Source of the DNA: an uncultured Methanosarcinales archaeon
Lineage (GTDB): Archaea > Halobacteriota > Methanosarcinia > Methanotrichales > Methanotrichaceae
Assembly (NCBI GenBank): GCA_963843555.1
Contig: CAWJKV010000002.1
Span: forward strand, 128,001 to 192,000
DNA: 64,000 bases
Direction: 5' to 3'
Both the position numbers and the translations under genes were made by a program. The notes beneath the pieces are model-generated. The model saw only the letters and a list, made by a program, of their open reading frames with translations. It made no database searches and was not told where the DNA came from. Of the stretch, positions 1 to 64,000 are shown piece after piece. Each line of letters starts with the position of its first letter. Position 1 is the first letter of the stretch.

Positions 1-111
1 GCTCATGAGCCTGGAGAGTTCTGCTTCTACGGCAGCCTGAACCTGAGGCCCCTGGCTGCGCCTCACAGGCAACCCATCCAGCACCAGACTCTCGATATGC
101 ACCTTTATCAT
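1..111 (-). CDS. Small eCIS-associated hypothetical protein (partial; runs off the left edge)
   Basis: ATG at 111 with a GGAGTG RBS. Translates as MIKVHIESLVLDGLPVRRSQGPQVQAAVEAELSRLMS..., a motif typical of small genes downstream of the eCIS ATPase. Not in the ORF track. Confidence 0.65.
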   Translation of the reverse strand, partial: MIKVHIESLVLDGLPVRRSQGPQVQAAVEAELSRLMS

Positions 112-123
112 GCAACACTCCTT

Positions 124-2230
124 TCAGGCCCGGAAATTGCCCTCGATGACAGGCTTTTCGGACTTGCGAAACTCCGTCCGGGCGGCATCCAGAACCAACT
201 GCATGGTCACGGGCGTCCCCGCCACAGCCGCCAGGAAAGCCGCGTTCAGGGCGATGTTATGTATGCTGCCTCCGGTGAGGGTCAGCCTGGCCAGCCGGTC
301 ATAGTCCAGCTCCTCAACCTTCGTCTCCGGCGGGAAGACCTTCATCCACATATTCTTGCGCTCCTCAGGGCCGGGATAGGGGAAGTCCACAATGAATCGC
401 AGCCGGCGTACAAAGGCCGGATCCAGAGCGCTCTTCATATTGGTTGCCAGAATGGCCAGGCCCTGGAAGGACTCCATGCGTTGCAGCAGATAGTTTATCT
501 CGATATTGGCGTAACGATCGTGGCTGTCCTTCACCTCGCTCCGCTTGCCGAAGAGGGAGTCGGCCTCGTCGAAGAAGAGGATAGCTCCTCCGTCCTCAGC
601 TGCGTCGAAGAGCTTGGAGAGGTTCTTCTCTGTCTCGCCAATGTACTTGCTCACGACCTGGGAGAGATCGACCCGATAGAGGTTCATCTGCAACTCGTTG
701 GCGACCACCTCTGCAGCCATGGTCTTGCCTGTGCCGCTCTCTCCAGAGAATAATACTCCGATGCCAAGACCTCTGTTCATCCTCTGGCGGAAGCCACCCT
801 CATCATAAACCTTTTTGCGGTTTCGAACCTGAGATGCGATCTGCCGCAGCAGACCGGTTTCATTCGCTGACAAAACCAAATCGTCCCACGTAGCCTTGGG
901 GTCCAGACGTTTTGCCAGAACATCCAGTTGAGGCCTGGTGCTGATGAGACAGGACTCCCAGAGCCGCTCGTGAAGGCTGCGTTTGTCATCTTTTTCTGCA
1001 AGCACATTGGTGATAATCTGCCTTATAATCGCCAGATCCAGGTTGAACTGTCCTGCCAGCAGGCCAGGGCTTTCCCCGGCATCTTCCCCTAGAGCCTCAG
1101 CCCAAGCCGCCTCCTGCTCTGCAGGCGTCGGTTTCAATATGTCGAAAGCGTTGGACCTGGCCAGCCCAGGCCAGATATCTCTTGTGTCCAGAAAGAAGAT
1201 GCCTTGACTGCGTGTCAAGAAACGGCTCAAAGATGCGGCACGCTCTTCGAGTCCTGCTTTATCTCCAACGGCATCGATGTACAGGCAGATGGGAAGAAGG
1301 AAGCGTTCTCTTTCCCAAAGTTTGGCCAGGTCATCCATCTCGACAGCATTTGCAGGCAGAAGATCGCCTGGCATACGGTAAAGATGCAGACCGAGACTGA
1401 GGGATGCATACGCGGCGATAAGCTGCTTGCTGTACTTGTCAGGCCCAAGCAACTGTATGACGGGCAAAGATTGCGATCCTGAGAACTGTTTCATGTAGTT
1501 GACGATCTTGTCTGCCACTGCTTGCTGGGAAGTCGTAAGTTGTGTCTCGCCCACGGCTATATCCAGCGGGCTTGTCAGTGGAGCCAAAAGAACATCGAGA
1601 TAATTCAGTCCCTTAGTGTAGTCCACTATCCTCTGGTCTAAATGCAATGGGCAGGAGATCAGCGGCTGACCATCCGACTGATCAATTTCCAGCATCTTCC
1701 AGTAACGAAGTTGTCTCCCAGGAGAGATGACGTCCCAGGCTGGATCATCAAAGAGGGCGAAAGCTAGGGCAAATGTTGGATAAGTGCGATTCGGATCGCC
1801 CTGCGCCTGGGCGCAAAGGATTGGAATCCGCGTGTCGAGTTCAGGGGCTGCACATAGAAGCAGCAATTCCCTCTCAAAACGAGACAATTCGAAACGCTGG
1901 CCCAGGATGAGCAGAGCAGGAGGCGGATCCAAGCTTCTCTGCTTCTTCCATGGCAGCCGCAGCCTCGGCTAATCTTTCATCATTCGCCTCAGGCGTTGGC
2001 AGTGCCAGGGGAGGCTCAGTGGAGAGCCTGGAAGAAGGCTTTCCCAAGAACCGTCTCATCCAGGATCTATCTCCCGGCGTTATCTGCTCAGGCGAAGAAA
2101 AAGAAGAGAAAGGCAGGACAGTCTGGGCCGCATCAGTTTGGCCAAGGCTCTCCAGTCTCAGTCGCAGCCAGGCTAGGGCTGTTGTGAGGTATTTATCGTT
2201 GCCTTTCTGCCATTCCGACAGGTCACTCAT
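124..2230 (-). CDS. eCIS AAA+ ATPase (Afp15/Pvc15-like); one frameshift near 1930
   Basis: Walker A GESGTGKT, Walker B ILFFDEAD, SKYIGETEKNL and DRYANIEINYLLQRME motifs. ORFs 1874..2230 and 124..1932 join as ...AMEEAEKL/DPPPALL... Confidence 0.9.
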
Positions 2231-3504
2231 GTGATAGTCACCTTCTGGCCGGGATCGAACTCCAGCCTGGGTGGCGTGCCAGCCAGAATGACAGGCAGGC
2301 TGTCGCTCCCATCTACTCGCAAACGCACCAGATAGGAACCTTTCTTGACGCTAAAGATAGCAAAATCGAGTGTGGTTGGCAGAGATGCATCTGTCGGTGT
2401 ATCGACGTTTTGTACCTGCACCTGAGATTCACCGAATAGAAGAACGATGCGCTGCCCTTCCCTTACTCTGGGAGTACAGGTAACCGTCAGGGCGAGATCG
2501 CCTTCAGGAGCGTCTTTAGGCTCAATGGTCACCTTTGGCGCCAGGGCAAAGGGAACTTCATTGGAGGTCCAGGCAGGCATATCCGGCCTCCTGATGACCA
2601 GTGAAACGGTATAGAAGCCTGGCACCCATTTGGCAAGGGCCCCAGGATCGTCGGGCTGGTCACTGAGATGAACCTTTATCTGATTCGCATTTCCGCCCTG
2701 CATAGGCTCGATTTCAATGTAATCATTCAGACGCAGGCTGCTGAAGCGCACCATGAGCCCCTGGCTATCCAGGTGCTTGCCGTTCAGGATCAGGTCCTCA
2801 CCCAGCCGCGCTCCGGGCTGGGAGTTGGGCGGAAGCACCTCTTCCAGCAAAGGCGATGCCGATGCCATGACATCCGGTCCTCGATCCTCCTTGCCGCGTT
2901 TCAGCACTGGAAGACTAGCTCTCACCGGTCTCGTGCTCTCAATAAGGAGTACTGCAGCCTGATATGCCGCCGAGATGCGATACTGGGTCTGGAAGATCAT
3001 CCAAAGCTTGGACATCTCGTCCAGAGACATGGGCATGGGCGTTAACCGGACGCGCTCCGGCTGCAAGTCCAGACCGCTTTCTGAGAAAAGATCCTCGATC
3101 TCTGTCGGGCTGAGCAGGTCTGAGGCTACGAGAACGGAATAGTCGTGCAGTATTCGCATGGCTCTGCCCAGAAGTCGGTGGCTGAGTGTGTCTTCGTTAT
3201 TCTTTCCATAAGCTGTTAGCAGATAATAGAGATTCAGGGCCAGAGGGGGAAGGCTGGACTCTCCGGATCGCACCGATCGAGGCATATCCATATTACGAAG
3301 AGCGGCATTGGCTGCCGTCTGGTAGAGGAAGAGGTTAATCTGGTTGTTGGTCTTGGTGTTCCTTGCTCTATCGGGCGGCTGCGTGGTGACCTCCAGGTCG
3401 GTCAGTTCCGGATCTGGATTTCCGTTGTCCAGCAATTTGGTTCCATCCTCGAGCAGCTTTTGCAAAGCGGTGGTGACGGCTTCGATGGCCAATGAATTGC
3501 TCAT
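2227..3504 (-). CDS. DUF4255/Pvc16-like tail terminator (cap) protein with C-terminal Ig-like (IPT/TIG-type) domains
   Basis: MSNSLAIEAVT start, INLFLYQ...NAALRN, PPLALNLYYLLTAYG, LLGRAMRILHD, SAAYQAAVLLIES; phage-tail operon context. Confidence 0.85.
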   Translation of the reverse strand: MSNSLAIEAVTTALQKLLEDGTKLLDNGNPDPELTDLEVTTQPPDRARNTKTNNQINLFLYQTAANAALRNMDMPRSVRSGESSLPPLALNLYYLLTAYGKNNEDTLSHRLLGRAMRILHDYSVLVASDLLSPTEIEDLFSESGLDLQPERVRLTPMPMSLDEMSKLWMIFQTQYRISAAYQAAVLLIESTRPVRASLPVLKRGKEDRGPDVMASASPLLEEVLPPNSQPGARLGEDLILNGKHLDSQGLMVRFSSLRLNDYIEIEPMQGGNANQIKVHLSDQPDDPGALAKWVPGFYTVSLVIRRPDMPAWTSNEVPFALAPKVTIEPKDAPEGDLALTVTCTPRVREGQRIVLLFGESQVQVQNVDTPTDASLPTTLDFAIFSVKKGSYLVRLRVDGSDSLPVILAGTPPRLEFDPGQKVTIT

Positions 3505-4634
3505 AAGCTTCCTCTCTTGATTTTTAGATAATCTCCCAGGCTCATAACCGAAGGCTCAGCATGTTTTCTTTGCGGTATGGCCGTCGTTGGAGTTGCCCTT
3601 ATTTCGATGCGTCCGATGGTCACCTGGACGGGAGCTGCGAGCTCCGGTTTTGCCGCCATATCCAGTATTTTATTTAGTTCCTGTTTAAAATAACTCTTTA
3701 CATAAGGTTGTGCAGCCACCATTCCTGGCGAGACTGGTTGTGTCAATGGCTTTATGCGGGCAATTGGCACGACAGTTTCATGCCTTATGCCGCCTGTTGC
3801 GCCTCTCTTTTTCTCAATATCTTCAATCGACGCCATAGGCACAATCTCTTCTTCCCGCTGCATAATCCTGGATACCGGTAGACTCACCACCTTGAGACTT
3901 AGATTTTGGTTCTGTTCCGGGACTGAAATTGGAACTATTTTTTCTGGCCGCGGGCCCTCCGACGTTCTTCTTGTCGACTTCCTCTCATAGCTCAGCTTCC
4001 TGGAAGTCTGTTCTTCTTCAAAGTGAGCTGAAGGCGAAGGTTCTTCCGGCGAGGACCGATATTCCGGGCCAATATTTCCTGTCACTTTCTGCACCGTTTC
4101 CAGAGATGGAGCCGTCTCTGGAGAGCTTACCAACCCGGAAAACCCCAAAATCGATGATCGATCGGATGACGTTCCTTTTAACGGTAACGAAGACTGGCGA
4201 GAGGTCTCAAAATTGGCCTGCCAATCGCCCTCACGTTGACCCGATGATGAAAACCGCTCTTTTGGTTCAGATATTGGCTGTATGGTTCTGTCCTGCTTTC
4301 TCTGCGGTCTTGCAGCTCCAGTACTCTCAACATCAACCAGAGCCTCAGGACCGGGTGAGTCCGGGTTCCCAGCAGCAGGTGATCTTGATACTATATTCCT
4401 GGCAGCAACTTTTGTATAACTATCCGGGGCGTAATGATTTGAAGCTTCGCAATCTTGCGCAAATTGATCTAGCGAATTTATAGGCTCAACATCCCTGCTC
4501 ACGGAATTACGGAGACTGCTTTCAGCTGGCAGGAAACGTTGTGGTGTAGGCTCAAAACGCGAAGCCAAACGAGGCTGGATCACCTCCATCAGGTGCAAAT
4601 TCTTTGCCGCAATGCTCTTGATATAATGGTTCAT
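3501..4634 (-). CDS. eCIS-associated hypothetical protein, mostly low-complexity
   Basis: 377-aa ORF overlapping both neighbours by 4 nt. N-terminal IQPRLASRFEP and C-terminal VQVTIGRIEIRA...SLGDYL flank an S/P/E-rich middle. Confidence 0.7.
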   Translation of the reverse strand: MNHYIKSIAAKNLHLMEVIQPRLASRFEPTPQRFLPAESSLRNSVSRDVEPINSLDQFAQDCEASNHYAPDSYTKVAARNIVSRSPAAGNPDSPGPEALVDVESTGAARPQRKQDRTIQPISEPKERFSSSGQREGDWQANFETSRQSSLPLKGTSSDRSSILGFSGLVSSPETAPSLETVQKVTGNIGPEYRSSPEEPSPSAHFEEEQTSRKLSYERKSTRRTSEGPRPEKIVPISVPEQNQNLSLKVVSLPVSRIMQREEEIVPMASIEDIEKKRGATGGIRHETVVPIARIKPLTQPVSPGMVAAQPYVKSYFKQELNKILDMAAKPELAAPVQVTIGRIEIRATPTTAIPQRKHAEPSVMSLGDYLKIKRGSL

Positions 4635-5371
4635 TGATTTACCAGCTCCAGATAAACTTGTCTCCTGCAGTCGCTCATGGCCAGGATCTCTGCCTCGCTC
4701 CAGCCGTAGGCCAGGGCAAGCTTATGAACATCATGAAAGGTGCGAAGAGCCCAGACGTCAATCTCTTTCCAAAGGAAGGACAGTATATCAAAGGTGGACT
4801 GCCACTTGTGCTCGCACTCCGGACAGGAGAGGCTTAGCTGGACATTGGCCTGTGGATCGGACTCGTTCATCCGTTTCAGAGTGGCCTCAAGAACCATCTC
4901 GGGCAGCGCGTCTACGGATATCTCTTCGCCCTCATGGCTGGCCCCCAGGAGACAGCGTCTTATAAGAGCCTGAGATGCTGCATCCAGGTCTTTTAAATCA
5001 GAAATAGCCATCAAATCCTGAGAGTTGGGCAGGCGAAAGCTTACCGCATAATCTCCCCTGTCAAGAGAGAGATTCTGGCCGGACTCTATCCCGGGCACCG
5101 ACCTGATGTCCTCCGAGCTGAAGCTCATCTCCAAGCGTTGGCCGCATCTGGGACACGTCGCCAGCCCTGAAAATCTTGGGCCAAACGCCTGTTCTCGCAG
5201 GGACAGCAACAGGGCGTCCCGCCGTCCTATTGAGAGCATGGCCAGATCTTCCGGGGTCTCTCTTGTGCAGAATGCGCCTAGCAGCATAAGACCGCGCTGC
5301 AATGGCGTCTCACCCTGTCCCTGCTCCCATACTCTCAAAAGCTCAGAAGAGGAGAGCGATCGTGTATCCAA
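4631..5371 (-). CDS. Phage baseplate/hub assembly-like protein with two CxxC motifs
   Basis: LSIGRRDALLL, CPRC, FRLPNSQDL, CPEC, VHKLALAYGWSEAEILAM; lies directly after the tube gene. Confidence 0.7.
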   Translation of the reverse strand: MDTRSLSSSELLRVWEQGQGETPLQRGLMLLGAFCTRETPEDLAMLSIGRRDALLLSLREQAFGPRFSGLATCPRCGQRLEMSFSSEDIRSVPGIESGQNLSLDRGDYAVSFRLPNSQDLMAISDLKDLDAASQALIRRCLLGASHEGEEISVDALPEMVLEATLKRMNESDPQANVQLSLSCPECEHKWQSTFDILSFLWKEIDVWALRTFHDVHKLALAYGWSEAEILAMSDCRRQVYLELVNQ

Positions 5372-5381
5372 CTATCTGACC

Positions 5382-5897
5382 TCAAGCCAGCGTCGGCTCC
5401 GTCGGCTCAGGAACCTCTACATCCCTTTCCCAGCCCTCATTCTCGAGCTTAATGTGCTGAATGGCCACGGCATTGGCGTTGGCGTCAAGGTCGGGCATGG
5501 CCTGAAACTCGGAGACCCAGGCGCGGTAGACCTTGTAAGCAAGGGCCAGTTGCCCTGCTTCATTGTAAACCTCTATGATTATGTCTTTGCGGAAATCCTT
5601 CAATGAGACTTCGCTGCCAAGACCGGCTTGGAAATTCCATACCTTTTTTGCCCAGTTTTCAAACTCTGGATCATGGGTCACACCACGCTCCAGAGTAATG
5701 GCCTCGTACTCCGTCCGCCCGGGGGATTTGCGGCTGCTGCTCGGATCGCCACCCTCCCGGTGCTTCACTACTTCGGTAGTTCGTTTGAGGGAACCTACCT
5801 TGCTGATGCCGGCTACGTAACGTCCATCCCATTTAACCTTAAACTTGAAGTTCTTGTAGGGATCGAAACGTTCTGTATTAACGCTGAACTGTGCCAT
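5382..5897 (-). CDS. Contractile tail tube protein (T4 gp19-like; Afp1/5 type)
   Basis: DPYKNFKFKVKWDGRYVAG, KSPGRTEYEAITLERGVT, FRKDIIIEVYNEAG, LDANANAVAIQHIKLENEGW. Confidence 0.93.
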   Translation of the reverse strand: MAQFSVNTERFDPYKNFKFKVKWDGRYVAGISKVGSLKRTTEVVKHREGGDPSSSRKSPGRTEYEAITLERGVTHDPEFENWAKKVWNFQAGLGSEVSLKDFRKDIIIEVYNEAGQLALAYKVYRAWVSEFQAMPDLDANANAVAIQHIKLENEGWERDVEVPEPTEPTLA

Positions 5898-5911
5898 TTT
5901 TCATTACCTCC

Positions 5912-7435
5912 TCATGTCTGGATCTGACCTGCCATCTGTTGAATCTTTATCACTACGAACTCCGCGGGCTTGAGCGGAGCAAAGCCTACTATTATGTTTA
6001 CGATGCCCAGGTTGATATCATTCTGGGTCGTCGTCTCCTTGTCACATTTAACGAAGTAGGCTTCCTGAGGCGTCTGGCCCTGGAAGAAACCCTGGCGGAA
6101 GAGATTGTGCATGAAAGCGCCGATGTTAAGCCTGATCTGAGCCCAGAGAGGCTCGTCGTTGGGCTCAAACACCACCCACTTTGTTCCGCGGTAGAGGCTC
6201 TCCTCGATAAACAGGGCTGTGCGGCGGACAGGGATGTACTTCCACTCTGAGCCCACCTCGTCATTGCCTCTGAGAGTTCGGGCTCCCCAGACAACGGTTC
6301 CGTACACTGGGAAGTTCCTTATGCAGTTGATAGCCTTCGGATTCAGCACGCCGTTCTCGTCGTCCGTGAGTGTTTCTTTGACACCCAAGACGCCGGTAAG
6401 GCTGGCATCGATTCCTGCTGGAGCCTTGAAGACGCCTCTGCTGGCATCGGTGCGGGAGTAGATTCCTGCGATAAAGCCGCATGGGGGCGCGTTTCTCGGA
6501 CGGTTCTCCTGCAATGGATCGGGCATCAAGAGCCAGGGGAAATAGAAGGCTGCATTGATGGCGTTGTCTCCAGTAAGGTTGGTGTCGGGACCATCCTGCA
6601 GGTCACCGAGTGTTGCATTCTCGGCACAATCTGCAATGAGGAAGGCGCGATGGTCCCGGCAGTACTTTTCTAGAGTGGAAAGCGTAGCCGGTGTGGTCTC
6701 TCCTGGAACGCAGAGGAGGTTGAAAAGGTCGACGCGATCAAGGAGGTGCACTCCTCCCGTTGCGCCAACAAGCTTGGTTTCAAAAGTGGCGCTATCCGGA
6801 TCCAGGACGGGTCCGTCTGCACCGCTCACCAGGCGGGGGATAGGTGAGACTGTGTCTACCGGCGGCACATTCGGGTCTGGAGTCCCAATGAGGGCAGCAT
6901 TGATGATGTTTGAATCCTCATTGATCACCTTCACCACAAACCTGCGATCGTTAGGATTCATGGAGATGTTCTCAAAGGACTCCACTATAATGCCGAGATC
7001 ATCGGTGTCGGCGATATTGTTGAAGTAGAACACCTGCAGCCTGAACTTTGTGGCGTCGTCCGATCTGATCAGAGTCTTGAATCCATAATGGTTTCCCCAT
7101 TCTCCCGGACTCATGGCAGTCAGGGTGAGCTTCCCGTCTATGGCCTGATGGGCAGCCACTGCCGCATCATCCACCAGCCTGATGACATAGGCATCTCTTC
7201 CTCCATTTGCGAAGAAGCTGTAGACAGCGTATCCCAGGGGGCTCCTGATGTCAAGTCCTCCAAACTGGCGTTCATAATCCGGCCAGTTCAAGATGCGCTG
7301 GGCCTTATCTGTCGGCCCCTTCTTTGCCCAGCCAACGAACGCTGCGATCGACGTAGACACGCCAGTGATCGTGCGCACACCGCTGGGGATCTCTTCTATA
7401 TAGACTCCCGGATATGTGTACTGTTGGGGCATCAA
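5912..7435 (-). CDS. Contractile tail sheath protein (Afp2/3/4 type)
   Basis: YPGVYIEEIPSG, AAFVGWAKKGP, FFANGG, RGVFKAPAG, VWGARTL, WVVFEPND, GFAPLKPAEFVVIKIQQ. Confidence 0.95.
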   Translation of the reverse strand: MMPQQYTYPGVYIEEIPSGVRTITGVSTSIAAFVGWAKKGPTDKAQRILNWPDYERQFGGLDIRSPLGYAVYSFFANGGRDAYVIRLVDDAAVAAHQAIDGKLTLTAMSPGEWGNHYGFKTLIRSDDATKFRLQVFYFNNIADTDDLGIIVESFENISMNPNDRRFVVKVINEDSNIINAALIGTPDPNVPPVDTVSPIPRLVSGADGPVLDPDSATFETKLVGATGGVHLLDRVDLFNLLCVPGETTPATLSTLEKYCRDHRAFLIADCAENATLGDLQDGPDTNLTGDNAINAAFYFPWLLMPDPLQENRPRNAPPCGFIAGIYSRTDASRGVFKAPAGIDASLTGVLGVKETLTDDENGVLNPKAINCIRNFPVYGTVVWGARTLRGNDEVGSEWKYIPVRRTALFIEESLYRGTKWVVFEPNDEPLWAQIRLNIGAFMHNLFRQGFFQGQTPQEAYFVKCDKETTTQNDINLGIVNIIVGFAPLKPAEFVVIKIQQMAGQIQT

Positions 7436-7786
7436 TTATCCTCTCCTATCTTTACAACATTTTTTTATTGCTGTGACAAGTATCTCGCCATCGGAGAGCT
7501 TCCCATTGGACTTCATCCTGTCAATCTCGATGAGCAAGCTCTCGATAGTCTCGTTGTTCATCTTATTTTTCTCTGCAAACCGCATGGCGATGCCCTTTAG
7601 TTCGATCCTTGAAGAATATCGCTTGGGCATTTTTCCGTCAATGAAGTTGAATATGTGTCCGCATTTTTGGTGTCCTATGGTCGGAGTCGATGGGTTTGCA
7701 GATGTTTCTATATAATCTTTAAACGTAGAGCCATCGATAATTTCACCACATTCGCATATAAGCATTGAACCACTCCCGGATATCAT
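7436..7786 (-). CDS. Small hypothetical protein with a CxC...HxxC putative Zn site; first gene of the eCIS operon
   Basis: LICECG...GHQKCGH; the stop codon abuts the sheath start. The start may be the second Met (MLICEC). Confidence 0.6.
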   Translation of the reverse strand: MISGSGSMLICECGEIIDGSTFKDYIETSANPSTPTIGHQKCGHIFNFIDGKMPKRYSSRIELKGIAMRFAEKNKMNNETIESLLIEIDRMKSNGKLSDGEILVTAIKKCCKDRRG

Positions 7787-8322
7787 AAAAAGAAGCCTCT
7801 AGCTTGATGAAGTTTCATAGCCCAGGCGCTCGCTCCATCAGTGCAATGAGTTCCTTGCCTTATGTCAATATGATATATCAGTATTTATCTATTGTGTTAG
7901 AGGATAATTTTCTTCTTTCAATTTATAATTTAAAGATGGAAATTCTGAATTAATTCTCATATTTCTCCCTTCAAAATGGATGAATTCTTTCCATTAAATG
8001 CAGATGGTTATCCAATTTCATGATCAAACACCCATTTAGGGGAGTTAGCTAATTTGGACGCATAATATCAGCTTGCTTTGCCAATGGGGGATTGCTCAAA
8101 TGCTATCCCATTCAATTCCTGATATTAAGCTTCCAAAAAGGCTAAATCCTCAAATGCTTGAGATTATTTTACTGGTTGAGACAATAAGAATCGCGACAAT
8201 TTATGATTGGCAGATTTTGATCAGACTAGAATCGATCGGTTGAATGGATGAATTTGAAATAGATGAGTGCTCAGCTCTTTTGGATCGAACGAATTAAGTG
8301 GAAAGAAGTTCATTCCTGGCTT

Positions 8323-9081
8323 GTGAAGATAGTGTATTGCAGAACATTCGAGGAACGGTACCAAACAAATCCTGTAGAGTCCCCGGACAGAATTGCTCTT
8401 CCTCGGAAGATGTTGGATGAGTACGAATTCGTCGAACCGTTACCAGCCAGTCTGCAGGATATCGCCAGAGTGCATGGCAATGAGCACATCGAGCAGGTGA
8501 AGAATCGTGGCCTCTACAATGCCGCAGCCCTCGCTGCTGGCGGAGCCATCACCGCCGCCGAGCTGGCACTGCAGGGCGAGCCCGCCTTCGCCCTCGTGCG
8601 CCCGCCCGGGCATCATGCCTCTGCCAATCGGGCCTGGGGGATGTGTTTCTTTAACAATATGGCTATAGCCGTGCAAAAAATCAGGCCAAAAGCGCGGCGT
8701 GTCCTGATCATCGATATCGACCTTCACTACGGCGACGGCACAGCGAGCATCTTTCGGGGAGATCATGATGTCAGAATTGAGAATCCCGGTTCAGTAGATA
8801 TAAACTTCGACTATCTGAGCATGGATGCAAGCGGCTATCTGAAGCAGATCGAGGTTGCCCTGGTGGGCGATGACTATGACATCATAGGGGTCTCGGCCGG
8901 TTTTGATACTTACGTCAAGGATTGGGGCGGTCTTCTGGAGACGAAGGACTATGAGATAATCGGCAATATGATCAAAGAAGGCTCACAAAAATGCCGGGGA
9001 AGGCGTTTTGCGATCCTGGAAGGCGGTTACCATGCTGACCTGGCACTAAATATAAAAAGCTTTATCAAAGGATTCGCCTGA
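8323..9081 (+). CDS. Histone deacetylase/AcuC family amidohydrolase
   Basis: ESPDRI, RPPGHHA, GMCFFNNMA, IDIDLHYGDGT, SAGFD, LEGGY. GTG at 8323 chosen as the likely start (the ORF track begins at 8263). Confidence 0.9.
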   Translation: MKIVYCRTFEERYQTNPVESPDRIALPRKMLDEYEFVEPLPASLQDIARVHGNEHIEQVKNRGLYNAAALAAGGAITAAELALQGEPAFALVRPPGHHASANRAWGMCFFNNMAIAVQKIRPKARRVLIIDIDLHYGDGTASIFRGDHDVRIENPGSVDINFDYLSMDASGYLKQIEVALVGDDYDIIGVSAGFDTYVKDWGGLLETKDYEIIGNMIKEGSQKCRGRRFAILEGGYHADLALNIKSFIKGFA

Positions 9082-9124
9082 GAACTTATCTCTCACTTTT
9101 GGCCAGAGGAATTGATCACCTTCA

Positions 9125-10050
9125 AAAAAATGGCGATTTTAATACTAGAATTATTTTTAAAATAATTATTTAAAATTTCTATTAAAAATTATTAATCTAA
9201 TAATATTTAATATAATTATTACAACTAATATGTACTAAAAAAATTTTAAAAATAATTATGTAAAATATTTCATTTATAAGTATAATTTAAAATTTTCATA
9301 GTTAATTAATTAATAAAATAAATTTTTAAATTTGCTCACATATTTTTAAATTTGGCTGATCTGCATGAGACTTCTCAGGTAGATGCAAGAAATGCAGGAA
9401 ATCTCGCCTTGATTCTATATACTATAAGCATGGATTTCTTCTTCGTCCCAGAAAACCAGGATTTTGTCAACAGGCTTATTCCATATACTATACGAATATG
9501 CCCCTCTCCCCGCCTATCCCCATCCTTTGCGACATGAAAACTGAGTTCATCGAAGGAAGCACGTCTGAGGCTCAATTCATTCATATAAACTATCAGAATT
9601 GAATGCAGATCTATTAAAAATCATAATAATTTTATAAATAGTAATTCGCTCGACAAGATATGGGATTTCCATACCAAATTATAATTTATAAAAATATCTA
9701 TCTTTAATTGCAACTTTTCAAGAAGAATATATTTATAAAATTTATTTATATAATTTAGCATATTTTTTTACTTTCAAAGTGCATTTAATAATCATATTAA
9801 TTTATGATTTCATTGAATTGATTATGTTTAGATAGAATCATAATAAAATTTCATTAAATATTATAAAAATATTTTAATTACTTGAATCTTTTATACTTAA
9901 TCATAAATATATAAATAATTTATAAAAATTTATTTTATTGTTGCATAATATACATCCTTTCCGGCAAGAAGTTAGAGTTAATGGGGCTTGAAGCCAAGAT
10001 AAATATTTAATTTAATAACTAATAATATTTTGATTTAATATTTTGCATAG
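9125..10050. other. Extremely AT-rich intergenic tract
   Basis: Two near-pure A/T blocks (~9130-9350 and ~9610-10050) flank a ~250-bp normal-GC segment. Confidence 0.85.
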
Positions 10051-10282
10051 ATAACAACAATGAGCGGCCGAGACACACATGAAATTGCGCCATCCTGATG
10101 CCAAAATTCGGCTTTATTGCGGCACAAGTGATGAGACTCCTGACTCATATACGGTAGGGGGGGAGGCAATAATGCTACTCTTGGCCCAATCGTGAGTTAA
10201 GACCTAAGAATCGCTCCCCTCCAGGGAATCTTTATATCGATCTGCCGCCGCTTAAGAGATCCAATTAACGATTCGAGCCTCC

Positions 10283-11656
10283 ATGAATAAAATACTGCAA
10301 GACCTTATGGAAATCGCAGGCGATAGAGTATCAGCCTCGCTTGCAGAGAGATACTGCTATTCCTGCGATGCATCGCAGATCGTCGGTCTGCCCGATTTTG
10401 TCGTGCGCCCGGAGAGCACGAGCCAGGTCTCCCGCCTGATCCGCCTATGCAGCGAACGCCAGATCCCCGTGACTGCACGGGGAGCCGGCACCGGCCTTGC
10501 AGGAGGTGCATCCCCGGTTTTGGGCGGAATCGTCCTGGACATGTCTGGCATGAACCGGATATTGGAGATCGATATCGAAAATCAACAGGTGATAGTCGAG
10601 CCTGGTGTGGTGCATGAAAAGCTCAATTTGGCACTCAAGCCCTATGGATTCTTCTTCCCGCCCGATCCGGGAAGCAGCGCCATGTGCACCATCGGAGGAA
10701 TGATCTCATACAATAGCAGCGGCATGCGCTCGGTCAAGTATGGAACTGTGCGCAATTATGTCCTTGATCTGGAGGTGGTGCTGGCAGACGGTCGCGTGAT
10801 TCATACCGGCTCGAGGGTTCTCAAGTCCGCAGCAGGATACGACCTCACGCGCCTCTTTACGGGGTCGGAGGGAACTCTGGGTATCATCACCCGAGCCGGC
10901 CTGAAGATCGCTCCCCTGCCAAAGACAAGGATTCTGGTGCTGGCCTGCTTCGAAGAGGCCGAAGTCGCAGGACAGGCTGTGATAAAGATTTTTTCCAGTG
11001 GCATCACCCCCTCGGCCTGCGAGATCCTGGATAAGACCACCTTGCAAGTCCTGAAGCTATGCGACCCGGACATTGCACTGCCTGATGATGGAGATGTGAT
11101 CTTATTCGAGGTGGACGGAACAGAAGTCTCAACAGCTGAGGCTGCTATGCAGATCTCTGAGATTTGCCGCCCTATGGCAAAGAGCGTAAGGGTTGCATCC
11201 GGTCCGGAGATGGAGCCCATTTGGGCCGCCAGAAGATTGGTGGGCGCCGCAATCTCCCGGCTGGATCCTAATAAGACCCGCATCTACATGGGCGAGGATG
11301 TGGGTGTGCCCTTAAAACAGATTCCCGCTATGATCCGGAAAGTGCAGCAGATTACGACCAATCTCGGTATTCCTGCCATGAAATATGGCCATATCGGAGA
11401 CGGAAATCTGCATGTAGCACTCTTCATCGATGTTGAAGATAAAGATCAATGGGATAAGGTCCGGCTCGCCGCAGATAGGATTCATAAAGCTGCGATCGAG
11501 CTGGGCGGAACAGTAAGCTCTGAGCACGGCATAGGCCTTGCCCGGGCAGAGTACTTACAGGAACAATTAGGCATTGAGGCGCTGCAAGTGATGCAATCCA
11601 TCAAAAAAGCCCTGGACCCGAAAGGCATCCTGAATCCCGGAAAGATGGGGCTGTGA
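10283..11656 (+). CDS. FAD-linked oxidoreductase, GlcD/D-lactate dehydrogenase-like
   Basis: RGAGTGLAGG, PPDPGS, GYDLTRLFTGSEGTLG, GHIGDGNLH, EHGIG, DPKGILNPGK. Confidence 0.92.
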   Translation: MNKILQDLMEIAGDRVSASLAERYCYSCDASQIVGLPDFVVRPESTSQVSRLIRLCSERQIPVTARGAGTGLAGGASPVLGGIVLDMSGMNRILEIDIENQQVIVEPGVVHEKLNLALKPYGFFFPPDPGSSAMCTIGGMISYNSSGMRSVKYGTVRNYVLDLEVVLADGRVIHTGSRVLKSAAGYDLTRLFTGSEGTLGIITRAGLKIAPLPKTRILVLACFEEAEVAGQAVIKIFSSGITPSACEILDKTTLQVLKLCDPDIALPDDGDVILFEVDGTEVSTAEAAMQISEICRPMAKSVRVASGPEMEPIWAARRLVGAAISRLDPNKTRIYMGEDVGVPLKQIPAMIRKVQQITTNLGIPAMKYGHIGDGNLHVALFIDVEDKDQWDKVRLAADRIHKAAIELGGTVSSEHGIGLARAEYLQEQLGIEALQVMQSIKKALDPKGILNPGKMGL

Positions 11657-11660
11657 TGAA

Positions 11661-12714
11661 ATGAGGTCTCAAATTTAAAGGCGTCGATCAATGCGTTCGC
11701 TGTGGAACATGTCGCACATTCTGTCCTGTCTTCGAAGAGTCCGGCTGGGAGTCTGCCAACACCAGAGGGCGCATTATGGTCATAAAGGGCCTATCCTCCG
11801 GATTGCCAGCCGACAAAGACGTCCTGGATAGTCTGAATACCTGCACCACTTGCGGGATATGCACGGAAAACTGCCCGGCAGGTGTTAATCCCCCCGATCT
11901 GATAGAGAATGCCAGGAGAGAGCTCGTCTCTGCCGGTATAATGACCCGTGAGCAAGCAGATCTCAGCAAAAATATATTCGAGAGCGGCAACACATTTGGA
12001 GATCCACGAGACAGATTGTCGTGGCTCCAGGATAGGAGCCTCTTGAAGGAGAAGGCGGAATACGTCTACTTTGCGGGCTGCATGAACTCCTACCGCAACA
12101 CTGAGACCGCGGCTCGCACTTTTGCTCTATTAAGCCGCTTTGGAGCGACTCTGCTTCCTGCAGAGCAGTGCTGCGGCTCACCATTGCTTCGTACGGGCTT
12201 TGATGCCCGCCGATTTGTGGACGAAAACTCGAGGCAGATAGAGGAAATAGGAGCCGGGACAGTGATCACAGGCTGCGCGGGCTGCTATACGACTCTTAAG
12301 AAGAATTATGCAGGGAAATTCCAGGTTGTGAGCGTCTCCGAGTTTTTGGCAGAGCATATCTCAGAGCTAAATATAAAGCCGCTCGACCTGACGGTAACCT
12401 ATCACGATCCCTGCCATCTGGGCCGGCATAACGAAATCTATGAGCAGCCACGCCGGGTAATCGAGGCTATCTGCCGCCTTAAGGAGATGAAGACCAGCGG
12501 CAAGGCCGCCAGATGCTGCGGAGGAGGCGGAGGCGTGCGGGCCGGTTACAGAGATCTGTCCCTGCAAATGGCCAGGAGACGGCTGCAGGACGTCCCGGAT
12601 GAAGTTGACTATATAGTCACCTCTTGTCCTCTCTGCATCAGGAATCTGAGAGACGCAGGCGCTGGAGAGAAGGTGATCGACCTGGTGGATCTTGTAGCCA
12701 GAGCTATTCAATGA
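11661..12714 (+). CDS. Fe-S oxidoreductase, GlcF/HdrD-like (4Fe-4S dicluster plus two CCG domains); probable 1-nt indel at the 5' end
   Basis: The frame extends upstream of 11776 through CVRCGTCRTFCP, followed by CTTCGICTENCP, CCG, YHDPCHLGR and CCGGGGG. ATG at 11661 is in frame if one G at ~11665 is removed. Confidence 0.88.
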
Positions 12715-12771
12715 GAATGCCCAATTGGAGCGCTTTTGGGAAATTCAATCTATCGCCAAAAGGAGAATCCT

Positions 12772-13608
12772 TTAAAATTTTCTGTAAAATACTTCCGGGC
12801 TCCTGGATAGCGGAGCCATCCTGAATCCCTCGAAACCTCGTTTCAAGAGATCTATCTGTCCTTCTATATCGGAGCAGCTGATTTTGATTTCGTCTTCCAA
12901 AGAGCCTCCCCCAATACTCATGTTGGAATCGGTATTAGTAACAGTACTGGTGCCAACATAACTAGTGGCCCTATTGGCGCCAGCACCTGCGCCCGAAGGA
13001 CACAAAATGTCCTTGTACATGATATATCTCCACCATCCCTCAAATTTGGGAATTAAACCCCTTATCACAAATCCACAGGACATAATGTTTGCCAGACTTA
13101 TGGGATTTCTTGGAGATACTGTGCAGCAGACGTGATTGTATCCCATTTTCTCCAACTCATCCAGATGCGCTCTTGCCAGCTTTTGTTGCAGACCATTGCC
13201 GCGAAAGAGAGGATGGACGGCCGTGGCCTGAAGATGGGCAACCTTAATATGCTCTTCTTTTGCCAGCTTAATATCCCTGCCCAGATTATCCTCTGCCAGC
13301 CCGGGAATGCGAATAATGCTATATGCGACCAACCCATCATCGGTCGCAACTCCTATTACGGAATGCTCTGACTGGAAGATATCCTTGAAGTCTTTTTTGC
13401 TATGCAACCTGAAAATCTCGGGCTCTGGGAGGTTTTTCCCTATCAGATTTTGCAGGCTCATCAATTCATGCAAAGAGTCTTTGTCCAGGAATTTCATCTC
13501 GTATCGACAATCATCTCTATCAAATTCGCTTCCACTGGAGAGCTTTTTTCTATTTCGCCGGATATCGCCCGAATCAATCAGACCACTCATCCATTCACCT
13601 CTAATCAT
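12772..13608 (-). CDS. GNAT family N-acetyltransferase
   Basis: Acetyl-CoA motif AVHPLFRGNGLQQKL; TVSPRNPISL. Confidence 0.8.
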   Translation of the reverse strand: MIRGEWMSGLIDSGDIRRNRKKLSSGSEFDRDDCRYEMKFLDKDSLHELMSLQNLIGKNLPEPEIFRLHSKKDFKDIFQSEHSVIGVATDDGLVAYSIIRIPGLAEDNLGRDIKLAKEEHIKVAHLQATAVHPLFRGNGLQQKLARAHLDELEKMGYNHVCCTVSPRNPISLANIMSCGFVIRGLIPKFEGWWRYIMYKDILCPSGAGAGANRATSYVGTSTVTNTDSNMSIGGGSLEDEIKISCSDIEGQIDLLKRGFEGFRMAPLSRSPEVFYRKF

Positions 13609-14343
13609 CGAGCTCTTTCCACCAGGATAAGGGCTTGACGGCTCCAGACAGGTAAACTTTATGCTCCCTCGTCTTCCTATGCAAACCTCTTCTCACCAGT
13701 ATTTGCATATTTTGCAGAAAACTATATAAGCAAGATCTGCTTACGGGATGGCCCGTGCATAATCCGGAGATAACTACCGAGACAATAATCACCATCACAG
13801 GGCTTTTTGGGGCCATTTTGCTTCTCCTGCATGTCGTGGTCTTTAGATGATATTCATTGATAAAGCAAGCTAACAGCCTGAGGTCTTACCGATAAATTTA
13901 GCGAGTGTTCCAGCCATCATGAGCCTAAACTAGAAAAACGTCCGGGGCCTTAAATATTGGGCAAAAAGTAAAAGATGAACAATTGTGAGAAAGAAGGATA
14001 GTAAAAAGTGGGCGGAAATTTCAGGAAGGAGGACTTGGACCTGAAAATCCACCGCTGGGCAAATTTTTATCAATGTTATCTCGTGATGTTCATCATTATT
14101 CCTTTCTATACGGATAAAAGGCTTCATTGGATTTAACTCTTTCGGTATATTAAGTAAGTGTATTTTGGGATCAATCTGATTATAATATTGATCAAAAAAA
14201 CCGGTTGAATGGGCGAAGAGTAGATGTAGCAGCATTCTCAGATTGATATCTGAAAGTGCAGGAGGCTTGGCAGCAATTGCAGATCATTGTGTCTCATCTC
14301 TTATCTCATCTCAGGCGGATGTTATCAACCGGCAGGTGCTGAA

Positions 14344-16252
14344 ATGATCGCGGGTGAAGATGCCGATTATGAAAAGGCCATGGATGTGTGCGAGAGGATG
14401 CTGGCCTTTGAGATGGATGATCTGCAGAGAAGCAACATTCAGAGAAAGATGGGCGACACCTGCCTTGAGATCTTCAGGCATGATAAGAATCTGGAGACGT
14501 GCGAACGTGCCATTCAGGCCTACAACGAAGCTCTCTTGGTCTACACATCAGATCGTTATCCAAATCTTCGCGCCAGGACTATGAGAAGCCTGGGCTCTGC
14601 CTATGAGGCCCGGGCTGACCTTGGGGATCGAATAGAAAACCTCAAGCGTGCCATCAATTCATGGCAGGAATCTCTTATCTTCTTTTCCGAGGCTAACGCT
14701 CCCGAGGACTATGCAGCTCTTCAGGATGACCTGGGTTCGGCATTTCGCAAGCTGGCGGAATGCGAGAATGGATTGGAAAACGGCAATAAAGCAATTCGGG
14801 CATGCAAAAATGCCCTCCGCATCTATGACCAGAGAGACCGCCCTCAGGAATTCGCGAGAGTTTTGACCAACCTGGGAAGTGCATATCTGACACATGCCCA
14901 GTTTGCAAATCGGGCAGATAACTGCAAGAATGCGATCATGTCGTATCAGAAAGCTCTGCAAGTTTATGTCCCTGATCGCTTTCCTGAGCAGTACGCGACG
15001 GTGAAAAACAATCTGGCAATAGCCTATCTCTCCCTCTCCGAAGCAGAGGACAAAGCAGAGAATTGCAGGCGTGCCCTACAGTCTTGCGGCGATTCCCTCC
15101 TTATCAGAACGCCCAAGAGCCAGCCAGACGCATATGCCGCTACCCAGAACAACCTGGGAAATGCATGCCTCGCCCTGGCCGAAGAAGAAGAGGGCCTGGA
15201 GAACTGCCAGCGCGCACTGGAGGCTTACAAGAATGCTCTGCAGATATATTCTCTGGAAAATTTCCCAAAACAATATGCAACAACGCAAAACAATTTGGGA
15301 AATGTATATCTTACAATGGGCCAGAGCGAGGATTGGCCAATGCAATTGCATGAAGGCCATTCATGCCGCTCAAGAGGCATTGAGGGTCTTTAAGCCGGAG
15401 GATTCGCCCGAGGACTACGCTGAAGCCCAGGGAACCCTGTGGCTTGCCTATCTTACATTAGCTGAGATCGAATACCGGGCCGGGAACTGTCTGCTCGCCC
15501 TGGAGGCCTGCCAGGAAAGGCTGCGTGTTTACAGCGCCGACAATCAGCCATTGCAGTATGCTTCCTGCCAGAAAGACATGGCCATCACCTGCAGTATGCT
15601 GGCAGATACTGAAGTCTCGGCCGAGGCTAAAGCCATTGACTGCAAGAAGGGGGTGAATGCGGCTCTAGAGGCCCTGCGGATCTACAGTGAAAAAGACCAT
15701 GCCGAGGAGCACGCTGAAGCGCAGATCCTGCTCTGGGCGGCGTATTCAGCTCTGGCAGAGGTAGAGGATAGGCAAGAGAACTGCCAGAAAGCCATCGATG
15801 CAAGTTTGGTAGCCATTCGAATCTATGATAAAATAAGCCCCGCAGAGCACGCAGACGCTCTGAAGAATCTTGGTTACAGCTTCATCACTATGGCAGAGAT
15901 TGTGGACAAGGCGGCGAATTGCAGAAAAGCCATCGAAGCCTACGAGAAGGCCCTGCAATATCACACCCAGGAGAGGGCGCCTCTGGAGGCGGCTGATATC
16001 TTGCGGGATCAGGCCTTTGCTTATTTTACTTTATCTGAAGTGGAGGATAGAGAAGAATGCGGCAAAAAAGCGCTCAAGGCCTACAAGAAGGCCTTCAAGA
16101 TCTACAAGGGAATGGCTGCGAAGCTCGAGGAGGCAGACGAATCGGCTGCCAACGAATTGCGAGGTCTGGCGGAAAAATGTCACCGTTCCCTGGAATCATG
16201 CAAAGCCATTCTTAAGGCCGGCCGGAAGGCCAGGCATGATAAGCGTATCTAG
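14344..16252 (+). CDS. Tetratricopeptide-repeat protein; frameshift near 15335
   Basis: Repeated YAxTxNNLGxAYxxL...NCxxAIxAYxxAL units continue across ORFs 14287..15393 and 15071..16252. Confidence 0.85.
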
Positions 16253-16266
16253 GCGAGGTCGGGAAA

Positions 16267-16779
16267 TTGATGGATTTGACGGATGAGCAAAAGATAGAGT
16301 ATTTCCGCAGGTCCTACACGGCTGTCGATGGTCTGTGGTTCATGATGAATGAGGAGAAGTACGGTTTTGAGGCGGCGCTGCAGATGGATGAAGCTGTCTG
16401 GAAGGTTCTGCCCAAGATTCAGGCTCGCACCATAAAGGCTATGATGAACCTTGAAAGCGGCCTGCAGGGGCTGCAGGAGGCAGTCGCCGTACGTCTCCGC
16501 CTGGAGGGCTTTGAGTATGAGCTGAACGGCCAGGAGGACGGCTTTCAGATAATTGTCAAAAGATGCCCCTGGCATGACATGATGACCAAGTCCGGCCGGC
16601 AGGAGTTGTCGGAAAAGGTAAGCGACCTCATCTGCCGGGTGGAAAATTCGGTATGGTCTTCAGAGTTCGAGGATACAGATGCAAATTTAGGGGAAATTAA
16701 GTTCGAGCGAAGGGATCGGATATGCGAAGGAAGTAGCAGATGCGAGCTTCTGTTTTGCAGACAGGCAAAAAGAGACTAA
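16267..16779 (+). CDS. DUF6125-like conserved hypothetical protein
   Basis: AVDGLWF..EEKYG.EAALQMDEAVW, CPW and C-terminal Cys pattern. Confidence 0.65.
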   Translation: MMDLTDEQKIEYFRRSYTAVDGLWFMMNEEKYGFEAALQMDEAVWKVLPKIQARTIKAMMNLESGLQGLQEAVAVRLRLEGFEYELNGQEDGFQIIVKRCPWHDMMTKSGRQELSEKVSDLICRVENSVWSSEFEDTDANLGEIKFERRDRICEGSSRCELLFCRQAKRD

Positions 16780-16849
16780 TCCCAAACTAAAATTGCTTCC
16801 AGGTAGGCTCCCTGCCCTGAGCTTCTGAAGCGGACTCTTTTCCTGATGC

Positions 16850-17266
16850 TTATTTTGTATCATCGAATCCAATTTTATTATGCGTCCCGTCGCAGAAGGG
16901 CTTTTTCTTGGAGGCGCCGCATCTGCAGAGAGAATACGGCCCATGTCTTGCCGCTTCTTTGCCCTCCTGATCGGTCAAAACGCAGACGCCATCCACAAGC
17001 AGTGGGCCATTCTTCACGACCTTGATCTCTGCTGAGGGCTTCTCGGTTTCTTCAACCAATCCCGCCTTCTCGTATGTCAGAGCCCCGGAAGGGCATCTAT
17101 CAATGACTTTCGTGATCTCTTCTGAGCTCGCACCTTTCATATTTACCCATGGCGTTCTTTCATGGCTGAATACCTGGGGTAGACCTTTCACGCACTCCCT
17201 GGCATGTATGCATTTTTCCGGGTTCCAAAAGACTGTTAGCTCTCCATTGGTATATTTTTTCATCAT
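16850..17266 (-). CDS. Divergent 4Fe-4S domain plus CDGSH Fe-S domain protein
   Basis: CIHARECV...CPSGAL and LCRCGASKKKPFCDGTH. Confidence 0.88.
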   Translation of the reverse strand: MMKKYTNGELTVFWNPEKCIHARECVKGLPQVFSHERTPWVNMKGASSEEITKVIDRCPSGALTYEKAGLVEETEKPSAEIKVVKNGPLLVDGVCVLTDQEGKEAARHGPYSLCRCGASKKKPFCDGTHNKIGFDDTK

Positions 17267-17384
17267 AGTCGTATGAGTTTTCTTTCTACTAAGATTTTCT
17301 GCTATCGATGTCGATAAAAGAATCTATATATCTTGAGCCCTTAAATTGGAGCTTAGTTTACATCATCTTGTGGGAGGAAGATTT

Positions 17385-17825
17385 ATGGGATTTATAAGTG
17401 AGTTTAAGGATTTCGCCATGAAGGGCAACGTCCTCGACATGGCAATTGGTATTATTATAGGCGTCGCCTTTGGAGCCATAGTCGCTTCGCTGGTGAAAGA
17501 CATAGTCATGCCGCCTATTGGAATGCTTCTGGGCGGAGTGAATTTTGCCGACCTCTTTATATCTCTGGATGGAAAAACCTATGCTTCCCTGGCAGCGGCT
17601 GAGGCGGCTGGTGCGCCCACCATCAATTATGGTGTCTTCATAAACACAATTATCAACTTCCTCATTGTGGCATTAGCGATATTCATACTCGTCCGTCAGG
17701 TAAACGCCGCCAAGAAAAAACCTACTCCACCAGAGGAAAACACAAAGGAATGCCCTTACTGCAAAGAGACCATCACGAAGACCGCAATCAAATGCTCGCA
17801 CTGCACAGCGGATCTGACCGGGTAA
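17385..17825 (+). CDS. mscL: Large-conductance mechanosensitive channel with a C-terminal Zn ribbon
   Basis: EFKDFAMKGNVLDMAIGIIIG, YGVFINTIINF; tail CPYC...CSHC; GGAGG RBS before the ATG at 17385. Confidence 0.92.
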   Translation: MGFISEFKDFAMKGNVLDMAIGIIIGVAFGAIVASLVKDIVMPPIGMLLGGVNFADLFISLDGKTYASLAAAEAAGAPTINYGVFINTIINFLIVALAIFILVRQVNAAKKKPTPPEENTKECPYCKETITKTAIKCSHCTADLTG

Positions 17826-17905
17826 GAAGGCTCCACTCTTTTTTGTAATAAAGTAAGTGCAACTTTAGATGATGCCTGCTTACATCATATCGATTGATGC
17901 TTTCC

Positions 17906-18946
17906 CTATATTTTGCTGTAATACATTTCTGTCCTGTATATTGCCAGAAGAAGACCATAAAGCATCGGTCCGACGATAATGCCCACCATTCCCAGGACGA
18001 AGATCGGTGCAATAAATGACAATATAGTTAAGATTGGATGAATCTTTGCCGTTTTCAAGGCCAGCTGAGGCGCTATGATATTGGTGGGTATTAATGTGAT
18101 TCCTACTACTCCAAAAACCAGCAGGATAATGCTCGTTTGATAGTCATTGATCAGGAAGTAATAGATAGCCATGGGTATGTATACCCCTGGGGGCCCGGGA
18201 ATTGGAACCAGGGCGAAGATGGCCACCAATGTTCCCCAAACCAGGGGATTGGGTATACCTATCAGATAGAATCCTAGGGCTGCCACGCTGCCCGCAATTA
18301 TTGCCGTGCTGAAGAATACAGTAAAAAGCGTTGTGTATATTCCGTCCAGTTCTTTCAGAAAACGACGGAACATACCTCTCCTGGTTTCGGGAAGCAGTTG
18401 GACGGCATGCTCCAGAATATGTTTGCCGTCAATGAGCATGTAATATGTGAAGAATATCAACACAAGAGACCAAGCAAATAATATTGGTAAGCTGGAAACA
18501 AAGCCTGATAGCTGCGCTTGTGCAATTGGAGTTATTGTGAAGGCAATGGCTGCTGGAATATCGCCTATCCCTTTTACGTATGAAACAATCGGCTCTGGGA
18601 GGTTGCTGTCCATCCAGAGGAGGAAGTCATTTGAAATGCTGGAGAGCTGGATGGCTGACAGACTCCCTGAACTTTGCAGGTTCATTATCTCGACCAGGAG
18701 TACTCCTGATAGTCCAATGAGGACGGCGAGTATTATTGCGAAGACTATCAGCATGGAAGAGATGGACGATAGCCCTTCGTGCTTGGTGATCCGGAAAATA
18801 CCTGCATATACGGGCTTTAGCAGATAAATCAGGACTATGCTCAATAAGATTGGAGCAATGAAATCCTTTGTTACATAAATTGTGGCGACTAAAATCATCA
18901 GAACGGCGATATCCACGGCGATATCAAATCGCCCTCTGATCTCCAT
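17906..18946 (-). CDS. AI-2E (PerM) family transporter
   Basis: Multi-TM protein with FFTYYMLIDG, IHPILTILS and GIIVGP. Confidence 0.85.
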   Translation of the reverse strand: MEIRGRFDIAVDIAVLMILVATIYVTKDFIAPILLSIVLIYLLKPVYAGIFRITKHEGLSSISSMLIVFAIILAVLIGLSGVLLVEIMNLQSSGSLSAIQLSSISNDFLLWMDSNLPEPIVSYVKGIGDIPAAIAFTITPIAQAQLSGFVSSLPILFAWSLVLIFFTYYMLIDGKHILEHAVQLLPETRRGMFRRFLKELDGIYTTLFTVFFSTAIIAGSVAALGFYLIGIPNPLVWGTLVAIFALVPIPGPPGVYIPMAIYYFLINDYQTSIILLVFGVVGITLIPTNIIAPQLALKTAKIHPILTILSFIAPIFVLGMVGIIVGPMLYGLLLAIYRTEMYYSKI

Positions 18947-19109
18947 AAAACTAAGTTGTCATAATGATGAATAAGCTTTTCTCTTCAAGAGCTGAGAAAG
19001 GATAAAATAAATTTGTGGTAAGTGATAGAGTCACTCATTGGCAAATAGTAAAATCCGAAAGGAGAGGATCGAATGCTTTTCCCAGTAAGAATCCATTCAA
19101 AATCCCAAT

Positions 19110-19661
19110 ATGATCTATCAAACTTTGCAGGAAGAGACCAAGGCAAGGCCAGGACGCAAGGTCAAGATCATAAATTTGGGGCTGGAGCCGTGGGAAGGAA
19201 TAGAGATGGGGCTGGACCCTGAGAATTTGGTGCAGGATGAAAATAAGCAAAAAAAACGTAAGGCAGTGGGCGATTATATTCGAGCCAAAGATCCCGAGTA
19301 TGACGAATAGCTTCAAACCCATCGTATCGAGCTAAATGAGATGTCTACGCCTCAATTCCTGCAATGGTTAGACGATAAGATGAACGAGTATGGTCAGGGC
19401 AAGCTGATCGCACCCGATGACGTCATGGCAAACGAATTGCACGATAAGGCTCGCGAAAAACTGACGCAGAAATGGACCGATAGAATCCTGCGGGAGAATG
19501 ATCTTGAAGGGCAGGTGAAACGAGAGTATGATAGGCATAAGCCCACCCTCGATGAGATAGGCAAAGAACTGGCTAAGATTGTGACCGAATCACTGCAGAA
19601 GGAACCAGCTCAATCATGGCGCGATCCTGTAATCAAGATGGCGGAAGATGCGATCAAATAG
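19110..19661 (+). pseudogene. C-terminal remnant of a probable TOPRIM/topoisomerase VI-A-like protein
   Basis: ORFs 19110..19310 and 19341..19661 share a frame, split by one TAG (DE*LQTHRIELNEM). INLGL...RIELN is typical of this fold's C-terminus. The N-terminus is absent. Confidence 0.5.
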
Positions 19662-19769
19662 GCAGAAAATCCTTGGAAGAATAGACGACCTGAGAAGACC
19701 ATTTCTGGCATATCGATTTTGGGTAACCGGCAATGCGGTCTTCACGGGAAATACGAATATTATAACAGC

Positions 19770-19909
19770 ATGATAACAGCACGGCATCGATAAATCCACA
19801 TGAAGACGGGGTGATGATCATAGATCTTGGTCCAAATGATGGCAGAGTTATGGAGAGGATTGAGTTTTATAGGGTTCATAGGAGCATTTGGAGCGGAAAT
19901 CTATTGTAG
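19770..19909 (+). pseudogene. cas2: 3' remnant of cas2 (type I-G/I-U-like)
   Basis: From 19790 reads INPHEDGVMIIDLGPNDGRVMERIEF, with ERKSIV after a frameshift. Resembles the Cas2 C-terminus and lies just upstream of a leader and repeats. Confidence 0.6.
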
Positions 19910-20159
19910 AATGGTATCTTACCTAAAAGCCAGTGGTTCCGGGAGGTCTTGGTGGCCCAATGGCCAGTATTACGAAACTCCCGCGAAGACATACGCACAA
20001 TTTTAAAATTTATAGAAGGTATCGACGATCCGCGCTAAACCTGCGCATAGCGATACTGGTTTAGTAAAATTGCAGAAATCTAGAAAACATTAGGCAGTCG
20101 AATGGATCCGCGAATAACGCCGTTATTTCGATAACGGCAGTGGCCCAAAAATGACTGCC
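19910..20159 (+). promoter_or_regulatory. Putative CRISPR leader
   Basis: Non-coding ~250 bp between the cas2 remnant and the first repeat, with an AT-rich core and a repeated GATCCGCG motif. Confidence 0.5.
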
Positions 20160-20266
20160 CTATCCATTTCTGAAAAGAAGTGGCCCCATTGAAACTCTTC
20201 GCAAGAATCTATTTGCGCCTTGATTCTTAACTATCCATTTCTGAAAAGAAGTAGCCCAATTGAAAC
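20160..20266 (+). CRISPR. Orphan mini CRISPR array: two 36-bp repeats and one 35-bp spacer
   Basis: CTATCCATTTCTGAAAAGAAGTGGCCCCATTGAAAC (20160-20195) and a 2-mismatch copy (20231-20266). Internal stem CCATTTCT-GAAA-AGAAGTGG and an ATTGAAAC 3' end. Confidence 0.85.
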
Positions 20267-20370
20267 GGCATCCTTGCGGTCCCTGTTTTCCAGGTACACC
20301 TTGCCGATCAATGACTGAAATTAGAATAAATTTGGATTATATATATTCTCAGCCAAAACGGTACTATGAA

Positions 20371-20477
20371 TAAGTCATGATGACATATGGGAATCCTCTA
20401 TCAGCTGAAAGGTTCGTGAGAAAGGAAAGAAACAATATGAGAGTAAGTTATGATGACTGTATGGGAATCCTCTATCA
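20371..20477 (+). repeat. Imperfect ~33-bp direct repeat, two copies about 73 bp apart
   Basis: TAAGTCATGATGACATATGGGAATCCTCTATCA (20371) versus TAAGTTATGATGACTGTATGGGAATCCTCTATCA (20444). Confidence 0.8.
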
Positions 20478-20840
20478 AAGCAAATATATTTAGAGACCGC
20501 AAGAAAACAAAAGCTCAGTTTATCCCGGTAATTTATTCTTAACCTGCTGGGATACAAGTTTTGATCCAGGACGAGATTGAGAACAATCGGGAATTGTAGA
20601 GATGCCTTTGAGACCTTTGGTATCTCTGGCAGGATTAAGCATAATCAGCCGCCGAGTTCCAGGGCTTCCGGAACATCACCAGCCGATTGATCTTTCTCTG
20701 GCTGAGATCTCCCCCAGATCCTTTTTGAAGCGCCTCTAGAGAACCTGTAATTATCAATGTGAAGGAATATGAAGCAAGTAGCTCAGATAAGTTCAAATAG
20801 AATTCGCAACTATGATGATTAACTAGGCAGGGATATTGCT

Positions 20841-22169
20841 TTGATCAAATGGGTTGGGTCGTTCATGAGCATAGTTTTGCTCACCACATTTTTGGTATTT
20901 GCACAGCCAGAAGATTATGCGATGATTATATCCGAAAATGATGACGGCGAAGTTGTAGCCTATGCAAATATAGTGACCCAAACGGACACACAAACCATTG
21001 AAAATGTAAAAATAGGCATGTCAGGTGTCGACGGAGAACGTGTCGGAAATGGCAACGAAGGCCTCTCTGCCGGCATAATATCAACCCCTAATCAAGGGAA
21101 TCCCCTGGGGAATCCGATAATAGTAGCGCCTTTTAATCGAATCGACCTACCAGGAAATGAGATAATAGTAACCGGTCTTAATCTAAGGAACCTCCCGGGA
21201 AATGGGATAATGATTGCCGATACAAACGTCAGTATGGTTCTGAAAGATATCATTGTTGAGAGCCGGGGAGGGGGAGTGAGGGATCAATCCTCTCTGCCTG
21301 TAGGAATAGGCATGCAAAATGCGAAGAACGTGAGAGTCGAAAACTGCACTGCTCTGGGCAGCGCGCTTTTCCGCATAGCCAATTCTCAAAACATCCAGGC
21401 CAAGAACAATACAGTAAGAAATTTCTTCTTTGAAGGAGTTAAAGATGGCATGATCGAAAACTGCACATCAGACTGTATCATGATCAAAGGAATGCTGTCT
21501 CCGTTCTATTTCAATAAATTGAAAGATTTCCATAATGATACTTTTTCAAGCCTGCCCAGGGATACAATGGTGGGTTCTCAGCGTTGCACTATCAAGGACT
21601 GCAACCGGTTGAAAGAGATCGACCTGTTTGATGCCGAAGATTGCAGCATAGAGAATTGCAGTGTTGAAAACGTTGGCCTTTGGATGATGAACGCCAAGAA
21701 CGTCACCTTCCGTGATAGTACTGTTACAAATGCCACTCTATCAATGGATTGGTCCAAAAAGATAAACTTTGAAAACGTAACTCTGGTCAATTCAGACATA
21801 TCTCTGGGAGGATCGGTACCTGAAGATTATGCTATAACATTGCGAAATAGCACTGTAGACGGGAAGCCAATATATTACTACGAGAACCAGGCAGACCTGA
21901 AACTGGAAAATCTTGATGCAGGACACATATGGCTGGTAAATTGCCCCGGATCCGAAGTCAATAGCGTGAATGCACTAGGAATCTTTGTGATAAACTCCGA
22001 TGGTGTGGCAATAAGAAACTCACAGGTAGAGGGTGATGGGGTAAATCTGGCATTCTCAAAGAACTGTGTGATCAACAATAACAGATTGACAGATAAAAAC
22101 TCCAAGAACGGAATTCTCCAATACGCGGTATGCAATAATAATACCGGGAGTTCCAATGTACTAATCTGA
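20841..22169 (+). CDS. Secreted right-handed beta-helix (NosD/CASH-like) protein
   Basis: Signal peptide, parallel beta-helix repeats and VDGKPIYYY motif. Confidence 0.75.
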   Translation: MIKWVGSFMSIVLLTTFLVFAQPEDYAMIISENDDGEVVAYANIVTQTDTQTIENVKIGMSGVDGERVGNGNEGLSAGIISTPNQGNPLGNPIIVAPFNRIDLPGNEIIVTGLNLRNLPGNGIMIADTNVSMVLKDIIVESRGGGVRDQSSLPVGIGMQNAKNVRVENCTALGSALFRIANSQNIQAKNNTVRNFFFEGVKDGMIENCTSDCIMIKGMLSPFYFNKLKDFHNDTFSSLPRDTMVGSQRCTIKDCNRLKEIDLFDAEDCSIENCSVENVGLWMMNAKNVTFRDSTVTNATLSMDWSKKINFENVTLVNSDISLGGSVPEDYAITLRNSTVDGKPIYYYENQADLKLENLDAGHIWLVNCPGSEVNSVNALGIFVINSDGVAIRNSQVEGDGVNLAFSKNCVINNNRLTDKNSKNGILQYAVCNNNTGSSNVLI

Positions 22170-22465
22170 GATAGGAGGACATAGGCAGTTCAAAGATAGG
22201 CAGTTCGAAGAGGAGGCAACCGAGAGGAAGGATAAAGAGCCTTCCCAGCCAATAAGAGAGGTTAGTGCCAATATAGCCCCAGAAGGTATCTCAAAAGATC
22301 AGTCTCTTCTTTTTATTCACGATTGTCGATATGCTCCCTAACCATTGGAAGGGAAGCGCGGCCAATCATGGATGTGATTTCAAAGAGAAATGCAGAGCAT
22401 CCTCCATCACAGCCCACGGTTATCTTTAAGTCAAATAACGAATTTACATATTGCGGGTGAGGTAT

Positions 22466-23113
22466 ATGATTAAGATATTCGGTTTTCTGGCTATGCTTCT
22501 TATTCTGGTATTGCCATGCAGTGGGCAAGATTATCTGGAGGGCGGATATGCGGGCAGCTATACCGGTGACATGGCGCAGTATTTCTCGGATCCCATCTTC
22601 GGATCGCCAAGCGGCAGCTATGTATCACCAGATCCGGCAGTCAGAGGGATGCAGGAATCCCTGGACCGACCAATAGCGTCCGTCGGATCGAGTGTCCCCA
22701 GATTTACATATGCTTCCAAATCAAATGGAATATCAACCGGATCGCCTGTCCGCAGATCTCCAACTGGCAAATCTACCGGCATGACTGTCGCAACGCCGCC
22801 GCCGGTAGGAGCAGCCGGTCGCTGGAGCATGCAACTTTCTGATGGCAGATCTGTATATTTGGAGCTGTATCAATCAGGTGCTAGATTATTCGGTCGCGGG
22901 AGCATTACTCTTGGCAAGACAACCCAAGGGGCGCTGGCAAGCGGGTCTGTCAGCGGCAACAAAATGATATTGGATCTAATTCCCGAGAGCGGCACTGAGC
23001 TTTATTCAATGTCCCCGGACATGAGCAGATTGGACCTGGCGTCAAAATATACCGTTTATAAATACGGAGCTCAACCCGGATATGGGACGGTCAAAGCGAG
23101 CAAACTTCCTTAA
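22466..23113 (+). CDS. Secreted hypothetical protein
   Basis: Signal peptide followed by QDYLEGGY...QYFSDPIF; C-terminal beta-rich domain. Confidence 0.7.
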   Translation: MIKIFGFLAMLLILVLPCSGQDYLEGGYAGSYTGDMAQYFSDPIFGSPSGSYVSPDPAVRGMQESLDRPIASVGSSVPRFTYASKSNGISTGSPVRRSPTGKSTGMTVATPPPVGAAGRWSMQLSDGRSVYLELYQSGARLFGRGSITLGKTTQGALASGSVSGNKMILDLIPESGTELYSMSPDMSRLDLASKYTVYKYGAQPGYGTVKASKLP

Positions 23114-23249
23114 ACCGGAGGAAGAAACAAGCCATTGATTTAAATGCGGGGCTGTAAATCAATCAGTGGAACGACCCGATTAATTTTTAATATATACCCT
23201 GCTGCCTGCAACTTGGAATAAAAATTTACTTGTATTGCAGTTGCCTTAT

Positions 23250-24206
23250 CTAAATCCTCGCCTTCTGCTGCCGGACAAAGTGATCCCAGTTCCAGGGCTC
23301 GTCAAGAACCTTCACCTCAACCTGGCGGATGCCATGCAGACCTTCCACGCGGCGCTTGACCTGTTCGGTGAGATGGCTTACCATGGGGCAAACCTGGGAG
23401 GTAAGCACCATGTCCACCTCCACCGTATCGTCACCACGTATGATTATTTCTTTGGTAAGGCCCAGGTCCACGATATCGATGCCCACCTCGGGATCGAGCA
23501 CGTCCCGCAAAGCCTCCCGGATCTCCTCTTCTCGCTCCATCTGGGCCATAAGCTCTACTGCCTCCGGTCCCGGCAGAGCTTTTTGTATAGAGCGCAGCCG
23601 CTCTTCCAGCCGGTTCTGCCGGTCGAGCAACCTGCTGACCACGCGCAGCATGGGATCGGGCAGATTGGCATAGTTCAGGTCCGTGCCGGTGGCTGGGCAT
23701 TCTGGCTCGGCAATTCTTCCCGGCACACCGACAACCGTTGCTCCCGCAGGGACCGGCCGAACCACCACTGAGCCCGCGCCGATCTTTGCACCTTTTCCCA
23801 CAGTTATCGGTCCAAGGATTATGGAGCCTGCGCCTATGACCACCCGGTCCTCGATGGTGGGATGGCGCTTCACTTTATCCAGGCTTGTCCCGCCCAGGAC
23901 TGTGCCCATATACATCAGCACGTCATCTCCCACCTCGGCCGTCTCGCCGATAACCACGCCCATGCCATGATCGATGAAGAAGCGCTTGCCGATCTTTGCT
24001 CCGGGGTGAATCTCTACACCTGTCAGGAAGCGAGCGATGTGGGAGCTGAGCCTGGCGAAAAAAAAGAACTTATGAACCCAGAGGGAGTGAGAGATCCGGT
24101 GCATCCAGATGGCATGCAGGCCCGGATAGCAGGTGATTACCTCTAAAGTCGTTTTGGCTGCTGGGTCTTTGGCAAAGACGGTCTGGATGTCCTCTCTGAT
24201 GCTCAT
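23250..24206 (-). CDS. cysE: Serine O-acetyltransferase fused to a C-terminal DUF59 (SufT/MIP18-like) domain
   Basis: [35 protein letters not shown]; tail [19 protein letters not shown]...LTSQVCP...PWNWD. Confidence 0.93.
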
Positions 24207-24221
24207 CTTCCGGCCTCACCT

Positions 24222-25151
24222 CTAAATCTCGAAGAGCTCTGTGCTCAGGTAGCGCTCTCCGGTATCCGGCAATATTACCACTATCAGTTTGCCTTTGTTT
24301 TCCGGCCTCGACGCAACTTTCAGAGCAGCCCAGGCAGCAGCTCCGCAGGATATTCCTACCACTAATCCTTCCTCTTTGGCCAGTCTGCGGGCAGTGGCGA
24401 AGGCATCTTCATTTGTTACCGGGATGATCTCATCAATCAGGTCAAGCCTCAGGACATCGGGGATAAAGCCGGCGCCTATTCCCTGAATCTTATGGGGCCC
24501 GGGCTTTCCGCCTTCCAGCACAGGAGACGCGGCAGGCTCGACGGCAATGGCAATGAAATCGCTCTTGCGGGACTTTATTACATCGGCAATGCCCGTGATC
24601 GTTCCGCCCGTGCCCACACCGGCAACCACAATATTGACCTTGCCGTCCGTATCACGCCATATCTCCTCGGCAGTAGTCCTCCTATGGATCTCTGGATTGG
24701 CAGGGTTCCTGAACTGCTGGGGGATGTAATAATAGCTGGGGTTCTTGGTCAGCATATCCTCTGCGGTTGCGATCGCCCCTTTCATTCCCAAGGGTCCGGG
24801 AGTTAGCACCAGGTCCGCACCCAGGGCTTTGAGAAGCTTGCGCCGTTCGATCGACATCGTCTCAGGCATAACCAGCACCAGCTTGTACCCTCGGGCGGCG
24901 CAGACGAAGGCCAGAGCAATGCCAGTATTTCCACTCGTCGGCTCCAGAATGATGGTGTCATCTTTAATATGCCCTGCCTTCTCTGCAGCCTCAATCATGG
25001 CAACTCCTATTCGGTCCTTAACGCTTCCCAGGGGGTTGAAGTACTCAACCTTGGCAACGACAGTTGCATTCAGGCCATTTGTGACTCTATTCAGTCTGAC
25101 CAGGGGCGTATTGCCAACGGTCTTGGTGAGATCTTCGTAGATCTTTCCCAT
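24222..25151 (-). CDS. cysK: Cysteine synthase A
   Basis: [17 protein letters not shown] (PLP Lys), [32 protein letters not shown]. Confidence 0.96.
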
Positions 25152-25273
25152 ATGTCAACCTCTCCTTTTCATGAAGTCTTGCTCTTTTGGTCACTTTCCA
25201 TTAGCCTTTTCGGGAAGATAAAGGTCCTTATAGCGGCAATTCCGAAATATCAATTCAAAATTCAAGTCCTTAT

Positions 25274-25287
25274 TTCACAATCGTTAA
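25274..25287 (-). promoter_or_regulatory. Candidate operator downstream of the cysK TATA box
   Basis: TTAACGATTGTGAA on the gene strand, ~12 bp downstream of CTTTATA (25300-25306). Similar motifs at 26631 and 31277. Confidence 0.4.
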
Positions 25288-25499
25288 TTCATTAAAGAAT
25301 ATAAAGTTTGCCAATTGATATCCATTGCCCCCTACCGAAGTGCGCCAGAGTCTATGGCAAGAACTATGTGGTTATTCTGTCAGAGGTATGAACTCGCATC
25401 ATTGGATTGTGGCTGTGGAAACTTTGGTTGGCTGCATTCAAAAACTGGGCTCTTCGCTATATTGTGTGGGTAAGGAATGCTTTGTTTGTCTATGCGCAA

Positions 25500-25579
25500 C
25501 TCTGCGACTCTGCGGTTTTACTCCGCTACCATCAGTCATAACCAGTGTCTAACGATCATTTAACCGCGGAGGCGCAGAG
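25500..25579. repeat. 18-bp inverted repeat pair (REP/MITE-like hairpin)
   Basis: CTCTGCGACTCTGCGGTT (25500-25517) and AACCGCGGAGGCGCAGAG (25562-25579) are complementary with 2 mismatches. Confidence 0.75.
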
Positions 25580-25699
25580 CACACAGAGGAACTACGGAAA
25601 AATTGTTGGATTCCTGCCCCAGGCGCATGAACCCACAGAAAACAGCGATGAGCCAAAAACTGGGCCCAGGAATGCCCTGTTCAGATCCCAGCTCCATTG

Positions 25700-26044
25700 G
25701 CTCAAGCCCGCGGCCAGTACATGATGATTATTACTCCCATCAATGCGATGAGGCCGCCTATCAAAGTCAAGCCTATCCGGTGCTACTCTGTCAATCTGCC
25801 AGCCCCAGAGAATTGATAAGATTATGAACATGCCGCCGTAGGCTGCATAAACCCGGCCGAAGCTTGCGGGCTGGAAGGTTGGTATGATCCCGTAGAGAAC
25901 CAGAATTGCCGCTCCGAGCAGGGCAAATGCCAGTCCTCTCCCTTCTCTTATGTAAAGCCATATCAGGTATCCTCCGCCGATCTCGCACAATCCGGCGAGG
26001 AGGAATAAGAACAGGGATCTGGCGACTTCCATTATTTGCAGCAT
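25700..26044 (-). CDS. YnfA family small membrane protein; frameshift near 25765, 3' end approximate
   Basis: [31 protein letters not shown]; the last TM helix continues in another frame. Confidence 0.8.
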
Positions 26045-26079
26045 AAGCGACCTCCGTTAGGTACTAATGATATATAATG

Positions 26080-26461
26080 AATGGCAAAGGTGAATCAGTT
26101 GTTGCCTCCGGCGAAGTGTTGCCTAATCATGCTTGCTGCCGCCTGTTGGTCAGTGGAGAGGTGATCGGAGAGAATCCAGATCTGGTCGAAGCAGATAATA
26201 CGGATTCACAGCAACGCTACCAAGTACATTAACGAGCATCCCGATGAGGCTGCAGAGATCTATGCCAAGAAAACAGGTCAGGATATAGATCAGGTAAAGG
26301 AATCCCTGCATACCTGGGACGGCAAGTGGATAAGCGATCCTCATGCAGAAATACCCTCCACACCGGCATATGTTGCAGAAAACTTTGAGCTAAAAAATAT
26401 AAAAAAGAATCTGACTGAGCAGGATCTCTTCGATACCAGCTTCTACGATAGCCTGGCATGA
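26080..26461 (+). pseudogene. 3' remnant of an ABC transporter substrate-binding protein (SsuA/NMT1-like)
   Basis: Manual translation: GEVLPNHACCRLLVSG...IHSNATKYINEHPDEAAEIYAKKTG...WISDP...DLFDTSFYDSLA*. No N-terminus; contains indels. Confidence 0.65.
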
Positions 26462-26630
26462 AATGAGTCATACCTGAAGAGACATTCTTGAGCAAGCGAG
26501 AGGGAGATCGTCTTGATCGAGGCCATTTTTGCCTCAATGTCAAAACTTGTATAGCGAGGCAATGATCACTTTTATCCTTGAATGAACAGATTATCTCAGA
26601 TCTGACATCTGACAAAAAGCCTTAAATATG

Positions 26631-26644
26631 ATAACAATTGTGAA
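26631..26644 (+). promoter_or_regulatory. Candidate operator immediately downstream of the metY TATA box
   Basis: ATAACAATTGTGAA right after BRE/TATA CAAAAAGCCTTAAATA. Confidence 0.45.
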
Positions 26645-26700
26645 TGAAGACTTCACTAAATGGATTATGGCCAGTATGCAGGCGAATGTCATTGAGATAG

Positions 26701-29518
<2,818 letters not shown>

Positions 29519-29669
29519 TGGTCGCACCCTCTGACTTAGAAATTATTTTTGAGGGTAAGATGATCATACACGTTAGGGTGTTTGATGAGTCTGACAAGGT
29601 CCGAGAGTATGTTGTCCTCATGAAGAACAGAAAAGATATTGAGTCAATCAGTGGGCAGGAGGCAATACT

Positions 29670-29913
29670 TTCAGAGGGCGATGAAGTGGTTAGGCGAGAA
29701 GAGCAATCTCAAAATATTCTGCTAAAAAGGACAAGATACCTCTGGCTAAAGAATCCCGAAAACCTCACGATCAGGCAAAATGAGACGTTCAGATCTCTGA
29801 AAGATCTTAGACTCAAGACATTAAGAGCCTGTAACATCAAACTGGCCCTTCGCGATTTCCGGAATCAAGATCCACATTCAGGCAGAAAACTCGAATTCAA
29901 TTTACCCACGTGA
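29670..29913 (+). mobile_element. ISL3-family transposase fragment
   Basis: DEVVRREEQ...LLKRTRYLWLKNPENLT.RQ...LKTLRA..IK..LRDF, typical of the ISL3 central region. No IRs recognised. Confidence 0.7.
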
Positions 29914-29952
29914 AACAGCGAAGAGCCTTTATCTGCAAATCCCTATTACAAA

Positions 29953-30579
29953 TTACAGGCCCTGAGACCAGGGATCGTTTGAGCTGAAAACCGGTGGCAA
30001 AGCCATGCCGTTTGGTCCCGCACTTGTTCCCGCGTATGGTCCTGAATATGCTCCTCCATTTATATCCGGGCTTGTTCCTAATGGCGGTGAAAAGGTAGCA
30101 TAGAATGGGACACCGGTTTCAGGATCGAAATAGACATAAACCGGCTTTTTGCTCTTAGAATCTGTGGAGACATAATAATATTGGCCGGTGTATGGATCTA
30201 CATAAGCTTTTACCGGTGCACCAGTATCCGGATCTGTATAAGAGTAAGCCGGAGAGCTGCCATACGAGTCCATTAGAATATCACCCAGCCAGTTGTCAAC
30301 AACATTGAGCTTTTTCATTGAATATTTGGGATCGCCTGCCAGGCTGCCATCGAGAATGGTAGTTCCCTTGGGCGAGCTCCCCCAGCTCCACAGCCCGCTT
30401 TTATTGCTCGCCGCAGCCGGCTCTGAATCTGTGGTTCTAAGAGTACCAATCAGGTTTTTTCCGTAGTCGTCACCCACACTCTGGAAACGGCTCGAGCTTT
30501 GGGCAGAACTGCCTTCAGCCATCAGGCATGCTACTAACAATGCCACCGCTACTAATGCAATCTTCATTCTGAACCCCAC
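29953..30579 (-). CDS. Secreted hypothetical protein
   Basis: Signal peptide, LWSWGSSPKG motif and Y-x-D-P repeats. Confidence 0.7.
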   Translation of the reverse strand: MGFRMKIALVAVALLVACLMAEGSSAQSSSRFQSVGDDYGKNLIGTLRTTDSEPAAASNKSGLWSWGSSPKGTTILDGSLAGDPKYSMKKLNVVDNWLGDILMDSYGSSPAYSYTDPDTGAPVKAYVDPYTGQYYYVSTDSKSKKPVYVYFDPETGVPFYATFSPPLGTSPDINGGAYSGPYAGTSAGPNGMALPPVFSSNDPWSQGL

Positions 30580-30635
30580 TGGGATAAAACCGATGGCGTG
30601 TGATAAAAGGCTTTCCCGGGAAATAGCTTTTTGAA

Positions 30636-31163
30636 CTATTCAATCTTTCTGGCCGCAACCTCAATGGCCCGGATGACGCTGTCTCTGGGAATTATGGTGG
30701 CCACGGGAATGGAGAGCAGCTTCTCCACGGTAGGGCTGACGATGGGGGCGCAGACCAGGGCCGATGCTCCGTCTCGCTCCGCTCTTACGGCAGCGATGAT
30801 GGCCTCCTCGATGGTGGTGGCCGAATACTCCCGCAGGGTTAGCATCTTGTCTCCAATCTTCATCTTCTTCTCGCTGATCTTGTCCAGAACAGGCCGGGCG
30901 GCGATGATGGCGATGAAGTTTCCCTCCGAGCCTTCCAGCTGGCGAATCGTCTTTACAATCTGGCGCAGCGTGGTGATATTTGGCTCTCTGTGGCCGGAGA
31001 GGATCTTGTAGAGAGTGCTTTGCGGAATTGCCGAGACCTTGGAAAACTCCCGCGCGGAAAGCCCCAGCTCCCTGAAGACCTCTTTCAAGGTTTCCCGCAG
31101 TCTCTCGTCCGACTGGAAGGCGGCCCTCATCACCCTCTCCACATTTGGCATACTATTGGACAA
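30636..31163 (-). CDS. XRE-family HTH transcriptional regulator
   Basis: LGLSAREFSKVSAIPQSTLYKILSG.REPNITTL helix-turn-helix, with C-terminal ALVCAPIVS. Divergent from cysteate synthase. Confidence 0.85.
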   Translation of the reverse strand: MSNSMPNVERVMRAAFQSDERLRETLKEVFRELGLSAREFSKVSAIPQSTLYKILSGHREPNITTLRQIVKTIRQLEGSEGNFIAIIAARPVLDKISEKKMKIGDKMLTLREYSATTIEEAIIAAVRAERDGASALVCAPIVSPTVEKLLSIPVATIIPRDSVIRAIEVAARKIE

Positions 31164-31276
31164 TGTATCTCAAATATTTCTACTTTTGGGTTGAAAGACG
31201 AGCTTCTCTCAGGCAAAGCATTAATATCCAGTATGGCTCTACATTTAGGCCAATGGTATTTTTCCTGAAATCTATT

Positions 31277-31305
31277 TTCACAATTAGGACAAAATTTGTC
31301 CCTAA
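31277..31305. promoter_or_regulatory. Palindromic site(s) in the divergent promoter
   Basis: TTCACAATTAGGAC overlaps the perfect palindrome GGACAAA-A-TTTGTCC (31287-31301). Confidence 0.5.
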
Positions 31306-31345
31306 ATAGAAAACATTATATTCTCCATTTGGAGAAGTTGCCTCT

Positions 31346-32574
31346 ATGGGCGAATATCTGCTTCGATGTGTGAGCGACAGATCAGTGCAGCCTGCCTATT
31401 CTCTCGGCTGCCCCCATGACAATTCGCTTCTGCGCGCCGATTACCTGGCCAGGCAGATAGAGCCAAAGAGACCTGCCCGGCATCTGGCGCTTCCTGGACT
31501 GGCTTCCCGTGCAGGGAATTATAGCCGAAGCAGACGGCGCGCCTGTGACCTACAAGAGCCGCGGCCTGGCAGAGGAGCTGGGCCTGGAAAACCTTTACAT
31601 CAGCTTCAACGGCTACTGGCCGGAGCGCGGCGCAAAGATGCCCACCTGCAGCTTCAAGGATCTGGAGGCCGCGCCTACCATGCAGAGGCTGCAGGAGCGC
31701 GGCGATCAGCCCACTCTGGTGGTGGCCTCGGCCGGCAACACCGCCCGCGCCTTTGCCCACGTGGCCTCTCTCACCGGCCAGCCTCTGGTTCTTTTCGTGC
31801 CGGAAAAAGCCCTGGCCAGAATGTGGACAATCGTGCCCGCAGGGCAGGCACGGTGACTCTGAGTAGCCGTGCAAGGGCGATTACTACGATGCCATTCAGA
31901 TAGCGGAAAAGGTGCAATCCCGACCCGGCTTTGCGCCAGAGGGCGGAGCGAGAAACATCGCCCGCCGGGACGGCATGGGCACAGTGATGCTCGACGCCGC
32001 CCTGACATCTGGGACGCATGCCCGAGCACTACTTCCAGGCGGTGGGAAGCGGCACGGGCGGCATATCCGCCTGGGAGGCCGCTCTTCGCCTCAGGGCAGG
32101 ACGGCCGCTTCGGCTCCTTCCTTCCCAGGCTGCATTTGGCCCAGAATCTTCCCAATGCGCCCATTTACTGTGCCTGGACGGGAAAAGAGCCGAGCCCCCA
32201 TGCAGCGATATGTTCGATGACGTTCTCTTCAACCGAAAGCCGCCCTACGCCATTCCAGGCGGCGTAAGAGACGCGCTGCAGGAAACCCGTGGCGAGGTCT
32301 ACGGCATAACAGACGCACAGGCAGCAGACGGCCAAGAAGCTCTTTGAGCAGTCTGAGGAAATCGACATTCTCAATGCTCCGGCAATAGCCGTGGCGGCGC
32401 TGGAGCAGGCGGCAAGATGCAGGCAGCATTCAACCCAAAGATATCATTCTTCTCAACATCACAGGCGGCGGCGTGGCCAGGATCAAAGAGGAGCATACCC
32501 TGCACATGCTGAAGCCGCAAATCACCGTCTCCCACTGGGAGCAAGCAGTGCAATTTCTGGAGGGCAAGAAATGA
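31346..32574 (+). CDS. Cysteate synthase (threonine synthase-like PLP enzyme, coenzyme M biosynthesis); several frameshifts
   Basis: [75 protein letters not shown]. Confidence 0.88.
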
Positions 32575-33490
32575 GCCAGGCAATCAGCCAGAGTATGAGC
32601 GAGGCCAAACTGCGATTCAGACAGCCGATGCAGTCTGATGCAGTGGATTGCCAGACAATCAATGCCAGCAGATCAATTGTGCAACAAATACGCGAGCAGA
32701 CCCGAACATGTCCAGCCAACTATGCAGCAAGCTGTCCGGCCGGGGCCCTGACATTAACGATTCAGGGCGGCGTGGACAAGGACGGCCATCCCGATGCCGT
32801 ATCCGAGATCGAGATAGCCCGGGGAGAGATAATAGGAATAGTAGGGCCCACGGGCTCCGGCAAGAGCACTCTTATCGCCGACATTGAGCAGTTTGCCCTG
32901 GGAGACACGCCCTCGGGCAGAAGGATTCTCATAAACGGTCTTGCGCCTGAGGTGGAGCAACGCAGCGATCCCAGGAAGAAGCTGGTGGCCCAGCTCTCCC
33001 AGAATATGCACTTTCTGGCGGACATGTCTGTGGGCGAGTTTCTGAGAATGCATGCCAAATCCCGGGGCAAGGATCCAGGGCTGGCAGACAAGGTCATAGC
33101 TTGGCCAACACCCTGACTGGAGAGCCGGTCAATCCCGCCTTCCAGCTCACCATTCTCAGCGGCGGCCAGTCACGGGCCCTCATGGTTGCGGACATCGCCG
33201 TCATCAGCGACTCGCCCATTGTGCTCATCGACGAGATTGAGAATGCGGGCATAAAGAAGCAGGAGGCTTTGCGCCTTCTGTCCGGCGAGGGAAAGATCGT
33301 GGTAGTGGTAACTCATGACCCCATGCTGGCCCTCATGGCCCCCCGTCGCATTGTGATGAAGAACGGAGGCATGACCAAGGTCATCAGCACCAACGAGGAT
33401 GAGCAGAGGATCTTCAAGGATATCGAGAGGGTGGACGGCTGGCTCACAGCGCTGCGGGAGACCATTCGCCAGGGCGAGGTAGTAGCTTGA
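32571..33490 (+). CDS. Soluble ABC-type ATPase (no permease); frameshift near 33100
   Basis: [39 protein letters not shown]. Confidence 0.88.
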
Positions 33491-34186
33491 AGATGGTGGT
33501 GGTGGCCGGCACGCCGGGCTCGGGCAAGACCTCAGTGCTCATGCATGCCGTGAAGGATCTGATCCGGGCGGGGCCAGACCCGGCGCTGGTCAAGATCGAC
33601 TGCATGTGGACTGAGGACGACGCCCGGTTCAAGCGGCTGAAGGTGCCCGTGGCCGTGGGCCTCTCCAAGGACATGTGCCCGGACCACTACGCCATCTACA
33701 ACTTTGACGAGATGCTGGAGTGGGCAGAAGCCCAGGGAGCGGACATCCTGCTCAATGAGACGGCCGGGCTGTGTCTGCGCTGTGCTCCTTACCCGGACAA
33801 GGCTCTGGCCATCTGCGTGATCGATGTGACCACCGGCCCCAACAGCCCTCTAAAGGTCGGGCCGCTGCTCACCACTGCCGACGCTGCGGTCATGACCAAG
33901 GGCGATCTCGTCTCCCAGGCGGAGAGGGAGGTCTTCCGGGAGCGCATTCTGGAGGCCAATCCCGGATGCCGGATCATCGAGGCCAACGGGCTATCCGGCA
34001 AGGGCTCGGCGGAGCTGGCGGAATTGATCATGAAGCTGGCCGGACATCTCCGGGGAGATGGTCTTGCGGCACAATCCGCCTCTGGCCATCTGCACCTTAT
34101 GCACGGGCGAGCTGCGCGTCTCCAAGGAGCACCACCGGGGCGTGCTGCGCCATCTGGACGGCTTCATGGAGTACACCGGCGAGTGA
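33487..34186 (+). CDS. HypB/UreG-like (G3E) GTPase; frameshift near 34035
   Basis: [35 protein letters not shown]-terminus [16 protein letters not shown] in a shifted frame. Confidence 0.85.
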
Positions 34187-34228
34187 GCAGAGAGAAGCAG
34201 GGAAAAGGCCGGAGAGGATGGAACGAGC

Positions 34229-34857
34229 ATGAAGCAGATCGAGAAGCTCTTGCCGGGCTACAACTGCGGAGAGTGCGGCCTCTCCAGCTGCCGGGAGTTC
34301 GCAGCCAAGCTGGTGGATGTGGCCGGGCTGGACAGGTGCACTATTCTCAAGCAGGAGAGATTCAAGGGTCGGGCGGAGCAGATTGCAGAGCTGTTGGCCT
34401 GCTCGGAGAAGACGGAGGAGATCATCGGCGTTCTGGACGGCCTGCAGGCGGATTTCGCCTTAGCGCCGCTGCCGGGCGAGCCCTCCTGCCGGGAGGATCT
34501 GCATCCCTTCAATCCCGAGGCGCGGCTGAAGGAGGGCGACATCTTCCGCTACCGGCCGTTGGGCTGCCCTATCACTCATTTTGCCAGAGTGCTCAAGATC
34601 CGATCAGGGGATTGTCACCGTTCATCTGGTCGGGCCGGTGCACCTGCTGCAGGGGCTGCCTGCGCCGGAGGACATCGGCATCTGCATGGTGGCTCGCCTT
34701 TGAGGGAACGGTGAGCAGGGGCAAGAGGCCGGAGGTGGGCGAGACGGTGCGCTTTCTGCCCGAGCACTGCATGATGCAGAAGGTGCATTCAGGAGTGGTG
34801 GTGCACTCGGAAGGGAACAGGGTGAGGATCGAGGGGATCGATTTGAAGGTGTGGTAA
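34229..34857 (+). CDS. Fe-S cluster domain protein (N-terminal FeS domain); frameshifts near 34600-34700
   Basis: [14 protein letters not shown]...[21 protein letters not shown]...[22 protein letters not shown]...IEGIDLKVW. Confidence 0.85.
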
Positions 34858-34908
34858 ATGGAATCGAGAATTTTGCTTCTTAACTATGCGAGAATTTGAA
34901 GAACGATA

Positions 34909-35122
34909 GAATTCAAGGTCTCATCAGAATTCTTTGATGATGTTTATGATATCAAGACCTTTGACAGCTTCCTCCTCCGATACGAATGCAGGTTCTGAAC
35001 GGCAAGGTCCTGTACGAGGATAATACCACCTTTATCTACGACAAAGCCTAGAGACCTTTAAAGAGTTCGAATCCTTCATGCGCGGGTATTACGATTACCT
35101 GGGAATAGAGGCAATCGACTGA
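34909..35122 (+). pseudogene. Decayed 3' half of an MNT antitoxin gene, paralogous to 39809..40195
   Basis: Shares GGCAAGGTCCTGTACGAGGA.ATACCACCTTTAT and TACGATTACCTGGGAATAGA with 39970-40195. Confidence 0.8.
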
Positions 35123-35204
35123 TGAATGTTAGGAAAACAGATTTTAAAGAAACAATGATAATGAATTTATGCCGAGAAGTCTGTTACATAGCCGAGGGTA
35201 CAAA

Positions 35205-35432
35205 ATGTACGAAGATAGAATAGTGATCGATCCGGCAGTAAGGCATGGAAAGCCGATCATAAAGGGTACCCGTGTTCCATTGGAGATAATTCTCGGCTCA
35301 CTTGCCGACGGCATGGATATTGTTGAGATTGTCAGGGAATACGATCTACAAAAGGAAGATGTTCTTGCTGCCCTGGCATATGCGGCCCGATTGATAGCCG
35401 GAGAAGAGATCACCGTCTATGTACAAGCCTAA
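35205..35432 (+). CDS. DUF433 family antitoxin
   Basis: RIVIDPAVRHGKPIIKGTRVP...EYDL..EDVLAALAYA. Confidence 0.9.
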   Translation: MYEDRIVIDPAVRHGKPIIKGTRVPLEIILGSLADGMDIVEIVREYDLQKEDVLAALAYAARLIAGEEITVYVQA

Positions 35433-35530
35433 ATTTTTGCTCGATGCAGATATGCCCAGATCGAGTGCTGAGGCTATTCGCTCCCTGGGTTTTGATGTGG
35501 AGGATGTTCGAGATTTAGGCATATTAATCA
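35419..35530 (+). pseudogene. Truncated DUF5615 PIN-like toxin
   Basis: KFLLDADMPRS...LGFDVEDVRDLG, after which similarity is lost. Usual partner of DUF433. Confidence 0.7.
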
Positions 35531-35713
35531 TCACTCCACGTGGTCCGGGGTCTCTTATTATGCCTGGCCTCCACCTTCCGCCCTTTAAAGACATGCCTTC
35601 CTCACGCACGCAGGAATGCGAGAGTGTGCCTGGGGTGCTGTTGACCTGTCTGCAATATGGCGTTTCAGGCTAAATATATAAACTTGAGAGGCTATTTTGA
35701 TATCGGTGATGGG

Positions 35714-35890
35714 ATGATTGTGAAGGCGAAATACGAAAACAATGTCTTGAAGCCCCTTGATAAGTTGGATCTGATTGAAGGAGAAGAGGTGGACATTGAA
35801 TTGAAGAAAAGGAGCCTCTTCGGGCTCTTAAAAAAGTGGAAGATCGACTCTCAATCTTTAAAGGATGAGCTGAGAGAGACCAATGGTTAG
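35714..35890 (+). CDS. AF2212/DUF104-like antitoxin
   Basis: VKAKYENNVLKPLDKLDLIEGEEV; overlaps the PIN gene. Confidence 0.85.
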   Translation: MIVKAKYENNVLKPLDKLDLIEGEEVDIELKKRSLFGLLKKWKIDSQSLKDELRETNG

Positions 35891-36260
35891 ATTATTTGCG
35901 GATACTTACGCCCTCATCGAGCTTCTCAAGGGAAATCCCAACTATGAGAGCTATTCTGACGTGGAATTGGTCTCTACAGAATTTAATATTCTTGAGTTGG
36001 CATACGCTCTTTTCAGGGATTTTGGACCCGATGAGGCTGCAAGGGTTATGAAATCCGTGAGAGCTAAGATCGATGTCATGCTTACAAATGACACAGATTA
36101 TACAAATGCGTCTCGGTTCAGATTGTCTGAAAATAGGACCGGAAAGAAGCTTTCCCTGGTGGATGCCCTTGGTTATTCTTATTCCAGAAAGCTGGGAATA
36201 AAATTTTTGACAGGAGATAGAGAATTCAGCGGAATGGAAGACGTAGAGTATGCCAAATAG
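35883..36260 (+). CDS. vapC: VapC/PIN toxin
   Basis: FADTYALI, E, SLVDAL.Y, LTGDREF. Confidence 0.88.
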   Translation: MVRLFADTYALIELLKGNPNYESYSDVELVSTEFNILELAYALFRDFGPDEAARVMKSVRAKIDVMLTNDTDYTNASRFRLSENRTGKKLSLVDALGYSYSRKLGIKFLTGDREFSGMEDVEYAK

Positions 36261-36276
36261 CGTTATTGAATCTACC

Positions 36277-36409
36277 GCAGGGCTGCCCGCGCCCGAGGAC
36301 ATTGGGCCTCGCAATGGTTCTGGCTTTGAGGGCATCATTCACTAGGGGCAAGAGGCCGGACGTAGGCGAGACAGTGCGATTCCCTGCCCGAGCACTGCAT
36401 GATGCAGAA
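36277..36409 (+). repeat. Decayed copy of the 3' region of the Fe-S gene (34649-34780)
   Basis: Shares CTTTGAGGG, AGGGGCAAGAGGCCGGA, GGCGAGAC and CTGCCCGAGCACTGCATGATGCAGAA. Confidence 0.9.
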
Positions 36410-36643
36410 ATGGTTTACTGCGCATCAGGATGCAATGAAGAAGGCTATTATCGATTTCTCAGTGAGGCGTTTGTTGATTTTTGATACGATTTCACATCCG
36501 ATGCCTCTGCACATCTTCGCGAATAATTCATCGTACTTATCAAGCGCAAAATCACTTCTTCAGGGATACAATCCTCTTAAGATTGCAATTACCCAAAAGT
36601 CTTTTGCGAAAGAAATTCTATCCGTAGAGTGGAGGCTTGATCA

Positions 36644-36946
36644 ATGAGACTGCTAATTGGCATTATGCTTTTAATGGTGTTTATTGGCCTGGCAGAATCA
36701 ATACAGGAAGGAGGGACTACCGGAAAAGTAATCCTCCTTGGGAGCTTATCTAAGAATGCCCTGAGTCAAACCAATGGTTCAAACGATTCCAATATCACAA
36801 ATCAAACCAATATAACAGACCAGAGCAGCAAGGCAATCGCCATAAAGAATCCCATGAGCACAATTCCTATTTCAAACAGGTATAAGAGCGCAACCTCGCC
36901 CAATTCCATCGAAGCCAATTCAATAGCATACAGATTTACAACTTGA
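36644..36946 (+). CDS. Small secreted hypothetical protein rich in N-glycosylation sequons
   Basis: Signal peptide; NGS, NDS, NIT, NQT, NIT. Confidence 0.6.
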   Translation: MRLLIGIMLLMVFIGLAESIQEGGTTGKVILLGSLSKNALSQTNGSNDSNITNQTNITDQSSKAIAIKNPMSTIPISNRYKSATSPNSIEANSIAYRFTT

Positions 36947-37126
36947 AAATATTATTTTTTATTTATAGATTTATTTAATTGGTATCGAATGGAGTCCTGA
37001 AATATGATTGATGATCCATCAGGGGTTTGTGATCAGGCAATACAATCACTCTGTAATGCCTTAAACCAAAAGCTTAAGCCACCCTATCGAAGGGCTTTTA
37101 ACCGCAGCCACTTATTCTAGGAGCCT

Positions 37127-37573
37127 ATGGGGATTAGTATCAAGCATACGATTTTATTTCTGGTGATCATATCATCCGTCTTCATCTATCTTCCTCAGGC
37201 AAAAGGAGGTTGTGCAGGAGGTTGTTCAGTCTCCGGCGGCGGGGGTTCTTCATCCAACTTCATGGGCGACCCGGCAGTCAACATCGACATGTCCAGCTTT
37301 GATGAGTTTGTCAGGGACAACCTTGGCAGTGATCCTCAAACGACATTACAGGCGAAATCGCTCTCTCAATATGAACCATTAAACAGCAATTCATCCAGTA
37401 ACCAAACCAGCAATGGCAATGTTAGTCAGAACAGCTTTGCAGTCAGTCCTGCAATCAATAGCTCAGGAAACACGACATCCAATAATGGGACAGTTAAATT
37501 AGATACCACAGGAATGCAGGACAAGAGATTATCAACTCTGGTTTTTACCGCTTTCAATAACAATATGTTCTAG
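37127..37573 (+). CDS. Secreted hypothetical protein (CAGGC, S/N-rich)
   Basis: Signal peptide, GGCAGGC and multiple N-x-S/T sequons. Confidence 0.65.
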   Translation: MGISIKHTILFLVIISSVFIYLPQAKGGCAGGCSVSGGGGSSSNFMGDPAVNIDMSSFDEFVRDNLGSDPQTTLQAKSLSQYEPLNSNSSSNQTSNGNVSQNSFAVSPAINSSGNTTSNNGTVKLDTTGMQDKRLSTLVFTAFNNNMF

Positions 37574-37882
37574 ACCGAACCCTAATGAACCTGGATGATG
37601 TGGAATCTCAAAGCAAAGAAGCAGGCAAAGGAACAGGAAAAAGATTGATGATGCTAGCTGGCTTGGATCACATCTTCATCGGAATTTATCAAATCTTGGT
37701 GCAGGAGGAACATCATGGTCGAGAGAACAAGGAACCAAAAAGTGCATATTCGGGGCGCTCTCTCCAGATCAAACAATTCTATGTAATCTTGATTTCGCAC
37801 TTCAATTATATGCGATAGATTATAACACATTAATATCTAATGCCAAAACATATTTATTTCAATGTCATCCTATCCGTGAATT

Positions 37883-38668
37883 ATGAAAACAAACAGGTTA
37901 TTATCGACGTTATTGGCGTTTGTTCTACTGGCATGTTTATCAGGGGTTCAAGGGCAATATGTGATCCCACTGAGCAGTTCAAGCACTTCGCCAGGTACTT
38001 CGCAGTACTCTCAATTCTATACTGCACTTACAGGATCTGTCCCAAACTCATATATTCAGCCCCCAGTGCAATTCAATCTCACAGGCAAGACCCCAGCAAA
38101 TGTCTACTTCGGCACCCAGATGCAGCAAGTTCCTTACTCTACCTATCAATCAACCGCATCCGGTAATGCCCTATGGATACAGGGAGCAACAGATTGGTCA
38201 CAATACGCTGCAGTTCCCCAGAGAACGATGGTATCGCTATTGGCGATCTCGCCCAGCGAAGGCAGCGGCAACCTTATCCTGGTCGATCCAAGTGGTCAGA
38301 ATTATACCTCTAGCTACTTCTTTTATCCCGCTAGCCAGCTTGGCTTCTATGCAGATGCTCCTGGACGGTACACGTTGTCATTTATTGAAGGCGGGATAAC
38401 AAGCAATCCTGTGGTAATAGATGTATCAAACACAGTGACAATTTCTTACAATCCAACAGCAAATTATTACCCACCTTCACCCAATAATCCCGCAAAGTCT
38501 TTAGGAAGTTATTCTGGGTACGATGTTCCATTTGATAGCAATGCTCCTCAAGCCGCACTGGACTATAAAGCTGCGAACAGAGCAAACCAGAAAGTGTTTG
38601 ATAACTATAATAGTGGCAATCCCTTTGCCTGGGACTATGGAACCTACCAATGGTTGAACTCGCCTTAA
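37883..38668 (+). CDS. Secreted hypothetical protein
   Basis: Signal peptide, LWIQGATDWSQYA and FYADAPGRY motifs. Confidence 0.75.
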   Translation: MKTNRLLSTLLAFVLLACLSGVQGQYVIPLSSSSTSPGTSQYSQFYTALTGSVPNSYIQPPVQFNLTGKTPANVYFGTQMQQVPYSTYQSTASGNALWIQGATDWSQYAAVPQRTMVSLLAISPSEGSGNLILVDPSGQNYTSSYFFYPASQLGFYADAPGRYTLSFIEGGITSNPVVIDVSNTVTISYNPTANYYPPSPNNPAKSLGSYSGYDVPFDSNAPQAALDYKAANRANQKVFDNYNSGNPFAWDYGTYQWLNSP

Positions 38669-38770
38669 TTCCGTGAAGGGGGAAGAAATCGACAGCTTAT
38701 TATTTTATCCTTTTTTTTAGGTTATAACCCGGTATCCACTAAGTGAAATGTTTCTTACATAAATTTAATA

Positions 38771-38944
38771 GCATGTAGGTTCTGGCCTTTGAGGGCACGA
38801 TTCGTTGGGGCGAGGTCGGAGGTTGGCTAGGCGATGGGCTTCCTGCCCATACACTGCATGATGCAGAAGGTGCATTCGGGAGTGGTAGCGCACTTCGAGG
38901 GAGCCGGGATGAGGATCGAGGGGACCGATCTGAAGGTGTGGTAG
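38771..38944 (+). repeat. Second decayed copy of the Fe-S gene 3' end (34684-34857)
   Basis: Shares CCTTTGAGGG, CACTGCATGATGCAGAAGGTGCATTC.GGAGTGGT and GAGGATCGAGGGGA.CGAT.TGAAGGTGTGGTA through to the stop. Confidence 0.9.
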
Positions 38945-39104
38945 CAGATAGCGAAATTCACGAGATACAATCAACTGCATAATGGTTTAATAATTTAAAG
39001 GGATGCGGAGATGATTTACCGCCCATCTTCTAGAACATGGGATTGCTGAAAAGCCTCCAAAGTCTGAATATCAAAGCGATTCCATCGGCACATTTGCCAT
39101 CATG

Positions 39105-39335
39105 CTACCATCTCGGTCCTGCCAAAGCCCGCTTCCCAAGATTGGTTAGCCCTGCCGCATTTATGCCGTTTGGGAGGCTGGAACGTTCCATATCCGACTC
39201 GCTTTGGGTTTTGACATATCCCTGCATCTCCAACCCACCCAGGCGTGCCCCAAGTTCTTCGGGATCAAGTTTTACCAGAGAATTGATCCTATCTGCTTTT
39301 GGATAGGGAACCTTAAGGGCGGCTATTGCTTTCAT
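39105..39335 (-). CDS. Hypothetical protein (possible winged helix)
   Basis: 76-aa ORF with LEMQGYV...LTNLGK pattern. Confidence 0.4.
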   Translation of the reverse strand: MKAIAALKVPYPKADRINSLVKLDPEELGARLGGLEMQGYVKTQSESDMERSSLPNGINAAGLTNLGKRALAGPRW

Positions 39336-39465
39336 GATCTCGAAATCAATGGTGTCCGTTGTCTATCACCTCAAGTTAATCAAAGTGCAACCCTGTAATA
39401 GTTATAGTTTCTTGCGATTTCTTCTGTCGAAACGGTTTTATCGGGAGATGACATATTTAAGAGAT

Positions 39466-39621
39466 ATGGCAGACGATAGTACTATTAAGAGCCTGATCTT
39501 GCTGGTTCTGGCAATCATAATCGTCATTGCCCTCTGGAGAACCTTGTGGTTCCTTGCTGGAGTGGCGATATTCATATTTGTGGTCTATATAGTTTACCAG
39601 TTGCTCAAGGACAAACTCTGA
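39466..39621 (+). CDS. Small membrane protein
   Basis: 51 aa, two hydrophobic segments (MADDSTIKSLILLVLAII...). Confidence 0.6.
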   Translation: MADDSTIKSLILLVLAIIIVIALWRTLWFLAGVAIFIFVVYIVYQLLKDKL

Positions 39622-39808
39622 TTCGTCCGCTTTGTAGACCCCAGGCAGATCCTAGGATTTATGCTGAGAAAGCAGTATAGATAGTGATTTGGGGCACAAA
39701 ATGCCAAGGAATACAACCTGCAGAAGGATATTCTGGCTGCCATGGCATATGCTGTCCGATTAAATATCCACTAAAATGCCGCAGAAGCCCGCAAAGGGAT
39801 CAATCATT

Positions 39809-40195
39809 ATGCCAAGCTTAGCCCAAAAAATTGATCGAGCCGTCAAGGAGATCATAGCTCTAGGCGGCCCCAAGATTCGATTTATCATCCTCTATGGCTC
39901 AGCCAACGAAGGCCGTATGAAAGAGGATTCGGACATCGATATCAGCGTGTACTACGATGATGCTGATGCCTCCGAATTCCGTCTCAAAGTCTTATCCGAT
40001 CTCTTTGACGATGTCTATGATATCAAGATCTTCCAGCAGCTTCCGCTTCCTATACGCCGCCAGGTCTTGAAGGGCAAGGTCCTGTACGAGGACGATACCA
40101 CCTTTATGTACGACAAAGCTTATGAGACGATTAAAGAGTTTGAATCCTTCAAGCGCGGATACTACGATTACCTGGGAATAGAACCAATAACCTAA
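39809..40195 (+). CDS. Minimal nucleotidyltransferase (MNT) antitoxin
   Basis: ILYGS...DSDIDISV; upstream of a HEPN gene. Confidence 0.9.
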   Translation: MPSLAQKIDRAVKEIIALGGPKIRFIILYGSANEGRMKEDSDIDISVYYDDADASEFRLKVLSDLFDDVYDIKIFQQLPLPIRRQVLKGKVLYEDDTTFMYDKAYETIKEFESFKRGYYDYLGIEPIT

Positions 40196-40208
40196 GCAGA
40201 GGCATGGA

Positions 40209-40673
40209 ATGGCAAGAAATAGAAACCTCAGGGCGGAACTGATAAGGTCAAAATTAGTTGACATCGAGGAGAGCGTGAACCTTGTTTCAGAGAACCTTCC
40301 TCAAAGCTTCGAGGAATTTTCTCAGCTTGGGCTGGTCAAGGATGGAATCTACAAGAGAATGGAGTTTGCCATCGAGAATATTATTGATATTACCTCAATA
40401 ATTAACTCGGATCTGCGTCTTAGCGTTCCCGAGAGCGAAGAGAGTTTTGTTGAAAGCCTAGTCAAAAATGAAATACTGACGCAGAATATGGCAGAGAAGA
40501 CTCGAAGAATGAAGGGATTCAGAAATATAATAGTCCATAGATATGGAAGGATTGACGACCTTTTGGCTTATAAAATTCTAACAGAGCATATGGACGATAT
40601 CTACGAATTTATGGAATCAATCGAGCGATTCCTGGATAAAACGGGAGAGCAATCGGACCCGCAAGAGTTGTGA
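40209..40673 (+). CDS. HEPN (DUF86) ribonuclease toxin
   Basis: GFRNIIVHRY (Rx4H) motif. Confidence 0.9.
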   Translation: MARNRNLRAELIRSKLVDIEESVNLVSENLPQSFEEFSQLGLVKDGIYKRMEFAIENIIDITSIINSDLRLSVPESEESFVESLVKNEILTQNMAEKTRRMKGFRNIIVHRYGRIDDLLAYKILTEHMDDIYEFMESIERFLDKTGEQSDPQEL

Positions 40674-40879
40674 GCAAGCTGCAATAATAGATGAAAACTA
40701 TAATCGCCCAGCAATTGAAATCCTGCGTGCAGTGCCCGCAGGCCCATGCGCACGCGCGCGCCTGCCTGCATGCGAGAGAGTCCTTTCCTGTATTCTATGA
40801 GGCCTAACTCCTATCGTCCAGTCCGTTTCCAGAGAGATTTAATTAGGTGGATGCACATATAGCTAGACGGGGTGCATGC

Positions 40880-41101
40880 ATGATAAGAGCAAAATTCGAA
40901 GACGGCAAACTTCCCATTCCTCAGAACATCGTGCAAAAAGCGGGGCTGAAAGAGGGCGATGAAGTTGAAGTGGGGCTTGAAGATGGAAAAGTGATTATCA
41001 AGCCTCTAATTGCCAAAGAAGAGTTCAAGAGGGAATTGAAAGGCTGTGTGGAGATCTCAAAGATCAATCCTCTTGAGGTAAAGAGAATATGGAAAGCCTG
41101 A
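40880..41101 (+). CDS. AbrB/MazE-fold antitoxin
   Basis: IPQNIVQKAGLKEGDEVEV...VIIKP. Confidence 0.85.
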   Translation: MIRAKFEDGKLPIPQNIVQKAGLKEGDEVEVGLEDGKVIIKPLIAKEEFKRELKGCVEISKINPLEVKRIWKA

Positions 41102-41499
41102 TATTTATAGACTCCAACATTTGGTGCTATTACTTTGATCGCTCTGCCCAAGAGCACGATCTTGTTTCAGAGAAATTAGAGCTAGCACTGGAAGGGGTTG
41201 TGGCTATAAATACCGTAGTCGAGATGGAGTTAGCCCATTACCTCATCAAGAGTTTAGGTGCTCAGGGAAAGAGGAAAATGGATCTATTCCTTTCATTCCC
41301 TATGGACGTTGTCGACTTCGACCAGCTATTGGCTATAAGATCGATTGAACTTCTTGCAAAGTTCTCACAAATTGGAATAGGCGGGTGAGATGCCACTATC
41401 TTGGCCGCTATGGAAGAGCTCGGGATCAAGAAGCTAATGACACATGATCGGGCTTTTAAACGGATAGACTCAATTGAGGTCGTAGATCCAATAGTCTGA
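41089..41499 (+). pseudogene. vapC: VapC/PIN toxin with an in-frame nonsense codon at 41386
   Basis: IFIDSNIW...GIGG*DATILAAM...MTHDRAFKRI...VDPIV*; the frame continues unbroken after the TGA. Confidence 0.8.
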
Positions 41500-41543
41500 T
41501 AGGTTTAAAAGAGAGAAAATTCGAGATTGATAAACACAAACCA

Positions 41544-42015
41544 CTAACTTATGGGCGCATAGATTATGGTGAGGATCTCCTCCGGCGGGACCTCTCTGGG
41601 ATCGTTCAGGTAAGCCTCTCTTATGGGCCCGGTCAACTTCAGTCCATTTTCCTGAAGCCAGGCAAAGAGCCTCTCGTAAACCGGCCCGCTCGCCTCGTAA
41701 GGGCCTTTGTGAATTACCTTCGCCATCTTCCCGCCGGAAAGCTCGTGGCACTTGATCTCATCCTTCTCTAGTATCCTTTCGGCAACGGGAACACAGACTT
41801 CGATGTCGGCATTGCCTGCCTCATCGGCTTTCACTGCATCTTCAACGCTCTTCTCATGCCAGAGATAAAGGGGCGGCCCGGCAATTACGGCTCCCTGGCT
41901 CATAGAATACTCAAATAGAGCAGGCAGCATCTTTGCGATCTCCTTGTAATGCCCTTTCCGTCGCATTCCTGCCACGAGCTCGGGCCTTTTCATCTACAAT
42001 TGTTATTTCGTTCAT
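41544..42015 (-). CDS. GyrI-like small-molecule-binding protein; frameshift near 41990
   Basis: HKGPYE, Y..L..W, PIREAYLNDP; the start MNEITIVDE at 42015 is in another frame. Confidence 0.85.
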
Positions 42016-42151
42016 GCCTTCACACCAATCCAGTCCTATTTTTCCATTAGTGCTGAATATGCTGAATCTCTCAGTTCCCGGCTAAACTTTTTATAAGATC
42101 CGGTCCTAATTAGCAGCAATTATTTCCCATTGTCAAAGGAGTGTTCTTTGC

Positions 42152-42547
42152 ATGCTGCATAAGGATAAAAAATCAATTAACACAAAGGTTTCGCCTTTCT
42201 GGACCTCTAAGATTAGAGCGCTTGCGGCAATGGTACTAATTGTCATGCTGGCAATGCCTGCCATGGCTCATTCGCCAGCCAGAGTGAATCTCGATTACGA
42301 CAGCCAGAATCAGACCCTGAATGTAACAACGACTCATGCCGTATCAAATCCCAGCAGCCATTATGTCATGAAGATTGTCGTCGAGAAGAACGGTAAGCAA
42401 GTCTTGACCAAAGAATACCAGAGCCAGCCCACTTCTTCCAAGTTCAGCTATGACTATCCCATCAACGCCAGCAAGGGAGATGCTCTCAAAGCGACTGCCT
42501 ACTGCAGCATTACCGGCCGCAGATCCGGCGAGATCACAGTTGCGTAG
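42152..42547 (+). CDS. Secreted hypothetical protein (HSP...THAV...HY...YC pattern)
   Basis: Signal peptide ending AMA-HSP; candidate His/Cys metal ligands. Confidence 0.65.
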   Translation: MLHKDKKSINTKVSPFWTSKIRALAAMVLIVMLAMPAMAHSPARVNLDYDSQNQTLNVTTTHAVSNPSSHYVMKIVVEKNGKQVLTKEYQSQPTSSKFSYDYPINASKGDALKATAYCSITGRRSGEITVA

Positions 42548-42707
42548 GATGCAAAGCCGGCCGCAATGCAGGCAGCAGCTGAGAATGAAACCGTTGGGAA
42601 TGCATCGCTACCTCTGGAGAAGGCCAGTTGATGTGCAGCCTCTAAAAGACGGAAAAAAGAGATAGATGAGGGCTGATAACCCTCGTTATCATCACCGCCA
42701 GCGCGGC

Positions 42708-43324
42708 TTACTGGCTCATTAAGATTTCGTAGGTATCCTTGTGCGGATTGATGAGCAGCTTTTCCGCAATCTCCCTGGCATTCATCTCGGCTTCGGGACG
42801 AAGGCTATTGAAGTACAGCTTCCAGACGGTCGCCTTCTTCACATCCACCACATTCTTGAAGCCCAGGCGGCTTCGCAGCCGCTCCCGCGTGGAGATGGCC
42901 TCGCCGTCCTCGATATGCAGGGCGACCTTCACCGGCACATAGCCTTCCTCGAACTCCAGAGTATCGATGAGAACTTTGTGGCTCTCTTTGTTCTCATTGA
43001 CCAGCTCTCTGGCAAAGCTCCTGGCCAGCTCTTCCGGGTCTCCGGAATCGACCTCAATGCTGAAGAGCCGCTCCTTCTTCACATCTTCCAGAACGTTTCC
43101 ATAGCCCAGGCGTCGCACCAGAGTGTTCTTCACAGTGGCCGCTTCCGCATCCGGGATCTTCAGCCAGACCCGCAAATTGATCATGATCATGCGGTGCGGT
43201 ATCGGAACCGAATCAGCGCCAGATCATCCCCAGCATCGACATCCTCGGCACCAGCATCGATATCCGCATCGACACCAGCATCGACTTCTGCATCAAGACT
43301 CTCACTATCCGATTCCATTAGCAT
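42708..43324 (-). CDS. purS: FGAM synthase subunit PurS (tandem domain) with a probable acidic N-terminal extension across a frameshift
   Basis: Two PurS-like halves (DAEAATVKNTL..RLG / DGEAIST...RLG...LLINP); follows purQ. Core ORF 42708..43190. Confidence 0.75.
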
Positions 43325-44117
43325 GGATTCACCTCAATGTAGCGCTTCATAGACTCGAAGACCCGTCTTCCGGGTCCAGGCTCATCCGGCCTTTGCTTTC
43401 TCGGATCGAAGGAGGGAAGCTGCCAGGCGAAGAATGACTCTCTCCGGGTGGGGCATCATTCCCAGAACATTTCCTTCCGGATTGCAGATGGCTGCGATGC
43501 TCTCAGTGCTGCCGTTCACATTCACCGGGAACTCATTTATGACCCTGCCGTTCTTATCGCAATAGCGGAAGACCACCTGTTCTTGATCGTTCAGCATTTT
43601 CAGAAGACCCGGAGATGTCGTTACCAGATTCCCCTCACCGTGGGCGATGGGGATCTTCAAGAGAGCGCCCATCTCGATCAAGAAGGAGCCGCTGCACCTC
43701 CTGGATGAGGCGTCATGTCTCAGGTTGACCCAGTCGCAGTAGTAGCCCCGGCGAACGATGTTTCCCTTGGAGACCATCACATTCTGGGCCAGGGCCATAT
43801 CCACGTTTCCCGAACCGGGCAGGAGACCGGTCTCCACCAGGATCTGGAATCCGTTGCAGATGCCGATGATGGGCTTGCCAATGGCAGCCTCCTCCTTGAG
43901 AGCCGCCAGGACCGGCTCTTTGGAGGCAATCACGCCTGCTCGCACCCGGTCTTGGTAAGAGAAGCCTCCAGGAATGACGAATCCGTCAAAGCCCGGACAG
44001 CTCGCCTGCCGGCCGGTTCCAGCGGAAGAGCTCTCCCTCCATGCCGACCGCTTTCACTGCCACCAGAGTTTCAAACTCGCAGTTCGTGCCAGGGAACTGC
44101 ATTACTGCGATCTTCAT
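43318..44117 (-). CDS. purQ: FGAM synthase subunit PurQ; frameshifts
   Basis: MKIAVMQFPGTNCE, PGGFSY, GICNGFQILVE.GLLP, PIAHGEG, GMMPHPER. Confidence 0.92.
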
Positions 44118-46450
44118 CTCATCGCCTCCACAAGACCCGTGGTCCATGCTGCTCTTGCCTCATCCAGGTCCAGGTCGGCCACAGTCTCGCCTGATCTTGA
44201 CATTTTAATCCGTCTCTTGCTTGTTACCTGGCCGATATGCATCGGCTCCAGGTTATGACTTCCTCAGAAGCTCCTCCAGTCTGGCCTCCTTTCCGGATTT
44301 TGCTTCCAGGACAAAACCAGAGGACTCAGAGAAGAGCAGTTTGTCGGTTCTCATACCGAGGTCTCCGGACGGGACACAGTCCAGATTCAGATCGAATCCG
44401 AACCTTGCAGGCCTGGTCAGTGCCATCTCCATTACTGTCGCCGCCAGGCCGCCGTTGGAGATGTCATGCGCTGCTGCGAGCAGGCCCTCATCTATGGCGT
44501 CGATGACGGCATAGATCATGCTCCTCTCCAGATCGAACCGGACAATGGGAACATTTGCTCCCATGACCCCGAATATGGTTCGGTAGTACTCCGAGCCGCC
44601 CAGCTCGTCAAATCTCGGCCCGATCAGATAGAGCCTGTCGCCGGGAGCCTTCAGCTCCATGGTGATGGCTTTGCTGAAGTCCTTCATGATGCCCACGCAG
44701 GCGACCACGGGTGACGGGTCCACTGAGCCCTGGGGCGATTCATTGTAGAAGCTCACATTGCCGGAGACTATTGGAACAGGCAGCTGCTGATCTCCATAGC
44801 CCTTCAGCCAGATCTTCTTGCAGGATTCGGCGAGGCCCTTCACGCCTTCCCGGAACTCCCAGAAGGCTTCCGGCTTCTCAGGGTTGCCGTAGTTCAGGCA
44901 GTCGGTTAGAGTTGATGGCGTGGCGCCGATGGCGGCCACATTTCTCATGGCCTCGGCCACGGCTGTAGCTCCGCCCCAGTAGGGACTGATTCTGCCGTAG
45001 AAGGGATTGGAGTCCACAGCTCAAGGCTACACCGAACTTCTCGCCCCGGACAGGCGCAATCAGTCCGGCGTCCGCCTCTCCAGGCCGGATCACGGCGTTG
45101 CCCATGACCTCGGTATCGTAGTATCTGTAGACATGCTCCCGGGAAGCGATGTTGGGGGAGTGCAGAATCTTGAGGAGGACCTCATTGTAGTCCGCAGGCT
45201 CCTCGAATTCCGGCTCGGCCTCGCTGTAGATGCGCTCCTGTTCCGGACGTTCGTAGCGGATGCCTGCTGTCAGGTGCTGTATCGGCACATCGCAGACGGT
45301 CTCGCCCTTATACTGGACTGTAAATCTGTCGCCGCGTATTTATCTTGCCCACGACGCTGGCTCTTGCGCCCTCGTAGACGTTGGGCAGGTCCCAGTCCTC
45401 GTTGTAGATCTTGAGTATCTTCTCGCGTAGCTCCGGCGGCGAGACGATCAGGAAACGCTCCTGGGTCTCGGCGATGCTCAGCACCTCGGGAGGGAAGTCG
45501 CCGGCTTTGTGCATCTCGTCCAGGTTGATCTCCATGCCAAAGCCGCCTGCAGAGCCCATCTCGGATGTGGCGCAGGTGAAGCCGCCGCCGCCCAGATCCT
45601 TGAAGCCGATCTCGATGCCCGACTCGCGGACCAGTCGGAAGAGATCGTCATTGGCCTTGAAGAGCACATTCTTCAGGAAGGGGTCCGGGATCTGCACAGC
45701 GCCGCGGTTGGTCTCCTCGTCTTCTTCTCGCAGGGCCTCAGAGGCGAAGGTGACGCCCCCGAGACCCGATGAGTCGGTCGGCTTGCCGATGAGGATCACG
45801 TCGTAGCCCCCGGCCCCTGCCAGGGGAGGCGCCCGCGAGCGGATGATCTGGTCGCGGCGGACGATGCCCAGGGAGACGACGTTCACCAGGCAGTTGTCGT
45901 CGAAGCTCTCGTTGAAGACTATGTCGCCGCCCATGTTGGGCACGCCCAGAGCATTGCCGTACTGCCAGATTCCGTCCACCACGCCCTCAGCCACCCAGCG
46001 CACCTTGCTGGCCTTGGGGCCGTAAGGGTCGCCGAAGCGCAGCGGATCGGCTGTGGCGACCACAGTCGCCCCCATGCAGTTCACGTCGCGGACAATTCCA
46101 CCGATGCCTGTCGCTGCGCCTTCGTTGGGCAGGATCTGGCTGGGGTGGTTGTGGCTCTCGTGGGATATGACGACGCACCAGTTGTCATCGATGGCAACTA
46201 TTCCGGAGTCCTCGACCGGGCCCATGACGACGTTGGGGCCGTCGGTGGGAAGGAATTCTTTCAGTGTGGCGCGGGAGCTCTTGTAGGAGCAGTGCTCCGA
46301 CCACATGGCATCATAGCAGTATAACTCGGTGAGGCTGGGGTCGCGGCCCAGAACCTCGGCAATGGAACGCGCTTCTGCGACGGACATGCCTATACCGGCA
46401 TCGCGCAGACTGGATTCTACTTCAGGATCGGCAAGACCGATTATCTTCAA
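44114..46450 (-). CDS. purL: FGAM synthase subunit PurL; about three frameshifts
   Basis: WSEHCSYKSS, ESHNHPS, GAATGIGGIVRD, DLGGGG, ETQER, CLNYGNPE, SGNVSFYN, HDISNGG, FSES. Confidence 0.95.
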
Positions 46451-47049
46451 TTCGGGTACACCTCTGCAATTATGCGCTATTCATTCGAGGAGCGTTATGA
46501 ATTTATCGATCCGAGAGGAAGGGAATGGGGGGTATGAAAAGGTGTGAAAACGACGGGAAAGTGGGCGGGGATGAGGGCGAGATAAAGGTCCCAATGGGGG
46601 AGATCTGCCAGATCGGTATACTAGAGGAGGAGAGGTTGGAGAGATTACTGCCCCTGGGATTATCGAGTACTAATCACAGGAGCAGCAAATGATGTGGATC
46701 CATGAGCTTGACTGGTCCAAGGGAAGGGCGGCAGAGCGGGTAGTTGAAATTCTTTAGTCCGAAAAGGCTTTGTAGAGAGTCACATCTATGCCCCCAAGTG
46801 GATCTGAGAATATCGTGATATCCAAGCCAAGCCAACGATGATTAATACTGCCTCAAGGTAATCCAGGGCTTACGACCCGTTTCTTACTCGCTTCCGCAAT
46901 GGACCTAATTAGTAGTCCAATATTTCCGGAAACTGGCCGACCGGCGTTCTGAATGAATTTGGGTAGCAGCGGGGAAGCGTTCTTATCGAAAAGCCGTATA
47001 TTTCTGAAATTGAAAATTATGGATATATAATAAAGATTCTCTGCCTATC

Positions 47050-48420
47050 AGCTAGCAATGTCTTAAGTATATTTATGAATGTTTACGATGGGTAAAATGT
47101 TCAGTAGCGGATCTGCATTCATGGCATGTCGAACTTAAGTTTTTTGTATTTTAATAACGGAGCTGGAATTAATCAAAGTTCCTTCTTAAGATACAATCTC
47201 CTTGGGCGATAAGTAATAATGCCTGCTTAGCCGGAGAACTATAAAGAGGTACCTCGCCACTAGTGGATGATTTTTATCCAATAGCTTTAAAATTGGAGGC
47301 AATACAACTATATAGCATGAAGAATATAACTTATTGTATGAATATATTGGTAAAAACTGGAGGAAAAACAAGAATGATCTGAAAACAGGTAGATTAAGTT
47401 TAGAAGATTGTTTTACTCTTATTGAAGTGCAATTAAATTCGAGCTATTGCAAAGTAACGATACTGGAAAAATAAATGACATTGAGGAAAATAAAATATGC
47501 ACTCACATTGATAATTGACGAACGGAATCTAATTAACCTATTTGAGAAAGAATCCTTTCAATAGAATTAGGGCCACAGATTATTATCGCCACGCTTCTGA
47601 CGAGATGCTACATGAGGCTGATTAGCGAAGATATTAATCATAGATACGAAAATAAATCTGACTTATAACATTCAATTACGATTACTTTATTGAGCATTCT
47701 ACAGAAACTAGCTTCGAAATTCAAAGTCGATCCAACCTGCGATTCGAAGGTTGTTTGGGGCTGGAGAAAAAGCTCTTGGTTATGGCATTACAATCTTGAA
47801 ATTGAAAGATCGAGACATATCAATCTTTCAAATGGAGACAAGTGGATTAAAGGAGAAGATTCCACATGAATGAGAGGTCTCCTGCCCATGGAGTTTATTA
47901 AAATTGCAGGATTGTTAAATTGGGACTTTCAAAGACTAATGCCCTTGCACATCATCCTGATTTTGCAGATGAACCGAAATTCCCATTGCCAACGGAAACT
48001 AGCCAAGCGAACAAATCTCTTCGATTTTGGGAGAGTCAAGGAATCCAATGACTATGGGCAATTTTGACTCATTAATGGACAGATATGAATTAAAAAGAGA
48101 AATCGGGCCGATTTATTATAGCACCAGAAATCCATAGAAACCTATTCTGCTTACAAGAAAAAATTATTGCACATGTTTTTGTTTGATTTATGGGAATCAG
48201 CGGAAAAAGACGACCTTCTAGGAGCAAAACTTTAAGGGTTATGAATAAGGGTGGATTCATTTCCTGAATCAGATATCCGAACAAGAGAACTATTTGAGAG
48301 GGCTTTCTGTAGGAATAATGCAGAAAGACTTAGGAGTAGCTAATTCCAGACAAATCAATTGATTTCAAAGCAAAAAAGCTATGAAACCTTAATAAATCAA
48401 TAACCCGATATGACGAGCTT
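47050..48420 (+). pseudogene. Low-GC, heavily decayed coding-like sequence of unknown family
   Basis: A-rich, codon-like composition on the + strand but only short broken ORFs. Confidence 0.3.
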
Positions 48421-48571
48421 AAAGACGTACCTCGGATCGCTGGGCATGTGGTAACCTTTCATATCCTAAAACCGCTTTGCCTCCTGATAGCCCTTAGACT
48501 GGTTCTTTGGCTGTCTTGGCATCCCTTAACATATACTCAATGGTGCAGGGACCGGGCAGATCACTGGGACC

Positions 48572-48681
48572 GCCCGCATGCTCCCGCGCCCGTGAGCGAG
48601 CGACCCTTCCGGGCTCCCGGCTCCGACCGCTGCCACCCACAGGGCTGCCGGGCCGGAGGGCGAGCGCCGCCAGGCTCCTGA
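48572..48681 (+). repeat. GC-rich hairpin repeat, copy A
   Basis: GCGCCCGTGAGCGAGCGACCCTTCCGGGCTCCCGGCTCCGACCGCTGCCACCCACAGGGCTGCCGGGCCGGAGGGCGAGCGCC; related copies at 50201, 52793 and 53647. Confidence 0.92.
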
Positions 48682-48795
48682 TGTGTTTCCATGAGATCCC
48701 GGTCAAACTGAAACCGCGGTGCTTTTCTCCAACTGAGCAACTTTTTCACGAAAAGTTATTTATGATAATAATGGGTAAAATGGGTAGGAGAATAT

Positions 48796-49059
48796 ATGCC
48801 GCTCGCAAAGATCGATGAAAGAGGAAGAGTGCAACTGCCAAGCCGTCTCCGGCAAAAGATGAAGCTGAAAGAAGGAGATGAATTCGTAGCGGAAGATCTG
48901 GGAGAGGATACGATTGTCCTCAAGAAGATCAACCTGCGGGCACTTCTGGAGGATGCAATTGTTAAAGCTAAGTCGGTAGACCTGGATAAGCTGGAAAAAG
49001 AGATCGAAGAGGAGAGCCTTCAGCTTGCCCGACAGAAGTTCAAGATATCTGCTCGATAA
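48796..49059 (+). CDS. AbrB/MazE-fold antitoxin (copy 1)
   Basis: KIDERGRVQLPSRLRQKMKLKEGD...IVLKK. Confidence 0.9.
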   Translation: MPLAKIDERGRVQLPSRLRQKMKLKEGDEFVAEDLGEDTIVLKKINLRALLEDAIVKAKSVDLDKLEKEIEEESLQLARQKFKISAR

Positions 49060-49135
49060 TACCGTCTTCATAGCCGAAGTGTTGCGCAAATGGACTAAGA
49101 GCACTGAACTGATTTATCATCTCCTTGATCGCTGT
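49035..49135 (+). pseudogene. N-terminal stub of a PIN toxin
   Basis: RYLLDNTVFIAEVLRKWTKSTELIYHLLD overlaps the AbrB end and stops at a partial hairpin repeat (49147). Confidence 0.55.
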
Positions 49136-49146
49136 CAGGAAGCGGG

Positions 49147-49170
49147 CCCACAGGGCTGCCGGGCTGGCTG
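49147..49170 (+). repeat. Partial copy of the hairpin repeat
   Basis: CCCACAGGGCTGCCGGGC, identical to the core of copies A and B. Confidence 0.75.
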
Positions 49171-49231
49171 AATGGACGCAGGCCCCAGAAAACCAATAGA
49201 CGCGCAGGAGATTCTGGCAAAGCTGTAAGTG

Positions 49232-49489
49232 CTAAATAGATGCACTCAGCTTTAGCTCGACCTGTCCAGCCCCTTGAGGCTTGGTCAGAAGTTTTCCTGC
49301 GCGAAATTCTCTCATGATCTTATCTATTTTTCTTGTAGTCTCGATTGAGAAATAGGCCTCACTGCAGCTATCGCAAACATAGGCCGGCACATCTCTGATT
49401 ACTACCATCTCTCCCTCGACTTTAGCAGTGAAATCGGTTGTGCCCTTCTTGAGCCTCCCTTTTCCGCAACTGCAGATATCGGGAATCAT
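49232..49489 (-). CDS. YgiT-type zinc finger (MqsA-like) antitoxin
   Basis: C.CG.G...VVIRDVPAYVCDSCSEAYF. Confidence 0.85.
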   Translation of the reverse strand: MIPDICSCGKGRLKKGTTDFTAKVEGEMVVIRDVPAYVCDSCSEAYFSIETTRKIDKIMREFRAGKLLTKPQGAGQVELKLSASI

Positions 49490-49575
49490 TTTGACGTTCT
49501 CTCCCTGCAATTTATCCATTTATCTTCATCCGGCAGATACACAGTAACAACTCTGAGATAATCCGGAGAAAGCAG
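49486..49575 (-). pseudogene. 3' remnant of a DUF4258-like toxin
   Basis: DYLRVVTVYLPDEDKWINCRER*; the stop overlaps the YgiT start (ATGA). Confidence 0.6.
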
Positions 49576-49616
49576 GCCTGCCGGGCAGCCGTTCCTGAGG
49601 ATGAGCAACTTGGCAT

Positions 49617-49850
49617 TTACAGGTACTCTGCAAATTCTTCGGGATCGACTTTCGCTAGCTTTAGAACGCTTTTCAATGTTCCCGGCTTAAGCTCATCATG
49701 CATCGGAATAACTGTGCCTATCTTGCCTTGCGCCGTGACTTTAGAGAGCCTGACATGGCTTCCCGACTGTCCTGAGACCATGAATCCAAAACGATTGCAC
49801 AAGACTTTGATAACGATTTCCCCGGAGATGTCCCTCTTAAGTTTCGGCAA
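49617..49850 (-). CDS. hicA: HicA toxin
   Basis: GF....QSGSHV.L...VIPMHDELKPGTLKSVLK.A. Confidence 0.9.
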   Translation of the reverse strand: MPKLKRDISGEIVIKVLCNRFGFMVSGQSGSHVRLSKVTAQGKIGTVIPMHDELKPGTLKSVLKLAKVDPEEFAEYL

Positions 49851-50049
49851 CTTCTGTTACCTCAAAGGTGGTTATGAAAGATCTCTCCTTGATCTTTAGG
49901 GGAAACTCTTCCAGATAAAGCTCGGTAGCCTCCTTGAGATTTATCGCGGCCTCCTCAATGGTCTTTCCCTGGCTTGCGGTCCCAACTTCCGGGCACTCGG
50001 CAACGTACATGTCCTCATCTCTATGGATTACTGCGGTAAGTGTGAGCAT
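49837..50049 (-). CDS. hicB: HicB antitoxin
   Basis: YVAECPEVGTASQGKTIEEA..NLKEATELYLE. Confidence 0.9.
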   Translation of the reverse strand: MLTLTAVIHRDEDMYVAECPEVGTASQGKTIEEAAINLKEATELYLEEFPLKIKERSFITTFEVTEVAET

Positions 50050-50200
50050 ACGGATTACTATTAGCTCGGCCAGCTTAAATGTTCTCCGGAAAAATGAAGA
50101 TTCAGTAAGCGAGCGAGGTCATGAACTTCAAATTGAATTCTGCACGGCTTCAACCTACGAACGCAGGCTACAGGCTACCAATGAACAATTCTATACCAAT

Positions 50201-50321
50201 GTGCCCGCACGCGTGCTCCTGCGCCCGTGAGCTACGCGGGCAGCTGCCCCGGGCTCCCGGCCCCGACCACTGCCACCCACAGGGCTGCCGGGCCGGAGGG
50301 CGAGCGCCGCCAGGCTCCTGA
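50201..50321 (+). repeat. GC-rich hairpin repeat, copy B
   Basis: 5' half resembles copy C (GGGCAGCTGCCC); 3' half is nearly identical to copy A. Confidence 0.92.
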
Positions 50322-50435
50322 TGTGTTTTCATGAGATCCCGGTCAAACTGAAACAGCGGTGCTTTTCTCTAACTGAGCAACTTTTTCACGAAAAGTTATT
50401 AATGATAATAATGGGTAAAGTGGGTAGAAGAATAT

Positions 50436-50687
50436 ATGCCGCTCGCAAAGATCGATGAAAGAGGGAGAGTGCAACTGCCAAGCCGTCTCCGGCAAAAGAT
50501 GAAGCTGAAAGAAGGAGATGAATTCGTAGCGGAAGATCTGGGAGAGGATACGATTGTCCTCAAGAAGATCAACCTGCGGGCACTTCTGGAGGATGCAATT
50601 GTTAAAGCTAAGTCGGTAGACCTGGATAAGCTGGAAAAAGAGAACGAAGAGGAGAGCAATCAGCTTGCCCGACAGAAGTTCAAGTAA
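50436..50687 (+). CDS. AbrB/MazE-fold antitoxin (copy 2, near-identical to 48796)
   Basis: Part of a direct repeat offset by 1640 bp. Confidence 0.9.
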   Translation: MPLAKIDERGRVQLPSRLRQKMKLKEGDEFVAEDLGEDTIVLKKINLRALLEDAIVKAKSVDLDKLEKENEEESNQLARQKFK

Positions 50688-50717
50688 TGAACCGGTAGAT
50701 GTAGAAGTAGGCAGACA

Positions 50718-51935
50718 CTATTCGTCATCCATATCGCGGCCAGAACCCATGAATTCGGAAAGCATTTCCACCACGTCTATAGGACGGGCATAATGTGGGA
50801 CTGCTTCATCAGCGCTCATGCCGTTTTCCATATCTTCCACCAATTGAGGGATATCTGAGGCCAAGAACGCCTTAGTTCCTTCTTTGTAGCTTCCCGCTGC
50901 CAGCACGATGATCTCTTTGGGTTTAATCGGGTAGAGATCATGCTTGAGGAATTCCGCACTATGAGTACTGATAATGAGTTGCTTTTTGCCTGCCAGGGCC
51001 GATCCCATATACATGATGAGGCAGAGGCGATGAATGGTTCCTGAGTTTAGATAAGCTTCCGGTTTTTCCAGTATCAGAAGTGGGTTATCTTCCCAATATG
51101 ACCATAAGATGGCAAAGGCTGCCAGGGTTCCATCTGAGAATTTGTCCTGCCCATATTTTGCTCTAGGCCTGCCGATATCGAAGGTGCCCTCCAAGCTAAG
51201 CGAACCTGACTTATCGGAAGTGGCGAAGCGAAGCTTGGGCATCTGGGGCATAGCGATACTGAGGATGTCATCGATGATTCTCATCCTCTTCTCCCGTTCC
51301 GGGGCAGGCATTTTTGCCGCTCTTTGCAGGATATTCCTTCCGAAGGGGTCGCCAGGAATGTCCGCGGGCGGGAATGGATCCTGGTGGCGAAAAAGCATCG
51401 GATTAAAGTTGAGATAGCTAATAGATCCTAAAAAAATGGCCAGTTCTTTGATATCGTTGTTTGTACTGATGCTGACTGTGCGGATGATTGTAGATCTGAT
51501 AGTCTCAAGATACGTCTTATCCGGATTTGTGGCATTTGAGGCATCTATTTTGTCCGGCCGGTCCAGAATAATCTCTCCGCTCTTTCTCACTCTTTCATAG
51601 GCGAGCCTTGGCGATCCGGAAGGATCGGCTGTGATGCCCAGAGAGTAGCGATAGTAGGTTCCGGATGAAACTGAATCTGCCAGGTGCACCTCCAGCTCCA
51701 CCGCTTCTTTCTTCTTAGCAGCCGAAAATTTGATCTTTTCCAGGCCGCCTCGGGTCTGCAGAGCAAAAGAGAGACCACCCTCGGGCCGGGCGATATCGGC
51801 CAGAAAGCGAAGGGCATCGAGGAGATTGGACTTGCCGATGCCGTTCGGTCCCAGGATAAATGTGCGGGGATTCAGTGGAATATCGACCGATTGGAAGTTT
51901 TTCCAGTTCTTTAAAATTAGGCGAGAGATTATCAT
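50718..51935 (-). CDS. AAA_21/SMC-like ABC ATPase (defence-associated type)
   Basis: LKNWKNF, GPNGIGKSNLLDAL, FSDGT, LLILEKPE, ISTHS. Confidence 0.85.
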   Translation of the reverse strand: MIISRLILKNWKNFQSVDIPLNPRTFILGPNGIGKSNLLDALRFLADIARPEGGLSFALQTRGGLEKIKFSAAKKKEAVELEVHLADSVSSGTYYRYSLGITADPSGSPRLAYERVRKSGEIILDRPDKIDASNATNPDKTYLETIRSTIIRTVSISTNNDIKELAIFLGSISYLNFNPMLFRHQDPFPPADIPGDPFGRNILQRAAKMPAPEREKRMRIIDDILSIAMPQMPKLRFATSDKSGSLSLEGTFDIGRPRAKYGQDKFSDGTLAAFAILWSYWEDNPLLILEKPEAYLNSGTIHRLCLIMYMGSALAGKKQLIISTHSAEFLKHDLYPIKPKEIIVLAAGSYKEGTKAFLASDIPQLVEDMENGMSADEAVPHYARPIDVVEMLSEFMGSGRDMDDE

Positions 51936-52136
51936 TCACTTCACCTTTATATTCTCAGGCTCTCCTGGCATCTCTAATCATATCTCCATCTAATCGGTTC
52001 AATGGTCGGGGAGATGAAAAATGTTTCGAGAAACTGACTCTTGTTGCACCAGAAGAAGGATGCTTTCTTTGTCCCTCGGGCCTGCTCGAACCTACAGCAT
52101 CTTGCAGGAGAGCTTTGAATCTTATGGCCATCAAGG

Positions 52137-52194
52137 CACACAGGGCTTACGGGCGGGAGGCGAGCGCCTGCTGGTCCACCCACGACGGAGCCTG
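52137..52194 (+). repeat. Degenerate 3' half of the hairpin repeat
   Basis: CACAGGGCTTACGGGCGGGAGGCGAGCGCC...CCTGA. Confidence 0.7.
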
Positions 52195-52258
52195 ATGATT
52201 CTCAAGGTTAAGATTCCGAGATAAAGTTATATCTTCTGGCGTTGTATGAACTTCTGAT

Positions 52259-52501
52259 ATGTTCTGCGAATACATCCAGGCTGCTATCTCTATGGCGGTC
52301 TATGAAGTCATAGATGATGAAGAGCCTTATTACGGCGAAGTGCCAGAATTGAAAGGCGTTTGGGCAACCGGTAAAACTCCGGAAGAGTGCCATGAGAATT
52401 TGAAGATGGCCATAGAAGATTGGATTGCGTTTAGTCTACGATTCAATTTGCCTATCCCGGCGATTGAAGGACAGATCATAAAAGCACCTGTCGAGGCCTA
52501 G
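52259..52501 (+). CDS. hicB: HicB antitoxin
   Basis: YYGEVPELKGVWATGKTPEEC.ENL..AIEDWI...PIP. Confidence 0.88.
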   Translation: MFCEYIQAAISMAVYEVIDDEEPYYGEVPELKGVWATGKTPEECHENLKMAIEDWIAFSLRFNLPIPAIEGQIIKAPVEA

Positions 52502-52504
52502 AAC

Positions 52505-52726
52505 ACGTCAAGGTTATGCCCGGTTTCGCGGAAATGAGCTGATAAGAAAGCTGCATGCCCTCGGATTCGAAGGCCCTTATACGGGCAAAGGACCAGATCC
52601 CTTGATGTGGAAAGGAACGATCAGAGTGATGATCCCAAATCCTCATCGGGCTGATATTAGCGCTGATCTGATAAAGAAGATTCTGAGATAGGCGAGATCA
52701 GCAGAGAAGAATGGCTTTCAGCTTAG
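52505..52726 (+). pseudogene. hicA: Disrupted HicA toxin
   Basis: PVSR/ELIRKLHALGFEGPY.G...IPNPHRADISADLIKKILR*...ISREEW; no start codon, with indels and a stop. Confidence 0.75.
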
Positions 52727-52792
52727 CGAAAAAAGCTTCCAGGATCTCGGCAAAACGGTTCTTCCTGCTCGCATTCTTCAAGCCCTCTTGCA

Positions 52793-52903
52793 GCCGCATG
52801 CACGTGCTCCCGGCGCTCGTGAGCTGCGTGGGCAACTGCCCAGGCTCCCGGCTCCGACCGCCGCCACCCGAAGGGCTACCGGGCCGGAGGGCGAGCGCCC
52901 CAG
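52793..52903 (+). repeat. GC-rich hairpin repeat, copy C
   Basis: GGCGCTCG...GGCTCCCGGCTCCGACCGCCGCCACCCGAAGGGCTACCGGGCCGGAGGGCGAGCGCC; the terminal AGGCTCCTGA is displaced to ~52932. Confidence 0.9.
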
Positions 52904-52950
52904 ATCTCACCAAAGTTCAAAAGAGTTACAAAGGCTCCTGAATTAGATTA

Positions 52951-53342
52951 TTATTTTGACTCCGGTATCTTGCGTCCCTTTTCCGTGCGATCAAAATCTG
53001 CGTCGAAGCTCATTATCTGCAGGCCATACTTCTGTGCAACAGCATATTGGTAGGCATCATCAAAATCCAGATGAAACTTTTTCGAGACTCCTGCAAGAGC
53101 GAGAACCTCTTCCGGATCTAATCCGATCACAGCTATTCCTGTCTTTACTATTACATCCTTCACGAAGCGGACGTAGTTTCATGTCTATTTCTCTGCAAAA
53201 GGAAAACACCAATGGAGTGAAGCGAGAAATCCGTTATGAAAAGATCTGTGGAGGGATTTGCGATAAACAGATGCTTGGCGGCCTTGCTCTTCTCCCGCTG
53301 CAGCAAGATTTCCAAAAATATGTTTGTGTCAAGGAGGTACAT
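52951..53342 (-). CDS. vapC: VapC/PIN toxin; frameshift near 53170
   Basis: MYLLDTNIFLEILL...LDFDDAYQY...MSFDADFDRT across two ORFs. Confidence 0.82.
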
Positions 53343-53548
53343 CAGGCTCCTCTCATCTTTCCAATCATGTGCTGGAGTTCCGCAGAGGAATACTGCTCTC
53401 CCAGATCCTTTAGGGCACCTTCCCAGTCAAAATCCGGCACCTTTTGCTTCTTTTTGGTTCTTTTCTCCAGCAAAAATTCGGCATAGCTCCGAACTTCTTT
53501 TTGAATGTCTGGAGGCAATTGCTCAACGAACTTAGCGAGGGTTGTCAT
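53342..53548 (-). CDS. DUF2281-like antitoxin
   Basis: LPP..QKEV..YAEFLLEK...FDWEGALKDL..YSS.ELQH. Confidence 0.82.
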   Translation of the reverse strand: MTTLAKFVEQLPPDIQKEVRSYAEFLLEKRTKKKQKVPDFDWEGALKDLGEQYSSAELQHMIGKMRGA

Positions 53549-53646
53549 TTCTCTCTTTCAGATATAAGGTGCCCAAGCTTTTAATATTTATCCTAATAGC
53601 CTGGCGGCAAGGAAGATTTCTCTCAATCGTTAACTATGTTTCTGGC

Positions 53647-53730
53647 TGCGCGCCCGTAAGCAAGCGACCCTTCCGGGCTTCCAGCCCCGGACGCCGCCAC
53701 CCGCAGGGCAGCGGGGCCGGGGGGCAAGCT
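53647..53730 (+). repeat. GC-rich hairpin repeat, copy D (more diverged)
   Basis: GCGCCCGTAAGCAAGCGACCCTTCCGGGCTTCCAGCCCCGGACGCCGCCACCCGCAGGGCAGCGGGGCCGGGGGGCAAGC. Confidence 0.85.
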
Positions 53731-54011
53731 CAAGCTTCCCCAAAGCCGGAAGAGTCCACGATCACGATGACACCAGGATTAGATTTCTATTCTAACTCTG
53801 GTGTGGAATAGCACATTGCATTTGGGCTACGAGCCTGTGAGGTTGAAACTTCGTGGGGCTGAAAAGTTACGAGCGTAACTGGCGCAGCAATCTGTTGGGT
53901 ATCAAACACTAGATGTAGTTCTCGTAATCATCCAACTCATTCAAAATCATCCTGGCGTGTCCTTCCACTTTGTGCATGTCATAGGAGTTTTAGGTGATTC
54001 GACCTTACTCC

Positions 54012-54555
54012 TCAAAGATCATATATCTGTTTTTTCCCAAATTTGGATAGCTCACTCCCGGCTTTGAATGGATTTTTCAATTTGGAAGATACTGGGATAA
54101 TTATAAGTTCCTTTGGCGTGGTTTCATTTAGTGCAGTTTGATTTAGTGCGGTTTGATTTAGTGCAGTTTGATTTAGTGCAGTTTGATTTAGTGCAGTTTG
54201 ATTTAGTGCAGTTTGATTTAGTGCAGGTCTGGTTTAGTGCAGTTTGATTTAGTGCAGTTTGATTTAGTGCAGTTTGATTTAGTGCAGTTTGATTTAGTGC
54301 AGTTTGATTTAGTGCAGTCTGATTTAGTGCAGTCTGGTTTAGTGCAGTCTGGTTTAGTGCAGTTTGATTTAGTGCAGTTTGATTTAGTGCAGTCTGGTTT
54401 AGTGCAGTTTGATTTAGTGAAGTTTGATTTAGTGCAGTCTGCTGCTCAGGAGTATATGCAGAAGCCAGTCCGACCAGGAAGATTAAGAAAAATATAGTAG
54501 CCTTAATAATATCACATCCATGTATTTGAGTTTCTATCAAGCATTGTGTAGACAA
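54012..54555 (-). CDS. Secreted protein with ~21 ALNQT repeats; 1-nt insertion near 54227, start uncertain
   Basis: Signal peptide ...VGLASA-YTPEQQT. Removing one base restores ALNQT repeats followed by ALNETTPKELII...PFKAGSELSKFGKKQIYDL*. Confidence 0.7.
54126..54440. repeat. 15-bp tandem repeat, about 21 units
   Basis: TTTAGTGCAGTTTGA / TTTAGTGCAGTCTGG units. Confidence 0.97.
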
Positions 54556-54845
54556 TCGCCGAGATATATAGTTTGCCTACAACGACAATGTGAGGTTTTG
54601 GTGCAAACCTCCTCAAACTTTATTCTTGCATGTTTTTTCGTTCCATCTGAATCGCCCGCTTGACGCTCTTTTCATAATTCTAATTCTAAAACACAGAGGC
54701 TTGATCAATAATTAGGATTTCGATCAAGGTTTGTTTGGGGAACCCATGAAAATCTAATTTGAGAGAACACTTAATTAATAATCCTCTAAAGAGACTTAAA
54801 ATTCCAATCTATCTTTGAAAAAGGGTGGGACCAACGAGTCCCGGT

Positions 54846-55829
54846 TCATATATGCATGGTATAGGTCTGACCGCAGCTGTAGGTGTTGGTCTGCGTATAT
54901 TTGGACCCATCATTGTCCACAGTTATGGTATGAGGCTGACCTCCTGTTACGGTAAAGGCGAAAGTGCCGTCAAAATGGTCTCCGCGGCGCCCGTCACCGC
55001 CAATGTAGTTGCCATCCACACTTACAGAATAGCCTCTCATGTATTCGGATGTGATGACTATCTGAGCATTGCATCCAGGCTCGGGAGTTTGCGGATAGGT
55101 TGGGTAGGTGGGTTGTGGATAGCTGCCGGAATCGTAGTATGGCGGATAATATGGGGCATAGACATAGACGTAGATGTAGTTGCTCCAGCCATTGCAGTAG
55201 TACTGAAGAGTGTGCCATCCTGCCGCATCGCCGTTAAACCACATCTTTTGCCAGCCTGGATAGCGTATAGAAGCCAGGTATTTGCTCACCAGCTTGCCAT
55301 TCGGGTACCATTCATACATATAGAGTGGCCCGGTTCCACTGACATCCAGCCACATGGGCAGCCACTGGCCGAAGTTGCACCCGGCCACAGTCGATGGCGA
55401 GTAGGGAATGTAAAATTTGTTTGGAGTTGTGACTCCAGGAGGGACTACCATGTATGTGCTCGCATAAGTGCTTGATCCAGTGGTTGACTGGTATGAAGTA
55501 GCACCTGTCACGTATGAGGGTGCAGTTGCCATGGTTGAAGGAGCACCTGTCACGTACGAGGGTGCAGTTCCCTGGTATGAAGGAGCACTTGTCCCGTATG
55601 AAGGTGCAGTTGCCAGGGTTGAAGGAGCTGCAGCCCGTGCTGATGCCGCGCTTGTGGGCATCAATGTCTGACCGCTCTCTGACGACGGCGGAGCCTGCGA
55701 GCTAGATGCCTGTGGGATTTGGATTCCTTGCGATTCAGGGCTAGGGGGTGTTGCCGGCGGAGTTGGCTGAGCCCATACAGCACCAACTAGAAACATTGCC
55801 AGCAGCGTGAGAGCCAAGATTTTTTTCAT
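54846..55829 (-). CDS. Secreted/surface protein with APSY repeats and a C-terminal PEGA-like domain
   Basis: MKKILALTLL signal peptide, TAPSY repeats, YEWYP..K, WF.GD..GWH.LQY, YSVSVDGNYIG. Confidence 0.75.
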   Translation of the reverse strand: MKKILALTLLAMFLVGAVWAQPTPPATPPSPESQGIQIPQASSSQAPPSSESGQTLMPTSAASARAAAPSTLATAPSYGTSAPSYQGTAPSYVTGAPSTMATAPSYVTGATSYQSTTGSSTYASTYMVVPPGVTTPNKFYIPYSPSTVAGCNFGQWLPMWLDVSGTGPLYMYEWYPNGKLVSKYLASIRYPGWQKMWFNGDAAGWHTLQYYCNGWSNYIYVYVYAPYYPPYYDSGSYPQPTYPTYPQTPEPGCNAQIVITSEYMRGYSVSVDGNYIGGDGRRGDHFDGTFAFTVTGGQPHTITVDNDGSKYTQTNTYSCGQTYTMHI

Positions 55830-56099
55830 ACTTTTCACCTCTAAATCATAAGAGTTTTTCATTCTCTTAAATCGAAATTTCGATGGAATCTCTTGGAATA
55901 CGGGATTCTGAGTCCCATTGTATAATTGATACTATCAAGATAAATATCTATTACTTTCCGGGAGCGCGGAGAGTCGCTGATACTCTGAACTTCAGGGAGG
56001 TTGATGGTGCTTTACAGGGATCTACTTCCCGTAAAGTACTATTGATTAAAAAGCTGAAGAATGCAGCAATTAAAAAATGCGTCCGCCTCAGCGAACAAA

Positions 56100-56184
56100 T
56101 GCGGGAGACGGGATTCGAACCCGCGAACGCCTGCGCGACAAGGCCCTCAACCTTGCTCCTTTGACCTGGCTTGGAAACCCCCGC
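56100..56184 (-). tRNA. tRNA-Leu (GAG)
   Basis: GCGGGGGTTTCCAAGCCAGGTCAAAGGAG-CAAGG-TTGAGGG-CCTTG, long variable arm, GGGTTCGAATCCC-GTCTCCCGCA. Confidence 0.95.
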
Positions 56185-56224
56185 TCGAAATATGGGTTTT
56201 GATCGGCCGGAGCCGATCCTGATT

Positions 56225-57019
56225 CTAAGATAACTCTGCTAATTTGGCGTCTAAGTCCAGAGCTCGCTTCTTTATTTCCGTTGCTGCTTCTGCCACCAGA
56301 TCTTTGGCGGCCACGCTGCCACTGCTCTCAATGGAGACCACGAAGGAATCCATGATTGGCGAGAGCGTTATGGCTGCGGCCTCACACGCTCCAACACAGA
56401 GCTTGCACAGAGAGCATTCCAGTATATTTGTAGCTTTCGCTCTGCCCTCTTCAATTACCAGAATATTGCGGGGACAGACTTCGACGCACTTTCCGCATCC
56501 GTCGCAGGCTACGCTTATCTCAAAGCTCGGCAGATTCTTGTAGCCGCATAGCGTTCCCGCCTGCCACTTGGAGTGATCTTTGCCCACTCGCTTGGTGGCA
56601 AAGCCTTCCATGACCAGCTTCTCGCCTTCTCCCAGGATGACAATAGGAATCTTGTCGAAGGCAGCCTTTACACCAGGATCGGTGAACTGAATGTCCTCAG
56701 AGTAGACCATGCCCGGCCCTTCCTTGGAGAGCATAAACTCCACCCGGCATCCCGGACAGCCTGCGCCGCCGCACTGGCACTCATCCGGCTGGGAGAACAC
56801 GCTCAGGTCCTCTGCAATCAAGGGCACCTCTCCGATCCGGAGAGAGATCTGCTCATCGAAGAGCACTGATGTGTTGTCATAGAGGCTGATCTCATCCAGG
56901 GCCAGCACCGGCACTTCACTCATGCAGGCGCGGCGAATGCCGTTTGAGAAAGCGGCTGTAACGCCGCTGAGGAGGTACCGGATGCGGTCCTCCCTCAGCT
57001 CAAGCAATTCGAACTTCAA
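56225..57019 (-). CDS. rpoD: RNA polymerase subunit D (Rpo3) with a ferredoxin-like insert
   Basis: NGIRR...EVP.LA, NTSVLFDE, IPIV.L, H.KWQ; CDGCGKCVEVCP and CSLCKLCVGAC. Confidence 0.95.
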   Translation of the reverse strand: MKFELLELREDRIRYLLSGVTAAFSNGIRRACMSEVPVLALDEISLYDNTSVLFDEQISLRIGEVPLIAEDLSVFSQPDECQCGGAGCPGCRVEFMLSKEGPGMVYSEDIQFTDPGVKAAFDKIPIVILGEGEKLVMEGFATKRVGKDHSKWQAGTLCGYKNLPSFEISVACDGCGKCVEVCPRNILVIEEGRAKATNILECSLCKLCVGACEAAAITLSPIMDSFVVSIESSGSVAAKDLVAEAATEIKKRALDLDAKLAELS

Positions 57020-57022
57020 GCT

Positions 57023-57412
57023 CTACACCCTTCGACCCCTCTTTCCTCCTTTGGGCTTCGTTCCATCGTGAGGTATGGGGGTCGCGTCTTCAATTCTGCC
57101 TATCCGGAGTCCCGCTCGCGCCAGAGCACGTATAGCTGCCTGAGCGCCCGGTCCTGGAGACCTCTGCTTGTTTCCACCGGGTGCGCGCACTTTAACGTGA
57201 ACCCCGACAATTCCCTTATCTTTCACAGCGTCAGCGACCTGCATGGCCATCTGCATGGCTGTGTAGGGAGAACTCTCGTCCCTGGCTGCCTTTACAACCA
57301 TGCCGCCCGAGATCTTGGCCAAGGTTTCGGCTCCGGTCTGGTCGGTGATGGTGATAAGCGTGTTGTTAAAGGACGAGTAAATATGGGCAATGCCCCATTT
57401 TCCTTCTGCCAT
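57023..57412 (-). CDS. rps11: 30S ribosomal protein S11
   Basis: [39 protein letters not shown]. Confidence 0.97.
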
Positions 57413-57949
57413 TTATCCTTCCACCCTGGATACTCTGGATGCCCTTTCCGGATGGCCTTCCTTGGCCATGGGGGAACCCATGTAATAATCAATGCTCATT
57501 TCCTCGCCCCTTTTCACCAGATAGCCCGGCACATCTACCCTGCGCCCGGATACCTGGACATGGCCGTGAACGATGAACTGCCTGGCCTGCTTCAAAGAAT
57601 TAGCGAGCCCCTGACGGTAGACCTGCGTCTGCAGTCTCCTCTCCAGAACGTCGTTGACCTTCATGGAGAGAATGGCGTCAAGATCTCCTTCTTCTTTCAG
57701 CATGCCCAGCCTCTTGAGACGGTTGAGAATGGCCTCCGCTTCAGGAGGAGCCTGTCCCATCGATACTGCGGCGAGCATCTTACGGCTGGACTGTCTGTAC
57801 TTCCTGAGAACAGCCTGAGCCTTCCAAAGCTCCCTCTTGTTGCGCAGTCCGTAGGCCTTGACGACCTCCACTTCTCCAGCGATACGTTCCGCCTGCCAGG
57901 GAGTGCGTGGCCTGGCATACATCTTGCGACTCTTGCCTGGATATCCCAT
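57413..57949 (-). CDS. rps4: 30S ribosomal protein S4
   Basis: YGLRNKRELW, LERRLQT, ARQFIVHGH. Confidence 0.97.
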   Translation of the reverse strand: MGYPGKSRKMYARPRTPWQAERIAGEVEVVKAYGLRNKRELWKAQAVLRKYRQSSRKMLAAVSMGQAPPEAEAILNRLKRLGMLKEEGDLDAILSMKVNDVLERRLQTQVYRQGLANSLKQARQFIVHGHVQVSGRRVDVPGYLVKRGEEMSIDYYMGSPMAKEGHPERASRVSRVEG

Positions 57950-57959
57950 TTTTTACCAC

Positions 57960-58550
57960 CTACTCCTTGGCTGCAGGTGCAGCGGCGGCTGGTAATGCCT
58001 TTCGGCTAACGCCAACAATGGCGCCTGTGCGTCCACTGGATCTGGTTCTCTGGCCCCTTACACGCAGGCCCCGCTCGTGCCTGATGCCCTTGTAGCTCCT
58101 CATCTTCTTCATGAGGTCCAGGTCTTCTCGGAGGGTCATGTTGAGGTCCATGCCCATGACATGGATGTCGGTGCCGGTTTCAATATCGCCGCGCCGGTTG
58201 ACCATCCAGGAAGGCAGAATGCTGTTGGCATCCTCTTCGACGACCTTTTTCAGCTTATCAATCTCCGAATCGGGAAGCAAGCCGAGTGTGGCAAAGGGAT
58301 CGACACCTGCTCTATCGGTAAAGAGCTTGGCGCATCTGCGGCCCACACCTTTAATGCCCGTCAGGGCCATATGGACCTGCTTCTTTCCAGCCAGGTCTGT
58401 ATTCAGAATGCGAACTATATGCCGGAGATCTTCATCAACGGTCTTCTTGGTAGGCTTCTCATCAACCTTTTTAGGCTTATCTTTTGCTACCTTATCTTTT
58501 GCTACTTTCTCTTTAGCATCTTTCTCTTTTACATCTTTCTCTTTTGCCAA
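57960..58550 (-). CDS. rps13: 30S ribosomal protein S13 with a Lys/Glu/Asp-rich N-terminal extension
   Basis: IVRI.NTDL.G, IKGVGRR, SYKGIRHERGL.VRGQRTRS; TTG start after GGAGG. Confidence 0.96.
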   Translation of the reverse strand: MAKEKDVKEKDAKEKVAKDKVAKDKPKKVDEKPTKKTVDEDLRHIVRILNTDLAGKKQVHMALTGIKGVGRRCAKLFTDRAGVDPFATLGLLPDSEIDKLKKVVEEDANSILPSWMVNRRGDIETGTDIHVMGMDLNMTLREDLDLMKKMRSYKGIRHERGLRVRGQRTRSSGRTGAIVGVSRKALPAAAAPAAKE

Positions 58551-58559
58551 GTTAGTCCT

Positions 58560-58678
58560 CCAGAAGTTTAGTCCTCTGGATCAGCCCCGGGTCAGAGCCC
58601 GACGCCGCCCGCTTACCACGTTGTGGGGCGAATTAAATCCATTGAGCCAAAGTGAAGTTATGCTTCTCGTATAAAAGA
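58560..58678 (-). promoter_or_regulatory. Promoter and structured 5' leader of the rps13 operon
   Basis: TTTTATA box at ~58670-58676; leader stems CGCCC..GGGCG enclosing CCAC-AAC-GTGG, and CGGG-CTCTGA-CCCG. Confidence 0.55.
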
Positions 58679-58697
58679 CTTATGAGGTTTTAGTTCT

Positions 58698-59040
58698 TTA
58701 AGGTTCTAGCTCGACCTTGTTTTCCCTGATCCACTCACGCAACGCCTCTTCTTCTCTCTGGTTCTCGAAATCGTACCAGCTCTGCAGGAGGTCACTGTCT
58801 TCCAGGAGGGCCTTGAACCGTCCATACGCTCCGCGCCCATTGAAGATATGCTCGACGAGGTCGCACTCTTCCGGCAAATGCTACTCTACAAACTCGAAGA
58901 CGAGGCTCTGGCCAAGGTCGAGATCATTCTTGTAAGGGATCTCTACGAAATGATCACAGTCGAACCTGTCTTCATCCAATTCATCGAGATCTCCATTCTC
59001 GGAATGGTAATATATCTCACCATTTTCTAATATGATTTTC
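58698..59040 (-). pseudogene. UPF0158-like protein, 5'-truncated with an in-frame TAG
   Basis: IPYKNDLDLGQSLVFEFVE*HLP...GRGAYGRFKALLE...WYDFE...LREW. Confidence 0.7.
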
Positions 59041-59379
59041 TCACTCCGGCAGGCAGTCGCCTGGAAAGCTTCTGCAAGCATGAAGCTCGTAGACGAATAT
59101 GCCTTCTTTTACTCCCGGATCCTCGTCCATTATCGATTTTACCTTTTCCAGATTTGCATTAAAGATTCCAATTCCGGAGACATTGCTCCCATCAGAGATC
59201 GGACAGACAATGGATAGCAATCCGCTGGCACGCAAGTGGAAGTTCCTTCTCCCGTGCTCCCAGATGGTCTTTTCAGCCCCTCCCTTATTTCTGTTCGGCC
59301 CGGCCTTTAAGATAACGACGCAATAATTCTTGGTTTGGGAGATCATTTCCCGCATGAACTCGTCGGTAATTTCAGTCAT
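59041..59379 (-). CDS. YciI-like protein
   Basis: EH.R...L...GL, GIGIF, MDEDPGVKEG. Confidence 0.7.
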   Translation of the reverse strand: MTEITDEFMREMISQTKNYCVVILKAGPNRNKGGAEKTIWEHGRRNFHLRASGLLSIVCPISDGSNVSGIGIFNANLEKVKSIMDEDPGVKEGIFVYELHACRSFPGDCLPE

Positions 59380-59591
59380 ATTAACAGCCTCAAGCTGGAT
59401 GGTAAACTGACCTAGCCCCAGAGATATGTCTCAATCTGTATATCTAATTTGGCTGGATCAATGTGCCAATGCCGGCGTCGATAAAGACAATGGATCTCTC
59501 CTTTGATTGCTTCAGGTCCAGGATTGCATTCCCACTTTCTGGTTAAAGCTCCTTTCGCTTCTCATATTCACATATCATCCCTGCACTCTAA

Positions 59592-60398
59592 TCATCTCTT
59601 CTCCGCAAATGCTTTGAAGAAGGTATAGCAGAATACACCATCCTCTGCTGTTGTTCTGTAAAGGTCCCTTACTCCTGCTTCATAGATCTGCGGCTCGATT
59701 ATTCCCGCTTTTATTGCCGGTTCGCGGATGCCCTCAACCATTGCCGTAAATGTGTTCTTTGTGAAGCCTTCTACCAGTTCCGGTCTGCTTGAGTCGACGT
59801 AGACCATGCGAGGAGAAACGCGAACCGCGCTGTAGCCCGCACCGCTAAGCATCGGGTAAAGCTCTCTTCCGATCAACGCATTGCCGCCTGCCCTCCGCTG
59901 CAACTCGACCTGGGCCAAGATAGCCTTGCGGGCTGCTTCGCTATCGGGATGGAAGTAGGCGGAGCCGTGGTCACCTTCAATCACTGTGATTGTGCCTCCA
60001 GGCCTGATGAAATCCTTCAGGACGCGCAATGCCTCGACAGGGCGAGGAAGGTGTTCCAGGACAAAGCAGACAAATACGTGGTCGAAGTAGCCAGCCTCGA
60101 AGGGCAGATCGAATATGTCAGCCTGGAGGACGCGCACATTGGCAAGACCCGATGCTGCCACTTTCTTTCCGGTCTCGGCCACGGAAGCCCGGGAGACATC
60201 TACGGATGTGATCTCTGCATGAGGGCTGTTCAGCGCAAGAGTGATCGTTTGCGCTCCCACGCCGCAGCCGGTTTCGAGAACTCGACTTCCTGCAGGGTAC
60301 GAGGTATCAGAGTGCAACAGCTCGACCAGTGTGGAGGCCTGATCTTGCAGGCGCCTGCTTTCTCTGGGATCATAGCCGTGAACATATGCGCTATTCAT
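59592..60398 (-). CDS. Class I SAM-dependent methyltransferase
   Basis: YVHGY, VLETGCGVG, FDHVFVCFVLEHL, RPGG. Confidence 0.9.
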   Translation of the reverse strand: MNSAYVHGYDPRESRRLQDQASTLVELLHSDTSYPAGSRVLETGCGVGAQTITLALNSPHAEITSVDVSRASVAETGKKVAASGLANVRVLQADIFDLPFEAGYFDHVFVCFVLEHLPRPVEALRVLKDFIRPGGTITVIEGDHGSAYFHPDSEAARKAILAQVELQRRAGGNALIGRELYPMLSGAGYSAVRVSPRMVYVDSSRPELVEGFTKNTFTAMVEGIREPAIKAGIIEPQIYEAGVRDLYRTTAEDGVFCYTFFKAFAEKR

Positions 60399-60807
60399 GC
60401 TGCTCATTTTGGAGCTGGATTGTATTAATCTTAGCTGCCAATTGCGGAGGAAGTGAGAGGGCTTTGCCGCCAGGCCCAATCAGGAAATATCTCATGCAAC
60501 AGAGCCAGAATCTCCGAAGGATATAATGGCAATAATGGCAAAATAAAAGGAGAATGGGTCCCTTCAGAGGCTGAAAGAAAATGGGGAACCACCCGAGAAA
60601 GAGGCCGTGAACTGACGATTCTCCGGCAGAGTCACCATGTTCACCAGATGGGAATGCCCGGCTCGTCAGCGATGCGGGCTGGGCAAGAACCTTATGGAGT
60701 TCGCCCATAGCTATCCCGACGCAAAAGGACTACCTCACAATTTGCCTCGACGCATTTGTTTAAAATCACAAATTAACCGGGTCGGATCATTTAAAAAAAA
60801 GGAAAAG

Positions 60808-61899
60808 TTATTCTTCATTCAAAGTTTCTGGGTTGCGGCACAACGCTTTCGCCCCGGCAAAATACCTCTCCTTCAGCCTGAGGGCCACATTTACCAGTCC
60901 GATCAAAACCGGAACCTCAATAAGCGGCCCAATCACAGCGGCAAAGGCCTCCTGGGAGGCGATGCCGAAGACTCCCACAGCCACGGCGATGGCCAGCTCG
61001 AAGTTGTTGCTGGCTGCGGTGAAAGAGAGAGCTGCCGTCTTCTCGTAATTCACTCCCAGTTTGTAGGCCATGAAGAAGCTTACAAAGAACATGAGCAGGA
61101 AGTATATTATTAAAGGTATGGCTACACTCACCACAGCAAAAGGAAGCTGTACGATGTAGTCGCCCTTCAGGGAGAACATCACAACGATTGTGAAGAGCAG
61201 GGCAATGAGAGTTAGTGGCGCGATCCTGGGTATGAAATCTCTCTCGTACCAGTCTCTCCCTCTGGCCTTGATAAGGCTGAACCTGGTGATTATGCCTGCC
61301 AGGAAAGGTATTCCCAGGTAGATGAAAACGCTTTCTGCAATCTGAGCAATGGTTACATTGACCGTCGTTCCTTCAGCGATTCCCAGGGCTGCAGGCAGTA
61401 CAGTGATGAAAACATAAGCGTAGAAGGAATAAAATAGCACCTGGAATACGGAGTTGAGCCCCACCAGGGCGGCGCAGTACTCGCAGTCTCCGCAAGCAAG
61501 GTCGTTCCAGACAATGACCATAGCGATGCAGCGGGCAAGACCTATGAGGATTATGCCATACATGAGGTGAGGATAGTCTTGCAGGAAAATTACCGCCAGG
61601 GCAAACATCAGAATCGGACCGATGATCCAGTTCTGCACCAGGGAAAGGCTGAGGACCTTCTTATCCTCGAAAACCCGTCCGAGCTCTTCATACCTCACCT
61701 TGGCCAGAGGCGGGAACATCATCAGAATCAGGCCTATAGCGATCGGTATTGAAGTTGTGCCGATCTGCAGGCTTAAGATGAACTGGGTTATGCCGGGCAC
61801 ATAGTAGCCAGCGGCGACGCCGAGGAACATGGCTGCAAATATCCAGATGGTAAGGTAACGGGATAAGAAATCCAGGCTTTTGTTGACTCCATTAGACAT
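60808..61899 (-). CDS. acr3: ACR3 family arsenite efflux transporter
   Basis: [49 protein letters not shown]. Confidence 0.95.
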
Positions 61900-61933
61900 T
61901 TAATTCCCCTTCCAGAGGCAAAAATTTTATGGA

Positions 61934-63028
61934 TCAGGTACTGCCAAGCTTTGTGTATTTCGTGCCGCTGGCATTCCCTCCAGCCAGAGACAAACCAGCC
62001 TCCGAGCCCGTGGCCTCGTGCGCCTTCCAGTCCTCCCAGGTGTAGATGCTGGCCTCATATCCCATGAGCTGCAGAGCATACCAGACCAGAGATGACCGGC
62101 TGTAATCGCTTGAATAAACCACGATCGGCTGGTCTTTGCTCAGCCTGCTGAACACCATGCCCAGATCGTCTCCGCTCTTGATCCGATCTGCTTTGATAAT
62201 ATTGGCAGGATCCAGAGCGACAGAACCTGGTATGCGGCCCTTTCCAAACTCCGCAAAAGGCCGGGCATCCAAGATCTGGGCCTGGCCGGACTTCACATAC
62301 TCGAATTCGGCAATTACCTGGGGCTTGACTTCAGGCTTGTACTCAACGCCGGGCTTTATGTTCTCCAGGGTTTCGTAAGGCAACCCCGCAGCAATCCAAT
62401 CTGCCAGGCTTCCGTCCAGGAGCATTACATCTTCTTGTCCCAGATAGCTGAGCACCAGGAAGGCAAACTCGGCCTCTCCGGAGCTCTCTTTATTCCCGTA
62501 AAGGACTATGGAGTCATCTCTGGAGACACCCGCTTCGCCCAGGACCGAGGCCAGCTCCTCATCTACTCTTAGATTGCCAGCGCCATCGAGGAGGTCTTTG
62601 GTAGGAATGTGAATGGCGTTCTTGATATGAGACTTAGCATAGCTGTCGCCGTTGGATACGTCCACCACGACGTCTGAGCTGGAGACGCTCTTCATGGATT
62701 TAAAGATCTCACCGTTAGGAAAAGAGGCCACCCGATCTAAAGGCTTCTGTGTGCCTATGCCGGAATCTTGCGTACTATTAGCAGAATTTCCTGGCACGTT
62801 GTTTTGGGCGCTTCCTGGCTGGACCGGCTGGCCGGTTCCAGGTTCAGAGTTGAGGAAACCACTGGGATCCCAGGTGCCCCCGCCGCAGCAGCCCGCATCC
62901 ACCGCAGGAGCGAAAGCTATCAATGAAATTAACATAATTCCCAGAACATAGAGCCCTCTTGAACCTGAACTCTTCTTGCCAGGAGTTGAGCTGTCGTTGT
63001 TATTGTGAATAGTATCGAATTTGGTCAT
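61934..63028 (-). CDS. Exported tandem rhodanese-domain protein
   Basis: Signal/TM segment then GCCGGG; HIKNAIHI, LGEAGV, LDGS..W, ILDARP..EF..GRIPGS. Confidence 0.85.
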   Translation of the reverse strand: MTKFDTIHNNNDSSTPGKKSSGSRGLYVLGIMLISLIAFAPAVDAGCCGGGTWDPSGFLNSEPGTGQPVQPGSAQNNVPGNSANSTQDSGIGTQKPLDRVASFPNGEIFKSMKSVSSSDVVVDVSNGDSYAKSHIKNAIHIPTKDLLDGAGNLRVDEELASVLGEAGVSRDDSIVLYGNKESSGEAEFAFLVLSYLGQEDVMLLDGSLADWIAAGLPYETLENIKPGVEYKPEVKPQVIAEFEYVKSGQAQILDARPFAEFGKGRIPGSVALDPANIIKADRIKSGDDLGMVFSRLSKDQPIVVYSSDYSRSSLVWYALQLMGYEASIYTWEDWKAHEATGSEAGLSLAGGNASGTKYTKLGST

Positions 63029-63495
63029 TTGTTGTTGCCTCTCTCGATTTTAGCTTCTTTCATAAGCTTCACCATATTGAGCATCTCGATCACAGCCCCT
63101 TCGGACAGCCGGTATCTGGACCATCTTCCGTCCTTGCGCTCTTTGATGAGCCCTGCGTCCTTGAGGATGGAAAGGTGATGAGATGTGCTGGATTGGGGTC
63201 TGTCGAGACCGATCATGATCTCGCAGACGCATAACTCTCCTTCTCTCAAGAGAATGAGGATCTTGAGGCGGCAGGGATCAGCCATGGCCTTGAATATCTC
63301 AGCCTCCTCCTCGATCTCCAGCTCATCTATCCTGTTCATTATGGAACGAATCTTCTCGACTTTGCATTCGGCTTTATCGGCATCGCCAATCAGCCGTGTC
63401 ATCCTGTTAACAGCTTCTTCCGCAACACATGCCATGGACTGCATCCTCTCTTCAGCAGAATCTTCTCTTACGCAGCGACTTCTCTTCGGCAGCAA
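63025..63495 (-). CDS. arsR: ArsR/SmtB family regulator
   Basis: FKAMADPCRLKIL, ELCVCEI, SHHLSILK.AGLI. Confidence 0.92.
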   Translation of the reverse strand: MLPKRSRCVREDSAEERMQSMACVAEEAVNRMTRLIGDADKAECKVEKIRSIMNRIDELEIEEEAEIFKAMADPCRLKILILLREGELCVCEIMIGLDRPQSSTSHHLSILKDAGLIKERKDGRWSRYRLSEGAVIEMLNMVKLMKEAKIERGNNK

Positions 63496-63501
63496 TTCTC
63501 T

Positions 63502-63654
63502 TCAACAGCAACTGCAGCTTTTTTGAGTTAGAAGTTTTGGCCCCTCTCGCTCCAGACAATCACCGCATATTCTTATTCTGCCCCTTTTTTTGTGACTTAC
63601 TATGAAGAGGGAATCAGCTTCCTTATTGCATATTTCGCATTTCACAGTGCCCAT
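63502..63654 (-). CDS. Small Cys-rich zinc-finger-like protein
   Basis: MGTVKCEIC...ICGDC...KSCSCC; GGGGTGA RBS upstream. Confidence 0.65.
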   Translation of the reverse strand: MGTVKCEICNKEADSLFIVSHKKRGRIRICGDCLEREGPKLLTQKSCSCC

Positions 63655-64000
63655 TGGCCATTCACCCCCTCTGATCCTCTCTGTGGCCCTGCTGGCAGTA
63701 TGCATTATTATCTCTGATCTTGCGTGCACATATCAGTCCCAACGGCAGGGTAATCCAGCTATCCATATCCAGCTATTTCGATATATAAGATTTTCCCGTC
63801 ATATAGTCAAATCCAATTACGACATCTGTCTTTAATTAAATATAATATACATTTTTCTCATAATTAGGTGACAGGAGAACCGAAATTAACAATTGAGAAC
63901 ATGTATGTTCGCCGAAATGATGTTAGATGCAAGGGATTCGAGCAAAAATTCTTCCTATGTAAGGCTATATAGATCAGAAGTCGAAAGACTTATATCCATT

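Follow-up and report, generated by a model that had tools for sequence, protein, structure and literature searches.

An integron-like cassette array built on a 94-base, non-attC repeat in Methanothrix

Methanothrix is a methane-making archaeon and a main converter of acetate to methane in sediments and digesters. The locus described here belongs to an uncultured Methanosarcinales archaeon (Methanotrichaceae; assembly GCA_963843555.1, contig CAWJKV010000002.1, positions 128,001–192,000), whose genome of 2.68 Mb is labelled G000. The window, i.e. the whole stretch of DNA analysed, comprises 64,000 nt, and all feature coordinates are window positions. The following features make up the array and its surroundings:

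44253–46450, minus strand: purL, the conserved anchor gene, oriented divergently to the array; broken into three ORFs in this assembly
46460–48500, no strand: variable AT-rich island (39% GC) between purL and the array head; content varies among relatives
48530–48571, minus strand: remnant of an alpha/beta-hydrolase gene at the array head, abutting the first repeat; the same junction occurs in at least 22 other loci
48576–48668, plus strand: repeat copy A, ~94 nt, 80% GC
48796–49141, plus strand: cassette T12, truncated; AbrB/MazE antitoxin (48796–49059) and the first 39 codons of a PIN toxin (49025–49141)
49147–49167, plus strand: right part of a repeat whose remainder was removed by a deletion; cassette T4 starts here
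49232–49563, minus strand: remnant of cassette T4; YgiT/MqsA-type antitoxin (49232–49519) and the last 25 codons of a DUF4258 toxin
49617–50049, minus strand: cassette T14; hicB (49837–50049) and hicA (49617–49850), both frames open
50211–50308, plus strand: repeat copy B; its right 60 nt and the following 377 nt are 97% identical to their counterparts at copy A
50436–50687, plus strand: duplicate of the AbrB antitoxin gene
50718–51935, minus strand: AAA_21 ABC-type ATPase, candidate defence component; best PADLOC match HEC-01A (E 7e-88)
52121–52167, plus strand: repeat reduced to its right half; cassette T5 starts here
52259–52727, plus strand: cassette T5; UPF0150/HicB antitoxin (52259–52501) and a hicA frameshifted in this assembly
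52802–52899, plus strand: repeat copy C
52951–53548, minus strand: cassette T3; DUF2281 antitoxin (53342–53548) and PIN/VapC toxin (52951–53342), the latter split in this assembly
53640–53731, plus strand: repeat copy D, last in the array and most diverged

The gene content that an earlier note had assigned to these blocks was borne out by Pfam and tblastn; the HEC-01A-like ATPase has no partner gene within its block. The array usually lies beside purL, with 0.4–6.4 kb between purL and the first repeat in 15 loci.

The four near-full repeats have a GC content of 76–81% and share 66–86% pairwise identity. A profile built from the repeats of relatives recovered these four copies and one partial copy at C2:105061 from the 2.68-Mb genome, and nothing from the reversed genome. 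The two partial copies of the array score weakly (E ~0.003–0.005, both being short targets), and the close relative G374 carries full repeats exactly at these places, heading the same cassettes. The four near-full and two partial same-strand copies listed in the earlier note therefore stand, with a core of ~94 nt instead of 110. The mosaic relationship it had described between copies A and B is real as well: identity begins in the middle of the repeat (48609/50249) and extends through the duplicated AbrB block. A GC stretch at 40725–40775, which had been proposed as a relative of the repeat, was ruled out as a member, as it gave no profile match at E ≤ 10 and only a self match in blastn.

Across the genus, the repeat was found in 30 of 59 Methanothrix genomes, and in none of the 46 other genomes of the family. 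Copies are not scattered but clustered and tied to a pool of cassettes; solo copies exist at other loci, most of them adjoining cassette-pool sequence in the usual orientation. The repeat was not seen elsewhere as an IS end, nor is it a fragment of a gene, since its indels do not come in threes. No exact match to one 26-nt repeat pattern was present in viral contigs. Of 38 stretches obtained in a scan of genome contigs, 15 carried bacterial titles; none of these had a profile score above 7 bits, and they were taken as chance. The best-conserved parts of the repeat are its two ends, which form imperfect inverted arms (88% pairable, versus 36–62% when slid).

This pairing does not extend to a fold. 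The nested hairpin put forward in the earlier note was not recovered, as single copies fold no better than shuffled sequences (z −1.9 to +1.25); for 60 of the 103 full copies the mean z was +0.24 on the top and +0.01 on the bottom strand. RNAalifold predicted no pairs on 44 copies, and neither mutual information nor arm-to-arm pair counts revealed covariation, which leaves both a structured RNA and a hairpin recombination site unsupported. The core motifs at the ends of attC sites are RYYYAAC and GTTRRRY; they occur in just 2 and 1 of the 103 full copies with 20-nt flanks, in line with the lack of attC ends remarked upon before. Over positions 38000–58000, Rfam gave only a tRNA and one sub-threshold match outside the array. 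No terminator-like site falls within a repeat, and the repeats keep no fixed direction relative to the cargo genes. As a trigger, a G-quadruplex was rejected, given that the canonical four-G-run motif occurs in just 23 of 103 copies. Two RNA libraries cover the array region as contigs only, which is no demonstration of transcription.

We then compared the segments between repeats across Methanothrix genomes. Most of them (103/125) fall into ~16 recurring cassette types, comprising mainly toxin-antitoxin operons, besides an acylphosphatase-like gene and gene-less units; atlas look-ups for the T11 and T2 proteins named nothing new. Cassette orientation is fixed (0 of 636 matches inverted) while order has changed, with 67 distinct junctions among 112 labelled, so that gene order differs among related genomes. 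Repeat orientation was likewise uniform in all 48 multi-copy loci of the main survey; an inverted pair occurs in one locus (L136) among 13 added later. Tandem duplications comprise four cassettes present twice in G374, T10 in G016 and AbrB in the window. Between species, cassettes match end to end, although the outer 20 nt of most types are only 46–88% identical, against ~90% inside, leaving ragged edges next to the repeat. Cassettes are often fused or partly deleted, and the pool is small. Broken or partial copies are more frequent among toxins (32/78) than antitoxins (11/85), but preferential toxin decay is only suggested by these counts because toxins are longer and some assemblies carry indel errors. 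Genes of IS110, IS256, IS21, IS66 and TnpB occur sporadically in or near arrays.

Altogether, the recurring units, their constant orientation, their changing order and the usual site beside purL support the view that the Methanothrix repeat and its toxin-antitoxin units form an integron-like, non-attC cassette array, which organises toxin-antitoxin cassettes within this lineage. The earlier note had left the choice between an undescribed recombination site, a REP-like element and a structured RNA; the cassette array is supported, the structured RNA and the hairpin site are not, and the REP-like label does not fit. Of the four observations that the note named as contradicting its reading, one was made, the lack of covariation; clustered copies, variable gene order and the absence of an IS-end or gene origin all went the other way. 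We found no published description of this repeat array.

A recombinase linked to the arrays was not found, in agreement with what had been said of the window, in searches with PF00589, TIGR02249, PF01797, the G026 family and PF00239. No IntI (TIGR02249) scored above cut-off in any of the 59 genomes, 30 of which have a completeness of ≥90%, although the control genomes also gave none and the search hence had no positive control. A six-frame profile search of 64 loci for tyrosine recombinases yielded two matches, both beside tRNA sites. Presence across genomes did not follow the arrays for the G026-type integrase family (12/30 repeat-bearing versus 10/29 other genomes) or serine resolvases (5/30 versus 3/29); Y1 transposases were found in 24/30 versus 20/29 genomes, none beside an array. 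Some array heads (G026, G029, G369) do lie where an integrase, or part of one, occupies a tRNA integration site.

To locate the exchange, linkage was scanned over 141 repeats, with cassette T1 left out where stated. Each flank of the repeat goes with the cassette on its own side, at z 2–5 upstream (T1 excluded) and z 5–11 downstream. The interior, in contrast, shows no such association with the upstream cassette (z −0.8 to 1.4, T1 excluded), hardly any with the downstream one (z ≤ 2.4), and instead follows the host genome (z up to 4.9). A single internal variant is shared by 12 repeats with six upstream and six downstream cassette labels. Recent switch points also differ, lying mid-repeat for copies A and B of the window and at the right end for repeats #3 and #7 of locus L070. 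No single fixed crossover was seen in the repeat, although later gene conversion could hide one. Repeats beside shared cassettes are 77–79% identical, while those cassettes share 92–93%; repeat identity is 82% within genomes and 75% between them. At four-fold sites, cassette genes were less divergent than purL/purQ in 63 of 70 host pairs (0.29 versus 0.39), the pairs being non-independent. In eight runs, available as contigs only (word share ≤ 0.17), several contig joints fall at repeats, e.g. 50298 joined to 52159 and 50168 to 48575, which fits other cassette orders but is no proof of a circle.

Because the interior is unlinked to the cassettes, tracks the genome and is more divergent than the cassettes it joins, homology-directed exchange fits better than a fixed cut. 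We therefore consider it probable that homology-directed recombination, taking place at any position of the 94-base repeat and not at one cut site, is what duplicates, removes and reorders the cassettes; that the array is integron-like yet has neither integron enzyme nor folded site makes such swapping likely. Exchange between direct repeats could take place between copies of the chromosome (unequal crossover or gene conversion), by pop-out and re-entry, or by uptake of DNA from a relative, and would move whole repeat-to-repeat units, inversion being impossible that way. New cassettes may arise when deletion or illegitimate fusion places a gene beside a repeat, as suggested by the many different left breakpoints of the hydrolase remnant, and toxin-antitoxin cassettes, resisting their own deletion, would hold the array together. 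As candidate machinery, RadA-type recombination comes first, followed by an integrase of tRNA type and low specificity carried by passing elements. According to the respective reports, 40 bp of homology suffice in Pyrococcus furiosus (PMC5099854) and IntpTN3 recombines any homology of ~104 bp, while in Thermococcus kodakarensis homologous recombination was detected only from 500 bp (PMC5495485).

Several points speak against this homology reading. About 94 bp at 75–85% identity is short for homologous recombination. The repeat divergence may be inflated by sequencing error in GC-rich DNA, purL itself being split in this assembly, and one locus (L136) has an inverted pair. On its right side the repeat ends abruptly, its conserved inverted-arm ends look as protein-binding sites would, and a variant left arm accompanies cassette T1 in 27 of 28 cases, a linkage that would also be expected from a fixed cut to the right of the arm. 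Homogenisation may have been superimposed on a site-specific system, and solo repeat-plus-cassette units at new loci require another mover.

A rival explanation invokes a site-specific recombinase, acting in trans or now lost, with the repeat as its target in a true, non-attC analogue of an integron and the crossover since blurred by gene conversion. The inverted arms, the sharp right boundary, T1 with its own left arm, the end-to-end alignment of cassettes between species and the array heads at tRNA sites with an integrase or its fragment would all agree with such a system. We nevertheless regard it as rather unlikely, since a single crossover point was not seen, no tested family (IntI, G026-type, serine resolvase, Y1) tracks the arrays, the cassettes have ragged ends where they adjoin the repeat, and the pool is small and old instead of open. 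Equally tentative is the proposal of a genus-wide exchange platform, in which the repeat would be an unfolded, non-attC site on which a homology-scanning recombinase acts in trans, be it an IntpTN3-like tRNA-type integrase or another enzyme; if true, the platform would allow toxin-antitoxin and defence cassettes to be exchanged and rearranged among Methanothrix species, and would represent an archaeal equivalent of the integron that evolved independently.

The two remaining explanations assign the cassettes a passive role or make their shuffling a side effect. A non-autonomous mobile element of the MITE or REP type, repeatedly inserted into a toxin-antitoxin hot spot, would be short, GC-rich, intergenic and lineage-restricted, as the repeat is, and could account for the solo copies and the one ancestral junction within a hydrolase gene. 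It is largely refuted and very unlikely in our view: four full copies and one partial in the window genome are no dispersal, orientation is the same throughout 48 multi-copy loci, most solo copies keep a cassette-pool neighbour and the usual orientation, the same units between repeats reappear in other orders, which independent insertions would not produce, and Y1 transposases are unlinked. A structured RNA, terminator or insulator of each toxin-antitoxin operon would suit an intergenic, very GC-rich repeat in a region seen in two RNA libraries (contigs, by which transcription is not shown), but appears highly improbable in view of the missing Rfam match within the array, the lack of a consensus fold or covariation, fold z values around zero, repeat directions unrelated to the cargo, the lack of terminator-like sites in repeats and the rarity of the four-G-run motif.

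Short GC-rich intergenic repeats like this one are familiar from REP/BIME elements with RAYT and from MITEs. The Methanothrix repeat differs in being not palindromic above chance, undispersed, strictly oriented and free of a linked Y1 transposase; the second and the last of these points make the term REP-like unsuitable. Its closer likeness is to sedentary chromosomal integrons and CALINs, including archaeal integrons (PMC9668308), in which tandem cassettes, toxin-antitoxin and gene-less ones among them, likewise occupy a fixed place on the chromosome, are separated by a single co-oriented repeat specific to the lineage and are shuffled in order; CALINs also share the array without an adjoining integrase. 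Unlike integrons, the Methanothrix array has no attC cores, single-strand fold, IntI (0/59) or visible fixed crossover, its pool is limited to ~16 types, and fusion or partial deletion has affected many of the cassettes. The NIME/dRS3 arrays of Neisseria (PMC1797815) are similarly mosaic, with a conserved GC-rich repeat alternating with variable spacers at a syntenic site, and were proposed to promote exchange via homologous recombination or a specific recombinase (PMC1797815). The Methanothrix repeats, too, are homogenised within a genome, vary in number and order and are syntenic, a likeness in working and not in membership. However, NIME/dRS3 has a 20-bp palindrome in hundreds of copies, short non-coding spacers and variable genes beside the array (PMC1797815), whereas the Methanothrix repeat is 94 bp long, directional and confined to one or few loci, with whole operons as spacers. 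For the mechanism, the candidate parallel is IntpTN3 of Thermococcus, a tRNA-targeting tyrosine recombinase described in PMC5495485 as acting on any ~100-bp homology, the length of the Methanothrix repeat; it is not known to be tied to cassette arrays.

In the Methanothrix arrays, genes are shuffled as in an integron but without an integron integrase or an attC fold. For the same reason, searches based on attC and IntI would miss the Methanothrix arrays, while the repeat itself provides a simple marker of a variable defence hot spot beside purL. The arrays offer a compact natural test of whether archaeal recombination can drive a cassette system on ~95 bp of imperfect homology, and of whether toxin-antitoxin pairs alone can stabilise a cassette array.

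The window holds four near-full copies of the GC-rich repeat, all on the same strand, as the earlier note had described; the repeat spans ~94 nt and the copies have a GC content of 76–81%:

~48576, + strand, near-full repeat copy A
~50211, + strand, near-full repeat copy B
~52802, + strand, near-full repeat copy C
~53640, + strand, near-full repeat copy D

The four copies share 66–86% identity. Using a profile of 94 positions refined on relatives, the whole source genome gave only these copies and one partial copy at C2:105061, while the reversed genome used as control gave no match. The two partial copies formerly placed at 49147 and 52137 are right-hand remnants of the repeat, located at 49147 and 52121; at the matching places, the close relative G374 carries full repeats ahead of the same cassettes. 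The supposedly related GC stretch at 40725–40775 is not a member of the repeat family. Outside the window, a second, decayed locus (C2:104700–106300) comprises a vapC/DUF2281 remnant, the left half of a repeat and an alpha/beta-hydrolase gene, with a tRNA-Leu(CAA) 3 kb away. The same repeat-hydrolase order is found in another repeat-bearing locus (L026), and the decayed locus is possibly the ancestral site.

The toxin-antitoxin and defence cargo of the window array was confirmed, with HEC-01A as the best defence-library match of the ATPase. Truncations or frameshifts affect several of the toxin genes. Deletions account for the large truncations, but the frameshifts may be errors, because purL (44253–46450) is likewise broken into three ORFs, a sign of indel errors in the assembly; frameshifts in its toxin and integrase genes should therefore be read with caution. 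At 34650–41400, nucleotidyltransferase-HepT, AbrB-PIN and duplicated genes form another cluster, which contains no repeat copy; thus not all toxin-antitoxin genes here sit in arrays. Directly past copy D lies a non-coding stretch (53790–53930) that occurs twice more, in diverged form, at other places of the genome; its contig depth was high in a single RNA run, and Rfam gave no match. Further downstream (54112–54467), a 15-bp tandem repeat encodes (LNQTA)n within a small protein whose start resembles a signal peptide; there is one N-glycosylation sequon per repeat unit.

Next, we compared the arrays across related genomes. Scanning 61 loci gave 209 repeat matches in 60 of them, and none of the 48 multi-copy loci had mixed strands. 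Among 13 loci examined later, a single stretch (L136:5388–6668) contained two oppositely oriented repeats, 1.1 kb apart and away from the main arrays. Nine loci were set aside as identical or nearly identical to others (eight judged by equal match spacing, L077 presumed), which left 125 inter-repeat segments, 103 in 16 recurring types and 22 singletons, and none of 636 matches between segments was inverted. By class, these are 49 toxin-antitoxin, 35 gene-less, 16 acylphosphatase-like, three with a gene for an unknown protein of 295 aa, and 22 other segments, where type T15 was classed by what we take its family to be. Comparing cassette order between genomes, as the earlier note had proposed, revealed extensive shuffling: 67 of 112 labelled junctions are distinct, and the vapC-DUF2281 cassette has seven kinds of predecessor and seven of successor. 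In G374, the purL region is 95% identical to that of the window and the cassette order differs; its array has 13 repeats and a tandem duplication of four cassettes.

The product of the commonest single-gene cassette (L033:14378–14923, L028:15005–15667) has an acylphosphatase-like domain and, after it, a coiled-coil tail in which the number of short repeats varies; 13 of 14 scored copies are intact. Cassette T11 (L059:2159–3046) encodes the 295-aa archaeal protein, intact in 7/8 copies and without match in Pfam, PADLOC or, as run on a homologue, NCBIfam. The gene-less types T1, T7, T8 and T10 hold a second family, long imperfect palindromes of CACAGAG/CTCTGTG units (seen in L027), which in contrast to the 94-bp repeat is dispersed over many places of the source genome in both orientations.

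At 15 loci, the array starts 0.4–6.4 kb from the start of divergent purL, mostly behind an unrelated AT-rich island. This gap (window 46460–48500 and its orthologues) is a hot spot of such islands, containing McrBC in G027 and, judged by eye, what look like methyltransferase and HNH genes in G365. In 22 or more loci besides this one, an alpha/beta-hydrolase remnant, cut at nearly one point, adjoins a repeat; its left breakpoints are many and different. Elsewhere, the head of the array coincides with a tRNA site or is close to one; G026 has an integrase there, G369 an integrase fragment and G029 a partial tRNA.

In a linkage scan of 141 repeats, the upstream and downstream flanks each followed the cassette on their own side; the repeat interior is poorly linked to either cassette and follows the host genome. 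The exception is T1, which carried its own left arm along in 27/28 cases. One internal variant was paired with six upstream and six downstream cassette labels, recent exchanges switch at differing places, and repeats of 77–79% identity stand beside cassettes of 92–93% identity. Repeats are 82% identical within genomes versus 75% between them. Of the models considered, the evidence best supports exchange between direct repeats that is directed by homology. It accounts for deletion, duplication and reordering of cassettes without inversion, for within-genome homogenisation and for the absent fixed crossover; cassettes may be born through deletion or fusion, and toxin-antitoxin pairs could stabilise the array. 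The main difficulty of this model is the short, imperfect homology. The main rival, a site-specific enzyme acting in trans with subsequent gene conversion, is less probable than this model. The earlier note had raised linkage to a tyrosine recombinase or HUH/RAYT transposase, but neither tyrosine recombinases and Y1 transposases nor serine resolvases were enriched in repeat-bearing genomes, and a profile search of 787 kb around arrays gave two tyrosine-recombinase matches, both at tRNA sites. A protein outside the families searched may nevertheless act on the arrays in trans.

The nested hairpin ascribed to the repeat did not withstand folding tests. Whether treated as DNA or as RNA, and on both strands, single copies were no more stable than shuffled sequences (z −1.9 to +1.25), the mean z of 60 of the 103 full copies was +0.24 and +0.01, and RNAalifold assigned zero base pairs to 44 copies. 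Imperfect inverted arms can form between the two conserved ends (pairable in 88% of cells versus 36–62% when slid); however, arm-to-arm covariation was at shuffle level (187/500 shuffles reached as high) and the best covarying columns showed no compensatory changes. Rfam had no match in the array. Of the integron-like interpretation, layout and shuffled order stand, while a hairpin site is not supported and an RNA or MITE/REP role is unlikely. The repeat also lacks attC ends, as previously noted, with core motifs in only 2 and 1 of 103 copies. Whereas archaeal integrons have canonical attC folds and IntI (PMC9668308), the Methanothrix repeat showed no such fold and no IntI exceeded the cut-off in 59 genomes.

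By blast, the repeat occurs in 27/392 genomes of the class, in one genus only; a sequence-only model recovered it in 30/105 family genomes, i.e. 30/59 within the genus and 0/46 outside. Carriers related to the source archaeon bear Methanothrix, Methanotrichaceae or Methanosarcinales titles. Spread within the genus is patchy: carriers have RpoD identities of 74 to 89%, while no match came from the genome closest in RpoD or from two of the three that follow it (G376, G005, G031; 98–99% complete). With one search pattern, 34 metagenome stretches and no viral contigs matched. Divergence at four-fold sites is lower for cassette genes than for purL/purQ in 63 of 70 (non-independent) host pairs, which suggests between-lineage exchange over a mainly vertical background. 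No earlier description was met in a literature of which most subscription papers were out of reach, and the array is apparently undescribed until now. Altogether, the cassette array is real and genus-restricted; it resembles integron arrays in how its layout works, but is not an integron.
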